From assembly GCA_003971905.1 (NCBI GenBank), contig RSEE01000008.1, positions 682,001-746,000 of the forward strand: a stretch of DNA of 64,000 nt, read 5' to 3'. This document shows positions 1 to 64,000 of this stretch, one piece after another (positions within the stretch are counted from its first letter, which is position 1; the number at the start of each line of letters is the position of its first letter). A program made the translations under genes and the position numbers. The stretch is from Moniliella sp. 'wahieum'. Its lineage: Eukaryota. The notes beneath the pieces were generated by a model. It was given only the letters and a program-made list of their open reading frames with translations, searched no databases and had not been told where the DNA came from.

Positions 1-3000
1 CGTAAGTGAGACGTGCACTCCCCCGCGTCAAGCCGGCCCTGCTCATTCAGAAATGTGTAACTGGCCTCGTAGTCTTCGTGGAGGTGGGAAGCTGCCCAAA
101 TTTTTCTTGTAATGACGATACAACGCGGGTCAAGTTGTGCGAATCGGTAAAGTCAAAGGCCAATAGCAAGGTTTTGAGACGCTCTTGGCGCTGCTTGTAA
201 GCGGGATCACTGTACAAGAGCAATTTGGTTGCACTGTAGATCGCTCCAAACTGGTCCGCATCGGCAACCACTTTTAGCGGGGCGCGGTTACACGGACCAA
301 ATTCGTCTGGTGAATTAGATGTTCTTGATCCTTTGGGACTTGCATCGGCGTCACAGCCGTATCCTCGTTAGCCAGACGAAGTGGATTGAAATGATCGTAC
401 TGCACCATGGGCGCAAAATGGGAGCTAAGCTGGTGAAAGCCTTCCCAGACGGTTTGATGTTCCTCCTGGTCGAACGGGTCTAGAAGCGCCTCGATCGGAA
501 GCACACGGGTGCATCGGCCTTGGCAACCCATAACTTGACACTGTCCGCAATGAAGAAGGTTCTGTTGAGAACGTGAGAGTTGATCTCGTGATCTAATGCC
601 ATGGGGTCGTGGACGCTGAAGGTGGTAAGACGCAAGCGCACGGCTGTAAGTACGACGGAAGAGGCCCTGTCCAGATCGCTGCGAAGAATGATCTGCGGAC
701 GCAAGATGGCGCAGACAGTACTCTTGCGTATCTCAAGCTCGGGAAGGATTCCACGATATGGATCGACTATCAACGACGGAGCAAGTGGAGGGGTGCCTTT
801 TTCCTCCGTCGTAGTCGCTCCTGCGGAATCGAAGAGACGAATCGTGTCATCCAAGAGGGCGCGAAGCATTTCCGCTCCTCCCCCAGGAGCAGCACTGGTA
901 TCGGGTTTCTGCCCCAAACGCAAATCTTGGATACTTTTGAGGGCAGCTGCTCGGAGAAAATGAGCCTGAGCCCGACGCATACCTCTGGAAACGTAGTACC
1001 GGAGGAGGATGTTCCTTGTACTCTCCGTCCAGAACAAAATGGGGCAATGCACCACATAACGATTGGAAAAGCGTTCCCAATGCCCATGAAGCTCGCTCAG
1101 CTCTCGTCGACGAGCCACCGTTTCGTCCGGTACATACGTCGGAACGGTCCACAACCCATCCGAATGGACTTTGCTCTTCGTGCGGAGAAGATCATCCGGA
1201 TCTTCCTGGTGTTTCTGGAGTTTATGCTTACGTCGATGGGTTTGCACCCCGCAGCCGTCCATTTGGGCGGGAACGAGTTCAGTAAAGTCACGAATAATGT
1301 GAATCGATCGTTGGCGGTGAGCCGTCTTCGGCTCCGTACGCAGTTCAGCAATTCGCTCATTTAGCAACTTTTGTTGGACCTGGTCCGGACCTAGAACGAA
1401 TTACAATGTTAGTACTTTATTATCCGGATCGATCATGAGAGAAGACGTACTGTGGCATTGGCCCATCAAGCATCTGTGTGTGCCTTCGTGGCCAAACTTG
1501 CTCTCGCCGTAGGCGCCCAAATGAGCATGCTCTCCTGCCTCTTTGGCAGCGGCGAAATTACCCTCCTTCATGGCACGTTCTTGATCTGCTTTGATCTGAA
1601 GTTCAATCTCTCTCCGCGTAGGAGTGCGGCGGAAGTAATTGGATGCAGGCCACTCCAGAACCTTCTCGCTACGAGCGCGAGCGGACCGCAACTCGGGTAC
1701 TCGGCCAATGCGTGAGCCCAATTCCACGTAATCCCGCATGTCCCCCAACCACTCGAATCGCCTTGCGACTCGTCTGGACCATCTTGCAGGAATACCGCCG
1801 CAGCCGAGTCGTCATTAAAATCATCGGCTTTGTCCCCCACATTGCAGCCCAGTGGGCCGCCCGACCGAGGTCGAGAATCCTGGCCGCACAGACCCGCATC
1901 TCTCCCCCTCGGCAATCAACCTCAGCAGCACTAATGGGCTTGTGGAGTCCAGTCTGGGTTTTTCCGGCAGCGTTCTTGAAAAACGTTTCTTGCTGCCGCT
2001 GGTGCAAATCAACATTGAACGTCTCCACCCGCGCCTTGAGTCCGAGGAACAAGTTCGCACCCCGTCGGTGCCGCGCCGCATCGTGTGGAGGTAAATGTGG
2101 GGAGAAGAACATTGGTGCCAGGTCGATTCGATACTTGATCGTTGCGCAATGTTGCCCAAACTTCGGGGAGGGGGAAGGGAGCGAAGGGAATAATGGGCCC
2201 GCACGAATGGGAAGACTGAGGGCACTATTGAACAGAGCGACCCAGGCAAAAAAGTGAGCAGAAACGAGGGGCGTGACATACAGACTGTTGGTGTCCCTCC
2301 CTTCTGTCGAGCGAGCGTGAGAGCGAACCGAGAGTGAGAGATGGACATGATGGTGTCTCCATCCAATATAGGAGTCACCGCGTGCAGCAGTAGAGAGCGT
2401 ATCCAGATATTCGGGGGTGCGGGGAAGCACCTTCCAATGGGATACTGTGTTGAAGAAGCGGCATGAGCGATAAAATGCGTTGGGGCTTGTACACTTGGGA
2501 TGGCTCACGCAATCTGGCCCACTGCAGGTCCGTTCCAGAACAAAGCCACACCCCCATACCACGTTTCCATTGAGCGACCACACCACCTTCTGTAGTGGTA
2601 TGGGGGGCAAATCGATACGATGTGGTCCATCTTGTGAAGGCACACTTCCTTCAGTTGCAATCGAGCCCGGTCCATGCGGACGGGCCCTCAGGGAAACCAG
2701 GCCGCAAGCGAGAGGGGTAGCAAAGACGTTCAGATCAGGAATAGCCAGTTCATAGCTCCCAGAAAAGATCTGGATTACCTCGCGCTCTGAGTTTTGCGGG
2801 GGAGCAATTTGGACCCGCACTCCACCAGACCATACCTGGACCCAGCCAGCCCCATGGCCTCGGAGGTTATATGGATCCCGACTTCCTTTCTGTATGACAC
2901 AAAACAAGTTAGTTCCAAAATCCGACATGTGTGAGAAGACGCGTACCAAGAAAAGCTGCACAGCCGAAGGCGCATCCACCAGAAGCTCAAAGCTCCCATG

Positions 3001-6000
3001 GAGAATGAGTGGGATCTTATCCCAGAACCCGATTTTCGGGCTGGGATCGAGTGGAGGCGAGCTGAATCCGTCAAATACCTTGGTAACTTCCGCAATGGCG
3101 GGGGACATGGACTGCCCCCAAGCTAGCTGCAGGGGCGCGGTAGACCGGATTTGAACAACGGGGTGGCCAAACATCTTGGTTGGCATAGTGACCTTCGGAA
3201 TTTGCAGGACATAGTCTGTCCCGCAGGCACCGATACAGTCGGCATGAACGAGGCAGGCTTGGAGATGACAAGTAGATCGCTCATCGCCCATCTGCTCAGC
3301 AATACACAGATCCGTAACAAGATGGAAAGCCGCAGGTGAGTGGGGTTCTCCTTTTGGTGGTCGTGCCGGGTCGAACGGTTCGATGGTGTCCGGAAGAACA
3401 TGCACCAAGGGCAAAGGGTAGTCGCGCAAGGAGCATAGCCACTCATCCATCTCCCACTCAAGGTGCATGGGTATAAAAATGGAGAATGTCAGCCCCTCTG
3501 GAATGGGATCGCCGAAGGAATCGATATAGTCCCGGGCCGATGGCTCTGTCGCTGCAAACGTGTAAGGTTGGGACAAACGTAGGTCAACATGCGTCATAGT
3601 CGAGCGGAAGAGAGGGGAACAGAGGTGCATATCCCGAAGATGCTGCCAAGGACGTTGCGAGTTAGTGCTCCCGGCATCCCAGTTGGCCATCACGGTGGGC
3701 GCAACGGGATAGAGTCCCCGCAGCTTGGCTCGAACCTGTTCCTCCTTCTGTCGCACCTCATCCTTCGCGTTATTGGCGACCTTGATCCATTCCTTCGAGT
3801 TGTACTCCTTCAGTCTATAGTGGACGGCTTCAATCGTCGCGGTGACGGAATCAGTGGAGTTTGAGGCGTCATCCTCCGATTCGTAGAGCGACCCAGGCTC
3901 CGGGGTCTCCCTCTCTGATATGGAAGAGGTGCTCGACGCAGGGTGTCCAAAACCTTTTGTTCGGAGCGGTGATACTTTCCGCTGAGCAACGATGGAGCTT
4001 CCTGAACGCTGCAGCGAGGAGAGAGTCCGGGAGTGATGCAGTTTGTGCTTCTCCCAGCCAAAGGAAGGCCTATTTCGAGCCGATCCGGCCGGATTCGCCG
4101 AACGATGAGAAGAGAGAAGCGCTTCCATCTCATCCTGGAAAGCCGCTTCTCGCTCTGCACGGTAATGCGCTTCATCTGACCCAACGCGCTGGTAGATGCG
4201 CAGAAAAGAGTCCAATAGACTGTCCTCCATCTCGATCACAAGAGTACGAAGGCGCAAACGTATCGGTGGAAGCGGGAGGGGTTTCATCTCGCTGGGCGCA
4301 ACCTTGTAGTCCAACTGTCCCAATAGGGCTTCATGGGCCAACTGCTTGGTGGCCTTGACTCCTACCGACGTGCCCACAACCACTTCGTGGAAAACGAATT
4401 GGAACGGAATGCACAGGTGCGCATGTTTGCCCGTCACGAGCAATGAAGGCCAATGCTTGGTTTCCTCCACCATCTGTTTTGCTGGGCCAAGTGGCTCCGA
4501 TGGCTCGGTGAATGTAGTGGATGAAGCGGTGATGATATTGCTCGGATCTAAGCGCAAGGTGGACCAATCCACCTCAATCGCACCGTCATCCCAGCCAACC
4601 AATTCAGCCCACTCTAGCTCATCCAGAGGCTTCCAAAGGCCCATCTTGTTTTGGTGCACAGCCCCAACCAAATGACGAAACTGGAAGAGAAAGTTAGGTA
4701 ACTTGAGCGCCCCATTCTCGCCCCTAGGAAGTGGGAAAGACAAGCTCTGATGCGCCGAGATATCAGCCACTCCAAAGAAGAGAGATGAAGCCCATTGGGG
4801 AGACGAATCGGCATGTCCAGTCTTCCGAAGGTTAAATCGAAGGAAACGGATCTTGGTTTAGAACTAGTGGATATGCCATCCCTTTCGTCTGATTCGGACT
4901 CTGGCTGGACTTGCGAAGAGAATGGAGCTGCCGTCCCAGAAGACGAGTCCATTGCCTTTTTCGCTGCCACCCATACCCTTCGCACAGCCGCAAGGGCCAT
5001 AAATAGAACATAGGTGTTGGCCAGCTCCGTCACAACGGTAGTGCAGGCTGGGAACCGGGAGCGGATGATGATTTCGTTCCCCACGCCCGTGGAAGGCGGA
5101 AGGATCACGTCAAAGGTGCTTAAGGGGACGTGCAGGAGCAGGTGGGGGCGATGCTCAGTCTCAACGTCAGGGAAGGGAGGGGGCCCCGGAGGCCCCGGGC
5201 CTTCCTTCCCGACGGAGATGGGTCGATCGCCATCACATTCAATTCATACATTGTTGAACGTATGAGTAAGGCTTCTCCAGTACTCTGAGACTGAAAAAAG
5301 GCGGCATCCAGCGCGTCGGGCTCCAAGTTCAGTTGGCGTCGGCTTTGCTGGGAGGTAAACCACGCCTCGCTTTCCCGGGGAGACGTACGGACCGCTGCGA
5401 GCTCCATTCGCCAGGGGGAAAGAGTGTGCGGATGCCGGTGACAGAACTGGTTAGAGGCGGGAGGGGTGGGCAAAAGGGAGGAAGCTGGTATGCCAGTGTA
5501 GTGGCGGGGGCGAAACCTGGTATGGGAGTTAGCACAGCCAAAACAAGAGGAAGGAAGAACAGCGTACCATCCCTGCATGCCGGTGGAGGCGGTGGCGTTG
5601 AGGAATTGGTGGGTGTCTGAGGGGAAGTATGCTGACCGGCAAGGTGAGGGCCGCGTTTCGGATCCAGCGCCGCACACCTCCCATCAAAGTCTAGGAGATT
5701 GAGGTTAATATAGAATCGATGGGAGTGAGAGGGAACCTCATCTGCTGCGGTACCGACCGTACGAGCAGGGTGTTCGAACTCGCTTGCAATGGGCGGGCGT
5801 GGAGGGCGTGGCACGGATGTATGGGCTTGGCGCACCAGCTCCGTCATACGTCCTGTGGCAGCGGCGAGGTTCTCCAATACTAGCCAAGTGAATGGGGTAT
5901 CGAGCTTGACCCTTATCGCACGAGTGCAGCCAGTAAGGGTACCCTGGGTATGGACGTGGATGGAAGGCTGCCGACATTGGTCAACAGTAGACCCAGCCGT

Positions 6001-8183
6001 CATGTTTCCCTCAAGCAATGCCTCGAGAACGTCGAGGATGGTCTCATTTTCCGTCAAGCGAGCTGCGTCGAAGCAGAGACGAGAGAAGCCAGCAGAAACT
6101 ATGCTGCGGGATTGAAGGATTCCCTCACGGGGTGGAAGGTGCTGGATGTCCGCATGCAACTCCCTCGCCCTTGCGATGAGGCAGGTCCGATCTGGTCCAC
6201 TGACGGTCCCCTTCACCTCTCGTACCGACAGTTCCGCCAGAAGTACAATCCTAAATTTGGAAACGAGGCGGTCTACCAGAAGAGCCACAGGGTCGCCGCG
6301 TGGATTGTTCTTCGAAGACGAGGGGTGCTGCCGCATCATCCGTATCAAAGCAGTGAGGAGGCTGGTATAGTCGTCCGGCGGGTGATCCAAAGGAAGGGAC
6401 CAAAACCCATGAATCTTGGAGACTCCCACCTCAGCGTGAAGCAGGGCGGATTACCGTCGTTCGGAACAAGAAGCTGATACCTTCCCTTAAGAGTCTGCAG
6501 GGATCCTAGGGGGTTACCTGCGAGGAGATCGATATCCTGTGAAGAGATAAACGCGGGGAAGAGACGGAGGTGAACGTGGTCTAATGACCAGGTTCCGATC
6601 AAATCGATAATCCGCGGTTGCTGTTCGCTCTTGCGCATTGCCTGGTTTAGTTTCCACGCCCATCGAAACAGTCCGCCTTGTTTCTTCTCCAAAAGCGCGG
6701 ACGGTGTGAGCTGAAAGGATGACGGGCCAACATCGAAGGATAAGAGAGATCCATCGTGAGACCCCCCCTTGACAGGGTTGGGCGAAGTCACTGCATATAA
6801 CAGGCGCACGGCACCCAGCCGGACGTCGGACTGATGCACAAGCCGCAGCCAGGCAGGAGCACGAGACGTCTCCTTGAAAAGCTCCGATGCAGGGGGGGTA
6901 TCATTAGAAGCGGGGGAGGGTACACTTTGCCTCCTCCGTTGCGCTGACGCTTTGGCCAGACGAAGAAGAACAAGCAGGGCATTGATGTCAACCACCACCG
7001 GTGGTAGGGTCACATCGGCTCCAATGGCGCGCAGCGAAGCCTCAAACGGCCCCCAAGAGAAGGAAAAACGTTCCTCCTGTTCTTGACCACCCAAACTTTC
7101 CTGCTCCGCCGCTAGAGGCAGATCAAACCCAAAGCTCAACACCGGTTCGTCACGCCGACTTTCGTCTTTTTCCATGGTCGCAAAGCGAATGGTGGTGTAG
7201 ATGTTCGTCTTTATGAAGACGTGGCCTTTGTCTGGGCAATGGACGACGGAGCGAGACATCGGCGAGTCCGGGAGAGAGGTGGAATCTGCCTCATCGATTC
7301 CACCCCAAGAGCTGCAAGTGCCCTTCCAAGAAGAACCAGAGGAGAACGACCAAAAGTGAGTGGACTGGGCAGAAGGGAAGGCTTGCCGTGGGTAAGGTAC
7401 GGAGGATGGGACCATATAAACTTGTACATCTGCCCACGACACCCGCGCCACCAACTTCATCCGCAATGACACGGATGCCGCATTCATCAACGATTCGTCC
7501 AGCTCATTGGACTTGGAGGTGGGCAGACCCTCCTCGGTGCCAAAGGAGGGCCGACGAAGAGGAGTGCCAAGTCCGCCTTGCCCCGAGCCAGAGCGAGCCG
7601 CCCAGCTGAGGTGAATGTGCCGAATACGTAGGTGTACGCTTGATGGTGCGGGCTCCGCATCAGGCACGTCCCACTCATGAGAGGGGGTCCATTGGACTTG
7701 TAGGCGGGAGATATCGATGTCGATGAGCGCGGCAAGGAAAGGCAAGACTAAAGTCTGGAAAAGGACTGCGACGACAAAGCGGCCAAAAGAAATAGCTGCA
7801 GCAACGAAGCGCGTCATGCCAAAGCGTCCAGCCGCATGTCCGCATGTGGTGAGGAAGCGCACGTGGAAGTAGAAGAGGCGTCGTAACATGAGGGACGAGG
7901 CCGGGCGAGGGCGCTGCACCTGGGCAGGGATGGAGACGAACGTGAGCTGGGGATCGCTGACGACAAGAGAAATTAGAGCGTAGCCCGGATCTGCCCGAAT
8001 GCCGTTCCATCGGAGTGAGAGATACGCGATGGAGGCGCTGACATCGCGTGTGCTGCGGGCGCTGCGACCCGCCAAACGGACAAGGCCACGTTTGGCAAGG
8101 GCCCAGAAGAGCATGTAGATGCCCACGGCGACCAGCAGGGCGCCAGCGACAGCCGCCCAACTGGGTATGTGGTAGGGCTGCAT
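1..8183 (-). CDS. FMP27: FMP27/Hobbit (BLTP2)-family bridge-like lipid transfer protein, 3'-truncated by the window edge; apparent frameshifts; introns at 2890-2946 and 1391-1450
   Basis: Chain of minus-strand ORFs (6345-8354, 5329-6429, 4614-5108, 1669-4770, 480-1367, 47-271). ATG at 8183 is followed by an N-terminal TM anchor (WAAVAGALLVAVGIYMLFWAL). Family motifs PKIGFWDKIPLILHG, LRDYPLPL and QLFL|KGSRDPY (restored by removing a 57-nt GTACGC...CAG intron). The second intron is GTACGT...TACTAAC...TAG. Confidence 0.85.
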
Positions 8184-8216
8184 GCTGGCCTCAGCAGCGA
8201 CGAAGGAGGCAGCGCA

Positions 8217-8294
8217 GCAGGCGATACGTGGCAGGCGGTGCGAGGCAGGCGGTGCGAGGCAGGCGATGCGAGGCAGGCGATGCAAGCGCAGGCG
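8217..8294. repeat. 14-bp minisatellite GCAGGCGRTGCGAG, about 5.5 copies, just upstream of the FMP27 ATG
   Basis: Units read directly at 8217, 8231, 8245, 8259, 8273 and (partial) 8288. Confidence 0.85.
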
Positions 8295-8642
8295 GGGTGG
8301 ACAGCTACGCGCACACGATGTTGGATGGTGGGGGCACACCTCGAGCAAGGCCAAGACGGTCTGTAAGCGGCCGCATTACAGCCGAAGCCACGCTGAGCCT
8401 CAGCGCTGCGCTCAGTGAGTGCTCAGTACGCGCAGTTCAGCCTCGCTCACGTTTTCATCACCTCCAGCTGAGCAAGCTGAGGCCCTGCCATGCACTTGCC
8501 TGCTCGCATGCCGCATATCAATGCCCTTCAAATTGGGAATCTGCGCATGACGTAATCGGACCCTCTCTTATTCCTCCGACTCCCGTCCCCCTTGACCGTC
8601 TTCGCGTCGGCCCATCCTTGGTCCGCACAGACCAACACGAAA

Positions 8643-9251
8643 ATGCCCCAAGTCTACCAGCTCTTTGGCGGTGCCATCACGGCAGACTATGTGGTGCCCC
8701 TGATTGACGCAAGCGACCTACGCCAGGTGCCCGACACTCAGGAAGTCTATCTTAGCCCGCGCGACGGCGCGAGCTATGTCCTGGATGTGCTCCAGCCCTC
8801 CCTGCCCGCCACCTCGACGCCCGAACAGGCCATCAAGCAGCACTTTGACAATCTCGCCCACGACAACGATGCCCACTCGGCAGCGGTGCACAAGGTCTCC
8901 GCCTGCTCCCCCGGGCCAGCACAGGAGGAGGGAACACCGACCCCGGTCCTGCTCGAGGGGGTGCAGTACGTCAAGAAGACGGGGCAGGGCAGGCCGGTGG
9001 ACGAGGTCGGGATCTACCTTGCTCTCTGGCGTCTCGCCCCGCGCAAGGAGTATGATCTCCTCTTGTCACTCAACATTCCTCGGCCTCACCATGCTCAGGG
9101 CAGTGTTCCTGAGCCCGACACCGTTCCCGACCCCACGGCTGCCGACAAGGAGGCCGGCGCGGTGTCCGCCGAAACAGAACAGCTGTACGTGGCCCGGTTC
9201 AAGCAAGCCGTGGCCTCCCTCGCCATCCGCGACTGGGGCTTGTTCGTATAA
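8643..9251 (+). CDS. MOG1: Mog1/PsbP-like Ran guanine nucleotide release factor
   Basis: Intact ORF MPQVYQLFGGAI...IDASDLRQVPDTQEVY...HFDNLAHDN...SLAIRDWGLF, matching the Mog1 N- and C-terminal signatures. Confidence 0.88.
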   Translation: MPQVYQLFGGAITADYVVPLIDASDLRQVPDTQEVYLSPRDGASYVLDVLQPSLPATSTPEQAIKQHFDNLAHDNDAHSAAVHKVSACSPGPAQEEGTPTPVLLEGVQYVKKTGQGRPVDEVGIYLALWRLAPRKEYDLLLSLNIPRPHHAQGSVPEPDTVPDPTAADKEAGAVSAETEQLYVARFKQAVASLAIRDWGLFV

Positions 9252-9895
9252 GTACACCCCAACCTGCAATCTCGTGGCACCTCATCCATCACTCCCGATG
9301 CACTTCATCAATCATCCTGCACCAGCCCCTCTGCCGTTTCCCTTTCTCCAGCCCAAGCTACCTTACCTGTTTGCTTCGGAGCTTCAGTCCCGCGTCGGTA
9401 CTCTATATACACCGCATCTTGCTCTTCATCTTCGTGCGTGATGAACTATAGCTCCGCGCATCCCGCATCACGCATCCTTGTAGGCCCGTACAGACAAGGG
9501 CCCGTATGGTAGGCGTTTCTTTGACGAAGTGGAACAAGGTGAACCGGACCTGGCGCCTCAGACCTCAGAACCCGGCGCGTAGGTTATACTGTTGTACTTG
9601 GAGAGGAGTGCGGCTAAAACTTAAACGTGTGCGTCTCGGCTTCCGCGCCGCCTGTGTTCGGATATTGGCGGGGGCGGAGAAATGTATGACAGCGGACAAG
9701 GCAACGGGTCGGAGTGCCCATCTACCGATCAATCTACCTGCCCTGGGCCGGGTTGCGCCCAGTTGCGCCTGCCCATCTGTAAAGTAGCCTGTCGGAAACC
9801 GGTCGTGACACGTCGGTGCGTGTGAGTACCGAATGCTAAACGACGAAAACAGCAGAGACAAGAACGCATCGGAGTTCCTTGGGCCTGAAGCTGCT

Positions 9896-10025
9896 TGAAG
9901 CTTGAAGCTTGAAGCTTGAAGGGCTTGAAGGTCCTGAATACCTGAAGCTTTGAATCTTTAAGATCTCTCAGATCCCACGCTTCAAGCTTCAAACTGCAAC
10001 GTTCAAGGTACGTTCAAGCTTCAAG
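9896..10025. repeat. Heptamer array cluster (TGA-AGCT)n / (AGCT-TCA)n / ACGT-TCA
   Basis: TGAAGCT x3 at 9896-9916; GCTTCAAGCTTCAA at 9979-9992; ACGT-TCA-AGCT-TCA at 10010-10023. Confidence 0.85.
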
Positions 10026-10605
10026 TTCTTGAAGCTGACAGAAGGGGCCTTGCCCAAAACGGAGTGGGTCAACAAAGCACGTCAGAGAGTCCGCCCCACC
10101 CAGAAACGCATCGCCGGTGCATCCCCCACCTGCTTGCATTGATATCCCCGCACCTGCCACACCCGCCCTTCAGACCCTCTTGAAAACAGCATCGACGGAA
10201 GTACCCCTCAAAAACCCCACATGGCCACTGGGGCAATATGAGCGCTATATTGTGTACTAGTCCGCTGACCCTCAGCCACACCCGGCCGGCAGCAGGGTAG
10301 AAGCCGCGGCGAACCCTAGACCAACCCCTTGGGAACAAGTGAACTGCCGCCAGCGCCTCAGGCGCGGCTGGGCGCGGCCTGGCACCGCGGCTCTCTCGGC
10401 CATTTTGCCTCTTGCAGTACGAAATAGTGACCAATAAATAGGCGGCAGTCCCAGTTGTTTTAGCTCTCGATATGGACTCTCTTTGGAGATAAAAGCCCTC
10501 TCTCGGTGGGCACCTTGGGAGCGAGGGTGAGTATTACCAGCCCCGCCAACTAACCCATCTAATTTTCCGCAACCATCACTCCCGCGGTCTCAATCTCGGA
10601 CGCTG

Positions 10606-12304
10606 ATGGATGTGGAATCCTCTCCTCCAACACAGGAGGAATCCAGCTGTGAGCCCCAATGTCTGTTAGATCGTATGCCCTCACTGTCCTCACATGGGAG
10701 CAGTTCTGGGTCCTCCCTAAATGTGGCCCAAGCCGCGAGCAAAGACAACGAAAAAGAATCGGACATGGCGCCCGTGGTGGTCCAATGGGATGAGGGGGAG
10801 GCGGCCAACCCCCTGAACTGGAACAAGACGTACCGCTGGTTCCTGTCCTATTGGGGCGGGGTGCTTGTTGGGTGCTCCACCTTCATCTCCACTGTGCCAA
10901 ATGGAACCCTGGATGAAATTCTCGCCGAGTTTCACGTCTCGCACGAGGTCGGGGCCTTGATCATCAGCTTGAATGTCTTGGGCTTTGCTGCGGGTCCGTT
11001 GATTTTTGGACCATTGAGCGAGCACGTGGGCAGGAAGCCCGTCTTTCTCCTTTCCACCCTAGGAACTTGTTTGTTTTCCCTTGGCTGCGCCCTCGCCCCT
11101 AACATTGGAGGCCTACTCGTCTGTCGTTTCCTTGGAGGAGTATTTGCCGCTGCCCCGTATGTCTCTACTTCACGGCTCTTGTTCCACCGCAGTAAGCAAT
11201 TAACCATCCCCTCTTTCCTTTCCAGACTCGTTATCTCGGGATCACTGATCGGAGATCTATGGAACCCCATTGGGACTCAGATGATTGGCTACGGGGTCTT
11301 CCCATCGCTTGGGCCCTCGCTCGGGCCTCTGGTCAGTGGGGCAATCTCCGTAACAGGCACCAGTTGGAGGTGGTCATTCTGGGTGGCGACGATGTTCAGT
11401 GGGAGTATGGGCGTTATCGCCGTCTTCTGTGTGAGAGAGACGTATGCTCCCATTCTATTAGTTCAGAAGGCTAAACGGTTACGAAAAGAGTCGCAAACAA
11501 CAGTAACGTATGTAGCACCAATGGAGCTGGTGCCACTCAAACCCAGGGAATTGTTGAGCAAGACGCTTCTCAAGCCTTTTATCATGTTGGTCCAAGAGCC
11601 TATGCTGGTTGGCTGCACACTTTTGTTGAGCTATGCTTTTGGTCTCCTCTACCTCATCTTTGAGTTTTATTCGTCGTACCGGGAAATTTACGGGCTAAAC
11701 CCATTACAAGAGGCGCTATGCTTTCTTCCTTATCTGGTCGGATCCCTCCTCTCCTGCGTCGCATTCTACACGATCGTCGCCCCGCGGTACCAACGCGATC
11801 TGGATGCCGCCAAGGCCAAGGACCCAGACGCCAAGCTTCCTCCCGAAAAGCGATTACCCATTGTACTCGTATGGGCCATGCATGGCTATAAGTTTCTTTT
11901 GGTTCGGCTGGGCCAGTTACAAAAAAGCGTACGGCCCTCTCCCCCCACTCTTTCTCTTCAGAACAAAAGTCTAACCAATGAGACTGATATACAGGACGTT
12001 GTGGGCGCCACTCTTTAGTGGACTGCCACTCGGATTTGGCATTGCAAGTGTCTTTCTGGGCACCATGAATTATCTTGTGGAAACCTACCGTTCCCACAGT
12101 GCGATCGCCCTTGCGGCCCAAACCACGGTTCGGTGTTTGGTAGGCGGCGGGTTCATTCTGTTTGCAAACCAAATGAAGGCGCGCTTGGGAGTTCATTGGG
12201 CGTCCTCCCTGTTGGGCTTTTTGGCACTGCTTCTCACCCCCATCCCGTTTGTTTTGTGGTTGTATGGAGCCAAGCTCCGGTCTTGGTCCAGATTTGCCTT
12301 CTAA
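10606..12304 (+). CDS. MFS drug:H+ antiporter (DHA1 family); introns 11157-11225 and 11929-11994; one apparent frameshift near 11875
   Basis: DHA1 motifs W..D..ANPLNW, GPLIFGPLSEHVGRKPV, RFLGG, GPSLGPLVSG, ETYAPILL..KAKRLRK, PEKRL and PIPFVLWLYGAKLRSWSRF. The introns are GTATGT...CAG and GTACGG...CTAAC...CAG. Confidence 0.92.
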
Positions 12305-12356
12305 CCTTGCGACCACTCACGCCCCCTGGCCCGCATATTACCCTGCTCTTTGGGCT

Positions 12357-12605
12357 TCTATATACCCTGTCGTATTCACCAAATATATGGCAGGAGCTGC
12401 CGCTGTCATATTGAGCGGTTTCTTCATCCCTAATACTCTATTGGGGAGGAAGAGACAATATATTAACCCACTGCATGGGAAAACAGGGAACCTACCCCCC
12501 AAGGGGAAAGATGGGCCAAAGCCCTCTGGCGCGCCTGGGGAAGAAATTGTCGAGGTGAGGGAGGCGAGGAGTGCGCGTAGCACAGCCTCGGACAGGCCCC
12601 ACTAG
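12357..12605 (+). mobile_element. Possible non-autonomous Helitron-like element (about 250 bp)
   Basis: Starts TCTATATAC. Ends with an imperfect GC hairpin CGAGG-A-GTGC-gcgta-GCAC-AG-CCTCG about 11 nt before CTAG|T. The 5' flank is T rather than the canonical A. Confidence 0.4.
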
Positions 12606-12750
12606 TCTTCACCTCTGAGAGACCTGAGATATGAGAGTCGCACCCCGTCGTTGACTCTTTATTATTGTGGCCATCTTCATGTTTTCGTGTATCGGTGCCA
12701 CCACTCTGATGCTCGGGTTTTTGTATTCTAAGCTCTTCATAAGGGGTTTC

Positions 12751-13095
12751 TACTCAGTACTCAGTACGTACTCTTCATTCTCGCCTGCAAGCTTCTGAGT
12801 ATCGGAGTGGATCTGAGGTCTGTGCCGATAAACTAGTACTGCACAACTATGAGCTCCTACTGTAGCCCATATCACATGTCACATGTCAAATCCGATCAGT
12901 ATGTCCTAGTGGCGTGACGCGTGACGTCTGATGATGATGCATGATGCACATGATGGAACCCGTCCATGTGCAGGACCATCGATCATCGACCCGGCCTCAG
13001 GCCTCAGGACTGAGTGTACTCAGGGTACAGCCTGTACTCCGGCTGAGGCCCTGAGGGCCTGAGGCTCAGCCGGAGCAGAGATCTCAGACTGAGAG
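12751..13095. repeat. Dense cluster of TGA/TCA + palindromic-tetramer heptamer repeats (six tetramer types)
   Basis: GTAC-TCA (12751-12767), TCA-CATG (12872-12888), TGA-CGCG (12912-12926), TGA-TGCA (12935-12948), TCGA-TCA-TCGA (12979-12989) and GGCC-TCA (12993-13008). Confidence 0.85.
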
Positions 13096-13261
13096 GTACC
13101 AGCTGTTGTTGGAGTGTGGTGGCATGTGGCACCACTTGGTGTGATGGCTGGATCGGCCATGTCGTTGGCGAGCGGAACTGGCTATAGAGCTCCGCAACTC
13201 GCGCGCTCCGGATTGGTTACCGTCGCGCCCTCGTTCCCCTCCTTCCTTCTCTCCCTGTTGG

Positions 13262-13462
13262 ATTGAAGGTTGGACTAGCGTCAGGAGCTTACAAGAAGCT
13301 ATCTCTGACTGTTCCCACCCTGCACAGGTGAGCTTCCTGTTCTCTCTCTTCCTGTTCTCTTCCTGCTTCTGGCGCTTGTCCTTGTCCATCGGTTGCATTG
13401 AAGGTTGGACTAGCGTCAGGAGCTTACAAGAAGCTATCTCTGACTGTTCCCACCCTGCACAG
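13262..13462 (+). repeat. Perfect 66-nt direct repeat (13262-13327 and 13397-13462), period 135 nt
   Basis: ATTGAAGGTTGGACTAGCGTCAGGAGCTTACAAGAAGCTATCTCTGACTGTTCCCACCCTGCACAG is read twice. Confidence 0.92.
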
Positions 13463-16400
13463 TGCAATCGTCCTTAGCTTGGTAGCGTAGCTACTTCTCA
13501 GTTAACGGACAACCGCGGTTCTGGGCTCTCATTGGTGTGACCGATTCATCGCGCTCACCCATTGATCGCCTAGTCTAGTGCTTCGCCCTAGCCCCCAATC
13601 TTTCAGCTGTTGCTCCGGCGTGGCAACCATGTGTTGTGATATATCGGTGATGTGATGGGTGCGGTATATGTGACACTATACGCCATGCGTCTTGCACTTG
13701 TGACAAAAGCGAATGTGGTTAGTGGGGCCCGGGGTGCACAGATGACATACGGCACCCGCCGACGAGAGACGAGGCGGAGCACAAGGGGCAACGTGCATAA
13801 CATGTAACATGGTAACATGGGGTAAGAGCACTGTTACCATCAGTAAGGCCCTATACTATTGGTCTATACTAACACATTCTATAGCCGGAGAGATCCGTCA
13901 GAGAAATAAATGAGAAGACATAGCCGGGTTGGAGCCCAGAGGTTGGAGATTGGACCAAGCTGAACGCGTTGAACAATGTCGGACAGTGTTGAACAATGTT
14001 GAATGAACTGAGGATCTGAGCCATATATCGATCAACCGCCAAAAACATTGCCCAAAAACGCTCTGATCAGCAGCGCTCTCTGAGGATCGATGACCGACCT
14101 GAAGCCAATGCAACCGGTGTGACTGGTGACTGGCGAACAGAGAGTGTCGTCAGCGCGCCAGCAGCAGCGGCCCCAGCACTCCCAGTGGTGTCGGATCGCT
14201 TACGACTATTAAAGTACGCGGTTTTATATATTAAGAGAGGGTTAGTACTTAGTACGTGTTAATACCCATCACCTTTCCAAGGCTGTTGCAGCCATAATGC
14301 ATTGCATGTAACATGTACCAGGCGATTGCGGCGCTCGTATCGGAGCTCGCATCCTCCGCTGAAAATCGAAGCGTTCATCGCGTTCAGCAAACCTACAGTG
14401 AGTGATGAGACCTGGAGTCCAGATGGTCCTCGAGGGTGATGCAATCGCACTAGTAGTGGTGGTGGTCTAAGCCAACCAGCAACGCCTACAGAGGAACATC
14501 AAGCAGCGAGTCGCCACCAGGGGCTAAGCTGCGGAACAAGGAAAAACAGGAGAGAAAAACAACGGAACTCCTAGGCCTGAAGAGGAACTGAAGGGACATT
14601 GGCCAAAGCACGAGCCACCTGATGGCTCAACAGTGAGTTCATGAAGATCAACAACACATCTCCATCATCGCGTCCAACGCGTTAAAAAGGTGTGTTCAAA
14701 CGTGGTTGGGTACGCGTTTAGAATACCCGACCCACGTTCAAGATTTCAAACGTTCCCTCCGATTTCTGTCCGAGCTCTCAGAACCCTGATTTCAGAGGCA
14801 AGCTTGAACGTTTTAAAAGTTTACCGTTTACCGATTAACGTTTAACTTTTCCGTTTAACCCGTGTGGCGCGCGCCATATATGCATCTGCCGAGCAATATC
14901 CCGCCGTGGCGGGTGGCGCATGGGGAAGAGTGCCGGGGGAGATCGGGGAACGAGACAAAGAGTGGAAACACCTATTTGGTTCTGGGCACATCAACGCATC
15001 ACCGTCACAGGCGTCACTCACGTCACCGGCACGCCGAACATCAGCGTCAAAAGTGTTTGACAAAATGTTGGCGTATCTGTAGCGCTGTGCTTGATACTCA
15101 GTACACTCCATCTGTTGAGATCTGATGGATCTGATGGTGCTGACGCGCCTGACGCGCGCTGCGTCCCAGCTGACCCAACAGCCGACGTCAGCGTCAGAGG
15201 CTCTTGTATTAACCTGGTCCTGCTGGCTTGCCCAGTTGCTCTCGCTCGTGCACCCTGGATGGGATGGGATCGGGGCGAGGGAATTCAAAAGGCTTTGCAA
15301 TGGCCCCAAGCCGAGTAGGCCGGTGCTATATCCAGTTGCATTGTTATGCATGTTACGTTCAATGTTCATGGTAATAATGACGGTGACATTGTGACATAGG
15401 GCAGGACGTGTCACTTTCACTAGATCACTGTACAGCACTGGCCACAACAGTGAAGCTAGTGAAGTAAGAATGGCGAACCTGAGGGGGCCTGGGTGCCCGA
15501 TCTTGGGCAGTCAATACCTGTTCAAGTCAGTGCTGGACTCCTTGAACCCCCTCCTGGTACTACATGAGCATCAAGAAGTGACTGGCCCCAGTACAATAAC
15601 TTGTTCCTTGCCTGGTGGCGGTCCCAACAGCACGCGGGTTGGCCGGTCAAGCTTCAAGCTTCAAGCTCTTCAAAAGCCGCAAGGCCCAAGGCACACCACC
15701 ATACGAAAAGGAGAGGGTAAAACATGCAATAACACTCAGTCTGTGAATCTGAGCTTTTCCAACAAAAGCAGTAATTCTCAGTTGCTGAGATTCAGCATTA
15801 CCTATTACTCAGTTTCTCTCATATTGCATATACGCTCTCGGTACACCCACACACCACGCAGCAACAGTCCTTCGTCAGCAGGCTGGCTGAGCGCGCGCGC
15901 GCGCTGAACGTCTGAGCCGCTGAGTGCTGGAGGCCTGAAGCTCTGAAGCAAGTTGGGGCATGAAGATGACGGGGCAAGATGACCGGGGGGTATGCAAGTG
16001 GCATTAAATATTGAACGCTGAAGCTTGCAGCTTGAAGCTCGAGACGTTGTTGAAGAACGACTGTCAAGCGCAGGCCTTTTATAGACCAGCTTCAGATTCA
16101 GTCAGACGTTCAGTTCTTCTCACACGTTACGCGTTACCGCGGCCTTACTGGGTTACATGTTTACGCGTTACGTACGACACTATAGGCATAATACGATGCC
16201 GTTTGCAATTTGGGATGGGATTGAATGGGGCGGGGAGGCAGTGTGCGGGCCCATTCGGAAGGGGCGACAACAGGGGGCAAGTGTTGTCCTCCTGAGTATG
16301 TGGGCCGGTTAGGCACGGCTGGTGTGGTGGGAGGATGGTGGTCTGTGCGATGGGGCGCCGTGCGTGGGGGCCCCCATGACTCGGATCGCCGGTGGAGGCA

Positions 16401-16579
16401 GAGGTGAAACTGGCGCCGTGCGGCTGTGGGGGGCACACGACCCTTGTGGCCCGCTGTGGCTTTGGCGTTGGAACGGAATGGGTGAGGGGTAGGCCGTAGG
16501 GCAGCGAAGGGACTGCCATAGGGACTTGGGAAGCTAATGATGATAGGAATAGTGAGTAAGAATTGCAGGTGCCATGCAC

Positions 16580-17155
16580 CATGTGACATGTGACATGTAG
16601 CACATGTGGCATGTGGTTGTGAGTACGTGGGTACTGAGAGTACGAGTACTGGGTACTGGGTCCAGTACTGAGCTACTCAGACTGACTTCTCAGAGATCTC
16701 GGATCTCGATCTCATTACTGAGTCTCAGTACCGTGTGAGTTGTGAGTACAGTTCGGTGTTCAGCGCGTTGAACACGTTGAACGTTGAGCACGTTGTTAAT
16801 CGATAATCGATAATCGAATAATCGTTGACCGAACCGTTGCGTACGAGTACACTGGGTACGTTAGGCAGACTGGCTAGAGTGAGGGTGTGACATGTGACAT
16901 GTGACAACAGCGCCCAGTGCACTCGATGGTCGTAGGGCTTGCGTGAGTGTGTGAGTGTGAGCGGCGTATGTGCCGGTTGTTGGCATGGCCGCCGTTTCGG
17001 AGCTCCTTTACTCGATCACTAGTCACTAGGTCACTAGGAATACTGAGGTCTGAGGCTCAGACCACCGGGCACCGGTCAGCCGGTCAGGCCTGAGCCTCAG
17101 GCCCAGGCCACAGTGCCTCAGTGCCTCAGTGAACGTTCAGGCGTGCAGGCCTGAG
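16580..17155. repeat. Second dense heptamer cluster, upstream of the C2H2 gene
   Basis: CATG-TGA (16580-16597 and 16888-16906), ACGT-TGA (16774-16787), TAA-TCGA x3 (16797-16817), TCGA-TCA-CTAG-TCA-CTAG (17012-17029), CCGG-TCA-GGCC-TGA (17080-17093) and TGA-ACGT-TCA (17130-17139). Confidence 0.85.
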
Positions 17156-17262
17156 ACCATGGTAGCTAGGAAAGCCTCGTCGAAAACAAGCCAAGCGAAA
17201 CAGCGCCGAGTGGCGGTGTCCGCCGGGAAGGTGACTAGCGCTGGTCAGTGCCCGCCCGGCAA

Positions 17263-18453
17263 ATGCCTACGCCCTCCGGCATCGCCCTTTCTTCCATCGC
17301 ATCAACGTTCAACAACACCACCCAGCTTGTGGCGCTCGAACCCAGCTGCATGTCCTCTGTCGGTGCCTTGCTCGCCTCCTCGCCGCCACCTGCTGCCATG
17401 TTCGAACGCCCCTCATTGGCTCCCCCACGGCCCGGCCTAGGTGCACTGTCCGCCCCGTCCGAATCCAGCCGCACCCCCAGTGCCAGTACCAGCACCAGTA
17501 GCAACGCCAGCACCGCCGCCACTACACCCTCGACACGCGCCAACGCCAATCCCAGTGCCAACGCCGGGGCCAGTGCTTACAACAGCCCTTCCGATTTCCC
17601 TCCTCCCCATCTCCTAGCACCCTTTCCGGTTCGTAACTCCGACCCAAATCTGCCTCCACCTCCGCTGCCGCCCCATGACACGCCTACTTCTGGGTCGCGA
17701 TGGATCCATCCCTTGCAATGCAGGGACACACAGAAGAGGTGTTCATTGCATATGCCAGCCTATCCACCTCCCCACCGACCACGCCTAAGCAACCCGGCCC
17801 AATATTCGCTCACTTCCCTCCGCCACGTTGGCACCCGTTACCCGACTCCCATCAAAATGGTTGGCGTGACCATTGCGATTCACCTGGGCGCCAATGGGAG
17901 TCCTTACCGCGCTTGCCGCCCCTTCGCCATGCCCACCATCTTGCTCTCCCACAGGAGAGGGAAGGCGGACGACCGCGGCCTACTGGCTTGCCCATCGGCT
18001 TCGACCACCCGCGCCCGGACCCGTCCCCTCCTCTTGCTCATCCTCGTTGTCAACCCTACCCTCCACCACCCAGTTCCAGTTATCCCCCACAGCGCGAGGG
18101 AAAGCGTCCACGTTTCACCTCCGACTCGGAACCAAGCCCTTGGGACACACAGGATCCCCCCCCCTCGTCACAGGAGCCAGCATTTGCACCTACCACCACC
18201 CATTGACTGATGCTTACTGTGGTGCCCACTTCAATCGTCTTTACGATCTCTCCCGTCACCGCCAGATCCATGCGCGCGAAGAAGCCGAGCGATCGCGGCC
18301 GGTTTGTTGAGGCGCGATCAAGCCTTGGTGTGGGGTAAAGAAGTCGACCCTGCTTCCTCTGGTGTGACCAAGGAATGGTGCTGTCAAGAATGTCAATCGG
18401 TGTTCTCCCGAAAAGATGCACTGCTCCGCCACAAACGGCTTCGGGCCCATTGA
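17263..18453 (+). CDS. C2H2 zinc-finger transcription factor with Pro/Ser-rich N-terminus and two C-terminal fingers; frameshifted in this assembly
   Basis: Finger 1 is ICTYHHPLTDAYCGAHFNRLYDLSRHRQIH. Finger 2, read by hand from 18361, is EWCCQECQSVFSRKDALLRHKRLRAH, with TGA at 18451-18453. ATG at 17263. Confidence 0.82.
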
Positions 18454-19464
18454 ATACAAATCCCCCTCTCTCTCTCTTCCCATTCCCTTTTTGCCCCCTT
18501 CTCCTGCTGCGTTTGCCCAGCACGGGGCCTACTCAGCTGCCCTATACTCAGCTGCCCAGCAACTTGCATGCATCTCTGGTATTATGCATCATGTGCGTAT
18601 AGTATGGTCTTTCGCAGCCCCCCGCGTCAGTTAGTTTTTTGTCTGGCTCATATACCTACGGCCTCAGCCCGCGCTCTTCGTTGCTGTACAGCAAAGCTTT
18701 GGATTTCGTCTGTGACAGGCTAATCCTCGCTGAAGAATTGAACGAGAGAAAGCGTGTGCTGGAGTTTTTGTACGACACAGTATCTTTCTCCCATCAATAT
18801 CATCAATCTGGCTACCGTTGCGGCCATATCAAAGTAGAGTCCATTAGCATGGCAGTGGATCTATACTTGTTCTACACCACTGACCATCGATATGAGAGCT
18901 GGTCAGCCTCCTGTGTGCTTGTTGTTTCCTGTTTCCGGGACATGCATGTTCGCCACAGCTCGTTCAAAACGACAAGCACGGACATGTGAGCTCCAGCAGG
19001 GTACGCAGAATAACGAGGACAAAACCTTTTGATATGTGGTCAAAGATGAAGCTACTAAGGTACTACATGAATGCAGCGTTGAAGGATGCGTGCGGGGTTG
19101 ATGCGCGCTGATGGCCCTGAATTAGATGCAACGGCTCTGCAACTCAATACCTGGCAACGACACTATGGTGCTGTAGACGGGGTGAGTTGTACGACTAGTT
19201 CTCCGGCACCGACACGGGGAGGGGAAAAGGCGAGAAAGAAATAAGGTGAATAAACATACTCTGTTGGTGGCTGGTGTAGCCCCGCTCTGCTATCGACTAG
19301 ATACCCCTGTTAAAGCTGTGCCCACAACAATGCATCGTACGTCAGTTACTGGCCGCCGACCATCGTGGCAGATTCAGTGGTATAGCATCCATTTGTTATG
19401 ACAACCAGGGAATCTAGAATCTTGCGCGTAGCGGCGGTAATGTTCTCTGGACTCAAGATACTGC

Positions 19465-20757
19465 TCAAAAGCCCAGGTTGATCGATCCTACCCCAGCCGA
19501 CAGCTCCGCATCAGCGGGAAGATATCTACCTTCGGGCGAATTGAGTGGGTGTGAGGTAAAGAAGACAGAGCCCGTATAGCTCTCACTCGGCACAACACGC
19601 TGGTGGTCCAACGCCCAGTCGCGCTCGCCCCGATGCCTCCACGAAAGGTTCACCGAGCCCGTCTTGGCTGCTGCCTTGACCAGCCCGGCGAAAGACTCAT
19701 TGTACGTCACATTCACTGAGCCCACATCGGATTGGATCTTGGATGTCCAAACCTGCGCCAAGGTGCCAGTGGGGTCCTGATTTTCGCGCCAAACTTGTCT
19801 TTGAAGGTAACCTGAACTTGTCCGGTATGAGCCACCGCGCCCACCCGCACTGCTGCCCCCTTCTCGGCCGAGAAGGTCACGGGCGTTACATGGCCAAGTA
19901 TGACCGAACCCTTGTCCGTCTCGACGAAGAGATCCTGGGCCACGACTTGTCCGTGCGCCTCGATCGTTCCCAGGTTGGATGTGAGCTTGGCAATGGGCGC
20001 ATAGACCGAGGCGAGACGAATGCTGCCTTTGTCGGACGACAACTGAGCCGAGGAAATGGCATGCACAGCGTTTCCGTTGATTGACCCCAGTTTGGACTCA
20101 ATCACCATATCCTGTGCGTAGAGGGCTTGCTTGAACAAACCGAGCCCGTCTCGGCCACGATACGCGTATATGCAGCAGTAGGATTGACCCCGTGAAAGTA
20201 ACGCTACCGATCGTTGCATGAACCTGGACCGCGTCTGCAGTAACCCCCAGATCGGCTGAGGAGACCGAGCCTTCATCTGAAAGGATATCGAGGGTGCCTA
20301 GCGCCCCCTCGGCACGGGGGAGACGCGCCTTGACCGTAACTGCGATCTTGGGCTTGAGCGCAGGGAAAGAAGTATGCGGGTCCGAGTAAACCCCAATCCT
20401 AATCCAACCATCTTGGGTTTGCAGCTGCACCACCCGCAGCTCCTCCTCCAGCGTCGCCTCCTTATCCGCCCATGCTTCAACGTCTACAAAGGTCTTACCG
20501 GACCAGCCAGTTCCGGGTCCCGTTCCGACCAAGTCAATGTTCGTTGTGTGTCGCTTACCAAGAGAATGGATCGACAGCCCATTGCTCGTCTTGGCGGAGG
20601 GGAGCAGCTCAAACGTGGCCCTCCGCACAAAGGGCCGGCGGGGCCAGAAGCCCTTGCGCTCAATAGGGCCCCAGGAGGCTTCGGAAACGAGAATGCCCTC
20701 GGACGCAGGTACCTCGGGTCCCTTGGCAGCGGACGCTTTGTTGTCGAAATTGAGCAT
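19465..20757 (-). CDS. Putative adhesin / DUF4097-like beta-strand repeat protein; frameshifted; true start may lie further upstream
   Basis: Repeated short motifs (SDEGSV, ATIGSV, SKLGSI, SDKGSI, SNLGTI, TDKGSV, SDVGSV, AKTGSV, AGVGSINLGF) across three chained minus ORFs. Confidence 0.6.
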
Positions 20758-21532
20758 GATGTGTGCAGAGTAGTGATGGTGGGAGGGATGGTGGTGACGA
20801 GCCCATGCCGGTTAAATGCGGATCGTTGCCACCAGGCAGAGGCACCCAAGCCGAGGGCCTCAGAAACACGTCGTAGCGGGAACGTGCGACTCGCAGTCAA
20901 ATATCAGCCTGCGCGTCACGTGGCGCGTCAATATCAATAGGAGCCAGCCGGCTGGCCTCAGGGGTTCACTCTTTCATTATTTCAACGGGGCCATCTGTGC
21001 GCTCAGCTGAGCCGCTGAGCGCTATTAAACACAGCTGACTGATCCAATTGATTGGGCGCTGCGCGACTCCCCGATATACCACCCACAGGGACCCCCACGC
21101 CGCTGAGCGGCGGCTGAGGCGCTGAGGCCTCAAGACGACTCGTACAAGTCACCCGAGTGGAACGCGGCGCAGCAGGCGAAGCTGAGGGCGCTGCAGCGGT
21201 AGCTGCTTTCTCGGTGGGAGAGCATAACGGTGCCATATGACAGCGTATGTGGGAACACCAGACTGAAGTATGCTCTCAGACCGAGTCATACTTTGCTTGA
21301 CCTACCCTCAGAGAAACTACATACTACGTGAGGGTGTGAGGTGTGCCGTATGGATGGCGATGACGCGATGACGCTAAATCGTCGGGGGCATCCCCGGACT
21401 ATACCCAAACGTGTTTAATCCTCATGTTCTCGACGAGGGCAACGGATCTGCAGGAGAATCAAAAGGTGCAATACGCTCAGAAGGTGAAGGTAAAGGTGTA
21501 CTACAGTTGATGAGATTACCTGCTAGGTATTC

Positions 21533-21628
21533 GGTCGATTAGCTCAGTTGGTCAGAGCGTGGTACTAATAGGTCCAGCTTGGAGTGTTGGTGATGCCAAG
21601 GTCATGAGTTCAAGCCTCATATTGACCA
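21533..21628 (+). tRNA. tRNA-Ile(AAT) with 22-nt intron (21571-21592)
   Basis: Acceptor stem GGTCGAT/ATTGACC; D arm GCTC..GAGC; anticodon stem TGGTA/TGCCA with loop CT-AAT-A^A; T arm ATGAG-TTCAAGC-CTCAT; discriminator A. Confidence 0.95.
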
Positions 21629-21629
21629 C

Positions 21630-21635
21630 TTTTTT
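21630..21635 (+). terminator. Pol III oligo-T terminator of the tRNA
   Basis: T run starting just after the tRNA 3' end. Confidence 0.8.
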
Positions 21636-21968
21636 CATTGGGTGCGCTTGAAGCTTGATCTCAGGAAGGCGCCAGCCCTCCGAGTTTCGGTTCCCGCTCA
21701 GTCATATGGCCATGGTGCATGATGTCTTGCGCATCGCCATATGCATAACCGTCGTCTTCACAACCGTTGGCCATCGATCATCGATCATCCACCATTAGGC
21801 CTTAGGCTACAAATAACTGCTCGCGCGCCTTTACGCGTCCACCTGCGTCTCAGTCCTTTCAATGAGTGTTTCTGCCAGCATGCTCCCAGTGCCGCTTCTA
21901 ATGGCGGCTTACATGCGGGATTAGGTAAGCCTAGCCTGAGAGCAGCGGATGGTGTTGCACCGAATGTG

Positions 21969-24884
21969 ATGTCATCCCAGGCGCCGCAGCGCCGCAGCGC
22001 CTCACTGGCCTCACCCCCCCTTGCAGCTGAGCCTCATCTTCCCATTGTGTGGGCGCCAACTTCCCCTCCATCGCCATGGGTGCATCCGAGCCTATGCTGG
22101 ACCTGCAGTCGATCCAGTCGCACTCGCCTGAATGGACGCCCGAGCTACGCTTTGCCGTGTGCCTGGCCACCGCCCATGCTGCCCGTGCGTGCTACCACCG
22201 CGTAGAGGCCCATGTCGACGCACTGGAGGACGCTCAAGCCTCTGCCCTCCCCGTACCGGGCACAGCGCGGTCCGAGTACAACCCGCACCATGCCGATGAC
22301 GAGGCTACACTCGGGATCAAGACGGAACACTTTGAGGAGGAGGGGGAGGATACACGTGATGCTTCCCCTCACCAGCGCATGATCATGGAACGTGTCCGCC
22401 TTCGCCGCCGACACGAGTTTCTTCAAGACTGGGACGAGTTTAGTACCAAGTTCCTCCAAGCTACATGCCAGCACTTGGGAGTCCCGGTCCATGCCCTTCC
22501 TCCCGCTGATGACATGACGGAGGATGAAGTTTTCCGCATTATTCGCGGCGCAGCGCCCGACCCAACCCCGGCATCTCCGGCGACAACCATTGTTCCACAG
22601 GAGGAGCCTGCCCTGTAGATGAATCCAACGGCAGTCTACCGAGTCGAATGACGAGGCAACAGAGGATCCTCCATTGGAAAAGATGGAAGACCTATCGTTG
22701 GACGATGATGAAGACTCGCTCCAGGAAGCCCCTCCTGAGCCCATGGACCAGCCCAGCAAGGCATTTAGCGTACCCCTGGGCCGTCCAGGTCGTCCCCCCC
22801 TTCCATCCCCCCAAATTCCCATCGAGAACGACACCAAGACCTCTTTTGTACAGGCTGGGCAGGAGGTGGAAATCGTGCATGAACTCGTACTTATCGCCCT
22901 GGGACTGGGACAGTGCCGTGCTTCGGATGGAGCGACAACACTGTTTGAGCAAGATGAACTGTTTCAGGACGAGAACAAGGTTGAGGTGCGGGACATGTCC
23001 GCATCGCAGACTGCACCCGAGGTGCCACACCATGCCCGTGGATCTCTGTGGAGGAAGAAAGCAAGGCCGTGGCGGAGGTGGCTGCGTTGGAGCCACAGGC
23101 CGAGGAGATGCCTTCTTCGGACTCACTACCCCTGCGGACACTCAAGTCGAAGAAGCCTCGGTCCAGCAGATCGACTCGCCCCCTCTTCCCCTGCCCGTCC
23201 TTCCGATTTGACTTCGCCCGAATCTGCCCCGACGGAAGAGGGAAACTTCCTCAGTACGCCTCCACTTCCGCCCAGGACCCCATCTCCCCTGGCCCCCCAC
23301 ACCGATGTGCAAGAAACGGCGAAGCCCACCCCGCCTCCTCTGCCCCGCGCTTACCTCCTCGCCCATCCGTGCACCCGCCTGTGTCTGAGCCCGAGACAGG
23401 CGGGAGCTCAGGATGGAAGACGCCCAAGACTCTATTTTCTTCGCTCAAATGGGGAAGGGGAGGGAAGAAGGATGCTACGCCAGAACCAGAAAAGTCCGAG
23501 ACCCATCCCGCTCCATCCGGAAGAGGAGCCGCCATGTCCGAAGCCAAGGAGCCTGTCAAGCCCAATGAGCTGTTTCATTATGATGCTCGCTCTCGTGCCA
23601 TCATCTTCCAGGTGCTGCGGGCTATGGGGTTGGAGAGCGTGTATCTGTACCAGGGGGAAAAAGTGTTGGCTCAGTCCATCTACTTTTTGGTGCAAGAGTG
23701 CCAACGCGCGGAAAACCAGGGTGAGCCCGTGTCGGAGGAGACAAGAGGGGCATGGATGAATGAAGCGAGCACGAAAGTGCTTGCTCGTGAGCGTAGCAAG
23801 GGCAATTGGGGAAGTGGGCCGCAGCTGGGGTGGGATTTACCCTGGCGGGTGTGCTAACGGCGGGCTCGCAGCCCCGCTTTTGGCCCCGATGATGGTTGGT
23901 ATGGGTGCCGGTTACCTTGCTACAACAGGTGGCGTGGTTCTCATGGGTACCCTTCTGGGTTTAGGGGGCGGGGGATTGGCTGGGTACCGTGTGGAACGCC
24001 GGCTGAGGGGGTTGGACCGGCTGAAGTTTGACGTGGTTCCGACCCCGGCTGCTGATGCAGGGCTGACGATTCCCAGTATGCACGCCACGATCTGTGTGTC
24101 GGGACTGCTGACCCAACCGGGGCAACAGACGGACCCATGGAAGCAGGCACTGGCATTCGCCATCCCGATCCAAGGGACATTTACGCCGTCGAGTTCGAAA
24201 CGGACCTGATGGTAGAAGCTGGGACAGGGCTGCAGCGTTACGTGACCAGCCAGCTGATCCGCACCGGTGGAACGCACGTGGCCACGGAGGTGATCAAGAC
24301 AACCGCTTTGGCCGGCTTGACAGCCTTGACACTACCTTGACCGTTATGAGTGTGGCATCGGCCGCGTTGGACTCAACATTTGTGCGTGCCAAAACCAAAG
24401 CGCATAAGGCCGGCTTGGTTCTTGCTGAGACGCTACGGAACGAGGTGCAGGGGCACCGTCCTGTGGTCTTGATTGGTGTCTCCCTGGGCGTCACTACGGT
24501 CCTATCGGCCCTGGTAGAGCTGGCCAAGAACCCAGGTGCTTCCGCCCAGTTGATCGACTCGGTCTTTCTCATCTCGGGGCCTACGGTGCCGAGCACGCGT
24601 ACGATCAAAAAGGCACGCTCGGTCGTCGCGCGACGCTTTGTCAACGCCTACAGTAGCAAGGACATGGTCTGTGGTGTTGCCGCCTGGCTGGGGTCAGGAA
24701 CTAACATTGAGGACCTGCGTAACGGCAAGCTGCCGCGCGTCATGGGCTCAGGACCCGTCGACTTGGGCCCCGAGGGGACGTGGAAAATGTGGATGTGTCG
24801 GAAGTGGTCTCAAGCCATGAGCAACTGAACCACGAGGGCCATCTAGCGGCGGTGTTGGCGCGGTGCAATGCGTTTGTAGGGTAG
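21969..24884 (+). CDS. TMCO4/DUF726 (Mil1-like) membrane protein with C-terminal alpha/beta-hydrolase-like domain; several frameshifts; start uncertain (21969 or 22076)
   Basis: HYDARSRA, GGLAAPL, GLGGGGLAGYRVERRLRG, AHKAGLVLAETL, GHRPVVLIGVSLG, RSVVARRFVNAYS and VENVDVSEVVSSH; TAG at 24882-24884. Confidence 0.85.
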
Positions 24885-25143
24885 GCCCTTTGTTACCTAC
24901 AATGATTTTGCGTTCATCCATTGTCCTGAAGGAGGGGGGGGGGCGTCACGCGCGACCTACTCAGTGCAGCCATATGCAGATCGACGTTACAAGGGCGACA
25001 CAACGAGAAAATAAGGATAAAACAAGACTCAGAAAATAGCCAGGGATAGGGTATCCAGGTAATCGAAAGCGTCACACGCTCAGAATAAGGAAAGTGCAGC
25101 TAGCCACAGGTGTCCTTACGAACGACCAATCTTGGCTGCCGTA

Positions 25144-26789
25144 TTAGTACGGGCGGTACTGATATACTGGCTCGCCGTAGCCTTGCTGACCATACCCATG
25201 ACTGCCATATGGCTGTCCGCCTGGAGGCAAGCCAGGCGCGCCAGGCATTTGTTGTTGGTAAGAGCCAAATTGAGGCGTGGGGGGGGCGTAATTGGCTCGG
25301 GGAGGCGGATATTCGGGGGTGAATGTTGGGGCCAATTTGAGGTCGGAGCCTGCGTCTTGCAGTGGGGCATACCTAGCGTTCCCGCCGAACGACCAGGGTG
25401 GCAAACCCAGCTGCGGTGCCTCCCACAGCTGCGCTGGTTGGCAATGCAACCTGTATCGTCCTTCTTCCCCCCCAATAGTACCGGCAACAACACACAATCG
25501 CCGTCCATACCACGATCACACTCCCCACCACAATCGCCACAATGATCCCAATCTTGATCTTGGTTGATTTCGACATGGGCTTCTTGGCCTGCTTACCCAT
25601 CGCCTCGTTCCGGACCGAGTCAGGAAGCTGATCCCCACTTCCATCCCAACTATTGGAGTTTTTGACCTGTCGGTTGGTTGAGTCAGCATAGCCCGGCATG
25701 CCGGAGGCGCCGCCGTAGTCCATATTCGCTATGCGGGTCAGGGGAGCGGTGCTGGTACTAAAGCCTGGGTGGATGGACGAGCCGTCGCCCGAGTAATTCT
25801 TGCCCGAGTAGACCCAGCTCGTCACAGTATTGTTCGACTGGCGACGGGTGGGCGAAGAGGCCGCATGGTTGCACTGCACAGTATAATTCAGCAACTCATG
25901 GGCGTAGTATCCTTGCTTGGTGTACTCAGGGGTGGTCCAATCGATCACACCGCCAGCCCAGGCTTGTACTCCCTCTGGCTCAGTGACGTTGCCTCCTGCC
26001 CACAATGAAAATTGGACGCGGGAGGGAGATTGCGGGTACCAGCCCTTGCAATCAGAGGCCTTGAGCGTGCGGACCACGTTACCGTCAATCAGCCATTGCA
26101 GCTGTTCTGGTTGCCAGTTCAATCCATACACGTGAACGTCGTCCACACTCCAATGGCCAGTCTGATTGAGCGTCTTGGGCTGGCGATTGGATTGCAGGCC
26201 AAATGTGTTGGTCTGCGTGTTAGTCGGATCTGCAGTGGTAAATTCCCAATCAATCTCGTCGCCCACGTCGGACATGGTGATGAAGCTGGCTACCACGCCA
26301 GCGCGGGCCTCGTGACGAAGAGCAGCCTCAATTGTGCCGTAAAGAATGTAGTTGGTACTGGAAAGCTTGCCTTGGGATCCCTGGGTCATTTCCAGCAGCA
26401 CTCCATCTTGCCCCTTGCCAAGAAAGCCATTGTCGAGCGTAAAGGCAGAGTTGGCGGTGCCATTGTAGGAGAGGATGGGCATAAGTAGTCAGTGTTGTTA
26501 TAGTCGGTCGGCTTGAAGCTGAGCTCATGTCCTTGCACACGGGCATGGGTGCACAACTGTCGGGTGCATGAGACGCCAGAGGATTGCATCCGTTCGCACA
26601 GTACATGGCGCCCTTGCCGCAGGTGCCGCCCATGCAGCATGGCATGCTGGAGGGACACTGGTTGCTGGCACTGCAACTTGTCTGGGCTGCAGCGGGTGCG
26701 GGTGCGGCGACGACGGCGAGCCACACAAGCGCAGCGAGCACGGCCGTGGAGGCGGCTGGTCGGCGCAGAGGGGAGCGGAGGACACGCAT
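25144..26789 (-). CDS. GH16 Crh/Utr2-like chitin transglycosylase with signal peptide, Cys-rich chitin-binding module and C-terminal TM helix plus tail
   Basis: Signal peptide ending APAAAQ; CSASNQCPSSMPCC..GTCGKGA.YC..GCNPL; catalytic MSDVGDEIDWEF; YPQSPSRVQFSLWAGG; TM IGIIVAIVVGSVIVVWTAIVCCC. Confidence 0.88.
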
Positions 26790-28685
26790 CGGATGCCCCG
26801 GCGAAGGAAGGATTGGAGAAGGTGGTGTGGAGGAGAGAGGCTGGGCTGCCGTGTGGTGCTGCGTTGCTGCTCCACTCTGCTCCGCCTGGCCTGCCGCTGC
26901 CGCTGCCCTGCCTCCGCACCGCGCCTGGCCGCTGCTGGGCGCGCACGGCATGCGAGGCTTGGCGCCAGTCTGCTGCATCCCCCCTCACTGCCGCCCCGTG
27001 CCCCCGCCCGGCACAGCAGGGGGCGCACTCCCAGGCCATGCAAGCTTCCCTCTCCCCGCAGACACGCTGACGTAACTTGCTGGTTTGTGTCTCTGCCCAT
27101 CGTTTTTGTAGCTACGACCGGCTCCGTGACTACCGTTGGCCTGCCAGATACTACCGTGGCATATCGGCATCGAAAAGAAGAAATTGATCTCCTCTGGATC
27201 TGATTCTTTGAAGATTGATGCCTCTGCCCCTCCCGCCGGATTCTACCGAGGCAGCCCTGGCCCGGTTGTGTCTGCTGTGTGGGCGACCGAACACAGAGAC
27301 TCTCGTTGTCGCAATCGCGCTGATCACAAAAAGTCTCGTCTCTCTGGCGGAGGGCAGGATGAAGCACTGCTCAGCCTTATCCGGGCGAACAACTTCACAC
27401 CAGGGTGGTGCAAGCAAAAACATGCTCACAAGTTCGTCATGGTTAGCTGTGATCTCTTATTTTTGGCATACCAAAGATATCGACACATAGATCAGCTCGG
27501 GGGGAGGACTCAGTAGTCGGTGGAACGTCTGTTGTCGTCAGTATCCAAAACGTTTCCATCGATCGGCGATAGTATACCTTCCTCTGCCTCGGCCCCAAGC
27601 GCTGCCCTCTGTCTCCCTATCGTCTTGATCACTGCTGTCTGCCGCCTACCTTTTTTATTGTTATACCTCTCAAAAGGAAAGAATCGAGACTAACGAACGA
27701 GACATCCACACACCCTACTATATTCCCTCCCCCATTTTGAGCATATCTGCGCATTACACGCTTGTCCGCAAGAACAACGGTCGTGATTAATACACAAGTC
27801 GCTGGCTGTTCTCTCTCATCATGTGGAAAAGCAATTTAATCCCTCAAATTGGCAGGCATATAATACACATCTCACCTGCATCATACCTCATTGTGCCAAG
27901 GCCTCTGTAAAAAGGGAAATGGCGAGATAATCGTATTGCCGATAATCGATAACCGGCCGGTAGCCACCGATCATTGATAACAAGCATCGTCGATACTCAG
28001 TAACTCAGTACTCAATAGCTATATCTAGCCTCTTATAGCATAGCATAGCAAAGCCAGTATATTTGACTGTGACATGTGTCGCAGCGAAATAAGAGAAAGA
28101 ATGCCAAGACGATGTCATGCAAATGAGGCAGAGGGGCGTGTGTACATAACCGGTGCCAATCACTTTGGGCTGGGCAAGTATAGTTCCTGGCAGGCGCAGG
28201 ACCAGTCTCGAACACTGATTCGGGGAATTAATCGCACACCGCCCCCGTGGCTGCGCGGCCTTAATGCATTGCGAGCGCCGCTGGGCGCGAGCATCTCAGC
28301 ACACTGGCCAGATGCAGATGGCAGGGGTTCACACTGTCACGCATGTCACATGTCACAGCATTCAGCCAAGACGTGTGGTTCATGTTCTTCCCGCAAGTGC
28401 GGGGTTGAGAATAGTGCGACAAGAATAGGCTCTTGGCGTGTCTGGGACCAGCATATGTCAACCACCCTTGATAGGATATCCCGCTTCGGTGATCCGCGGA
28501 GAAGTGTTAACGCCAAGCCTGTGTCTCCCGGAATTCGGCACTCGTCGAGGATGTGGACCATCGACGTCGCCCTCGACCGTGAGCATACGACAGGATATAA
28601 AGGCCCTTGCTTCTCTCTGCAATTCTCACCTGCAATCCCCATCTCGCATGCAGCAACTTGTGCTCGTTAGCTCATTTTGCCCAGT

Positions 28686-31600
28686 ATGTCCGACGAAAGC
28701 AAGATCCAACTCGCGGTTGAACCCACTCTGTCGCCCACCAACTTGGACGAGCCGGTCACGCTTGAGTATGCCCAACAATTTTCCTACACACGCCCAGCGA
28801 TCACCATCCTGCGTGCGCTCAATGTTGACCCTGACTCGGGACTCCACGAGGACGAGGTGGTCAAACGCCAGGAAACGTATGGCCCCAACGAACTGGCGGA
28901 TGAGTCGGGTGTCTCTTACCTCCAAATCTTTCTTGCGTCAAGTACTTAACGCTATGACTCTGTGCGTTCACCGCCCACCCACCCCCAAAAGCATCCCTTT
29001 GGAAGATTCTAACTGCTTCTTTTTTCTTTGTTCTCTTCCCACAGGTCCTCCTTATTGCCTTCATTGTCTCGATGTCCATCAAGAGCTGGATTGAAGGTGG
29101 CGTAATTGGCATCGTTCTAGGACTCAACATTGCGATTGGCTTCTTCCAAGAAAGTGCCGCGGAGAAGACGATGGCATCTCTACGAGCCCTCGCCTCTCCC
29201 ACTGCCCATGTGATTCGTGCTGGCGAGCTAGTGACCATTCCCAGCTCCGAACTCGTTCCGGGAGATTTGGTGGAGCTGTCAACGGGAGACCAAGTTCCTG
29301 CGGACCTACGTCTGATCGAAGCCAGCAACTTGGAGACGGACGAGGCCTTGTTAACGGGAGAAGCCATGCCAGTAACCAAAATTCCGCAACAAGTGCTGTA
29401 CGACCCCGACACGGCGGCAGGTGACCGGATCAACTTGGCGTACATGTCGAGTACGGTAACCAAAGGCCGAGGGACAGGTGTTGTGGTGACGACGGGCATG
29501 AACACGGAAATCGGACTGTTGGCCGGCGCGTTGCAAGGTCCGTCCAAGCGGTCAAAACTGCGAGAGATCAAGGAGGCTACGTACGGGAAAAAGGTACAAA
29601 CTGCAGCCCGTGTAGGTGCTGGTGCAATGTGGGACAAGACGGCTGCCTTTCTTGGCTTGACGGTTGGTACCCCCCTCCAGCGCAAACTTCTGTCCTGGCA
29701 TTGCTTCTCTTTTTGATAGCGGTCGTCTTTGCTATCATCTGCTTTGCTGCCAACAACTGGACGGACAACGAAGTGATTCTCTATGCCGTCGCTACAGGGG
29801 TGGCAATGATTCCTGCCTCTCTTCCCGCTGTGTTGGCCATCACCATGGCCAAGGGTGCTCAGGCCATGACATCGCGAGGCGTGATTGTGCGCAAGGCGTC
29901 CGCCATCGAGGCGTTGGGCGCAGTCACCGACATTTGCTCTGACAAGACTGGAACGTTGACTCAAGGCAGGATGATTGTCAAGCAGGTCTGGCTCCCAGGC
30001 GAGGGAGTTATCAGTGTGACGGGATCGGAAGATGTGTTTTCCCAAACAGTGGGCACGTTTCCAAGCACTGCGACGTCCAACCGAAAGACATGTCCCCCCC
30101 ATGACCGCCAACGGCACGGAACCCATGCTCCTTGGTCCTGAGTTTCGTACGGCCAACCAGACCAAGAAACCCCTCTGACCGATTTTCTCAATGTGTGCGT
30201 CTCCTTTCTTCCGTACATTATGCTTGTTGCTCTCTGTTTTCAAAAAATACTGACACTATCCCCCCTTATACTCGCCTCTGACAGCGTATCTCTTTGCACA
30301 ATGCCAAAGTTCTCAAGGATAAAGAAGCAAACAAGTGGGTGGCACACGGCGACTTTACCGAGTGTGCGCTCCAAACATTTGCCCACCGCTTTGGCTGGGG
30401 CCGACCCAATCTGACCCAGGCGTCGCCAACCAAACAGTCGGACGCCGAAAGTTACCTCAAGGACCAAGCCGAATGGGAACTGGTTCATGAGAACGGCTTT
30501 TCTTCGGATGTGAAACGCATGTCGGTCGTGTTCCACCATACACCTTCGGGTCGTGGATGGGTAATGATGAAGGGGGCCGTGGAACGGGTGGTGGAGGGGT
30601 GCACCACATTCTCTGGTCCTAACGGTATGGTGGCGCTGGACGAGACGATCCGTGCCGATATTATGGCTAATGTCGAGGTGTTAGCGTCCCAAGGCTTGCG
30701 TGTGTTGGCGCACGCCAGCCGATCCGTCTCGGAAGAAGAGCCAATGACGGGGTCGAATTCAGAGGGGGCCGAAGCGTGGCAGCGCCTTGATCGGGCCGAG
30801 GTGGAGAGAAACATGACGTTTGTTGGATTGGCAGGCATCTACGACCCTCCTCGACCCTCGTCGGCGCCGGCGATTGCCACGTGCCACGGAGCCGGGATTG
30901 AGGTGCACATGCTTACGGGCGATCATCTTGGTACGGCACGGGCCATTGCGCAAGAAATTGGCATCCTGCCCTCCAAGGAAGTGATGGCAACCTGGGCGGA
31001 GGATCGGCGGCGCGCGATGGTCCTTACCGGTCCTCAAGTGGACAAGATGACGGAAGAGGAACTGGATCGCTTGCCCGCACTGCCACTTGTTGTCGCCCGT
31101 TGCTCCCCCCAGACCAAGGTGCGCATGATCGAGGCTCTTCACCGCCGCCGCGAGCGGTGTGTGGTCATGACGGGCGACGGCGTGAACGATGCACCCAGTC
31201 TCAAAATCGCCGACATTGGGATCGGTATGGGATCGGGGTCGGACGTGGCGATTGGAGTGGCCGACTTGGTCTTGTCTGATGATAACTTTGCCTCGATCGT
31301 TGCCGGCATTGAAGAAGGCCGTCGTACGTTTGACAACATCAAGAAGTTTGTCCTTCACTTGCTCGCTCAAAACGTGGCCCAAGCTATGACGCTTCTCATT
31401 GCGCTCGCCTTCAAGGACAAGGACAACATTTCCGTCTTCCCCCTCGCGCCCGTTGAGATTCTGTGGGTGATTATGGTCGCCTCAGGATTGCCCGCCATGG
31501 CACTTGGGTTTGAACCGGCTGCCGAGGATGTCATGCAGCGCCCCCCACACAGTATCAAGACGGGCGTGTTCACCCTGGAGGTGGTGCTGGACCTACTGGT

Positions 31601-32138
31601 GTACGGGGTGTGGGTGGGAGTGTTGTGCCTGTCGACGTTTTCGATTAGTGTGTGGGGCTTTGGTCCTGGCACGCTGGGCGAGAGCTGGAGCTGCAACAAA
31701 CCTGCGGCCCACCGCAATCGTAACGAATGCCGTCCCATCTTTCGTGCACGGGGTGCGACGTGGGCGGTGATGGTGATTTGTTCCCTGTTGTTGGCCTGGG
31801 AGATGGTGCATCCGCGCCGCTCCTTTTTCCGGATGCGGCGGGAACACACCATCTGGACCCAGTGGTGGCACGACACGTGGGGACGCAACAAGCTCCTCTT
31901 TGCCTCCGTGGTGGGCGGCGCAGTGGCCATTCCGCCTATTCTCTACATCCCCGTCATCTCGGCCGATGTCTTCCTTCACTCGGGCATCTCATGGGAATGG
32001 GCTGTCGTCGCCGTCGTTTCTCTCTTGTTCATGGTAGGGGTAGAGCTGTGGAAAGCAGCCAAGCGTGTCTTCCTCAGGAGGAAGGCTCGTCGCACCCCTG
32101 CCTCTGAACATTTTGTTCCGGGAAAGTCCATGGCTTGA
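28686..32138 (+). CDS. ENA1: P-type IID Na+/K+-exporting ATPase; introns about 28962-29044 and 30195-30284; frameshifts in the 5' half
   Basis: YGPNEL, SWIEGGVI, DEALLTGEA, ICSDKTGTLTQG (phosphorylation site), KGAVE, MLTGDH, ARCSPQTKVRMIEALHRR and MTGDGVNDAPSLK. Confidence 0.92.
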
Positions 32139-32383
32139 TCTTGGACGTGTGGATACCTCTTTTCCTATTAATACACACCACACTGCTGGTCACCTTCTCA
32201 TCCTATAATACTCTCGCCTGTCCAAATGCAATCCCCATCGGTTCCTATCTCGATTCCACTGTACTGGACGACGGAGGTGTCCTATTCGCAGTGTGTAGTA
32301 CACAGTAAATGTAATGGTTCTAGTCCGTGAGCATCCCAAGCTGGTAATATATAGTGTGTGTGGTCGTGTAGGGCGGTACCAGA

Positions 32384-33040
32384 TTAGTGTACACAGCGTT
32401 GCCAAACGAGAGGCCAAACCTCGTGCTGGTGTAGACCGCGACGCCACTGCTGGCGCAGAACAGCGATGCTGCTCTGGCGCGCGATGGGGGGGCAAAAACT
32501 AGCTTGACATCGGGTGCAGACGATGGGGACCAGCATAATCTTGGTGCAGCGACGAAAGTGACACTCTTTTTCCCGTTTGGCTCGTCCTACTGCCTTGTTC
32601 TCCGCAGGTAAATGGGCTTTGCATCCCGCCCGGCTGGCGGGTGGGGCAGCAAGGTGCGCACGAATACACGCTTCTGGATCTTGGCCGCGCACCCATGCCG
32701 CTGGCGGTTCGTGGCAGTCGGGACAGATGGGACAAATGTGCCGCTTGGCTCAGAGGGGGTGCTAGCGCACCGGTGTCCTTCCGTCGGACGAAAATGGTCT
32801 TGGCAAAAGCTAAGAAAAAAAGGAGGTGAAGGAACGTAATTCCGTCAGCATCACAGCATGCGTACAAGGGTGAAGAGGGAAGATAGGCAGCACATACGAA
32901 AGATGGCAGTCAGCGCATTGGAATGGCAGGTAGTCTTCCCGGTGGCAATCGGGGCGCTGGCAGCGCTTTCCAATGAGCAGCATGGGTCCCGTCGTGCGGG
33001 CGGTGTCTGCGTGGCGCAAGTTAGCGGTGGGATCGCGCAT
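32384..33040 (-). CDS. Tandem AN1-type zinc-finger protein (Cuz1/ZFAND-like); one intron near 32810-32898; 3' end approximate
   Basis: IGKRCQRPDCHREDYLPFQCADCHLS|FCQDHFRPTEGHRC, then ECHFRRCTKIMLVPIVCTRCQASFCP.HRAPEQHRC. Confidence 0.8.
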
Positions 33041-33768
33041 GATGGAGGTGGTGGTTGCATATGCTGTGCGGGGGAGAGGATGCGGGGTCAAGAGCAGGGC
33101 TCTTATATATACGCGGCGGTGGATGCAGTTGTGGCGGGGGACGCCGACCCGCATACGCGGCCTCGCTGAAACAGAATCGCACCGACGCCGACCGATACTT
33201 TGCGCCACTGAAATGTTCACTTTCGGCATTTCATTTTGTGCTCTCCAAATTGCATTTTCCTGGGGCGAATGTGTGCCGCCTATGCGCCCCGGTCATATTA
33301 TGATGCTACCCGGAGAGAGGGAGTGTGCGTATCTCGTCCCATCCGTCATCGCGTCATCATCAATCGTTTCCCCCTTTGCATCATCTCAACAAAAAGCAGG
33401 TGTTGGTGGGGGCGAAGTAAAGGAGAGGGAAAAAGGAGGAGCCAATTGTTGAATTAGACTCCTTACCATGCCCCTTTAGGAACGTCTCAACATGGACGAG
33501 GGCAGGGGGTTACAAGTGAAGGTGTCGAATCCAGGCTATGTTTCCCAAGTGAAACAAGATATAGGTTTACGGACAAACATCAGCGCCCCCTTTGGTTCGC
33601 GTAGGTAAACACCAGGGCTAGTCCGGATAGGCAAGTAGAGGTGAATATATGGCAGAGCAACAAAGCAAGCAAAACGAAGAGAGCGTGGCTAGAGAGGGGG
33701 TATAGCTAGCGGGAGGAATCAAGAGCAAGGCGGGCACAGTGAGAAGGAGAGAAAGGCAGGTCACTTGG

Positions 33769-35283
33769 TCAGTGACCGTACGCATGCTCATCCCCGCCTC
33801 CCCCCACGTCGGGGGTAGAAGGACCGTGGGGATTGAGATGGGGCGATTGGAACGAGTAATCGTATTCGTACGACTGTTGTTGCGGGCCATCGTCGTACCG
33901 ATCAAATGGGTTGGGCATTGGCGCGTCCCAATTCGATTGCTGGTCGGACGTCTTGGATCCATTCGAGCCGCTCCGGTCAAGCTCGGGCGTACCGTCGGGG
34001 TGGATCGTGGTGGAGGCCGTGGGCACAGGAGAGGAATGCACCCCTGCCCCAAGAGAGGAGGCGGGGGGTAGTTGTACGGGTCCTGCGCGGCGTAGGCGTT
34101 GCCGTACTCGGGCTCCCCATAACCCTCGTGAGCATTAACAATCGAGTCCAGACCACGGGCACGGTCGAGGTGTGCATACGGATCGACGGTGTTCAGATCA
34201 GAAGGGTTGATACTTTGGGTCATGTCCGTCCCGTACGCCGACGCAGGGTACTGAGGGTAACCGTCGTACTTGGGTTGCGGGGGGAAACCCTCTGCGCCCA
34301 CAGGGCGGCCGTACTGGTCCATTGGTCTGGCCATGCTCGGGTCCTGCAGATCCCGCTGTAGCATATCTTCCGGCGCATTGGAATCGTCCAAGAACGCATC
34401 CGACGGCAAGCGGGCGCTCTGGCGACGGAGAAGATCCTTGTCAAATGGGTTATCAAAGGGATCGTTGGCATCGCGTTGGTGCTTGGCTCGGCGTAAAAGG
34501 TAGGCCAAGAGGGCCGCGACAGCGATCAGGCCCACTGCGCCGCCGACGGCAATCCCAACAATCGGGCCCGTTCCCAGGGAGGTGTGTTTCGTACTCGAGG
34601 GTAAGGGCATCATTCCACTTCCCGAAGAAGAATCAGCACTCCCTGTGGTGACGGTGTGGATGCTGGGAGCCGAGAAAGATGCCAGGGAGGCGGAGGAGGG
34701 GGGCATGCTCGTCAAGCTGCTACTGGCCAAACTTCTGCTGGCCGGCAAAGGAAGCAGCGAAGACGCCGGCACGGATAAACTAGTCGGCAAGGATAAACTA
34801 GTCGGCAAAGAGAGAAGGGGGTCGACAGCGCGTTGGTTTTGGATACGGCCGCGGTTGAAGTGGGTGCAGCGGATGAGGAGGAAGAACTGAGCCCGGGGAT
34901 GAAGTTGGAGAGACTGGCGGGATCTGAGCTACTGGATGCGTCGACGCTGGAAGAGGGCGGGACAGAGTGGGAAGATGGTGATTCTTCCGAGCTGGAGGCT
35001 TTGGAGCGCCACCATATGAGAAGGTTAGTCGATGGCAGGCGACACCGTAGGTGCTATGGGGAAACGAATCAACGTACATGGTGATTGGCTGGTTGGCGTC
35101 GCACTGGTCTCATGGGTGGAAGAAGCAGCGGCAGGCAGTGGTAGAGGAGGCAGCCTCATGAGTTGATGTGGCAGCAGACGCAGAGCTGGGGGAGGGTGCG
35201 CTGCTTTCCGCACGTTGAGCAAGCCGGCCTCTGCTGCCCCAACGGCGCTGGTGAGCTCGGCGGGGGTTGGGCGGACGGGACAT
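33769..35283 (-). CDS. Ser/Thr-rich single-pass membrane protein (Mid2/SKG6-like architecture); frameshifted
   Basis: Long S/T-rich region, then TM GPIVGIAVGGAVGLIAVAALLAYLLRR, then a Tyr/Pro-rich cytosolic tail (DPFDNPFD, PNPFD). Confidence 0.7.
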
Positions 35284-36550
35284 AATGGCGTTGGTGGGGG
35301 GCCAAGAAGAAACGGGCGGAGGGGCGAGGGCAAGGAAGGCAGCCCGCCAGAAGAGGGGGGGGGGTGAGTGGTGAGGCTGAAGAAGGTGGTGCCAGATGTA
35401 AGAGGTGAGGGTCAGTGAGAGGGCGCTTTTAGCCAGTGCTCCCGGCCAGCCAGGCCAGTGCCCGCCACTCCTGCGCCCCCCTGCGAGCGAGCGAGCCGCG
35501 ACAGTGGCCGCGCTGCTGCCACCCTGCAGCGGGCAGCAGGCCAGTCGCGCAAGGGGAGCGCAGCCCGCGCCAGCAGGCCAGTGTGTGTGCAGTCGCCGGC
35601 GCCCAGGTGCGATGCGCCTCTGGCGCCGCCCGTGGTTGCGCGCATCATGCATGGTGCATGATGCATGCAAGGAGACAGGTGACATGCATGACATGTGGCA
35701 TGGACAGGCGGCAGATGTGGCAGATCCCCGACGGATGCATGTCAGCCCTACACTGGCGCCATGCGGGCTACGCGCTGTCGCCCAGCCACAACGCCCTCAG
35801 TCCTTGGCCAACCTCCAAGTCACGGGTCCGGCCAAGCCCCCGCCCAACCAACGGCGACCCCAGTGCTGGCTACCCCTGCGACGCCCTGCTACCCCACGCC
35901 TACTATCCCCCGTTTGGCCAGGGCGGCGCATGGCGCAGTGCACGCCACATTTGGCCACTTGCCTTGTGCCCGCAGCGATGGCTGCGTAGCAGGCCACCCC
36001 ATCCATCCATCCATCGCTGCTACCCGATCCAACGTGGAACGTGCAACGGTGGAACCAGTCCGCCTGATCTGCGTCTCCGTTGGGGACCATTGCGGAGCCC
36101 ATTCGGCCACTTGACTAGCTTGACTTGCAGATTGGCGTGGTCGTTCAGCTGAACGTTCACCTTGAACAGTCACTAGTCAGCACTGGTCAGCAATATGAAT
36201 CTGGCATGCCACATGGAGTGTTGGTGGACCCTTTGTCCATCCACGAAGCGTAAACGAGAGGCTTCCGAAAGGAGGACCAAACCATGCTGGTTGATGAGGG
36301 GTGAGGCCGAGGTGAGGCCGGTGAGGCCGGTGAGGTCCGATGTAGCAGATGGAATATGGATGCATGGCCGATGGCCAAAACAAGGCCTATCAAGAAGGGT
36401 CTCCGGTCTGCCCAGGAGTCGACTCCCAATCGCGCACTGGGTCCGACGCCCAATCGGCCACCTATAGCGGGCTTGGCAGATCCAGCGGTCCCCGCTACAG
36501 TTCCGTGATCCTGTGATCTGCCCCACGTTCCACGCGCCCGCGTGGGGTCG

Positions 36551-36785
36551 ATGCATGATGCATGGTGCATGGTGCATGATGCACTTTGCATCAGTAACTA
36601 GTAACTCAGTATACAGCTCTGCCCCTACTGTGCCTGCAACTGCATGGGCCAGTCTCTTCAACAGCTTCAAGAGCCTCCAAGTCAACAACGTGCAAGCTGC
36701 TTCAAGCTTCAAGCTTCAAGACGTTCAACCTCCTGGCAGTACATCGCACAGGAACGTCGCCCACATCAGGGCCTCAGGCCTCACC
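36551..36785. repeat. Heptamer cluster (TGCA-TGA, TAA-CTAG, TCA-AGCT, GGCC-TCA)
   Basis: TGCA-TGA-TGCA at 36552; TAA-CTAG-TAA at 36595; TCAAGCT x2 + TCAAG at 36702-36720; GGCC-TCA-GGCC-TCA at 36770-36783. Confidence 0.8.
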
Positions 36786-37129
36786 CCACTAGCTCCACTG
36801 CTTACATGCTAACGCATTACTCCCATTGCTCGCCACGTGTCCGCAACGACCAACAATATATCTACACAATCACAAAGATGGGGGGGGGCAACCAGAAGTG
36901 CGGCACAGACGAAGGGTACAAGTACACGAGTACAACGGAAAATACGACCCAAGTCGGCAAAAGCTAGCGAAGTGGGGACCAGAAAAGCGGTGACGCGGTG
37001 ACGCTCGAAGCAGGAGGCATGAGGCCTGACGAGGGGGGCGGGGGGGAGGGCAACAGAAACAAGGTGCAGGCAACCTAAGGCAAAGGGGCAAACCCCGAAG
37101 CCAAGGGATGCGAAAGCATCGACGCAGAC

Positions 37130-38293
37130 TTAGTGGGCAGCTGTACATACCAAAGCAAAACACAAACACACACAAAAGGCCACGGGCCGGGGGAAAAGCA
37201 TCGAGAAGCCACCTAGGATCAGCGTTCGGGAAAAGGACAAAACAAGCGCAGAGGTAGGAGGTAAACTTGCCCAGGTATCTTTGTACGTGTCAACAGGACA
37301 CTCCCAGCAAGTTGGGAGGGGTGCAACGGACGCAGCACCGGGCTGGGGCTTGAAATCACGGGTCGGGGGGCGAGAGAAAGAGTCGGCGAGGCCAAGCATC
37401 TCGGGAGAGCTGCTCAGTTCCCCTTCTTGATTTTGACGTCCACCGTACAAGTGGAAGGGGGCGTCCGAGCACGTCCTAGAGTCCGCCGGAGTGTAGAACG
37501 GCAGAGCAGCCGACGCGGGTGGTGTAGGCACCGAGGTTGTCGAGCGCTGCGACATGGCACCCGGACTCAGGGGGCTTGTTTCGCCTCACACCCATGCCCA
37601 GCTCGCGAGAAGTGACCGACGGCATCGAGACCAAATCAATCTCGGCAAATGCCCAGAGGTGCCAGTGGGAGGGCGCGGGAAAGTGACGGGGCATGCTTGC
37701 AAGACATCTTGCCCCAACGCAAGGCTGGGCTGAGGATGAGCTTGAACCTGGCGGGAGTCCGAGGGCATCATACCATGGGAGTGGGGAGCGGGGTTGGGTT
37801 GAGACTGAGAAAGCTCCTGGGGCTGAGACTGAGACTGGGGTTGAGGCTGAGAGACTGAGGCTGAGGCTGAAGTTGAGAGGAGGCCGCCCCTGAGGTTGGT
37901 CCTGCGCTTGCAGTGGTGCAATAAGAGGACCGTCAGCAGAGGCAAAAGCGAATTGAGCAGCCTCGAGCTGGGCCAAGTCGCCCTGGTGGGCGAGAGAAGG
38001 CAGCGTTCGACAAGCGAGCGCAGGTGAGCGTTTTCACGCCGGACAAGGTAGTTGTCCACCTCGATCTGGGTCAGGTGGGCGGGGGAAGAAGAGTCCGGAG
38101 AGCGTTCCCGGGCTCGCTGAAGGTCAAGCTGCAGCTGCTCGATTTGGCATTTGAGCTCGCTATTCTCGGCGGTGAGCTGCTCCAGTTGGATCTTCCTCCG
38201 GTCGCGGAAGCGTGCGACGGCCTGGGCGTTCTTGGACCGTTGGCGGGGCGGGACGGGTTCCTGCGAGGTGCGTTTGGGCGAAGAAGCAGGCAT
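37130..38293 (-). CDS. bZIP transcription factor; frameshifted; 3' end uncertain
   Basis: Basic region RQRSKNAQAVARFRDRRK (N-x7-R) followed by the leucine heptad LEQLTAENSELKCQIEQLQLDL; ATG at 38293. Confidence 0.78.
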
Positions 38294-38889
38294 GGTGCGG
38301 GCTAGAGAGAGGCCAAGGACGAGAAGGCGAAGAGGGAGGGGTGGTAGCAAGCAGCAAACGGGGCAGGGCGCAGGGGGCGGAGCGTGCTACGCGGGGATCT
38401 TATACCGCTGCCGCAGCAGCTGCAGCGCCCTCGATCGAGCTGGGCGGGGGAGAGGGTGACACTGGGTTTGTGCCTGGCCTCGCTGGTCCGGGTGGGCCCT
38501 GGCGCACATGCCTCCTGCCTCCTCCCAGTGGCCGAGCCAGCTCCGGGCAGCACAGCGGCACTGTTCGGGCGGCGTGGGCGGAGCGGCAGGGGAAGCGCAG
38601 GGCTGCGCAGGCAGCAGGGCACTAGCACCAGCAGCCCACCGGGGTGTGCTCAGCCCACTGCGTGTGGTGCCCTTGAGCAGGTATTCCGAGTGGAGCACAG
38701 GGGAAGTTTGGGGGGCCACAGGCGCCGTGCGGGGGACAATCGCGCTGGACTATGGTTTGGGCTGGGCTGGACTGGGCTGGCCGGCATGCCGTGCGGTGCG
38801 GGGGCAGCGCCACACCTGCCGGCGCCACTTGCCCGGGCCTTCCCTCGGCCCACGCGCCCCGTCTGTCGTCGGCGACTGAAGGCCACCGG

Positions 38890-39520
38890 CAGTACTCAGT
38901 TAACTACTCGCTGCTCCGATGCAGGCACCAGTACTCCACCAGTACTCCAAATACTCCGCCAATACTCCCGTACTCAGTACTCAGTATGCACTAGCCACCT
39001 AGTCACTAGCCACTCCCTCCTCTGCACGCGCTAGTCACTAGCTCGCGCTCACTTGTCCCTGCCACTAGTGACTCGCTGCGCTGAGGCTAATCTCGATCGC
39101 CGCCGTGCCAAAGCAGTCAATTCTAAAGCACACCATTCCCCAGACCAGCTGTGACAAATGTGATGCCAGTGATAAGGTTGTGGTTCAAAGACAGCGGAGC
39201 ACACGGTACCCGGGGGTCGGTGTCCTGAGTATGAGTACCGACGGAGCAGCGCAAACGTGCAACCGCACATCAGGCGGAGCGCCAGTGACTAGTGACTTCT
39301 GTGATACGCGGAACGCAAAACGCGGAACGACGCGGAACCGATCGGTCTAGCTCTTGTTGAACGTTGAAGCTGTTGAAGCTTGAACATTAAACATTGAACA
39401 TTGAACGTTGAACGTTCACGCGTTCACGTTGAAAGTTGAAAGCTAAGCCTTAGCGCTAAACATGAAACGCAAACGTTAAATTGGTACACGCTAAACGTTA
39501 AACGTTAAACGTTAAAAACA
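38890..39520. repeat. Heptamer clusters upstream of the bZIP gene (GTAC, CTAG, ACGT/ACAT)
   Basis: GTAC-TCA-GTAC-TCA near 38970; CTAG-TCA-CTAG near 38999 and 39031; TGA-CTAG-TGA near 39286; TGA-ACAT-TGA-ACGT-TGA-ACGT-TCA near 39395-39418; TAAACGT x3 at 39492-39512. Confidence 0.85.
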
Positions 39521-40212
39521 TCTTGACCGGGTACTTCAAGGCGGTGTACGATTGGGCATACATGGTGTTGGGCAGTGCGGCCCACGCGGTGTTGGGACCC
39601 GTGGTCCCGTACTTAGGCCAAGGTGCCTCATCACCCTTCACCCCTGATTTGTCCTCCGAAGCCTCCACGTGTATACTCAGGCTTGTTTGAACCCCTGTCT
39701 CTAGGTGTGGCACAAGGCTTAGACCTGAACCACCACCATCGCGATTGCATTGCTCTACACTTCCAGAGGTTCTTCACCCAACCCCTTGGGTTCCTCCGGT
39801 CTTACACGCGGACCGCGGAGAGACTGCATCACGCACAACACAGCCATTCACCGAGTGTGACATGTGACATGTGATGTTGTGATGCATGATGGGCGACATG
39901 TGATTCATCCATCGACGCCTCTCTCGGTGCTACTTTCGGCCTTTCTTTCAGCATCCAATGCCCAAGCCGATCTGTTCCGGCTCCTACACGCTACCTGAGG
40001 CCCAGGCTCTGAGGCTGGAGGCCGGAGGCCTGACGAGTGACGAGTGGCTCGTGACGTGTGACGAGTGATATAGGCAAATGTGAGATGCATGTGAGATCGT
40101 GAAATATGTGATGTGAGATGGGTGATTAATGGTTCTCGATTCTGGGCTGCGAATGTGATTTGAGTGAAGTAGCGCAGGGCAACAACGCTCTGCTTTCGGC
40201 TGCTTTCGCCCA

Positions 40213-40466
40213 TCTAAACTATATAAATTTGGGGCGTTTTTTCCTGACCCCAGCACAAGATTATGTGGTAAGCGTCCCACCCGCCACGTTCCAGTCCGCC
40301 CGCGGCTGCACATGGGTGATAAAATTCCGCCCAAGGCGTAGTGGGGAATACCATTCCGCTCTCCAGCGTGGAACGGTGGCTAAGGTGGCGAGCAAGGAAC
40401 AAGCACCACGCACCAAGCTGGGGCGAAGCCCCAGCTGACCGGGCCGTAGGCCCGGTGGTCTTCTAG
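40213..40466 (+). mobile_element. Non-autonomous Helitron (254 bp)
   Basis: 5' end A|TCTAAACTATATAAA. 3' end has two perfect hairpins, AGCTGGGGC-GAA-GCCCCAGCT (40416-40436) and ACCGGGCC-GTA-GGCCCGGT (40438-40456), then CTAG|T. Inserted in an AT dinucleotide with no target-site duplication. Confidence 0.78.
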
Positions 40467-41745
40467 TCATAGTAATAGCATAGCAGCGCATAGCCCCCCC
40501 CCACGTTCTCAGGCGGGCGTGTGGCAAAAAAACACCCACAGACCAAATTAAACTTTCGGGGCCAACGGAACCTTATCCGTCGGTTGCCTTTTCGGAAAGC
40601 GAACATCAGGAAAAAGTCGTAAAAGTGCCACAATAGAGTGCAATGCATACACCCACACCAGCACGTCCAACACCAGCTTTCCCTTCTGTATCCCTATGTG
40701 TTCTTGTCCCCCATGTACCGAGCCCCGTGGTGCATGGTTCGGACGTCGGCGTTATAAATATTGAATGCCCCCCACGATCCGTCGGGACGCTATTTCCAGG
40801 ACAGCGCCCCCCCCCCTGTTGACTGTTTCTTTTGGCACTGTGCAACCCCACATCAGGCAACCGCTCGCAGCACAAACAACAATCAGCTATATCCAGATGG
40901 TACCAGGTGGTATCTCTTCTCTGGAGCTGGTGCTGATGCAACTAATGTCGGAGGGTAAGTAACAGCTTACCGGCAGTTACCGACGGTTGCCAGTTATAGC
41001 GGTTATATCTCTAGTCTCTTTATATTAACAGCAGTTATACTAGCGGGTTGATCTAGTTACCAATTACTTATGGCTTCAACCTTCAAGCTGGTCTTTCTAC
41101 CGGATGCCTCTCTCGTACGAAATGTGGCCACAAATGGCTTCAGAGACCCTCCTTTAGCTGAAAGAATGAGGGCGAGGGCAAAAGAATACACTGGGCGATC
41201 ATCAATGGGTGTGAGCACGATAAAGTGGTCACACCAACGGGAGCCCAGAACCGCGGTTGTCCGTTATAACTGAGAAGTAGGGCTACCGTACGCTAATAGT
41301 ACCAAGCTAAGGACGATTGCACTGTGCAAGGGAAGATAGGAAACAGTCAGAGATAGCTTCTTGTAAAAGCTCATGACACTAGTCCGACCTTGTGTGCAAT
41401 AACAGGGAGAGAAGAAAGAGAGGGGAAGGAGGCGCGCAAGGGATAACCAGCCCGGGCGCATGAGAAGCGAAACAATGAGAAGACTTCCGCATACCAGTGG
41501 CTTGGCTGCAAAAGCCAATGACATGTGAGTGCATGATGAGGCCATACTCTAACATTAGCTCCATATTAGTACACACTGCTAAGATCCAAGGGCTGTTGAC
41601 TGAATACTGAATGAACTACGTTGGAAGAAGTCACAGAGTGTACATATATGAGTGCAGTCTTGTATTCAATGGGGCGAGAAAAGGGCATATGGAAGAGGGC
41701 AAGGGGGTAGGCAATGCAAGTGGGAAAGAACGGGGGGGGGGGAAT

Positions 41746-43461
41746 TCATGCACATGGTAGGCGTGAGGGCAGACTTTTTTTGCTAAACTGGTTTTCCGAG
41801 TTGTACGAGCCCATGGCCGCCGTCGACGACACGCCGCCCGTGACGGTTTTGAGGAGCGAGTCGACGTAGCTGGCGCCGGACCATTTTTGGTGGGTAAGCG
41901 TGTCGGTGCCCAGCTCGCGCTCCTTGCGCTGGACAATCTCGACGTACGCCTTCATCCCCTCGGTGGCAAAGTTCTTGGCAAACAGGTCGGAAATGTACGC
42001 GTCGGTGTGCAGGCCAGCAAGCGTGATGAACTGGAAGATGAACCCGAGCTTGCCCAGGTCCCATACGTAGTCTTTCATCTGCGACGTGTTGAGGCCAGCG
42101 GCGTCCCAGTTGAACGAAGGCGAAAGGTTGTAGGCGAGCCACTGATGGGGCACGGCAGCATGCACCCCATCGGCAAACTCCTTAGCTTGGGCATAGATGG
42201 GCGACTTGGTCTCCATCCAGATCAGGTCAGCGTAAGGGCTAAAGGCGATGGCACGGTTGATCGCGCACTGCGTGCCGCCCTGGTAGCGGTAGTAGCCTTC
42301 CCGCGTCCGCGGGGCGTCCCAGTCCCAGAAAAAGTCCGTCACGCCATACTTGGCCGCCAGAGCGCGGGCAGCATGGTTCGACAGCCCCTTGGCCTCGGCC
42401 TGGAACTTGGCTGCATCCCCTCCCTTGGCCTTGATTGCATCTGCCACGGCGTCCCCAAACAGTTTGAGCCCAGCAGCAGCCACCCAGTCGTCCTCGACTT
42501 TTTGCAGAGCATCTCCCGACGCGCCAGCGGCCTCGGCACGGTTCATGACCGTAACCAGCGGTTCGAGTGCGGCGTTGGTGGAACCAATGATGAACGCATG
42601 GTCGCGTTCGTCAATGTTGGATGTGATGAGCGTGGCTGCCTCCGAGTCGGTCCGAGCGACGGCAATGTTGTCGACGCCCATAATGTCGTACTGGAAACGG
42701 ATGGCGATCAGACGGTTGATGTGCTCCTGGATCGGCACCAGCACCTTGCCTGCCATGTGCCCACACTTTTTCGTACCGGGCGCCTGGTCCTCAATGTGGA
42801 TCCCGGCCGCGCCTTTCTCAACAAAGAGCTTGGTCAGCTTCACTGCTGTCAATCCACCATGGCCCGTGTCGGCGTCGGCGACAATGGGGCGGAGGTAGTC
42901 GGTGTAGGGTGTGTTGGCACGCTGCTCAGGTGTCAAGCCAGAGCGCGCTTCGCGCTGCTTGCGGTCATGGAAGAGCTGGGCCATAAAGAGATGCTCAACC
43001 TTGTTGGGAACCGTGTTGTACGGGTAGTCAGCCAGGTCGGGACCGGGCTCGTTCGTCGAGCTGGCGGTCGAAGACGATTGCCATCCCGACACATACACCG
43101 CCTCGAGGTACTTGGCCATCTGGGTGATCTGGACCGGGTCCAGCGCGCCATAGGTGTGCGACGGCGTCTTGTTGGCCCAGTGCTGTTCGAGCAGGCCCCA
43201 CAACTTTTTGGCCTGGACATTGGAAGGGTATTCGATCGGGATGGTACCACGCTTGGAAACAACCGGCGGCTGTGTAGGGCCGCTTGGTATGCGCAAAGCG
43301 GGACGACTAGAGGTGAGAAGGGCACAAAGAGGTCAGTGGAACTCCCCAGCGGCAGGAGGCGGGATAGGAAGGCGCGGCCGCCAACATACCTGCCACCACT
43401 GCTCGACAGCGTTCACTTCAGCGTCAAAGATGCGTTGCTCAGCGTCGGAGGAAATGCCCAT
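41746..43461 (-). CDS. ICL1: Isocitrate lyase; intron 43307-43389; one frameshift near 43265
   Basis: [57 protein letters not shown], active-site [20 protein letters not shown] and [11 protein letters not shown]. Confidence 0.95.
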
Positions 43462-44784
43462 GGTGGAAGCGGAAATGGTGGGAGGGTGGGGTGGGAGGTG
43501 GAGGGAGAGCAGTACGAAACGATGGGGGCTGGCGAGAGGGGGATTTAATACGATTGATTGCCCAGCGGTGGGAAGCAACGGATGGAGATGCTGATGACAG
43601 AGCTCTCAGGCTGAGATCTGAGACGGTGGTGCGGGGGGGGGGGTTGCACCGAGTGGGCGGGTGCTGGCTTGGGTCGGCGCAAGCGGATTTGGGCGCTGGG
43701 CTGGGCAGGGTGCCCAGGCCGGGAGACAGTCAGCGTGTCTGGCGTGTCTGGGGGTATGGGAGCGTATGGGAGAGTATGGGAGGGTACAGGGTGGTGCGTG
43801 GTGGTGTCCGGTGCTGCAGCCTCGCTTGGCCCGGCCGGGATGGAGTGTGGATATTGAGGCAGAGCGTAGTGGTGGAGGCTTAGCGCTCGAATGAGCCGCT
43901 GAACGTTCACACGTTCACCGTTACCGCGTTACCGCGCGTCGACGTCGTCAACGTTCAACGTGGCCACAGCCGCCGCTTTCACTTGCGGGGTCTTGCAAGC
44001 CCCGCATTCCCCGCACTGGCTCATTTGGTGCTGCGGATGCCGGCTGGTGCGGACGCGCATGGAGCCGGATGGCAGTTGCCTGCCGCTGCACAACGAGCCC
44101 CCGGTGCAGCGCCCATAATAGACGTAGTAGCCTCATTGGGGGTTCTTCCCCCGCTAAAACCGCCAGCGTCCGGCGCAGACGAAGCTGCTGCGGAGTTGAC
44201 GGAAATGCCCATTCGGTGCACGCCCTGCCTAGCTGCCCGCTCTCCTAAGCGGTAAGCGATGGGATCGACCCAAGGGAGCCGGGACGGCAGTCTGAACGCA
44301 TCGATCCAAGGCGTATATAAAAGCTCCTGGACGGTAACCGATAGGCCCCCGCAGATGCCGGCGAGTGACGTAATAGGCCGCCCACACCCGCAACCGGAAG
44401 GTGCCGGAAGGGCCGAGGCTGGCTGCTGGTGAAATTGTGAAACGTTGGCTGAGGCGCACCAGATAGATCTTCGATTGGATATTGATATTGAGATCTGAGA
44501 GGCCCAGCATCCTGCTTGGCGCCTGCTCGTCCCGGCCGGGTGGCCCCGGAAAGACGCGGGTGGGGCCGGCGGGGCACTGGAGGGCGCTGGGCCGACTGAC
44601 GCTGCCCAGGGTGGATGCATCATGCCAGTCCCTGATATTATTCGCTCAATCGAGCGCATCCCCCCGGCACTTCCCCTCATCTGTATAGTGGCCACATATG
44701 CATGCACTCTACATCGCATCTGCTGCCCCTCGTACTCCCGTTCGTCTCCAGCATCATTGCGCTTCCCCTCCTCTGTCCGTGTTC

Positions 44785-46234
44785 ATGGGTGCCGAGCTGC
44801 TGGCCGCGGTGCCTGTCTTGGTCCTCGTCCAGCTCCTTATTGTGAGCACCGTGGCTGCTGTACTTGATGCCGTTCGCACCGTGCTGGACGGCCCGGCTGA
44901 GGGCAAACCAGACCAATTCGAAGAGTGGACTCCCTTGCTTAAGCGCTCGCCTCTCTGCACGGTCCTCCCACATCCCTCGCGCCTCCGTTCCTTGCTGGTC
45001 TGGCCGCTCTGGAACCGACCACGCACCTTCCCTCAGCAAGGTGCTGTCCCCTGTTGCGCTCCGTCTGCCCGGCGCACCTCGCGGTGCCGGGCCCAGTCGT
45101 CCCCGACCTGTCCCATCTGCCCTTCGAGATCCAGCTGGAGATCTTGGGGTACGTCGCTAGCCCCCTCTGTGGCCGCCAGGCCAGCAAGGTTCTCTGTCTC
45201 TCGCGCGGACACAAGCAACTGTTGCAGCGGCGCGTGTACCGCTGCGTGCGTCTCGAGTCACCGCGCGCCGTGCAGCGCTTGAGGCTCACCCTCTGCTGCT
45301 ACAACCCGCCTCTGGGCAGCTGATCGAGTCGATCCACCTCGCCCCGCCGGTTCTTAGTCTGTCTGCGGTCCCTCTTGCCACCACGGCCTCCTCCCTGGCG
45401 CCAGCACGGCCGGGGATTCGGTGCGAGTCGCGCCAGGCCATGTTGGCCATGATGTGGCGGACTGTATGCGGGCTGGTAGCGGGTGCGAGGGACGGGGGCG
45501 ATGGATGGACAAGGGGGCAGGGGTCGGACGACGCGGATCCTCTCTCGCTCCTCGCCCTGGCCCGGTCCTTGGAACAGATCTTACACCGCACCCCGCGGGT
45601 GCTGGCCGTGTGCATGCCTGGCGCCGAGGCGCGCGCCTTGCACCTGACTGGAGCCTGGGCCGCCTCGCCCACCCGCACGTGTTGCCGCGGTGATGCGCAC
45701 CGAATGGCCCTCGGCGCATTCCTGCGGCGGCAGGACGATGTCACGTTGACCCAGCGCATGTTCGCCCAGCCCATCTTTCGCCAACTCCACCACCTTGATC
45801 TGGTCGTACCAGACGTGTGTGCTAGCGGCCTGCATCAGCTCCGTGCGGCTTGCCGCATGCCAAGACGATCACACTTCGTGGGTCGTAGAACAACCGACCG
45901 AGGAGGAGATCGCTTTGGAGCACATGCGTACCGCGCTGGACCAGCTGCGGTGCCCGATGAAGCAGGCAGGCGAGGAGAAGGAGGGCGCTACGTGGACCGA
46001 GTTGGATCGGATCACAGTGTTGGCGCCACCACGCCTCGCACGGCCGTTGGCCCGGGAGCTCTCCCATGCCCGATGGGGCGTTGGGTTCGAGTCTTCGGGG
46101 GTGCATGCACCTCTGTTCCTTCGGATAAGAGCAAGGGGAGGATGGTGCCCGTTTATGTGGGCATGAGGTTGGAGGAGCACCTGGACCCACTAACCCAGTG
46201 GTGGGGGGAGCGGATAGCCCCGGTATGGGCTTAG
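44785..46234 (+). CDS. Hypothetical F-box-like protein with hydrophobic N-terminus; multiple frameshifts
   Basis: F-box-like LSHLPFEIQLEILGYVA followed by LCLSRGHKQLLQRRVYRCVRL, across chained plus-strand ORFs. Confidence 0.55.
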
Positions 46235-47013
46235 GGGGACACCGCCATCGATCTGTTCGTGTCATGTTTGTACTGATGAACCACTGTAATTCTATTCATA
46301 CCCATCAATCCATGACTACTCACTAATCACTGCCGTCTCGTTGCATAGAATCGGCGGATGAGGTGGGTATAGGATGTGCTCATAACCCCCTACAAAGCCA
46401 GAGAAGCTCGGGACGAGCGACTGCCTGTCGACCCTTGGGCTGGACTAGCCGCCTGGACCGTCTCCGGCTCATGCAGAGGTGCGGATGGGGGTTGTTCAGC
46501 AGCCTATGCTATCTATCCGCTTGGCTTGGACGAAGAAAGGCGAGATATTTCTCAGCATCCAGTTCTCCTTGGCTGCAAGGCCCAAAGCGCCTGCCACATG
46601 GGGCGCTGGGATGGGCATATATACTTGCACTACGATCCGCTAGGGGATGTGCATCCACCGACAAGCATCCCCGCGGGGGGAGGAACGGAGCCGTAGCAAC
46701 TCATCGAGTCGAGACCCGTTTAACCGGCCGCATGGCGATGGAACCCCCCCTCAAGAGCCCCCAGACTGACTCGCTGCAAGCCGAGCCGAAGCTGAGCCCG
46801 AAGCGGGGCTGGACACTGTGAACCGCAGCCTGCACCTACTTCCCTCCCCGTCCCGACGGGATCGTAAAACCCCGAGAGGATCGCCGATGCAGCGCGAGGG
46901 ACATGCGACGTCTCCACGCCCTTGGCTGGGAGCAGGCGTTGGTTACGACCAAGTAATCTTCCCTGGCTGCAGCATCCTTGTACCTCCTGCTCGGTCTGGC
47001 TACCCAACTCGAA

Positions 47014-47070
47014 GGAAACGAAACAGAACGAAACGAAACAGAACAGAACAGAACGGAATGGAACGAAACG
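47014..47070. repeat. Pentanucleotide microsatellite (GAAAC/GAACA variants)
   Basis: ggaaacgaaacagaacgaaacgaaacagaacagaacagaacggaatggaacgaaacg. Confidence 0.85.
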
Positions 47071-47264
47071 ATGCATAGCAGCTCTGGTGCACGATACGAG
47101 CGTCGCAGGCCAAGAGAGACAAGGGACCTACCCGCAAGCGCTGCGGCGAGCGCGCCGACCCAGAGAAGAAAGGAGGGTAGAACAATGCATGTCACCTGTC
47201 AATGGCAAGGGGGGAGGGGGTGAAGGAGAGAAGAGGCCGATGGGCGAGTGGGTGGGGGTGGGTG

Positions 47265-47356
47265 AGAGGATAGAGGGATAGAGGGATAGAGGGATGGAGG
47301 ATGGAGGGATGGAGGGATGGAGGGATGGAGGGATGGAGGGATGGAGGGATGGAGGG
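47265..47356. repeat. Octamer microsatellite (RGAGGGAT)n just 3' of the kinase gene
   Basis: AGAGGGAT units grading into GGAGGGAT units. Confidence 0.9.
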
Positions 47357-47396
47357 GCAGAGAGGTGGAAGGAGATGGGGGGAGGGGAATAGGGGA

Positions 47397-49181
47397 TCAA
47401 GTGATGGTCAGGACAATCGAGTGGGTATGGTTCCTGGCCAGCGTCGTGCCACAGGCATCGATGCTGGCAAACCACTTGTCACGAAGAATGTCGTCGACGG
47501 AGCAGCGCTGCTGTGGGTCGGGGCACAACATCCGCTTCAGTAGCGGACGGCATTCCCGCGGGCTCAGATGGCTCAGAGGGCCAGGAGAAGAGGTGGCATG
47601 GTAGGTGTGAACAAATTCCTTAAAGGTGGGGTCCGACATCTTGGCCACGCGCCACGGCAGTTCTTGGAACTGCATGCAGTACAGCACAATTGCCGCCGCC
47701 CACATATCCACCAGACGGGCATCGTACTCTTTGTGCTCAAACTGTTCCGGCGCAATGTACGGCTCGGAGCCACAGAGACCCTTGGAGTAGTGCGTCGATG
47801 TTTCCCAGCACATGCGGAACACGTCCGACACACCAAAGTCGGTGATCTTGACCCGGCCTTGCGCGTCGAGAAGGAGGTTTTCGGGCTTGATGTCACGGTG
47901 GGCGACACCCATCGAATGGAGATAGACAATGCCATGAATAGTCTGTTTAAAGTAGCACTCCACTTCCAAGGGGGACATGCCCCCGCGCTTGATGGCTGCG
48001 TACAGGTCGCCCCCGGCGCAAAACTCCATCACCTCGCACCAATGCTTGTTTTCGTCCTGCACCAGGTCCACCGTCTCGACCACATTGATGTGGTGCAGGG
48101 TGGAGGAGATGCAAAACTCCGAGGTGAGTTTCTTGACGTAGTCCTTCTCCGTCTCGTTTTTGCGCCGCTTTCGGAACTCCTTGACCGCATACAACTTCTC
48201 CGTCGAGCGGTCCCATTTGTGCGCCAGACGAACCACTGCCGTCGCACCCTTGCCAATCGCCGCCTTCTCGCACACCCCATACTTTTTCAAAAGCGACACT
48301 GCGTCCCCGGGCGCCGAAGCACCGCCTTTCTTCGAACCACCCGAAGCCGACGAGCCACGACGCGAAAGCTTGGGACCGATCAACTTGTCCCGCAGCGTAG
48401 ACGAGGCCGACGACTTGTTATCGGTCTCCTTGTCCTTGTCTTTGCCCGACTTGCCCGTCGCGATGGACAAGGGCGCACGGACACCAGCACTGCGCGCCTT
48501 GTCGCGTTCGCGCGCGGCGGCGGCCGCGGCCGCGGGCGCCTCGAGGTGAGCCAAGGCCGAGGCAGTGAGCTTGTCGGCCCCCGCGCTGGCGGGGGGCGCA
48601 GGGCAGCGACCACTGTTGGAGCGCGAGGGGGCGGCGCTGTGGGTTTGCTGCTGCGAGGCAAGCGACATGGCTTGGACCGAGCGCGTGATTTCCTCATGCG
48701 CTTGGGACGACTTGTCCACCGACGCTCTCCCGCCCCCCATCATCCGCTTCAGCATCCCGGGCTTGCGCTCCGACGAGGCCGACTTGCCCGACGGGGTGCG
48801 CGCGACCGAGGCCGAGGACGCGTTGGTGGAAACGGGAGAAGGAGGGGGAGGTTGCTTGGCGCGAGGAGGCGGGGCCGACGCAGGCGCCGGGGCCGAGCCG
48901 GGCGGGGGGCTGGGGAAGAAGGCGCTGGTAGAGCTGGGCGGGGTGGAGGAGAGCGAAGTGCGGGCGGCTGCGTCGTCGGCATGCGCGTGCTGGCTTGCCT
49001 GCCCGCGCAGATGGGCAGGGTTGACGGAGCGGAGGGGCGTCGGGCGCAGGGCGGCGAGCTGGGCAGCCGTCATGTGGGCCGGCATGGGGCCGTGCGGGCT
49101 GGCCTCGCGACGGAGCGCGAGGGGATCGGCGCCGGCGGGGGCGGCGTGGGTGGGCACGGGGGCAGGGTCGGAGCTTTGCAT
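47397..49181 (-). CDS. HAL/Hrk1/Sat4-family Ser/Thr protein kinase, intronless and intact
   Basis: [60 protein letters not shown] and GLCGSEPYIAPE. Confidence 0.93.
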   Translation of the reverse strand: MQSSDPAPVPTHAAPAGADPLALRREASPHGPMPAHMTAAQLAALRPTPLRSVNPAHLRGQASQHAHADDAAARTSLSSTPPSSTSAFFPSPPPGSAPAPASAPPPRAKQPPPPSPVSTNASSASVARTPSGKSASSERKPGMLKRMMGGGRASVDKSSQAHEEITRSVQAMSLASQQQTHSAAPSRSNSGRCPAPPASAGADKLTASALAHLEAPAAAAAAARERDKARSAGVRAPLSIATGKSGKDKDKETDNKSSASSTLRDKLIGPKLSRRGSSASGGSKKGGASAPGDAVSLLKKYGVCEKAAIGKGATAVVRLAHKWDRSTEKLYAVKEFRKRRKNETEKDYVKKLTSEFCISSTLHHINVVETVDLVQDENKHWCEVMEFCAGGDLYAAIKRGGMSPLEVECYFKQTIHGIVYLHSMGVAHRDIKPENLLLDAQGRVKITDFGVSDVFRMCWETSTHYSKGLCGSEPYIAPEQFEHKEYDARLVDMWAAAIVLYCMQFQELPWRVAKMSDPTFKEFVHTYHATSSPGPLSHLSPRECRPLLKRMLCPDPQQRCSVDDILRDKWFASIDACGTTLARNHTHSIVLTIT

Positions 49182-50066
49182 GCCGGCGAGGCGGTGGCGG
49201 GGGAGCGAGCCGAGGCCGTGGCCGGGGGTGGGGCTGGGGGCGCGAGGAGAGGGAGCCTTCGGTCTCGCTGTCGCTCAGCAGGGCGGCGGCCTTGGAGTCG
49301 CGCTCCCAGCCGGGGGGGCGGGCAGGCGGAGGGGGAGGGGGGCATGGCGGGGGGGGGGGGGGGGGCAGAGGAGGCGGAGAGGGGAGGGAAGAGCGGAGGG
49401 AAGAGGACGGGCGGAGGAGCGGAGGAGAGACGAGCACGGGACACAGGCAGCAGCCGCACGAAGAGCAGCAGGGCGCTAGAGGATGCGCACAGCGCCCATC
49501 GCCTTCCGACGGCGGCGAGAAGAGGGCAGTGGGGGTGAGGTGAGGTGGGCGGGTGGTGGCTGCGGGGGCAGGCAGGCCGGCGCAGCAGGCTGGGCTGCCT
49601 GCCGTGCGTCTCCGGCCCACCAGGCGGCACCACCGCTGAGCCAGCGCAGCGACCGGTGATCCGAGCCAGCACCGCGCCGCAGCCAGCCGCCCACACTGGC
49701 CCCGTGCGGGCGCTCCGCTGGCTTCGGCCTCCCACCGACGGCTGCATCATGCTCACCCATGGGCGATCACGCGCCGCCTTGAAATTGCATCTGGCGTCGG
49801 CGCATCGGCTGACTGGCATCAACCGACCAGCGTGACAAACGACACCCCCCCCCCCACACTCGCCGCCTGCCCCCTGCCTCTGCCGCCAGCACCATCCAGG
49901 GTCACGTGCTCTCATCCCATCCCATCCCGTGTCCCAACCACAGTCTACCCAATCCGCATCCGCAGCAACACCCTGCCCCCAAATTCTGTCTCGCACTGCA
50001 TGCATCTCGCCTGGACGGCCGCGTCTTCGTCGGCCCAGCCAGCCAGCCGTTGCATCCTCTCCTGGC

Positions 50067-50196
50067 TTAGTCGCCCTTCTTGAGCGTACCGCGGATCAGA
50101 CCCGTGCGGCGGGCAGCGATCAGACCAGCCTTCTGACCGGCCGGGGCCCAGCGCGAGATGGTCGACGCGTGACCAATGTGCTGGTGGTTACCACCA

Positions 50197-50228
<32 letters not shown>

Positions 50229-50826
50229 ACCACGAGTACGCGGCCACGAGTTGCGCTTGACGCGTACTTGTGGAACGCACGGCCGGCCTTGAGCAGCGGC
50301 TTGTCAATGCGGCCACCGCCGGCCACAATCCCACCGTCGCGCGCGACGCCGACGACACAATCTTCTTGGCGCCAGAAGGCAGACGGATACGCGACGTCTT
50401 GCCGTCGGCGTCGTGGCCAATGAGGGTAGCGTAGTTGCCCGACGCACGCGCCAGCGTGCCGCGGTCCCCAGCCTTCTCCTCCACGTTGCACACAATCGTA
50501 CCCTCAGGCAGCGCCGACAGGGGCAGCACATTGCCCACGGAAAGCGCGGCGCGCTTGCCGCAGTAGACAAACTGGCCGGTGGACATGCCCTCGGTGGCGA
50601 TAAAGTGCTCGGTGCGCAGCTTGTAGCGGTACGGGTCGCGGAAGGTCACCTTGGCCAACGGAGCGCCGCGGCCGGCATCGTGCACAATCTCGCGCACAAC
50701 ACCGCGAATGTAACCGTTGCGCTCGGCAAAGTCGACCGTGCGCAGCTTGGCTGGCGCAGTGCGGTGCGACGAGTGCGACTTGAAGATGCCACCCGACTTG
50801 CGCTGGGAACGAATGACACGACCCAT
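50067..50826 (-). CDS. RPL2: 60S ribosomal protein uL2 (L2/L8), intronless; two apparent 1-nt deletions near 50331 and 50264
   Basis: [67 protein letters not shown] and [16 protein letters not shown] at 50067-50069. Confidence 0.96.
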
Positions 50827-53107
50827 GGTTGGTGCGGCAGAGACCTCGGAGGTGGTGACAGAAGCCGGCCGCAACGCACGCTGGACCACATTGGCAAGCG
50901 GGCCGGGCCGGGCGCGGGGGGAGGACAACCCATCGACAGACTGGCCCCGTGCCCCATTCACCCATCACCCTGACCTGCCTTGGGCACCAGCCCAGTTAGC
51001 CGGGGCGCAATGCCCACTTGGATCCTAGGGTTGAAGGCAAGGCCGCAAAAGGACAGTGAGGGGAGCAGGCGCAATTATTGGCTGGTGCATCTGTTCAGTG
51101 CAGCCGACGCGAGCCCAGTAGGGTTGGCCCTCGCCTCGTCTCGACTGGCCGGGCTCGACTGGGGCTTGAACAAAGGTGAAAGCGCCCCCCCCCCCCCCCC
51201 CAGCCCAGCCCCCAGCTGGCGCCCGCTCGTCACCATCATGCATCACCCAAGCCAGGCTGGCACCTCAATTCCGCGTCACGCGTCACGTCGGGTATGCCTG
51301 GTGCCACATCTGTCTTCTGTCCCATAGTGCGTGCCAAGTCGCTGTGAGTAACGACCACGGACGCCTGAGTCCTGTGTGAGTCCTACAGAGTACGCAATTG
51401 AGCTCAGCCAGTGAGCCTCAGTACTGTGCATTGAGCACCGAGTGCGCGGTGGTGGTGTCATGGTTGCGCGCACCATGGCGGGGCGGTGCCGTTGATGCGT
51501 TGAGGGAAGAAGGGGAGGGTGCGGAAGGACACAAGATCCCGAGAGGTAGCCCCCGCGATGCCAGTGATGGTGGTGTTGATGACGGCAAGCGGCACCGCGT
51601 TGAGCGGACGGCCGCAGTGGCCCTCGTGCTAGACCTACGGAGAGCGGGGTGCTGTTCAAAGCGGTCGAGGCGCTTGGTTGACAAGCCGCTGGCTCCTCGC
51701 GCTTCTTGATGGCGCACAGCAATGCACTTAAAGTACTCGTGCAATGCAACGGGTCTGTGTGAAACAGGGCCAGCGGCACAACCCGCTGGGACGTGGAACT
51801 TGAAGCTTGAATGGCCGTGGACCGGTGCCGTAGACCGCTAGTGTTTGTACGATGAAAAGGTAATGAAGCTTGAAGCTGCACTTGAAGCGTACGCGTAAAG
51901 CTTAAACACACACAAGGACAGTTGCCGGCGACCGCACCAATTGCGCCATGCCCGGCGCCTGGCGCACCCTGCCTGCCGCACAACAGACTGCAGCCGGTAC
52001 TGATGGTGCCAAGACGGTCGGCCGTCCGCCTTCTCCTCTGGACCAAAGATACAGAGTGAATTTGCCCCAAGCGGAGGCGCTACATGTTGCACGCCCGATG
52101 CTGCGTCACGTCGGTAGCCAAACCGAGGCGCTCGGGTCTGTACCCGGAAACAAACGAGCACCAAGAGCACCAAGAGCACCAAGACGAAGGGATTGCTCAT
52201 GGGGAGGCGCGTCACCGATCGCCTCTCTGACCGCCCATCTGACCATCTCACGTCTTGGCACATCTCTCATCTCAGGCAGGCCGCGGCGCGTTCCGCGTCC
52301 CGAGCGACGGATCCCAGGCGACCCCACGCCCATGTGTGCGCACCCGAAATGTACATGACGATGCGCAGCAAGCTCATTGACTTCGGGACCGGCCCCCCCT
52401 GCCACACCCGTTCACCTTGACCGCCCCAAACAGCACCGCGCACGTACGATGGATGGCGGTGAACGTGGAACTCAACGTGATCTCAACGTTAAGATGCAGT
52501 CGAGCTCTCCAAAACCCTTGCCTCGCCGCCCCGCCCCCGCCCAGCCCCATGGAACGCGCGTTACCCGCCGTTCCTACGCGGCGTCCGCGCTGGTGAATGC
52601 GACATGTGCCGCGCTCCGCGCTCCGAGGCAAGGTGCAGCTGTTCCAGCCCAGACGCTGGACGATGAAGAATAGGGCCCGGTACGTGGAGCAAGGTGCATG
52701 ACGCGGGGACGCGGGGCGGGCTACAATGCTGGTTCTTGGAGACAGACGTGGGTGTGTACATAGTCCTGTTCTGCCAAGGACGTCTGCAATACAAGTAAAG
52801 TACAGACTGGTATGTGGAGGAAGGAGGGGACAGGGGGGGGGGAGCAACGAGAGGGGCACAGGCGGGAACAAAACGGGGCAAACATGAACAAGGCGACAGA
52901 AAGGGGAAGGGGCCCCAGCAGGGGATTACGAACGCAAAGCAACAGTGCACAGCTGGAGCGGGGCAAAAGAAGGCAAGGCAGGCGGGCGGTCGTGCACGCG
53001 CGCAAGAACGCGAGAGGGGGGGAGGCGGATTCAAAGCAAACCGAGAGCAAACGTGGTATCAAAGCAAGTGGACGCCCAAACGACTAGCTCTGGAGGAGAA
53101 CAGAGCG

Positions 53108-55131
53108 TCAAAGCCATACCCCAGCGGCAAAAAGTCGTCCGGGGGAAGCCGATTTGTCGTTTGGCCTGAGCTGGTCCGAGGGAGGCGAAAGCGGCTGGTT
53201 GGGGATCGATCCGCTGCTCGGGCCGCTGCTCGCGCCCGTTGTTGCCGCCGAGGGCATGTCGAGCGAGGGGAAGGAGGCGGCCCAACCCTCGTCGTTTGAA
53301 GGAGGGAACACATCGTTCACACCCAGCGAACGCAACAGCGCATCCGCCTGGCTCTCACTCGGCATCTCCGATGGCGTCGACGCCGCTGCCGAAGTAAGGA
53401 TAAAGGATCCGACGGCGCCGACGCAGACACTGACGAGTCCCGCGCCGAAGGAGCGGACGAAGCTGGACTGTCGCCTGTCGCAGCAGGAGGCGAGACGTGT
53501 GTTTGGGTCCAAGACGGCTCGGATACCGCGGGGGGTAACAAGGCTCCCAACGACAACTCGTCCAACCCCAACCCCAACCCTTGGCTCGGAGTCATACTGC
53601 CCGAGCCGGGGTACGGGGAGGAAATGCCATCGGCATGCAACTGGGCCAGAGCAAGGGGGTTGAACCGCATGTCTGCTAGGTGGGGCGGAAGCGGGTACGA
53701 TCCCACTCCGGCCGGGGTGGAAAGACCACTGGCGTTCTGCGAGCCTGGCATGGGTCGGGGCGCAACGGGTTGTTCGGGCTGGAGCGCCGTCATTCTCATC
53801 GGTGCCAACGAGGCGGGGGAGCGACGGGCGAGGGTGGGCGATCCCGTTCGGCTCGAGGGGCGAGAAGGATGGGTGGAGCGGTCGCCTCCGACTTGGTGGC
53901 CAGAAGGGTTGTGAGCTCGGCTGCCTTCTTTGCGATGGCCGAGCGCACTGGACGAACGCGATGGATGCGCCGAGTGATGGGCGTGGCCAACGTGCAGCGA
54001 GGGCTGCAACACACCTTGTTGTTGTGAGCAGTGGACAGTCGGCCAGAACGATAGAGTTCTTGTGCTTCTTCGCTCAAGGTCCACCACGAGCCTTTGCCCG
54101 CAGCGGAAGCTGGCCTGGGGACCTTGACAAACAAGTTGCTCTTGATCGACAAGGTGGACTTGATGCGGTTCTTGACGCGGGCCTAGAAGCAGAGGGAAGA
54201 GCAGGGTGGGAAGAAGGGCAGGGTTGTTAGTACATGGTCACACGAAATTCAAGAAAACGGCACAAGACGTGAAGCGCGTGTTGACCTACCTCCAGTCCTT
54301 GCCATTGGCCCACTCGTGGATCTCAGGGAACTTTTGGCACATGCCATGGAACAGATCCTGGATCACCAGGCGGTGTTGTGGCGATTAGCAATGGTGCGCA
54401 GATCATGTCGGACCAGATCAGTCGTTTGCCGTTGACGTAGAAGGGGGAATTCCGCGGGCCGTGGCCATGGGCGGCATGGGACCCGGCTGCGCCCTGGGCT
54501 GGATTGGGACCATGGCCGTTTGCCTGGGCGCGCCGGGTGGCAGGGCGGAGGGATTTATGGGTGAAAAGGCAAAGGAGGGATCAAACGAGCCCAGGCCGAT
54601 GCCGGGGGGGAGTAGCCCGTGTGGGCTAGATTCCGCGCGCCGGCCACCTGGGCTGCTGGCACCGGAGGCCTGGGGCGGAGATGCCACTGGGGGGCACTGG
54701 ACGAGGGCGGGAACTGGCGGCAGCAAAGGGCATGCCGCCGGCGGCAGCAAAGGGCGAGCTGGTCGTTGAGGTAGGCAGGGACGCATTGGTGGTGGCGGTG
54801 GCCGCGAGGTTGGGTGGCGGGTGGAGGAGGGGGGGGGGTGCCTGGGGCGGGGCGGGGGCGCCTGGCGGGAGGCGGGGTCTGGTTGGGGCCAGGCATGGGG
54901 ACAAAGAAGTTGGGGGCCGGGGAAGGGCGGGAGGCCGGGGGCCGGGCGGCCGGGGGCGGGGGGGAGGAGGCGGAGGGCGTTGGGCGGCGGCGCAAAGGGG
55001 AGGAAGCGTTGGGCGGCGGCGGCATGGCGGCATGGCAACGCGGGGCGGGCGCGCGGTGGCGGGCGCGGGCGCGGGGCAGCGGCGGCGAGCCAGGGCGGGG
55101 GCATGGGCGCTAGCGGCTGCGGGGGGTTCAT
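53108..55131 (-). CDS. Forkhead/winged-helix transcription factor with Pro-rich N-terminus; intron 54183-54289; frameshifted
   Basis: WSDMIC...RLVIQDLFHGMCQKFPEIHEWANGKDW|..RVKNRIKSTLSIKSNLFVKVPRP...GKGSWWTL. The intron is GTAGGT...TACTAAC...TAG. Confidence 0.8.
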
Positions 55132-55749
55132 TGTGGGAGGCAGGCGGGCAGGCGGGCGGAACGGGCGGAAGACGGGACGGCGGCGGCGGGTGTGGTGGGA
55201 GAGACCGAGGTGTGGATGGCTGCGTGCTTGGCCGACCAGCGGGGCGGAGGGAGAGATGAGGACGATGGGGACCGATGACGCTGAGCGCTGATGCATGATG
55301 CATGCGCACGGCACAGCACATCGCTCATCGCTGATCGCTGCCGATGACGCGGATGACGCCGCAGCCAGCGTTCCAAGTGTGCTGACCTCAGCGCGCAGCG
55401 CTCTGGTGGGGGCACGCGTCACGCGCAGCACAGCACTCTGCCGCGGGCCAGCACCGAACCACCTAAATCCCGCCACTTGGGCTGCAGCTGCACCTGCTGC
55501 ACCCCGCCTGCTGCGGGCCCTGGCCGCCTGCCCGCAGCCGCGGGCAGCCGCATGCCAGCCAGGGGGTCGCAGCAGCAGACCGGCGCAGACAGCTCAGCCG
55601 CTGGGCGCTTGGACGTATGTGGGCGTTGCCCACGGCTGGTTCCGCCTCCCGTACTTCGGAACTCAGACGAGTACGCTCAGACGTTTAGGCCTGAGCCTCA
55701 GGTGAAGTTCCAAGCTTGATGCATGATGCCTGATGTATGATAGCTTGAG

Positions 55750-57281
55750 GATGGCCGCCCGTTCATTCCGCGCATCTGCCCCGCAGCCTTCCCTCCAGCT
55801 TTTGCAAAATCCCGCCCATAAATGGAGGACTAGGGCCTGCTCGGCGTGGGCGGGTTCACCACCCAACTGCCCATCATGGCCAGGCAGAATGAGCTTGCCC
55901 ACCACACGGCTTTCGCACATGGCTTGCCCAGTCCGGCGTCGAGTTGCACCCCCCTTGATCTTTCAGGACGATCCCATTACTGGATGGGGCTCTTTGTTGC
56001 CCAAGACCCAGATGAGGGGCCAAGTGCGGGCGTGCCAGCCCACACCAAGGTCCTCCGCATGCCCGCAGCGCTCGGCATCACCCCCCTTGTCGCCCACACC
56101 GCCTTGATGTCCCTCATCGCTTCTCTCTCTTCTCCATCCCGATGGGAGCGAGACACGCGCAGCCCTCACGACCCTCCATGCGTTTGACCAGCGCAGCACC
56201 CTCGTCCTCTACCTCGTTCTTGCTCGCTGTCTCCTCGAAGCTGGCCCCGCTACCGACACCAGTGCTGCCCCCACCCTGTCTGCCCACCTTCCCTACATCC
56301 GCCTTCTTTCCGACCTGACCCCGTCCTCACCAACCTCGTACACTTCCGCCGAGCTCGCCCTCCTGAGTCTTACTTCCCTCGGCGCCTCGGTACCGGAAAA
56401 GCAGGAGAAACTAGCCAGAGCGGCCCAGCTTGCTCAGCGATTCGTCCACTCGCTGTTCCAGCTGGCCAAGGTCACCTCTCACCCAGCTGCTGCCTGGCTC
56501 GCTCCGTCATCTGAGAAGCCTTTTTCTCTCTTGTGGGAGTGGGGCGACTTTGTCTATGCCTCACGCTCCTTCCCTGCCACCATGGTCTACCCCGGCACCC
56601 AAGATGGGGTACCCATCCCGCCCTGGGGGGAAGACTTGGCGCCCATCCTTCTCCCTGGACTGGACAGTTTCACACCACCAGCGTCGCGCCCAGGTGGTAT
56701 GGCATGTTGGTCGGGCTGCCCAGCCGTACCCGGCGCTGGATGCGCTGTTTGCGCGCGAGACCACGCACCTCGAAGGAGGCCATACCGCCTATCTCGCCTC
56801 CAATGGTTCGGCCATTGCGTTCGAAGTGCTCGGGCCCGTTGCAAGCGGCGAACAGGTGTTCAACAACTACGGTCCCAAGGGGAACGAAGAACTGCTGTTT
56901 TCCTATGGCTTTACCCTCCCGGATGGACCGGACGATTACGTTCGTCTCACCCTGCCTGTTTCGCCCCCTTGCTGGTCGAGCTGAGTCGGTCAAATACGTC
57001 GCAGCTCGCCTCGGCAGCCAAGGCAGTAGCCGACTGGAATGGATGGGACAAGGAGACCGGGTGGGAGACAAAGGCGTACCTCCAGTTGGCCCAGATGCTG
57101 CAAGATAAGTTGACGCTCGAACCGACAGCTTGGCCCGGCCCGCTCCACTCCCGTCGGTCCCGAAACGCGCAAAACCAACTTGCTCAACATCATCACCTAC
57201 CTGACTTGCCAGTGCGGCATTCTCTCTACCGCCTACAAGGCCGCAATCGAGCTGGCCAAGGCGGCCGGCACATCCGAATGA
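55750..57281 (+). CDS. SET-domain protein lysine methyltransferase (SETD3/Rkm/Efm1-like); start approximate; frameshifted
   Basis: WGDFVYASRSFP, PILLPGLDSF and GEQVFNNYGPKGNEELLFSYGF. Confidence 0.8.
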
Positions 57282-57576
57282 ATCGAGCGCGAGTAGAAGA
57301 GGCAACCAGAAGCACAAGTGCCGTTATAGCGTGTTCATTCACTAATCAGCTGACCACCGAGCCTACGTTCAACGTTCAACGTTCATGTGCGCAATCCCCA
57401 AAAACGTAGTTTTAGTGTCCGCCGTGTTACCTAAGCGGGCATTGTGTGCTATCGGGCCTAAGGCCTAGCCTGTATCCAGGGTTTTACAGGGCGGGATAGC
57501 GGGCTCGTATCAGCGGCGTGTGTTTGGTTCGCTCTCTGGCACCTTTGCTCTGGCCCTTTCCCACCCTCGCCTGGCC

Positions 57577-58463
57577 ATGTCCCAGAAACTAGTTCTGAGC
57601 GTTGGGGTCGGGGGTGCCACGAGCTCGGGCAAGACAACGCTGAGCAAACACTTGGTCGACCTGCTCAGTCCGGGGATGAGTCGGGCCGGACCCCCCAACT
57701 GTTGCTGGTGCACCAGGACGACTTTGTTCCCGAAGAGAAGGACTTGCCGTGGAACGAAGCGTGCAATGCGACCGACTGGGATACGCCCTATGGCTCAGTC
57801 GACTACCCTTCGTTGGCCAAGGCGATTGCCCATGCCAAAGCGCGCGGGGCGCTGCCGGAGGATACCGAGTCGATTGATCATCTGAACCAACTCCCACCCG
57901 TACCGGTCAGCGAAACCTTTCGTGCGCATTGGCAGAGTCGTTTTGCGTCCTTGCTGCAAGACCATCCCATCAGGATTGTGATCTCGGAAGGGTTCCTGCT
58001 CTACTTTTCCCCGCTCGTCCGCGAGCAACTCGACCTCCGCCTCTTCATCCGTACCCCGCGGGACCAAGTGCTCCAACGTCGGGAGCGTCGGGGAGGGTAC
58101 AATACAGCCGAAGGCACTCACTGGGTGGTGCGTACTGCGTTCACCCTGTCCGTTTGGATTGCGAAGACGATGACTGACATGCGTGATCCTACCTATCGAC
58201 ACGTAGGACCCGCCCGGGTACTTTGACAAGTGCGTCTGGCCTGCGTACCAACTCGCTCACCGCAATATGTTTGTCGATGGGGACGTGGAGCACGGGGCGG
58301 CGATTGACGACAAGGATGGGGAGGGCGATGGTGGTCCGGTTGCCGATCTGGTGTTGATTGAGGACAAGTCGACCGGCACAGAGGACACGGAGGAGATTGA
58401 GCGGCAGGTGAACTTAGCATGCGAGGCAGTGGGAGGGCAGTGCGCACGATGCTGGACAAGTAA
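57577..58463 (+). CDS. NRK1: Nicotinamide riboside kinase-like P-loop kinase; intron 58128-58206; 3' end 58463 or 58515
   Basis: VGVGGATSSGKTT, HQDDF, DWD, EGFLLY and RRERRGGYNTAEGTHWV|DPPGYFDKCVWPAY. Confidence 0.85.
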
Positions 58464-58994
58464 GTGGATGGAGATGGTTTGCTCGCCATATGTCGAACGT
58501 CAGGGGTGCCGATAGCGCCCCGCTGTGCCCGCGGCTGTTTTGCGGCAGACTGGCAGACGATGGACTGTTTGGCGACGGGTCCAAAGGCACTACCGGTGTT
58601 AAATTATTGCTCCAAGCCTTTGTGTACCGCGGCAACCTTGGCGTAATTGCCTTTCCCTCATTGATTGTTGCTTGCACGCCGCCATCCTTGATGGGTTGGC
58701 AGACATAGCCGGACAGAGCAGCAGCACCTATATACCATTCATCGCCTGCACGCATTATGCGTCTTCTGCTTCCGGTTGCGGTTCCATTCAATATTGCCTG
58801 TGCAACACGCGTACCACAGCCAATGCCCCTGAAGGTGATGAACTGGCAGGCGGAATATTCTGGTTCCGCTGTGCGGATCGTGTTGATTTTGACTCTACCG
58901 CCTGGAGCAGGTGTTGGTGTTGAGCGTGATAAATGGGGCGAACAACGCTCTGGCACCCGCGTCATCACGCGTCCTCTCCCGTCTTCGACTTGCC

Positions 58995-60386
58995 ATGCCC
59001 AGTGCTCCTCCTACCAAGGCGCCGTTCCATCCCGTTCAGCAACAAGCCCTCAACTAGTCCAGCCACCTGACGGCCATTTCAGCAAGGCCATGTACGCCAA
59101 CCTGCCTATGGCATGCCCGTGCTCCAGGCCAACAAGCTACCCGTCTACCAAAACCCCCGACTGCCGCTGCCGCTGCTGCTCCGCCAGGGCAAGGCCAGGT
59201 GGGTACCTACGATGGTGGGCTGGAGCGCGACGAGCTTCGTGGTCGCCGGACCGCTTCGGCTAGCGTCAATGCCGCGCTGGCGTTGGACAGCAGTGCACCT
59301 GGGTACGCCTTGTTTCCTCCGTTGCTGCCTTTGTTGGGAGCACGTTGCTGACGCGATGCCATTTGTTGCCGGTGGCAGGGAGGTGATGCACAAGTTGACG
59401 AAGCAATGGCGTCTGAAAGATTTGAGCTGGGCCGCGGGCTGGGCAAGGGCAAGTTTGGGCGTGTGTTTATTGCGCGAACGCGGCAGCCGCCGCAGTACGT
59501 GTTGGCGCTCAAGTGCATGTACAAGAACGAGATTGTCAAGGACGGCCTGGAGGAGCAGATTCGTCGTGAGATTGAGATTCAGATGAACTTGCGCCACCCC
59601 AACGTGCTCAAGCTCCATGGTTATTTCCACGATGAGGGCCGGATCTTTCTCATGGTCGAGTTTGCCGCCGCGGCGAATTCTACAAGTACATGAACTCCCT
59701 TCCCTACCGTCGCTTCCCCGAGCCAACAGCAGCCAAGGTATGTCGCCCCTGTCTGTCTGCTCGTCTCTTCTTATTCTTGTTCTTGCCACTCACGCACCCC
59801 CCCCCCTCTCCCTATCCAGTACATTGCCCAGATGGCCGATGCACTCCAGTATTTGCATTCCAAAAACGTCATTCATCGTGACATTAAGCCAGAAAACCTG
59901 TTGATGGGCATCCACGGCGAACTCAAGATCTCTGATTTTGGGTGGAGTGTGCATGCGCCGGGCAATCGGAGGCAAACCATGTGTGGAACACTTGACTACC
60001 TTCCACCCGAGATGGTCGAGCACCGTGCGCATGGCAAAGGTGTGGACCTCTGGGCGCTCGGCGTACTCACGTACGAGTTTTGCCAGGGAGATCCTCCCTT
60101 TGAGGAGGATCGGCCTACCTCAACGTACGATCGCATCGCCAATGTTGATCTTCGATTGCCCTCTCGCCTTTCTCCCGAAGTGCAGGACTTGATCCGGAGG
60201 GTACGTCCTTCTGTCCCCGCCGTTGCTTCTCGTTGCCATGCCTGACCTTTCCTTTTTTTTCCCCTGCCCATCCAGCTGCTTCGCAAGGAGCCTCATAAAC
60301 GTCTGCCGCTCACCGACGTTCTTACCCACCCTTGGATCGTCAAATATGATCCCCAAGCTGCGGCCCGCGCCAATTCGCGGTACTAA
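58995..60386 (+). CDS. IPL1: Aurora kinase (Ipl1/Ark1); introns 59303-59378, 59738-59819 and 60201-60275; start approximate
   Basis: [75 protein letters not shown] and HPWI. Confidence 0.93.
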
Positions 60387-60947
60387 CCATCCCCCCGCTT
60401 CCGAGCACGTCTTGGCTGCTGTTTGGTCGTGTGCATCATGCGTCTCGCCTCGCTGTTTTCGTTTTTCACTCCCCTCTTTCGTGTTCCCTGTCGCGGCTAC
60501 TGGCCATATTTCTCAATGATGCTTTACTCTTTGTGTCCCTGGCTTGGATTGAATGTAGAAGCCCAGGTCACGGGGTACGGGTACGGGTCAGAGGAGTAAG
60601 ATCGTATTGAACGGGGTGGGCCAGGTTGCGTTGACGCATGGATCGGGGGTGGCATATGGCAGTGGGGCGGCATGGTAGTGTGCCCAACAAGCAATCATCG
60701 TTACACGTTACGTTAATCATCGATCGCCTGGGATCCCATACCTAGCAGTCCTAAGTACAAGCGCACCCATTCATTCCGCGGGGCGGAAGTAGCGCGTCCG
60801 CATGTGGCGCTGCCGATCGGCGTTTGGCGTTTGGCGCCTGGGTTGGCTTCCGCCTCTGACACGTCTCCCCACGCCTCCTGCCCAACCAACCCACACGACA
60901 CTCCTCTTCCCGACAGCTGCCCCCACACATTCCTCCTCCAACCTCCA

Positions 60948-61661
60948 ATGTGGTACGCTCCTCTCCACTCACCTGCACATAAGGGTGCATGCTGACCTTC
61001 CCGCTCTTTCCCGCGCAGCAAGCATGTTCTCAATGCCCAAGTGGCCATCCGCGCCCCGTGCTGCCGGAAATGGTTTGACGTACGTGCCTTTCCCTCCCCC
61101 TTCCCTGTCGTACTGGCTACCCTGACCCATTTCCCTGCCCAGTGCCCCGAGTGCCATGCCGAAACACAAGACCACCCACTCAAGAAAACAACCGAGATGG
61201 TGATGGTGTGCAAAAAGTGCCGGCGTGCGTTCCGGAAGGATTTGGGCACGTTTGATGAGACCGACGAGTACTGCCCCCATTGCGACAACCATTACGTCGT
61301 GGAGGCCAAGACGGCCAAACCAATGTACGGCGTAGAAGGCCAAGACTCTCGATGGACAACCAGTACGTTTTTCTTTGTTTTTTTTTCTCTCTCTTGCCCT
61401 GGCGACCGTGTGATGACAAGGATGCTGACGAACGTTAGCATGTACGCTGATGCTCGGGCACAATTCGATCCTCGTCTCGACTTTTTCCGCACCGAGGTCG
61501 AGGCCCAGGCTTCGGAGCGGCTGGATCAGGGCGGCGTGGTGGGAGCCTTGCGCGCGCAAAAGGAGGGCGAGACGGCGGCTGTGGCACCAGCATCTGAAGC
61601 GCTGCCCAAGCAACGGGCAGCTGAGTTGGACATTAATGACGACGACCTCGATTGGAGTTGA
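60948..61661 (+). CDS. CHY zinc-finger protein; introns 60953-61018, 61080-61142 and 61363-61438
   Basis: Spliced product M-C|KHVLNAQVAIRAPCCRKWFD|CPECHAETQDHPL...CKKCRRAFRKD...YCPHCDNHYV. Confidence 0.88.
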
Positions 61662-63796
61662 GGGGGGAACGGGGAACGCGGTTCGGTTCCGCTCATGGAA
61701 CGCAGCGAAGAATGGATCTTTGCAGCATGCAGGTTTCGGCTTGTCGGTTTGTCGGTTAGGTTCCACGCAGCGAGATGAGCTGCTCGAAACGGGGGCATTG
61801 CCGCAGATGGATCTGTGCTCTGTTCTCTGTGTTCTGTTCCCGGGTCTGTCCGGCCCGGCGTGTTGATGACGAACGGGCTATACGCACCTCCCCCACCCTG
61901 ACACCCACTTGCCCTCGACACCTCGGCACTGCTGGATTAAGACCAAGGCCGGGGGGGGATGGTGCACTGCAGCAGATTCGGTCGCAGGACTGCCGTTGCA
62001 TTGCTGTCCTTTTGTTGTCGTGTACCTTGTTCCATCTGCGGGGAGCATTGAACGTCTATCGTCGAAAGTTGAACGTCGAACGCTGATCGCCGCAATCCTG
62101 CTTCTCTCTGGGACGTACTTGATCTTCTTGTAGGCTGCTGTTATGATCAGTTGGCCTCTTTATTCTGTGGTAGTTATGGAGCACTCGCAGAAATATTGTG
62201 TTGACCACCACGAGTCCACAGCCCATCATCTTCGCTTTCAGTCGCGCATGCCTCGATGCAGCGCGTCGGGCCAGGCATGCGGGGACGTCGACGGAGTTCC
62301 GGCTTCAGAACTTGTCCCAGGTCATAGGTCTAGCTCTCCATTGCCTTTCGCCAACCCCGCTAGCTAGCCCGGTGACAAAATGGAATAGAGTACCCATCAG
62401 TTTTGAAGTTTTTTTACAAGAGACCGCTTGACGATATCCGTCTCCACTATACTCACGCACCATCTGGAGTTTATGAGTGAAGGAGATGGAAGCCAGAGGG
62501 TCCTGACATCGTGGTGACTGCACTGACCTCTTCACTGTATTAACACGAACAAGCAGCGCATGCCGGTTCATTGAGTGGGCTCGTTTATCCTGCGAATGGT
62601 ATCAATTCAGAGTGTATAGGTGTGCGCTATATAGATTCCAACAGAGGAGTGGCGTCACGCGTCGAAGCTTCGTCTGGTCCAAGAATTCGGTTGAGCTGCG
62701 CCGAAAGAGCGCATTATGCACGTACTCTCCTAGGACCGCAGCGCATCTTCTCTCCCGCTTGCAACTTCAAGCTGCGGAAGCGCAAGTGCTGCACTGCAAA
62801 CGCCACCCCCCTAGCCGAAGCGATCGACACTACATTAGCCGATGAAAAGCGGAGATCGACAAGGGAGAAACCCATCGAAGAGAAGGGGGGTTGCCGTCGT
62901 TGGGCCTAAGCGGCCTAACCACGGCCTAACCGCGCGGTGGCAAGATCGAGTAACCCACTGCAGAGGGTATATGTATACCTGGTCTAGCACAACCGTCGTC
63001 GTGCGACCGGTTGTATATAGGACAGCTGATACACAACGCTGTTGAGAAACGAGACGTGAAAAAGAGACTATTAAGGGGAGGGGTGCTGTACATCACAGAG
63101 AAAGTATACCCCAGTACCCTCTGAAGGACGTATAGGTGCGATGCATGTGAGCGAGCATTGTTGCGAGCAGGGGCTGATCTCCAGCCACAGCGCACAATAA
63201 CGTCGGCAAAAGTGGGGGCACTGACGGGATTGAATATCGACAGACTGCACACGCCAACGTTATAACATTTGAGGAAGGGTCTCCGGGTCATGCTGCCCCG
63301 GGCAAAAAAGGGAGGGTAGAAAATTGCCGCTGCACGGTTGACTCGGGGGGCTAGCGCTTAGCGCTTACCGTTACCGGCGGATACCAGTTTCGGCTATTAG
63401 GCGTTATGGGTATTAGGTGCATCGGGCCTGGCGGGACAGAGGTGTGGCTGAGAGCTGCGATTGAGAGCCGAGAGCTGGGAGAGCTGAAATCGCTGCCACA
63501 GGCCACGAGGGAGAAGGATGGGCTGAGACGTGCGCGTCGTAGCTCGCGAATTAGAACCACAACTCTATATCGCAACCACTTTTGTTGGCGGGGATGAAAG
63601 CGGGGGAGCGGGCATATTAAGGTACATCGAATGCTGGATGGAAACATAGGTACGTACGTGCGCAGTGGAGCATGGTGCCTGGGGCGTGGTGCGGGGAGAG
63701 GGAGATCGGCGGGGCAAGGGGGCGCAGTGGGCGGAGCTGCTGGGCGCGGGAGGAAGGGGCAGTGTGTGGCATGGAGGGAGGGGCGACTGTGTGGGA

Positions 63797-63841
63797 GTGG
63801 CAGTGGCAGTGGCAGTGGCAGTGGCGGTGGCGGTGGCGGTG
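63797..63841. repeat. Hexamer microsatellite (GTGGCA)n grading to (GTGGCG)n
   Basis: Read directly from the sequence. Confidence 0.85.
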
Positions 63842-64000
63842 AAGGCGACCCAGCGGGAGGGGTGCGAATAGAGAGGGTGTGCTGCTAGGGGATCCTGCCA
63901 TGCGCTGCGTCGGCTGCCCAGCTGCCCCGGATCATCCATCGACGCTTGGGCGGCGCCGTGCCAGCGAGTGGAGTGATGCGGGGCCTGGCCGGTGATCTGC

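Follow-up and report, generated by a model that had tools for sequence, protein, structure and literature searches.

Heptamer tandem repeats built on T-N-A and a palindromic tetramer in the non-coding DNA of a smut-related fungus

The DNA examined here, a 64-kb stretch (the window) of the nuclear genome of a smut-related fungus near the Exobasidiomycetes, carries in its spacers short tandem repeats that obey one rule: each unit is the triplet T-any base-A (T-N-A) joined to a self-complementary four-base word (X). This pattern is real. The window holds 57 period-7 runs of at least 12 nt with such a unit, where a Markov background predicts fewer than six odd-palindromic units of any centre. The grammar has apparently gone undescribed so far. 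Our best explanation, to which we give a probability of roughly 0.35, is that the arrays form a class of tandem heptanucleotide repeats peculiar to this lineage and prone to hairpin formation, which lie in DNA that is non-coding and for the most part promoter-bearing and which arise by local tandem duplication and slippage, not by deposition from a mobile element.

Results

The unit and its arrays

An equivalent reading of the unit is an odd palindrome of 7 nt, nnT-N-Ann, that is, a 6-bp palindrome A-X-T plus one base, and X is palindromic because this odd palindrome repeats in tandem. The middle base N is always identical in adjoining units of an array. TGA and TCA are each the centre of 22 arrays, TAA of 7 and TTA of 6, both members of each pair being used equally. 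Copies lie head to tail with decayed copies at the flanks; exact runs span 12-29 nt, and degenerate arrays reach about 12 units. Variants of 8 and 9 nt consist of the 7-nt unit plus one or two bases, and variants of the unit, for example ACAT+TGA and X+TGG, also occur as repeats.

At the type locus (12751-13095), the sequence-only reading had listed six array types (GTAC, CATG, CGCG, TGCA, TCGA and GGCC), and all six are present:

12751-12767: GTAC+TCA array, 17-nt exact period-7 run
12872-12888: CATG+TCA array, 17 nt (TCA-CATG-TCA-CATG-TCA)
12912-12926: CGCG+TGA array, 15 nt; the TGA phase runs on into TGATGATGA and the next array
12934-12948: TGCA+TGA array, 15 nt
12977-12989: TCGA+TCA array, 13 nt; adjoins the GGCC array in the same 7-nt phase
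12993-13008: GGCC+TCA array, 16 nt; left arm of an imperfect hairpin with 13043-13065
13043-13065: 8-nt variant CTGAGGCC x2.9 (GGCC + TGA + 1 base), inverted relative to 12993-13008

The other arrays in the window are as follows:

9893-9921: AGCT+TGA array, the longest exact run at 29 nt (4.1 copies), followed by degenerate TTGAA words as far as about 9960
9979-10036: AGCT+TCA arrays and degenerate TTCAA words, inverted relative to 9893-9921, with 58 nt between the arms
13798-13820: CATG+TAA, two 7-nt units, then 8-nt units (TAACATG TAACATGG TAACATGG)
14242-14255: GTAC+TTA array, 14 nt
15647-15667: AGCT+TCA array, 21 nt; inverted partner AGCT+TGA at 16019-16045
16580-16747: composite tract of CATG blocks (TGA, TAG and TGG spacers), then GTAC, then GATC units; palindrome TACTGAGTCTCAGTA
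16774-16817: ACGT+TGA (14 nt), then TCGA+TAA (21 nt)
16886-16906: CATG+TGA, exactly three TGTGACA units, 21 nt
17016-17131: CTAG+TCA (7- then 8-nt units), CCGG+TCAG (period 8), odd palindromes GGTCTGAGGCTCAGACC and GGCCTGAGCCTCAGGCC; CAGTGCCT x2.6
21646-21807: AGCT+TGA (13 nt), TCGA+TCA (18 nt) and GGCC+TTA (13 nt), just downstream of a tRNA gene
27940-28357: TCGA+TAA, GTAC+TCA, CATG+TGA and CATG+TCA arrays in the divergent GH16 / ENA-ATPase spacer
35642-35669: inverted TGCA units (GCATCATGCA-TGG-TGCATGATGC, 10-nt arms)
36550-36783: TGCA (TGA/TGG spacers), CTAG+TAA, AGCT+TCA (22 nt) and GGCC+TCA arrays
38890-39042: GTAC+TCA (17 nt) and CTAG+TCA units, TCA orientation throughout
39284-39516: CTAG+TGA; degenerate array of about 12 units (ACGT, AGCT, ACAT, CGCG and AAGT with TGA/TAA/TCA); ACGT+TAA (25 nt)
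39856-39891: CATG+TGA (19 nt) and TGCA+TGA (12 nt)
43611-43961: GATC+TGA (13 nt), period-8 ACGTTCAC and CGTTACCG units, and ACGT+TCA (14 nt), upstream of isocitrate lyase
44489-44500: GATC+TGA, 12 nt
51234-51877: TGCA+TCA, CGCG+TCA and AGCT+TGA (two) arrays
55279-55340: GCGC+TGA, TGCA+TGA and near-palindromic TCGC+TCA / TCGC+TGA units
57365-57385: ACGT+TCA, three units, 21 nt
63352-63367: GCGC+TTA array, 16 nt

The AGCT, ACGT, CTAG, GATC and GCGC arrays reported earlier from these other loci are likewise where they had been placed. The broader statement that all 12 palindromic tetramers containing G or C take part is true of 11, which occur in period-7 arrays; the twelfth, CCGG, is found only as a variant. 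Of the two positions given for it, 17080 lies in a period-8 unit, CCGG+TCAG (17072-17087), and at 27953 the sequence is CCGGCCGG between TAA and TAG, which is not a period-7 array.

Enrichment over background

Within the window, an excess of palindromic X and of T-N-A over a Markov background is clearly present. The arrangement X-S-X, with palindromic X and T-N-A as S, occurs 43 times, compared with 0.8 +/- 0.9 (maximum 4) in 200 order-3 Markov simulations. Among the non-homopolymer exact period-7 runs of at least 14 nt (n=57), 42 contain T-N-A, and the tetramer left beside it is a perfect palindrome in 32 of these 42 (chance 1/16), has one pair mismatched in 9 and both pairs mismatched in 1. 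At the lower threshold of 12 nt there are 204 period-7 runs against 58 expected; 66 have an odd-palindromic unit (5.8 expected), and the centre of that unit is T-N-A in 57 of the 66. Counted per single site, the classes differ sharply, with 57 arrays to 117 single sites for T-N-A, 1 to 89 for A-N-T, 5 to 160 for C-N-G and 3 to 152 for G-N-C.

The earlier view that these are not ordinary slippage microsatellites is borne out, as the shared rule is confined to T-N-A and to period 7 (with variants of 8 and 9 nt), and 410 kb of DNA from other organisms, used as a control, has only 18 rule-fitting arrays among 924 period-7 runs, compared with 57 of 206 in the window. At least 118 metagenome contigs bear ACATGTSACATGTSACATGT; they were used as a control and not as relatives, and their flanks are rich in other heptamer arrays without the multi-word rule.

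Same-strand TGA triplets are enriched at spacings of 6-9 nt, with a peak at 7 and a return to background at 10. The spacer consists of a palindromic tetramer plus extra base(s) (1-2) in 22 of 62 cases at 8 nt (2.6 expected) and in 27 of 62 at 9 nt (4.1 expected). There is no excess of T-N-A-centred odd palindromes at periods 5, 9 or 11. Readings of the triplets as stop codons, branch sites, bZIP sites, heat-shock elements or homeodomain TGA-N9-TGA sites were rejected because orientation, flanks or spacing do not fit (for example, 24 TGA pairs at 12-nt spacing against 15 expected).

Neighbours 7 nt apart are enriched only in the same orientation, TGA being followed by TGA 47 times (15 expected) and TCA by TCA 38 times (10 expected), whereas TGA-TCA (12 against 12) and TCA-TGA (14 against 13) are at expectation; array growth thus copies the unit faithfully. 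Run boundaries are spread over three phases, with 15 of 57 runs starting at s1, 12 at x1 and 15 at x3. Only 2 of 57 start inside T-N-A, where about 16 would do so if starts were uniform; run ends lie at S/X joints or at the centre of X. The arrays at 16886-16906, 36593-36606 and 39284-39297 consist of exact integer copies in nnT-N-Ann phase.

X is also subject to a stability threshold. The four AT-only tetramers, which the sequence-only reading had not clearly seen, serve as X in none of the 57 arrays against 7.2 expected (P ~4.5e-4, with the arrays taken as independent although they are clustered); mixed words account for 45 (27.5 expected) and GC-only words for 12 (22.2 expected). Sorted by predicted dG, the T-N-A class has no array per 19 single sites above -2.5 kcal/mol and 57 per 98 below it.

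In non-coding DNA, 82 nnT-N-Ann sites lie in arrays and 117 are single, and the share in arrays is given as about a third. Outside arrays, there is no single-copy enrichment of the 7-mers, of A-X-T hexamers or of long T-N-A-centred palindromes, which places the signal in the duplication step.

Genomic setting

None of the 57 arrays falls in the 20.9 kb of well-supported coding DNA, compared with 25 of 149 other period-7 runs. This fits repeats that would break reading frames, and it does not fit an artefact of sequencing, base-calling or assembly, which would ignore reading frames. That copies within the arrays have decayed and acquired point variants, as DNA typically does in evolution, also speaks against an artefact, an explanation that we consider scarcely credible.

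As for the surrounding sequence, the sole Rfam match in the window is the tRNA at 21533-21628, and no array matches an RNA family. The open reading frame at 45161-46234 has weak support in a protein atlas as a basidiomycete gene, and the one at 17239-18210 has no usable match there. Logan contigs encode proteins 75-91% identical to those of the window. A segment at 13379-13640 is duplicated at 41211-41436; the two copies can be aligned for only some 250 nt, and the segment is free of arrays.

By rough gene models, the arrays cluster in spacers with at least one apparent 5' gene end, which seem to bear promoters, and the three convergent 3'-3' spacers (3.2 kb in total) contain none where about five would be expected. 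Their absence from convergent spacers is a hint that open or promoter chromatin is targeted or that the arrays have a function. The second alternative, close to the structural or chromatin signal among the candidates of the sequence-only reading, can be put more explicitly: the arrays might be selected promoter or chromatin elements, either homotypic clusters of short sites with dyad symmetry or stretches prone to form hairpins or cruciforms and so to hold promoters open, with a reader that contacts T-N-A at 7-bp spacing, or the structure, and not X. Tandem repeats that tune expression in fungal promoters are a known kind of element. In yeast promoters they are mostly AT-rich; they are short, unstable and concentrated in promoter-bearing spacers, as the arrays described here appear to be, and we know of no compositional rule that they share. 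Such selection would account for the non-coding location of every array and the clustering at apparent 5' ends, and also for the recurrence of array types at distant loci (CATG+TGA at 16580, 16886 and 39856) and of composite blocks that are 85-92% alike between different spacers. However, a single reader that recognises X by sequence is hard to reconcile with 11 X words that have no sequence in common; an inspection of array positions against the gene map revealed no consistent relation between TGA/TCA orientation and the neighbouring gene; and neither single motif copies nor perfect palindromes S-X-S' (loop 0) are enriched. Only one of the nine one-mismatch X words is a G-T wobble, and there is thus no sign of pairing at the RNA level. 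With the promoter association itself resting on rough gene models, we regard selected elements as quite unlikely.

The search for matching DNA transposons suggested earlier could be carried through for the window, where it yielded no inverted-repeat element: no terminal inverted repeats beyond the arrays themselves and no transposase (Pfam included) were seen in the 64 kb. Three pairs of inverted arrays share X (9893/9979, 12993/13043 and 15647/16019) and have unrelated centres. A MITE or foldback element was rejected as their source, as the pairs have neither a flanking duplication nor a repeated full-length copy.

Discussion

Folding as a proposed basis of the arrays

In the explanation that we favour, neighbouring units X-TNA-X would fold on one strand into a hairpin with a 4-bp stem (X with X) and a T-N-A loop. 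A stem of four and a loop of three would give the period of 7, and one or two more loop bases would give the 8- and 9-nt variants. Slipped or displaced strands folded in this way would be stabilised and might escape flap or loop removal, and duplications of foldable units would be fixed far more often than those of other 7-mers. We infer that folding is what selects the units. X is self-complementary whatever its sequence, in 11 words and in 32 of the 42 longer T-N-A runs, which fits base pairing better than recognition by a protein. Furthermore, two array regions fold better than shuffled sequence (z -4.0 and -3.6).

A familiar parallel is found in the CNG triplet repeats, which form hairpins and can expand, the usual account being that folded strands escape removal. 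In both cases, a self-complementary core is joined to a single base incapable of self-pairing (GC+N in the triplets, A-X-T+N in the arrays), either strand can fold into a hairpin with regularly spaced N-N mismatches, and growth is by whole units. However, the fungal arrays have a period of 7 and not 3, with six paired bases per mismatch; they have many cores under one rule; they are short, with two to four copies where exact and at most about 12 where degenerate; and the pair flanking the middle base is strictly T...A, for which stability gives no reason.

This last point deserves emphasis. The mean predicted nearest-neighbour dG is -3.8 for TNA, -4.15 for ANT, -6.0 for CNG and -6.4 for GNC, so that C-N-G and G-N-C spacers are predicted to be more stable than T-N-A and A-N-T about equal, and yet these three classes are nearly empty. 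Hairpin thermodynamics was therefore rejected as the sole cause of the T-N-A rule. The core of the earlier proposal of a dedicated process is upheld, in that something sequence-specific writes or filters the units. The use of T-N-A but not A-N-T suggests that the loop is genuinely asymmetric or that some further, sequence-specific step acts besides folding, which is possible. Similarly, a purely structural filter would allow 6-bp stems at period 9, yet none of the 34 period-9 arrays in the window has a T-N-A centre. Nor is undirected slippage easy to reconcile with the share of nnT-N-Ann sites found in arrays, which is a very high yield, and with only about 0.8 X-S-X precursors expected by chance in the window, the slippage model does not explain the birth of arrays.

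A more daring proposal takes up these difficulties directly. A dedicated DNA-level 'repeat writer' in this fungal lineage may act in open promoter DNA on T-N-A sites whose flanking bases are self-complementary, which it would probably recognise in the form of a small hairpin, extruded or single-stranded, with T-N-A as the loop. It would duplicate exactly 7 (6-9) nt around the site and would over time have turned about a third of eligible sites into short arrays. We think this unlikely; if true, it would be a structure-plus-sequence-specific activity without a described counterpart in eukaryotes.

Enzymes and mobile elements as alternatives

Alternatively, a symmetric sequence-specific enzyme, be it a transposase or integrase or some other dimeric nuclease, could cut at T-N-A sites in open promoter chromatin with a stagger of about 7 nt (6-9). 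Gap filling would then duplicate the 7-mer, like a target-site duplication kept after excision, and repeated hits or slippage would lengthen the arrays. T-N-A is the target duplication of IS5/PIF-Harbinger-type transposases, and it stands there, as here, at the centre of a dyad-symmetric site. The elements of these groups duplicate 3 nt and have a defined flank consensus, in contrast to the 7 nt duplicated here and the freely complementary flanks. Several features of the arrays look like those of an enzyme: two fixed parameters, of which one is the T-N-A centre and the other a length of 7 within sharp limits of 6-9; the preference for T-N-A over A-N-T at equal predicted stability; a duplicated unit that is an odd palindrome, the form expected from symmetric cuts around a central base; the exact integer copies in nnT-N-Ann phase seen in some arrays; the high rate; and, by rough gene models, the presence in promoter-bearing spacers and absence from convergent ones. 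However, a protein dimer can prefer certain bases but cannot demand any complementary pair at +/-2 and +/-3, as 32 perfect tetramers in 42 runs and 11 words would require. Run boundaries in at least three phases, and not one, are also at odds with a fixed cut, the need for G or C in X is a feature of pairing energy, and neither an element with terminal inverted repeats nor a transposase was seen in the window. In the literature excerpts available to us, fungal transposons with a 7-bp target-site duplication were not found, the sole match concerning fish elements. A symmetric enzyme is therefore unlikely.

Two other mechanisms had been put forward in the sequence-only reading. For the first, fill-in of 4-nt staggered breaks with a 3-nt insert, we found no support, and it leaves the constant, templated T-N-A unexplained. 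The second, repeated cut-and-paste excision of Tc1/mariner-type elements, would make X the 4-bp target duplication and T-N-A the three bases left from the end of the element, and the choice of middle base would fall to mismatch repair. Tc1/mariner footprints take the form TA-CAG-TA or TA-CTG-TA. Like the arrays, they combine a palindromic flank with a 3-nt insert in which the outer bases pair and the centre is either base of a complementary pair; here, by contrast, any 4-nt palindrome can form the flank, the centre base is constant within an array, and no element is present in the window. T-N-A does have the form expected when two identical 3-nt overhangs anneal, the outer bases pairing and the centre forming a mismatch; the members of each pair are equally frequent, and spacers made up of X and 0-2 further bases look like junctions joined imprecisely. 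The available text of PMC4081816 also cites a precedent from Ustilago maydis. Nevertheless, independent events should mix TGA and TCA, and mixed neighbours are at background whereas those of the same orientation are enriched 3-4 fold. The target is not fixed, X being 11 different words; run ends fall at several phases; the isolated form X-S-X, starting at X, makes up only 4 of the 11 runs of 11 nt; and run lengths have no peak at 11, 18 or 25 nt. Excision footprints are thus disfavoured and, in our judgement, very improbable.

The precedent is of interest in its own right. The primary papers on the 10-bp repeats of Ustilago maydis are said to be Laurie 2012 and Schirawski 2010. In the portion of PMC4081816 that was accessible, these small intergenic repeats are suggested to be transposon footprints. 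As far as that description goes, they come from the same fungal subphylum and are numerous, very short and exclusively intergenic in a compact, transposon-poor genome, as are the arrays here; compared by description and not by sequence, the unit differs in being 7 nt long, tandem and combinatorial. The sequence-only reading had recognised no repeat family, and our search of the full-text literature agrees with it: in the text available, the T-N-A/palindrome grammar is not described, only PMC4081816 mentions the U. maydis 10-bp repeats, and PMC8120014 adds nothing further.

Significance

If the rule holds genome-wide, it would offer a clean natural experiment on the birth of very short tandem repeats, in which a simple grammar (T-N-A plus a self-complementary word at period 7) parts sequences that duplicate from near-identical ones that do not, most clearly in the contrast between T-N-A and A-N-T. 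The arrays would serve as dense markers for strain typing and are a likely source of variation in promoter length. The finding is also relevant to the long-standing idea that transposon footprints account for the small intergenic repeats of Ustilago maydis. The answer may be a mutation-driving property of the structure of tiny DNA hairpins that has so far escaped notice, or it may be a new enzyme activity that shapes promoters in a fungal group that includes plant pathogens and skin commensals.

Structure of the heptamer arrays

The sequence-only reading had described a type locus with six kinds of short array of 7-nt period, each unit joining a T-N-A triplet (S) to a palindromic tetramer (X), and all six are present as described.

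12751-13008, arrays of GTAC+TCA, CATG+TCA, CGCG+TGA, TGCA+TGA, TCGA+TCA and GGCC+TCA
13043-13065, 8-nt variant CTGAGGCC

Window-wide, exact period-7 runs of at least 14 nt number 59, well over the trend of neighbouring periods, and two of these are homopolymers. T-N-A occurs in 42 of the other 57, and the tetramer left beside it is a perfect palindrome in 32 of the 42 (chance, 1/16), has one mismatched pair in nine and two in one. X-S-X with a palindromic X and a T-N-A spacer was observed 43 times, where 200 order-3 Markov simulations gave 0.8 ± 0.9, so that palindromic X is indeed enriched over a Markov background. Among runs of at least 12 nt, 57 arrays fit the rule and carry 11 different tetramers. 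The earlier claim that all 12 G/C-containing palindromic tetramers occur stands for these 11 as period-7 arrays and fails for CCGG, which was seen only as a period-8 unit and as the non-periodic CCGGCCGG. AT-only tetramers, not clearly seen before, are absent (0 vs 7.2 expected from single-copy non-coding frequency; P ~4.5e-4 with arrays counted as independent), while X with two G/C is over-represented (45 vs 27.5 expected) and GC-only X under-represented (12 vs 22.2).

As the spacer is always T-N-A, A and T flank every palindromic tetramer, and the unit therefore amounts to the 6-bp palindrome A-X-T with one base added. It can equally be read as an odd palindrome of 7 nt, nnT-N-Ann (for example TGTGACA, CCTCAGG, ACTCAGT, CTTCAAG or GTTGAAC), whose tandem repetition automatically creates the palindromic tetramer at the joint. 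Because X is palindromic, an orientation flip between TGA and TCA is a single G/C change at N.

Odd-palindromic units at period 7 make up 66 of 204 runs (5.8 expected). T-N-A is the centre in 57 of the 66 (TGA 22, TCA 22, TAA 7, TTA 6), the remaining twelve possible centres sharing nine, and the proposed preference for TGA/TAA-type spacers is thus borne out. In the window, neither a T-N-A-centred excess at periods 5, 9 or 11 nor an enrichment of perfect even palindromes was found. Single copies outside arrays, whether of the 7-mer, of A-X-T hexamers or of longer T-N-A-centred palindromes, are not enriched, and the signal therefore resides in duplication; about one-third of nnT-N-Ann sites in non-coding DNA lie in arrays (82 vs 117 single). 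Only 2 of the 57 runs start inside T-N-A, and run ends lie ahead of S or of X, or in the middle of X.

Same-strand TGA-TGA distances of 6, 7, 8 and 9 nt occur 32, 47, 38 and 37 times, against about 15 each, and fall to background by 10 nt; TCA-TCA, TAA-TAA and TTA-TTA are similarly enriched at 7 nt. Spacings of 8 and 9 nt follow the period-7 grammar with one or two bases added: a palindromic tetramer lies within 22 of 62 spacers at 8 nt (2.6 expected) and 27 of 62 at 9 nt (4.1 expected), and at 10 nt within 6 of 26 (6.2 expected). Mixed TGA-TCA and TCA-TGA neighbours occur just at expectation (12 vs 12 and 14 vs 13). This contradicts Tc1/mariner-like excision footprints (a 4-bp target duplication plus 3 nt of element end), the mechanism first suggested, which we now consider very unlikely. 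The 64-kb window showed no transposon, terminal inverted repeat or transposase.

CTGAG/CTCAG pairs inverted about a single base, such as GGCCTGAG-C-CTCAGGCC, are a second recurrent form.

CTGAG/CTCAG inverted pairs
8391-8405
16716-16730
17047-17063
17087-17103
55690-55702

One-base-centred palindromes with arms of at least 6 number 43 (17.7 expected), the arrays themselves supplying most of the excess. Some tandem repeats lie off the strict rule.

13968-14003, GTTGAACAAT x3.6
14819-14857, GTTTACC x5.7; read as CCGT+TTA, one mismatch short of a palindromic word
47268-47383, 8-nt array GGATGGAG / GGATAGAG, ~11-14 copies, in a convergent spacer; the window's longest tandem repeat

As control DNA we used 410 kb of metagenome contigs selected, among the matches listed, solely for carrying a CATG+TSA array. 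With the seed type excluded, 18 of their 924 period-7 runs fit the rule, which is about chance. Three metagenome contigs carry (TGTGACA)n arrays beside CCCTAAA/TTTAGGG telomere-like heptamer arrays; as (TGTGACA)n thus occurs in contigs of other organisms, the CATG+TGA heptamer alone is a widespread simple repeat.

Genomic setting

The window is gene-dense eukaryotic DNA of ~58% G+C. Its long open reading frames encode a Hobbit/FMP27 protein, Mog1, an MFS transporter, a DUF726 protein, a GH16 glycosidase, a fungal ENA-type P-type ATPase, a bZIP protein, isocitrate lyase, a protein kinase and ribosomal protein L2/L8. The isocitrate lyase has its best named relatives in Tilletiaria anomala (80%), Parajaminaea (79%), Malassezia (78%) and Sympodiomycopsis (77%), which places the organism in the Ustilaginomycotina, probably as an exobasidiomycete for which no closely related genome is public.

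13244-13327 and 13379-13640, direct copies of a repeated segment (~85-250 nt), 135 nt apart, 93% alike across 84 nt
41211-41436, inverted third copy, 28 kb off, immediately downstream of isocitrate lyase; arms 89-97% complementary
21533-21628 (+), intron-containing tRNA gene (Rfam 52.5 bits) in a divergent spacer, anticodon unnamed by ARAGORN; a heptamer array begins 18 nt past it
28429-32138 (+), ENA-type ATPase split across four overlapping ORFs of differing phases
49312-49440, G-rich tract including G17
51185-51213, C17 tract, 1.8 kb from the G-rich tract

The split ATPase reflects either short introns or assembly frame errors. The repeated segment terminates in a pyrimidine tract and CAG, resembling a splice acceptor, and has no heptamer arrays inside; candidate identities are a shared 5' exon or intron, a gene for a small RNA, and a small mobile element. 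The inverted G17/C17 pair brackets the ribosomal protein L2/L8 gene. The Rfam search of the window returned nothing besides the one tRNA.

Within 20.9 kb of Pfam-backed or contiguous coding frames we found 0 of 57 arrays and 25 of 149 other period-7 runs. Such complete avoidance of coding DNA contradicts a sequencing or assembly artefact, which is scarcely credible.

Spacer clusters of arrays (kb), besides a few singles
9.5-10.0
12.7-17.3
21.0-21.8
27.9-28.4
35.6-36.8
38.9-39.9
43.6-44.6
51.2-51.9
55.3-55.7

Convergent spacers (rough gene models)
24829-25372
32139-33617
46235-47396

On rough gene models (Pfam matches, a weak codon score and one protein-atlas match), each array-bearing spacer has at least one apparent 5' gene end, and the three convergent spacers, 3.2 kb in total, hold no arrays against ~5 expected at mean density. 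A bias towards spacers containing 5' ends, and away from convergent ones, is suggestive only. Same-X arrays often form nearby inverted pairs (9893/9979, 12993/13043, 15647/16019, 35642/35655), and inverted-pair regions fold better than shuffles (z -4.0 and -3.6). The TGA phase is held through longer tracts as X switches block-wise (16580-16747, 39356-39442, 55270-55360).

Discussion

The heptamer grammar is confirmed and sharpened by statistics that are strong, yet come from one 64-kb window, which together with the metagenome control DNA is the basis of all results. Any explanation has two joint requirements to satisfy, a self-complementary X of any sequence and a strict T-N-A at 7 (6-9) nt. 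The first, with its G/C threshold, is a base-pairing property: a protein dimer may favour particular bases but cannot demand complementarity independent of identity; the second is sequence- and geometry-specific.

Tentatively, with a probability of about 0.35, we favour hairpin-prone repeats that are fixed as duplications and grow or decay by whole units, a reading that covers most of the facts. X-TNA-X would fold as a minimal hairpin, in which a 4-bp stem and a 3-nt loop make 7. Loops of 4-5 nt would give the 8-9-nt spacings, with the effect lost once the spacer reaches 7 nt (10-nt spacing); stems of A and T alone would not be stable enough, and at run ends the T-N-A loop behaves as a block. 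Slipped or displaced strands so folded would escape removal and become fixed as duplications, after which arrays would expand and decay in whole units. In yeast, palindromic loops and CNG repeats are established cases of hairpins that escape loop repair and flap cleavage.

The weak point of the hairpin reading is the contrast between T-N-A and A-N-T, which nearest-neighbour energies do not predict: they make the two equally stable, and G-N-C and C-N-G more stable. That contrast is striking in this 64-kb window, arrays per single-copy non-coding site being 57/117 for T-N-A and 1/89 for A-N-T (C-N-G, 5/160; G-N-C, 3/152). Either the loop has a structural advantage missed by the parameters or the specificity comes from another step. 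The hairpin reading also leaves the efficient origin of first duplications unaccounted for.

A symmetric enzyme making ~7-nt staggered cuts at T-N-A-centred open-chromatin sites, with the logic of target-site duplication, would account for the fixed length and T-N-A centre as well as for the high hit rate and promoter bias. However, it leaves the free complementarity of X and the several boundary phases unexplained, no element or enzyme was found in the 64-kb window, and we regard it as unlikely. The earlier proposal that a dedicated process writes or selects the units finds partial support, in that the rule is non-trivial while the Tc1-like route is unlikely; such a process has a real, if minor, chance. 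A selected promoter or chromatin element fits the location and recurring types of the arrays, but there are eleven unrelated X words, neither an orientation rule nor single-copy enrichment, and a wobble-type mismatch in just one of nine, all of which argues against a sequence reader or an RNA structure; we think it quite unlikely. The remaining probability lies with explanations outside those listed.

No description of the T-N-A plus palindrome rule was found in the full-text literature searched, coverage of which was limited. The nearest taxonomic precedent is Ustilago maydis, for which one report describes many small intergenic repeats of 10 bp and mentions the suggestion that they are footprints left by past transposon activity (PMC4081816). 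The heptamer arrays lack three features that define excision footprints and, unlike ordinary microsatellites, do not have an arbitrary unit. They work like hairpin-forming expandable repeats and occupy positions like those of promoter tandem repeats, and we class them among structured short tandem repeats.

Follow-up and report, generated by a model that had tools for sequence, protein, structure and literature searches.

In the 64-kb stretch of DNA analysed here, referred to below as the window, TNA triplets and 4-bp palindromes form a lattice with a 7-nt period that obeys a pairwise rule: each TNA attracts a palindrome to its left and, independently, to its right, and this rule fully accounts for the chimeric chains in which one palindrome is followed in phase by a different one. 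The useful result on these chains is a negative one, as they add no information beyond the pairwise association of TNA and palindrome, and interest shifts away from the junctions to the rule itself and to the cores built on one and the same palindrome. As the generator of the lattice, we tentatively propose a TNA-anchored insertion of 7 nt, made up of five copied and two inverted bases and left as a scar of hairpin repair, with subsequent amplification by slippage (probability about 0.45).

The unit grammar and its islands

Products encoded by the open reading frames (ORFs) of the window include a Hobbit/FMP27 protein, Mog1, an MFS transporter, a P-type ATPase, a GH16 glucanase, isocitrate lyase, protein kinases and ribosomal protein L2. 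Isocitrate lyase finds its best named relatives in Tilletiaria anomala (80%), Parajaminaea (79%) and Malassezia equina (78%), and the GH16 protein in Violaceomyces, Parajaminaea and Meira (about 45% each), so that, judged by these two proteins, the source organism is an Exobasidiomycetes-like member of the smut subphylum. The single match in an Rfam search of the window is an intron-containing tRNA gene (21533-21628, plus strand; 52.5 bits), for which ARAGORN gave no anticodon and which sits in the divergent gap upstream of a DUF726 gene.

Head-to-tail exact copies of one unit, as in short tandem repeats, form 57 arrays with a period of 7 (4.35 in third-order Markov simulations), 21 with a period of 8 (0.8 simulated) and 8 with a period of 9 (0.25 simulated), and periods of 10-13 yield 0 or 1 each. 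In 32 of the 57 period-7 arrays, the unit consists of a 4-bp palindrome and a TNA triplet (TGA/TCA in 26 arrays, TAA/TTA in 6), with ten different palindromes in use, and 33 of the 57 units show maximal circular self-complementarity, a property of 11% of random 7-mers from the window. With exact tandem copies counted only once, palindromic tetramers of non-coding DNA are followed by TGA or TCA 181 times, compared with 68.5 expected from non-palindromic tetramers with the same final dinucleotide, and when all 256 tetramers are ranked by their enrichment after TGA/TCA, six of the top seven are palindromic. This enrichment amounts to 2.1- to 4.5-fold for eight palindromes of mixed composition and GGCC; it is absent for CGCG, GCGC, CCGG and the four all-A/T palindromes. 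Non-coding TGA triplets are preceded by a palindrome in 20% and followed by one in 23% of cases, at a background palindrome density of 7.3%. Palindrome richness in general is only modest and accounted for by the arrays.

The triplets on the two sides of a palindrome are oriented directly in 50 cases and flipped (TGA-P-TCA or TCA-P-TGA) in 6, and 40 of 58 pairs of neighbouring units agree in orientation, even when the spacing is no multiple of 7. This direct bias shows that the units stem from duplication rather than from independent sites. The flips of triplet orientation pointed out in the first-pass annotation do exist, as seen in the 10-bp palindrome TGAACGTTCA at 17130, 36150 and 43900, but they are rare; a fourth copy of this palindrome, additional to the three reported, lies at 39409. 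Two other descriptions of the grammar were ruled out. A unit composed of a 6-bp palindrome of the form A-NNNN-T and one further base is at odds with the near-independence of the palindrome flanks (119 observed, 104 expected). A stop-codon barrier is at odds with the position of TAG, which falls outside the top 15 triplets after palindromes while TTA falls inside, and also with the lack of a strand bias relative to the downstream gene (85 vs 97).

Nine strings had been quoted as instances of the pattern, and all nine are present where they were reported. The focal island (16580..17155) occupies an untranscribed-looking spacer upstream of a plus-strand ORF that starts near 17248. TRF and an exact-array search detected arrays of CATG-TGA, GTAC-TGA/TGG, GATC-TCG, ACGT-TGA, TCGA-TAA, CATG-TGA, CTAG-TCA, CCGG-TCAG and GCCTCAGT in this island, and 47% of its 576 bp fall into direct repeats of at least 5 nt at a distance of 7-9, compared with 9.3% for the whole window. 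The plus-strand segment 17012..17038 opens with a TCGA-TCA-CTAG hetero-junction (quoted as TCGA-TCA-CTAG-TCA-CTAG at 17012), which is followed by (TCACTAG)x2 and then by 8-nt copies (GTCACTAG). Further downstream, the plus-strand string CCGG-TCAG-CCGG-TCA-GGCC-TGA-GCC-TCA-GGCC (17072..17110), from which CCGG-TCA-GGCC-TGA had been quoted at 17080, combines a tetramer switch with an orientation flip and includes the 13-nt odd palindrome CCTGAG-C-CTCAGG, and one of the four copies of TGAACGTTCA occupies 17130..17139. Dispersed composite repeats were also considered: the 29-nt pairs 17073-17101 / 55674-55702 and 16585-16613 / 35674-35702 (86% identity) lack longer homology in their surroundings and lie within chance for a restricted vocabulary.

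Comparable islands are spread over the window. The one upstream of the MFS transporter gene (9870..10040) carries (GCTTGAA)x4.1 on its left and (GCTTCAA)-type units on its right and contains the hetero-junction ACGT-TCA-AGCT at 10010, quoted as ACGT-TCA-AGCT-TCA. At 12740..13080, arrays of GTAC-TCA, CATG-TCA, CGCG-TGA, TGCA-TGA, TCGA-TCA, GGCC-TCA and CTGAGGCC adjoin each other, and at 15643..15667 (plus strand) CCGG is continued in phase by (TCAAGCT)x3.0, the source of the string CCGG-TCA-AGCT-TCA-AGCT quoted at 15643. The divergent promoter gap between the GH16 and P-type ATPase genes (27940..28360) contains TAA-TCGA-TAA-CCGG (27943), (ACTCAGTA)x2 and (CATGTCA)x2.3, and the island at 36540..36790 is composed of TGCA-TGA/TGG, CTAG-TAA, AGCT-TCA x3.1 and GGCC-TCA arrays. 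In the largest island (38920..40100), we found arrays of GTAC-TCA, CTAG-TCA/TGA, ACGT-TGA/TAA, AGCT-TGA and CATG-TGA; the entire gap around it (38342-41784) holds 12 TNA-palindrome-TNA cores. The promoter side of the isocitrate lyase gene (43730..43965) shows TGAACGTTCA, (ACGTTCAC)x2, (CGTTACCG)x2.2 and (TCAACGT)x2. Finally, the plus-strand hetero-chain GC-TGA-GCGC-TGA-TGCA-TGA-TGCA-TG, quoted in part as TGA-GCGC-TGA-TGCA-TGA-TGCA at 55282, extends from 55274 to 55304.

Several other features of the window deserve mention. The minus-strand ORF 37586-38386, which adjoins the largest island, gives weak, sub-threshold Pfam matches to bZIP (bZIP_2, E=0.0013; bZIP_Maf, E=0.0017). Nearly 5 kb without coding signal separate the MFS transporter gene from the next ORF (12278-17247); this stretch contains 22 of the 66 TNA-palindrome-TNA cores, and none of the 23 ORF translations overlapping it has a Pfam match. 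Within it, an 84-nt segment occurs in two copies (13244-13327 and 13379-13462) that are 135 bp apart, show 93% identity and end in ...CCCTGCACAG; it could represent a duplicated intron-exon boundary or a small RNA feature. Between 44000 and 56000, the G+C content is higher (0.59-0.70 vs about 0.55 elsewhere), and TNA-palindrome arrays are fewer. Purine-rich sequences outside the TNA-palindrome grammar comprise a (GGATGGAG)n repeat of about 11 copies in the convergent gap beside a kinase gene and long G-rich tracts upstream of it (segments 47268-47383 and 49312-49440).

Location of the cores and candidate regulatory sites

On an approximate gene map, derived from a rough codon-usage model trained on Pfam-supported ORFs, promoter-containing gaps (20,087 bp in total) hold 59 of the 66 cores, or about 3 per kb. 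Convergent 3'-3' gaps (5,648 bp) hold none (P=4.5e-7), and the remaining 7 cores lie in the other 38,265 bp, which are mostly coding. The distances of the cores from the downstream start range from 231 to 4493 bp. In the five tandem gaps, the last 230 bp before the downstream start are free of cores, and only 1 of 50 cores falls within 470 bp of the end of the upstream gene, positions that fit a confinement to untranscribed spacer.

The restriction of the cores to promoter-containing gaps, with few of them in the mostly coding rest, speaks for a reading in which the islands are cis-regulatory clusters, with 7-bp near-palindromes (CTT-S-AAG, TGT-S-ACA, GTT-S-AAC and others) as candidate sites for dimeric transcription factors, sites that duplication would have multiplied and selection retained. 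In line with this idea, words recur across promoters with variable spacing and in degenerate variants, as exemplified by CTTGAAG/CTTCAAG near 9.9, 15.6, 16.0, 36.7, 39.4 and 51.9 kb, and TGAACGTTCA, which matches the form nGAAnnTTCn of a heat-shock element dimer, is present four times. However, one grammar serves at least ten palindromes, and the variable yet symmetric flanks are better explained by copying than by recognition through a protein. At its centre, a symmetric site would be expected to take G and C equally, yet direct triplets far outnumber flipped ones. The lack of strand bias relative to the downstream gene also argues against such sites, and with nearly half of the focal island in repeats, the pattern is too dense for ordinary ones. 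Moreover, the core is unlike the sites of bZIP proteins of the AP-1/CRE type. Their consensus, TGA(C/G)TCA, resembles the units of the window in being a 7-bp odd palindrome with a G or C centre that contains TGA/TCA, whereas the centre in the window is T-S-A (NN-T-S-A-NN), the outer bases are variable and the triplets are direct (50 vs 6) rather than arranged as inverted half-sites, so that AP-1/CRE sites were rejected. Overall, we consider an origin of the islands as clusters of regulatory sites improbable.

In-phase palindrome switches

Junctions of the type palindrome-TNA-palindrome number 74 in the window, with the same tetramer on both sides in 43 and different ones in 31; for TGA/TCA alone, the figures are 34 and 25, respectively. 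The first-pass annotation had suggested a count of hetero-junctions against the expectation from the local density of palindromes, and measured against this null they are in excess. When we counted palindromes followed by TGA or TCA and then by a different palindrome d bases on, d=7 gave 25 cases, whereas 80 control offsets between 8 and 100, with multiples of 7 excluded, gave a mean of 13.5 (sd 3.8, maximum 24), corresponding to an approximately 1.85-fold excess (Poisson P=0.003). Yet the answer depends on the null that is chosen. If the two sides of a triplet are treated as independent, 29.4 hetero-junctions would be expected for TGA/TCA (25 seen) and 8.2 for TAA/TTA (6 seen), and same-palindrome junctions are in strong excess (34 seen, 3.0 expected). 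Switches in phase are as frequent as the product of the one-sided tendencies, and therefore no chain-level process is needed.

The stronger reading of the first-pass annotation was that a process adds units one by one and chooses different palindromes, such that the chimeric chains would themselves be the product. Apart from the excess over local palindrome density, this idea can draw on two complete different units standing in phase (8 cases vs 1.6 at control offsets) and on the chain at 55274-55304, which fits stepwise addition. It is opposed by the independence of the two TSA sides, which predicts as many hetero-junctions as were seen or more, and by the 55 same-palindrome chains, whose in-phase edges carry a different palindrome at 11 of 88 positions (6.7 expected, P=0.07). 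In addition, different-palindrome pairs at a distance of 7, with all triplets pooled, are not enriched, their number (220) falling inside the range of 208-268 obtained for distances of 4 to 24. A builder of mixed chains is thus disfavoured and, in our view, very unlikely. What stands of the earlier interpretation is that the triplet-plus-palindrome pattern itself is favoured, as reflected in the excess of palindromes before TGA/TCA and in the ranking of tetramers; what falls is the notion that in-phase chimeric chains give evidence of a chain-level process. The accompanying suggestion of "modular addition" in 7-nt steps is a good description of the proposed repair-scar mechanism, on which the hetero-junction count is neutral.

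Proposed repair scars, slippage and related systems

According to the mechanism that we propose, a break at TNA would be repaired with a stereotyped gain of 7 nt (TNAxy -> TNAxy-y'x'-TNAxy), made up of a direct copy of five bases and an inverted copy of the last two of these. The same product would be expected from a 5-bp target duplication combined with two P-nucleotides of a hairpin opened off-centre, and cut-and-paste elements that form hairpins on the flanking DNA do leave such scars. Since the palindrome would be written from whichever dinucleotide follows the TNA, many different palindromes would occur, and since each event would yield a new TNA, arrays would grow in 7-nt steps. An event of opposite orientation would write a palindrome from the other flank, again in phase. 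Slippage and point mutation would then copy and degrade the units, yielding the 8- and 9-nt periods and the TGG variants.

Consistent with this mechanism, 5-nt direct repeats at a distance of 7 have a spacer that is the inverted copy of their last two bases in 34 of 49 cases starting with TGA, 31 of 42 with TCA, 9 of 12 with TTA and 8 of 13 with TAA, compared with a chance value of 1/16 and with at most 5/14 for other trinucleotides. The TNA-started repeats thus have the inverted bases expected of P-nucleotides in a hairpin footprint. A 5-nt direct repeat starting with TNA, with 82 instances counting both strands, is the commonest reading, but many cores belong to longer arrays. In 60 of the 66 cores, one side has a flank that matches over 2 nt or more, and 6 lack such a flank; among cores with exactly two extra matches, these are one-sided in 8 and split 1+1 in 1. 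Two alternative insertions were ruled out on the basis of the flanks: a 3-bp TNA duplication plus four bases of an element end, because 60 of the 66 cores have palindrome-matching flanks, and a 7-bp symmetric duplication, because the (2,2) flank class comprises only 2 of the 66 cores.

Repair scars would not suffice on their own. In seven isolated cores, two units stand as exact copies (T-P-T-P), an arrangement that one "5+2" event would give only if the palindrome had pre-existed, requiring an extra assumption. In non-coding DNA, direct repeats at a spacing of 7 exceed their expected number most at six matched bases (36 vs about 6) and not at five (33 vs about 15), and exact two-copy arrays also exist for units without TNA (CATGTGG, GTACTGG). 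These three observations imply that slippage must contribute too. Two events of opposite orientation should leave T-P1-T-P2, a structure that occurs three times, but hetero-chains rarely fit it fully: of those described here, only the hetero-chain at 55274..55304 has flanks that fit two "5 copied + 2 inverted" events of opposite orientation at one TGA. A further point against the scar mechanism is that it leaves the uneven use of palindromes unexplained, with CGCG, GCGC, CCGG and the all-A/T palindromes lacking enrichment.

Given the contribution of slippage, it needs to be considered whether hairpin-assisted replication slippage alone, with no site-specific break, could generate the lattice. 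A palindrome, three bases and a second copy of the palindrome make the smallest stable hairpin, with a 4-bp stem and a 3-nt loop, and the order of the periods (7 > 8 > 9) corresponds to a 4-bp stem with a loop of 3 to 5 nt. All seven arrays of at least 3.0 copies belong to the 32 palindrome-TNA arrays and none to the 25 others (Fisher P=0.015), and mutated units have been copied exactly (CATGTGG x2, GTACTGG x2.3). When single-strand DNA was folded in stretches of 100 nt, three of five islands were more stable than shuffled sequences (mean z -1.1 to -1.9), with z near 0 in three convergent gaps and two coding stretches (mean z +0.22 to -0.51). However, the remaining two islands fold no better than shuffles, and the enrichment of mixed palindromes does not extend to the strongest stems (CGCG, GCGC, CCGG). 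Moreover, slippage leaves unexplained the requirement for T-N-A in the loop, the complete lack of cores in convergent 3' gaps and the structures of less than two copies in which the spacer is an inverted copy of the preceding two bases. We therefore regard slippage without a preceding break as rather unlikely.

If the scars are real, they may be written continually by a TNA-anchored, hairpin-forming DNA-breaking activity that is specific to untranscribed promoter spacers of this fungal lineage, a possibility that we consider conceivable but doubtful. Such an activity could come from a Transib-like or other cut-and-paste element or from a host nuclease derived from one. No transposase was identified by Pfam among the 112 ORF translations scanned in the window, and a terminal TNA duplication was found for none of its 532 inverted-repeat pairs. 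The hAT elements have the target consensus nTnnnnAn (T-NNNN-A), which differs from the A-NNNN-T units of the window, with TNA between the palindromes, and does not fit a TNA-plus-two target. Transib is, according to PMC1131882, the eukaryotic DNA transposon superfamily with 5-bp duplications, which would correspond to the 5-nt direct repeat of the window, but its targets are GC-rich, unlike the TNA anchor; among fungi, soybean rust was its only known source in 2005. Transib is not known to use a TNA-plus-two target. PMC5499845 describes hAT, Transib, MULE and RAG as leaving hairpins on the flanking DNA; these are opened by enzymes of the host and then sealed by end joining, and a footprint stays behind. 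Hairpin-type footprints (hAT: Ac/Ds and Hermes; Transib/RAG; MULE Muta1) have in common with the window a short direct duplication and a few inverted (P-type) bases at the joint. Duplications of hAT or MULE length (8, or 9 bp or more) are not found at the putative scars, and, as a difference from excision footprints, the scars of the window would form dense arrays, with about 3 in each kb of spacer on the promoter side.

Tandem repeats in yeast promoters, which Vinces et al. reportedly described in 2009 as mostly AT-rich and without a common grammar, are likewise short, tandem and promoter-concentrated; the window adds to this a period of 7 and a unit of TNA and a 4-bp palindrome. A literature search, with subscription journals outside its coverage, returned no description of such a lattice, which is apparently undescribed and would be filed with promoter tandem repeats and footprint-like microduplications. 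Bacterial heptanucleotide repeats, including cyanobacterial STRR and the GGGAATC repeats of Xanthomonas (PMC4692102), share the 7-nt period, the intergenic location and the frequent occurrence in inverted pairs near promoters, but they use one unit per long array, unlike the multi-palindrome lattice of the window.

When metagenomes were scanned for the commonest array (19 nt), an estimated 1200 stretches were obtained, of which 120 loci were fetched (534 kb, 27-70% G+C). None of these 120 loci contains tandem TGA/TCA units on two different G/C-containing palindromes, and cores other than those on CATG and the four all-A/T palindromes are 16 times rarer than in the window (5.4 vs 86 per 100 kb). 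Two loci carry long heptamer arrays whose units switch in phase by single bases, from TGTGACC to TGTGACA to TGCGACG in L086 (280-425) and from ACAGATC to ACAGGTC to ACATGTC in L108 (15-201); in-phase switching is therefore common in ordinary heptamer satellites. In three other contigs (L011 8215-8370, L059 2530-2703 and L117 145-320), (TGTGACA)n and (TGTCACA)n bracket an AT-rich spacer of the TATATAT type just upstream of a gene, an arrangement that looks like a conserved inverted heptamer-repeat module, apparently of bacterial origin.

The implications differ between the readings. Should the lattice be functional, it would constitute a new promoter code. If it is a repair scar instead, the genome would carry the record of thousands of identical breaks and repairs, all within promoter spacers. 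It would then serve as a natural experiment in which regulatory DNA arises through a single mutational mechanism, and it would point to a nuclease or transposon with a TNA target. Provided that a TNA-anchored breaking activity is indeed at work, one stereotyped repair event would keep creating and rearranging the promoter DNA of this organism.
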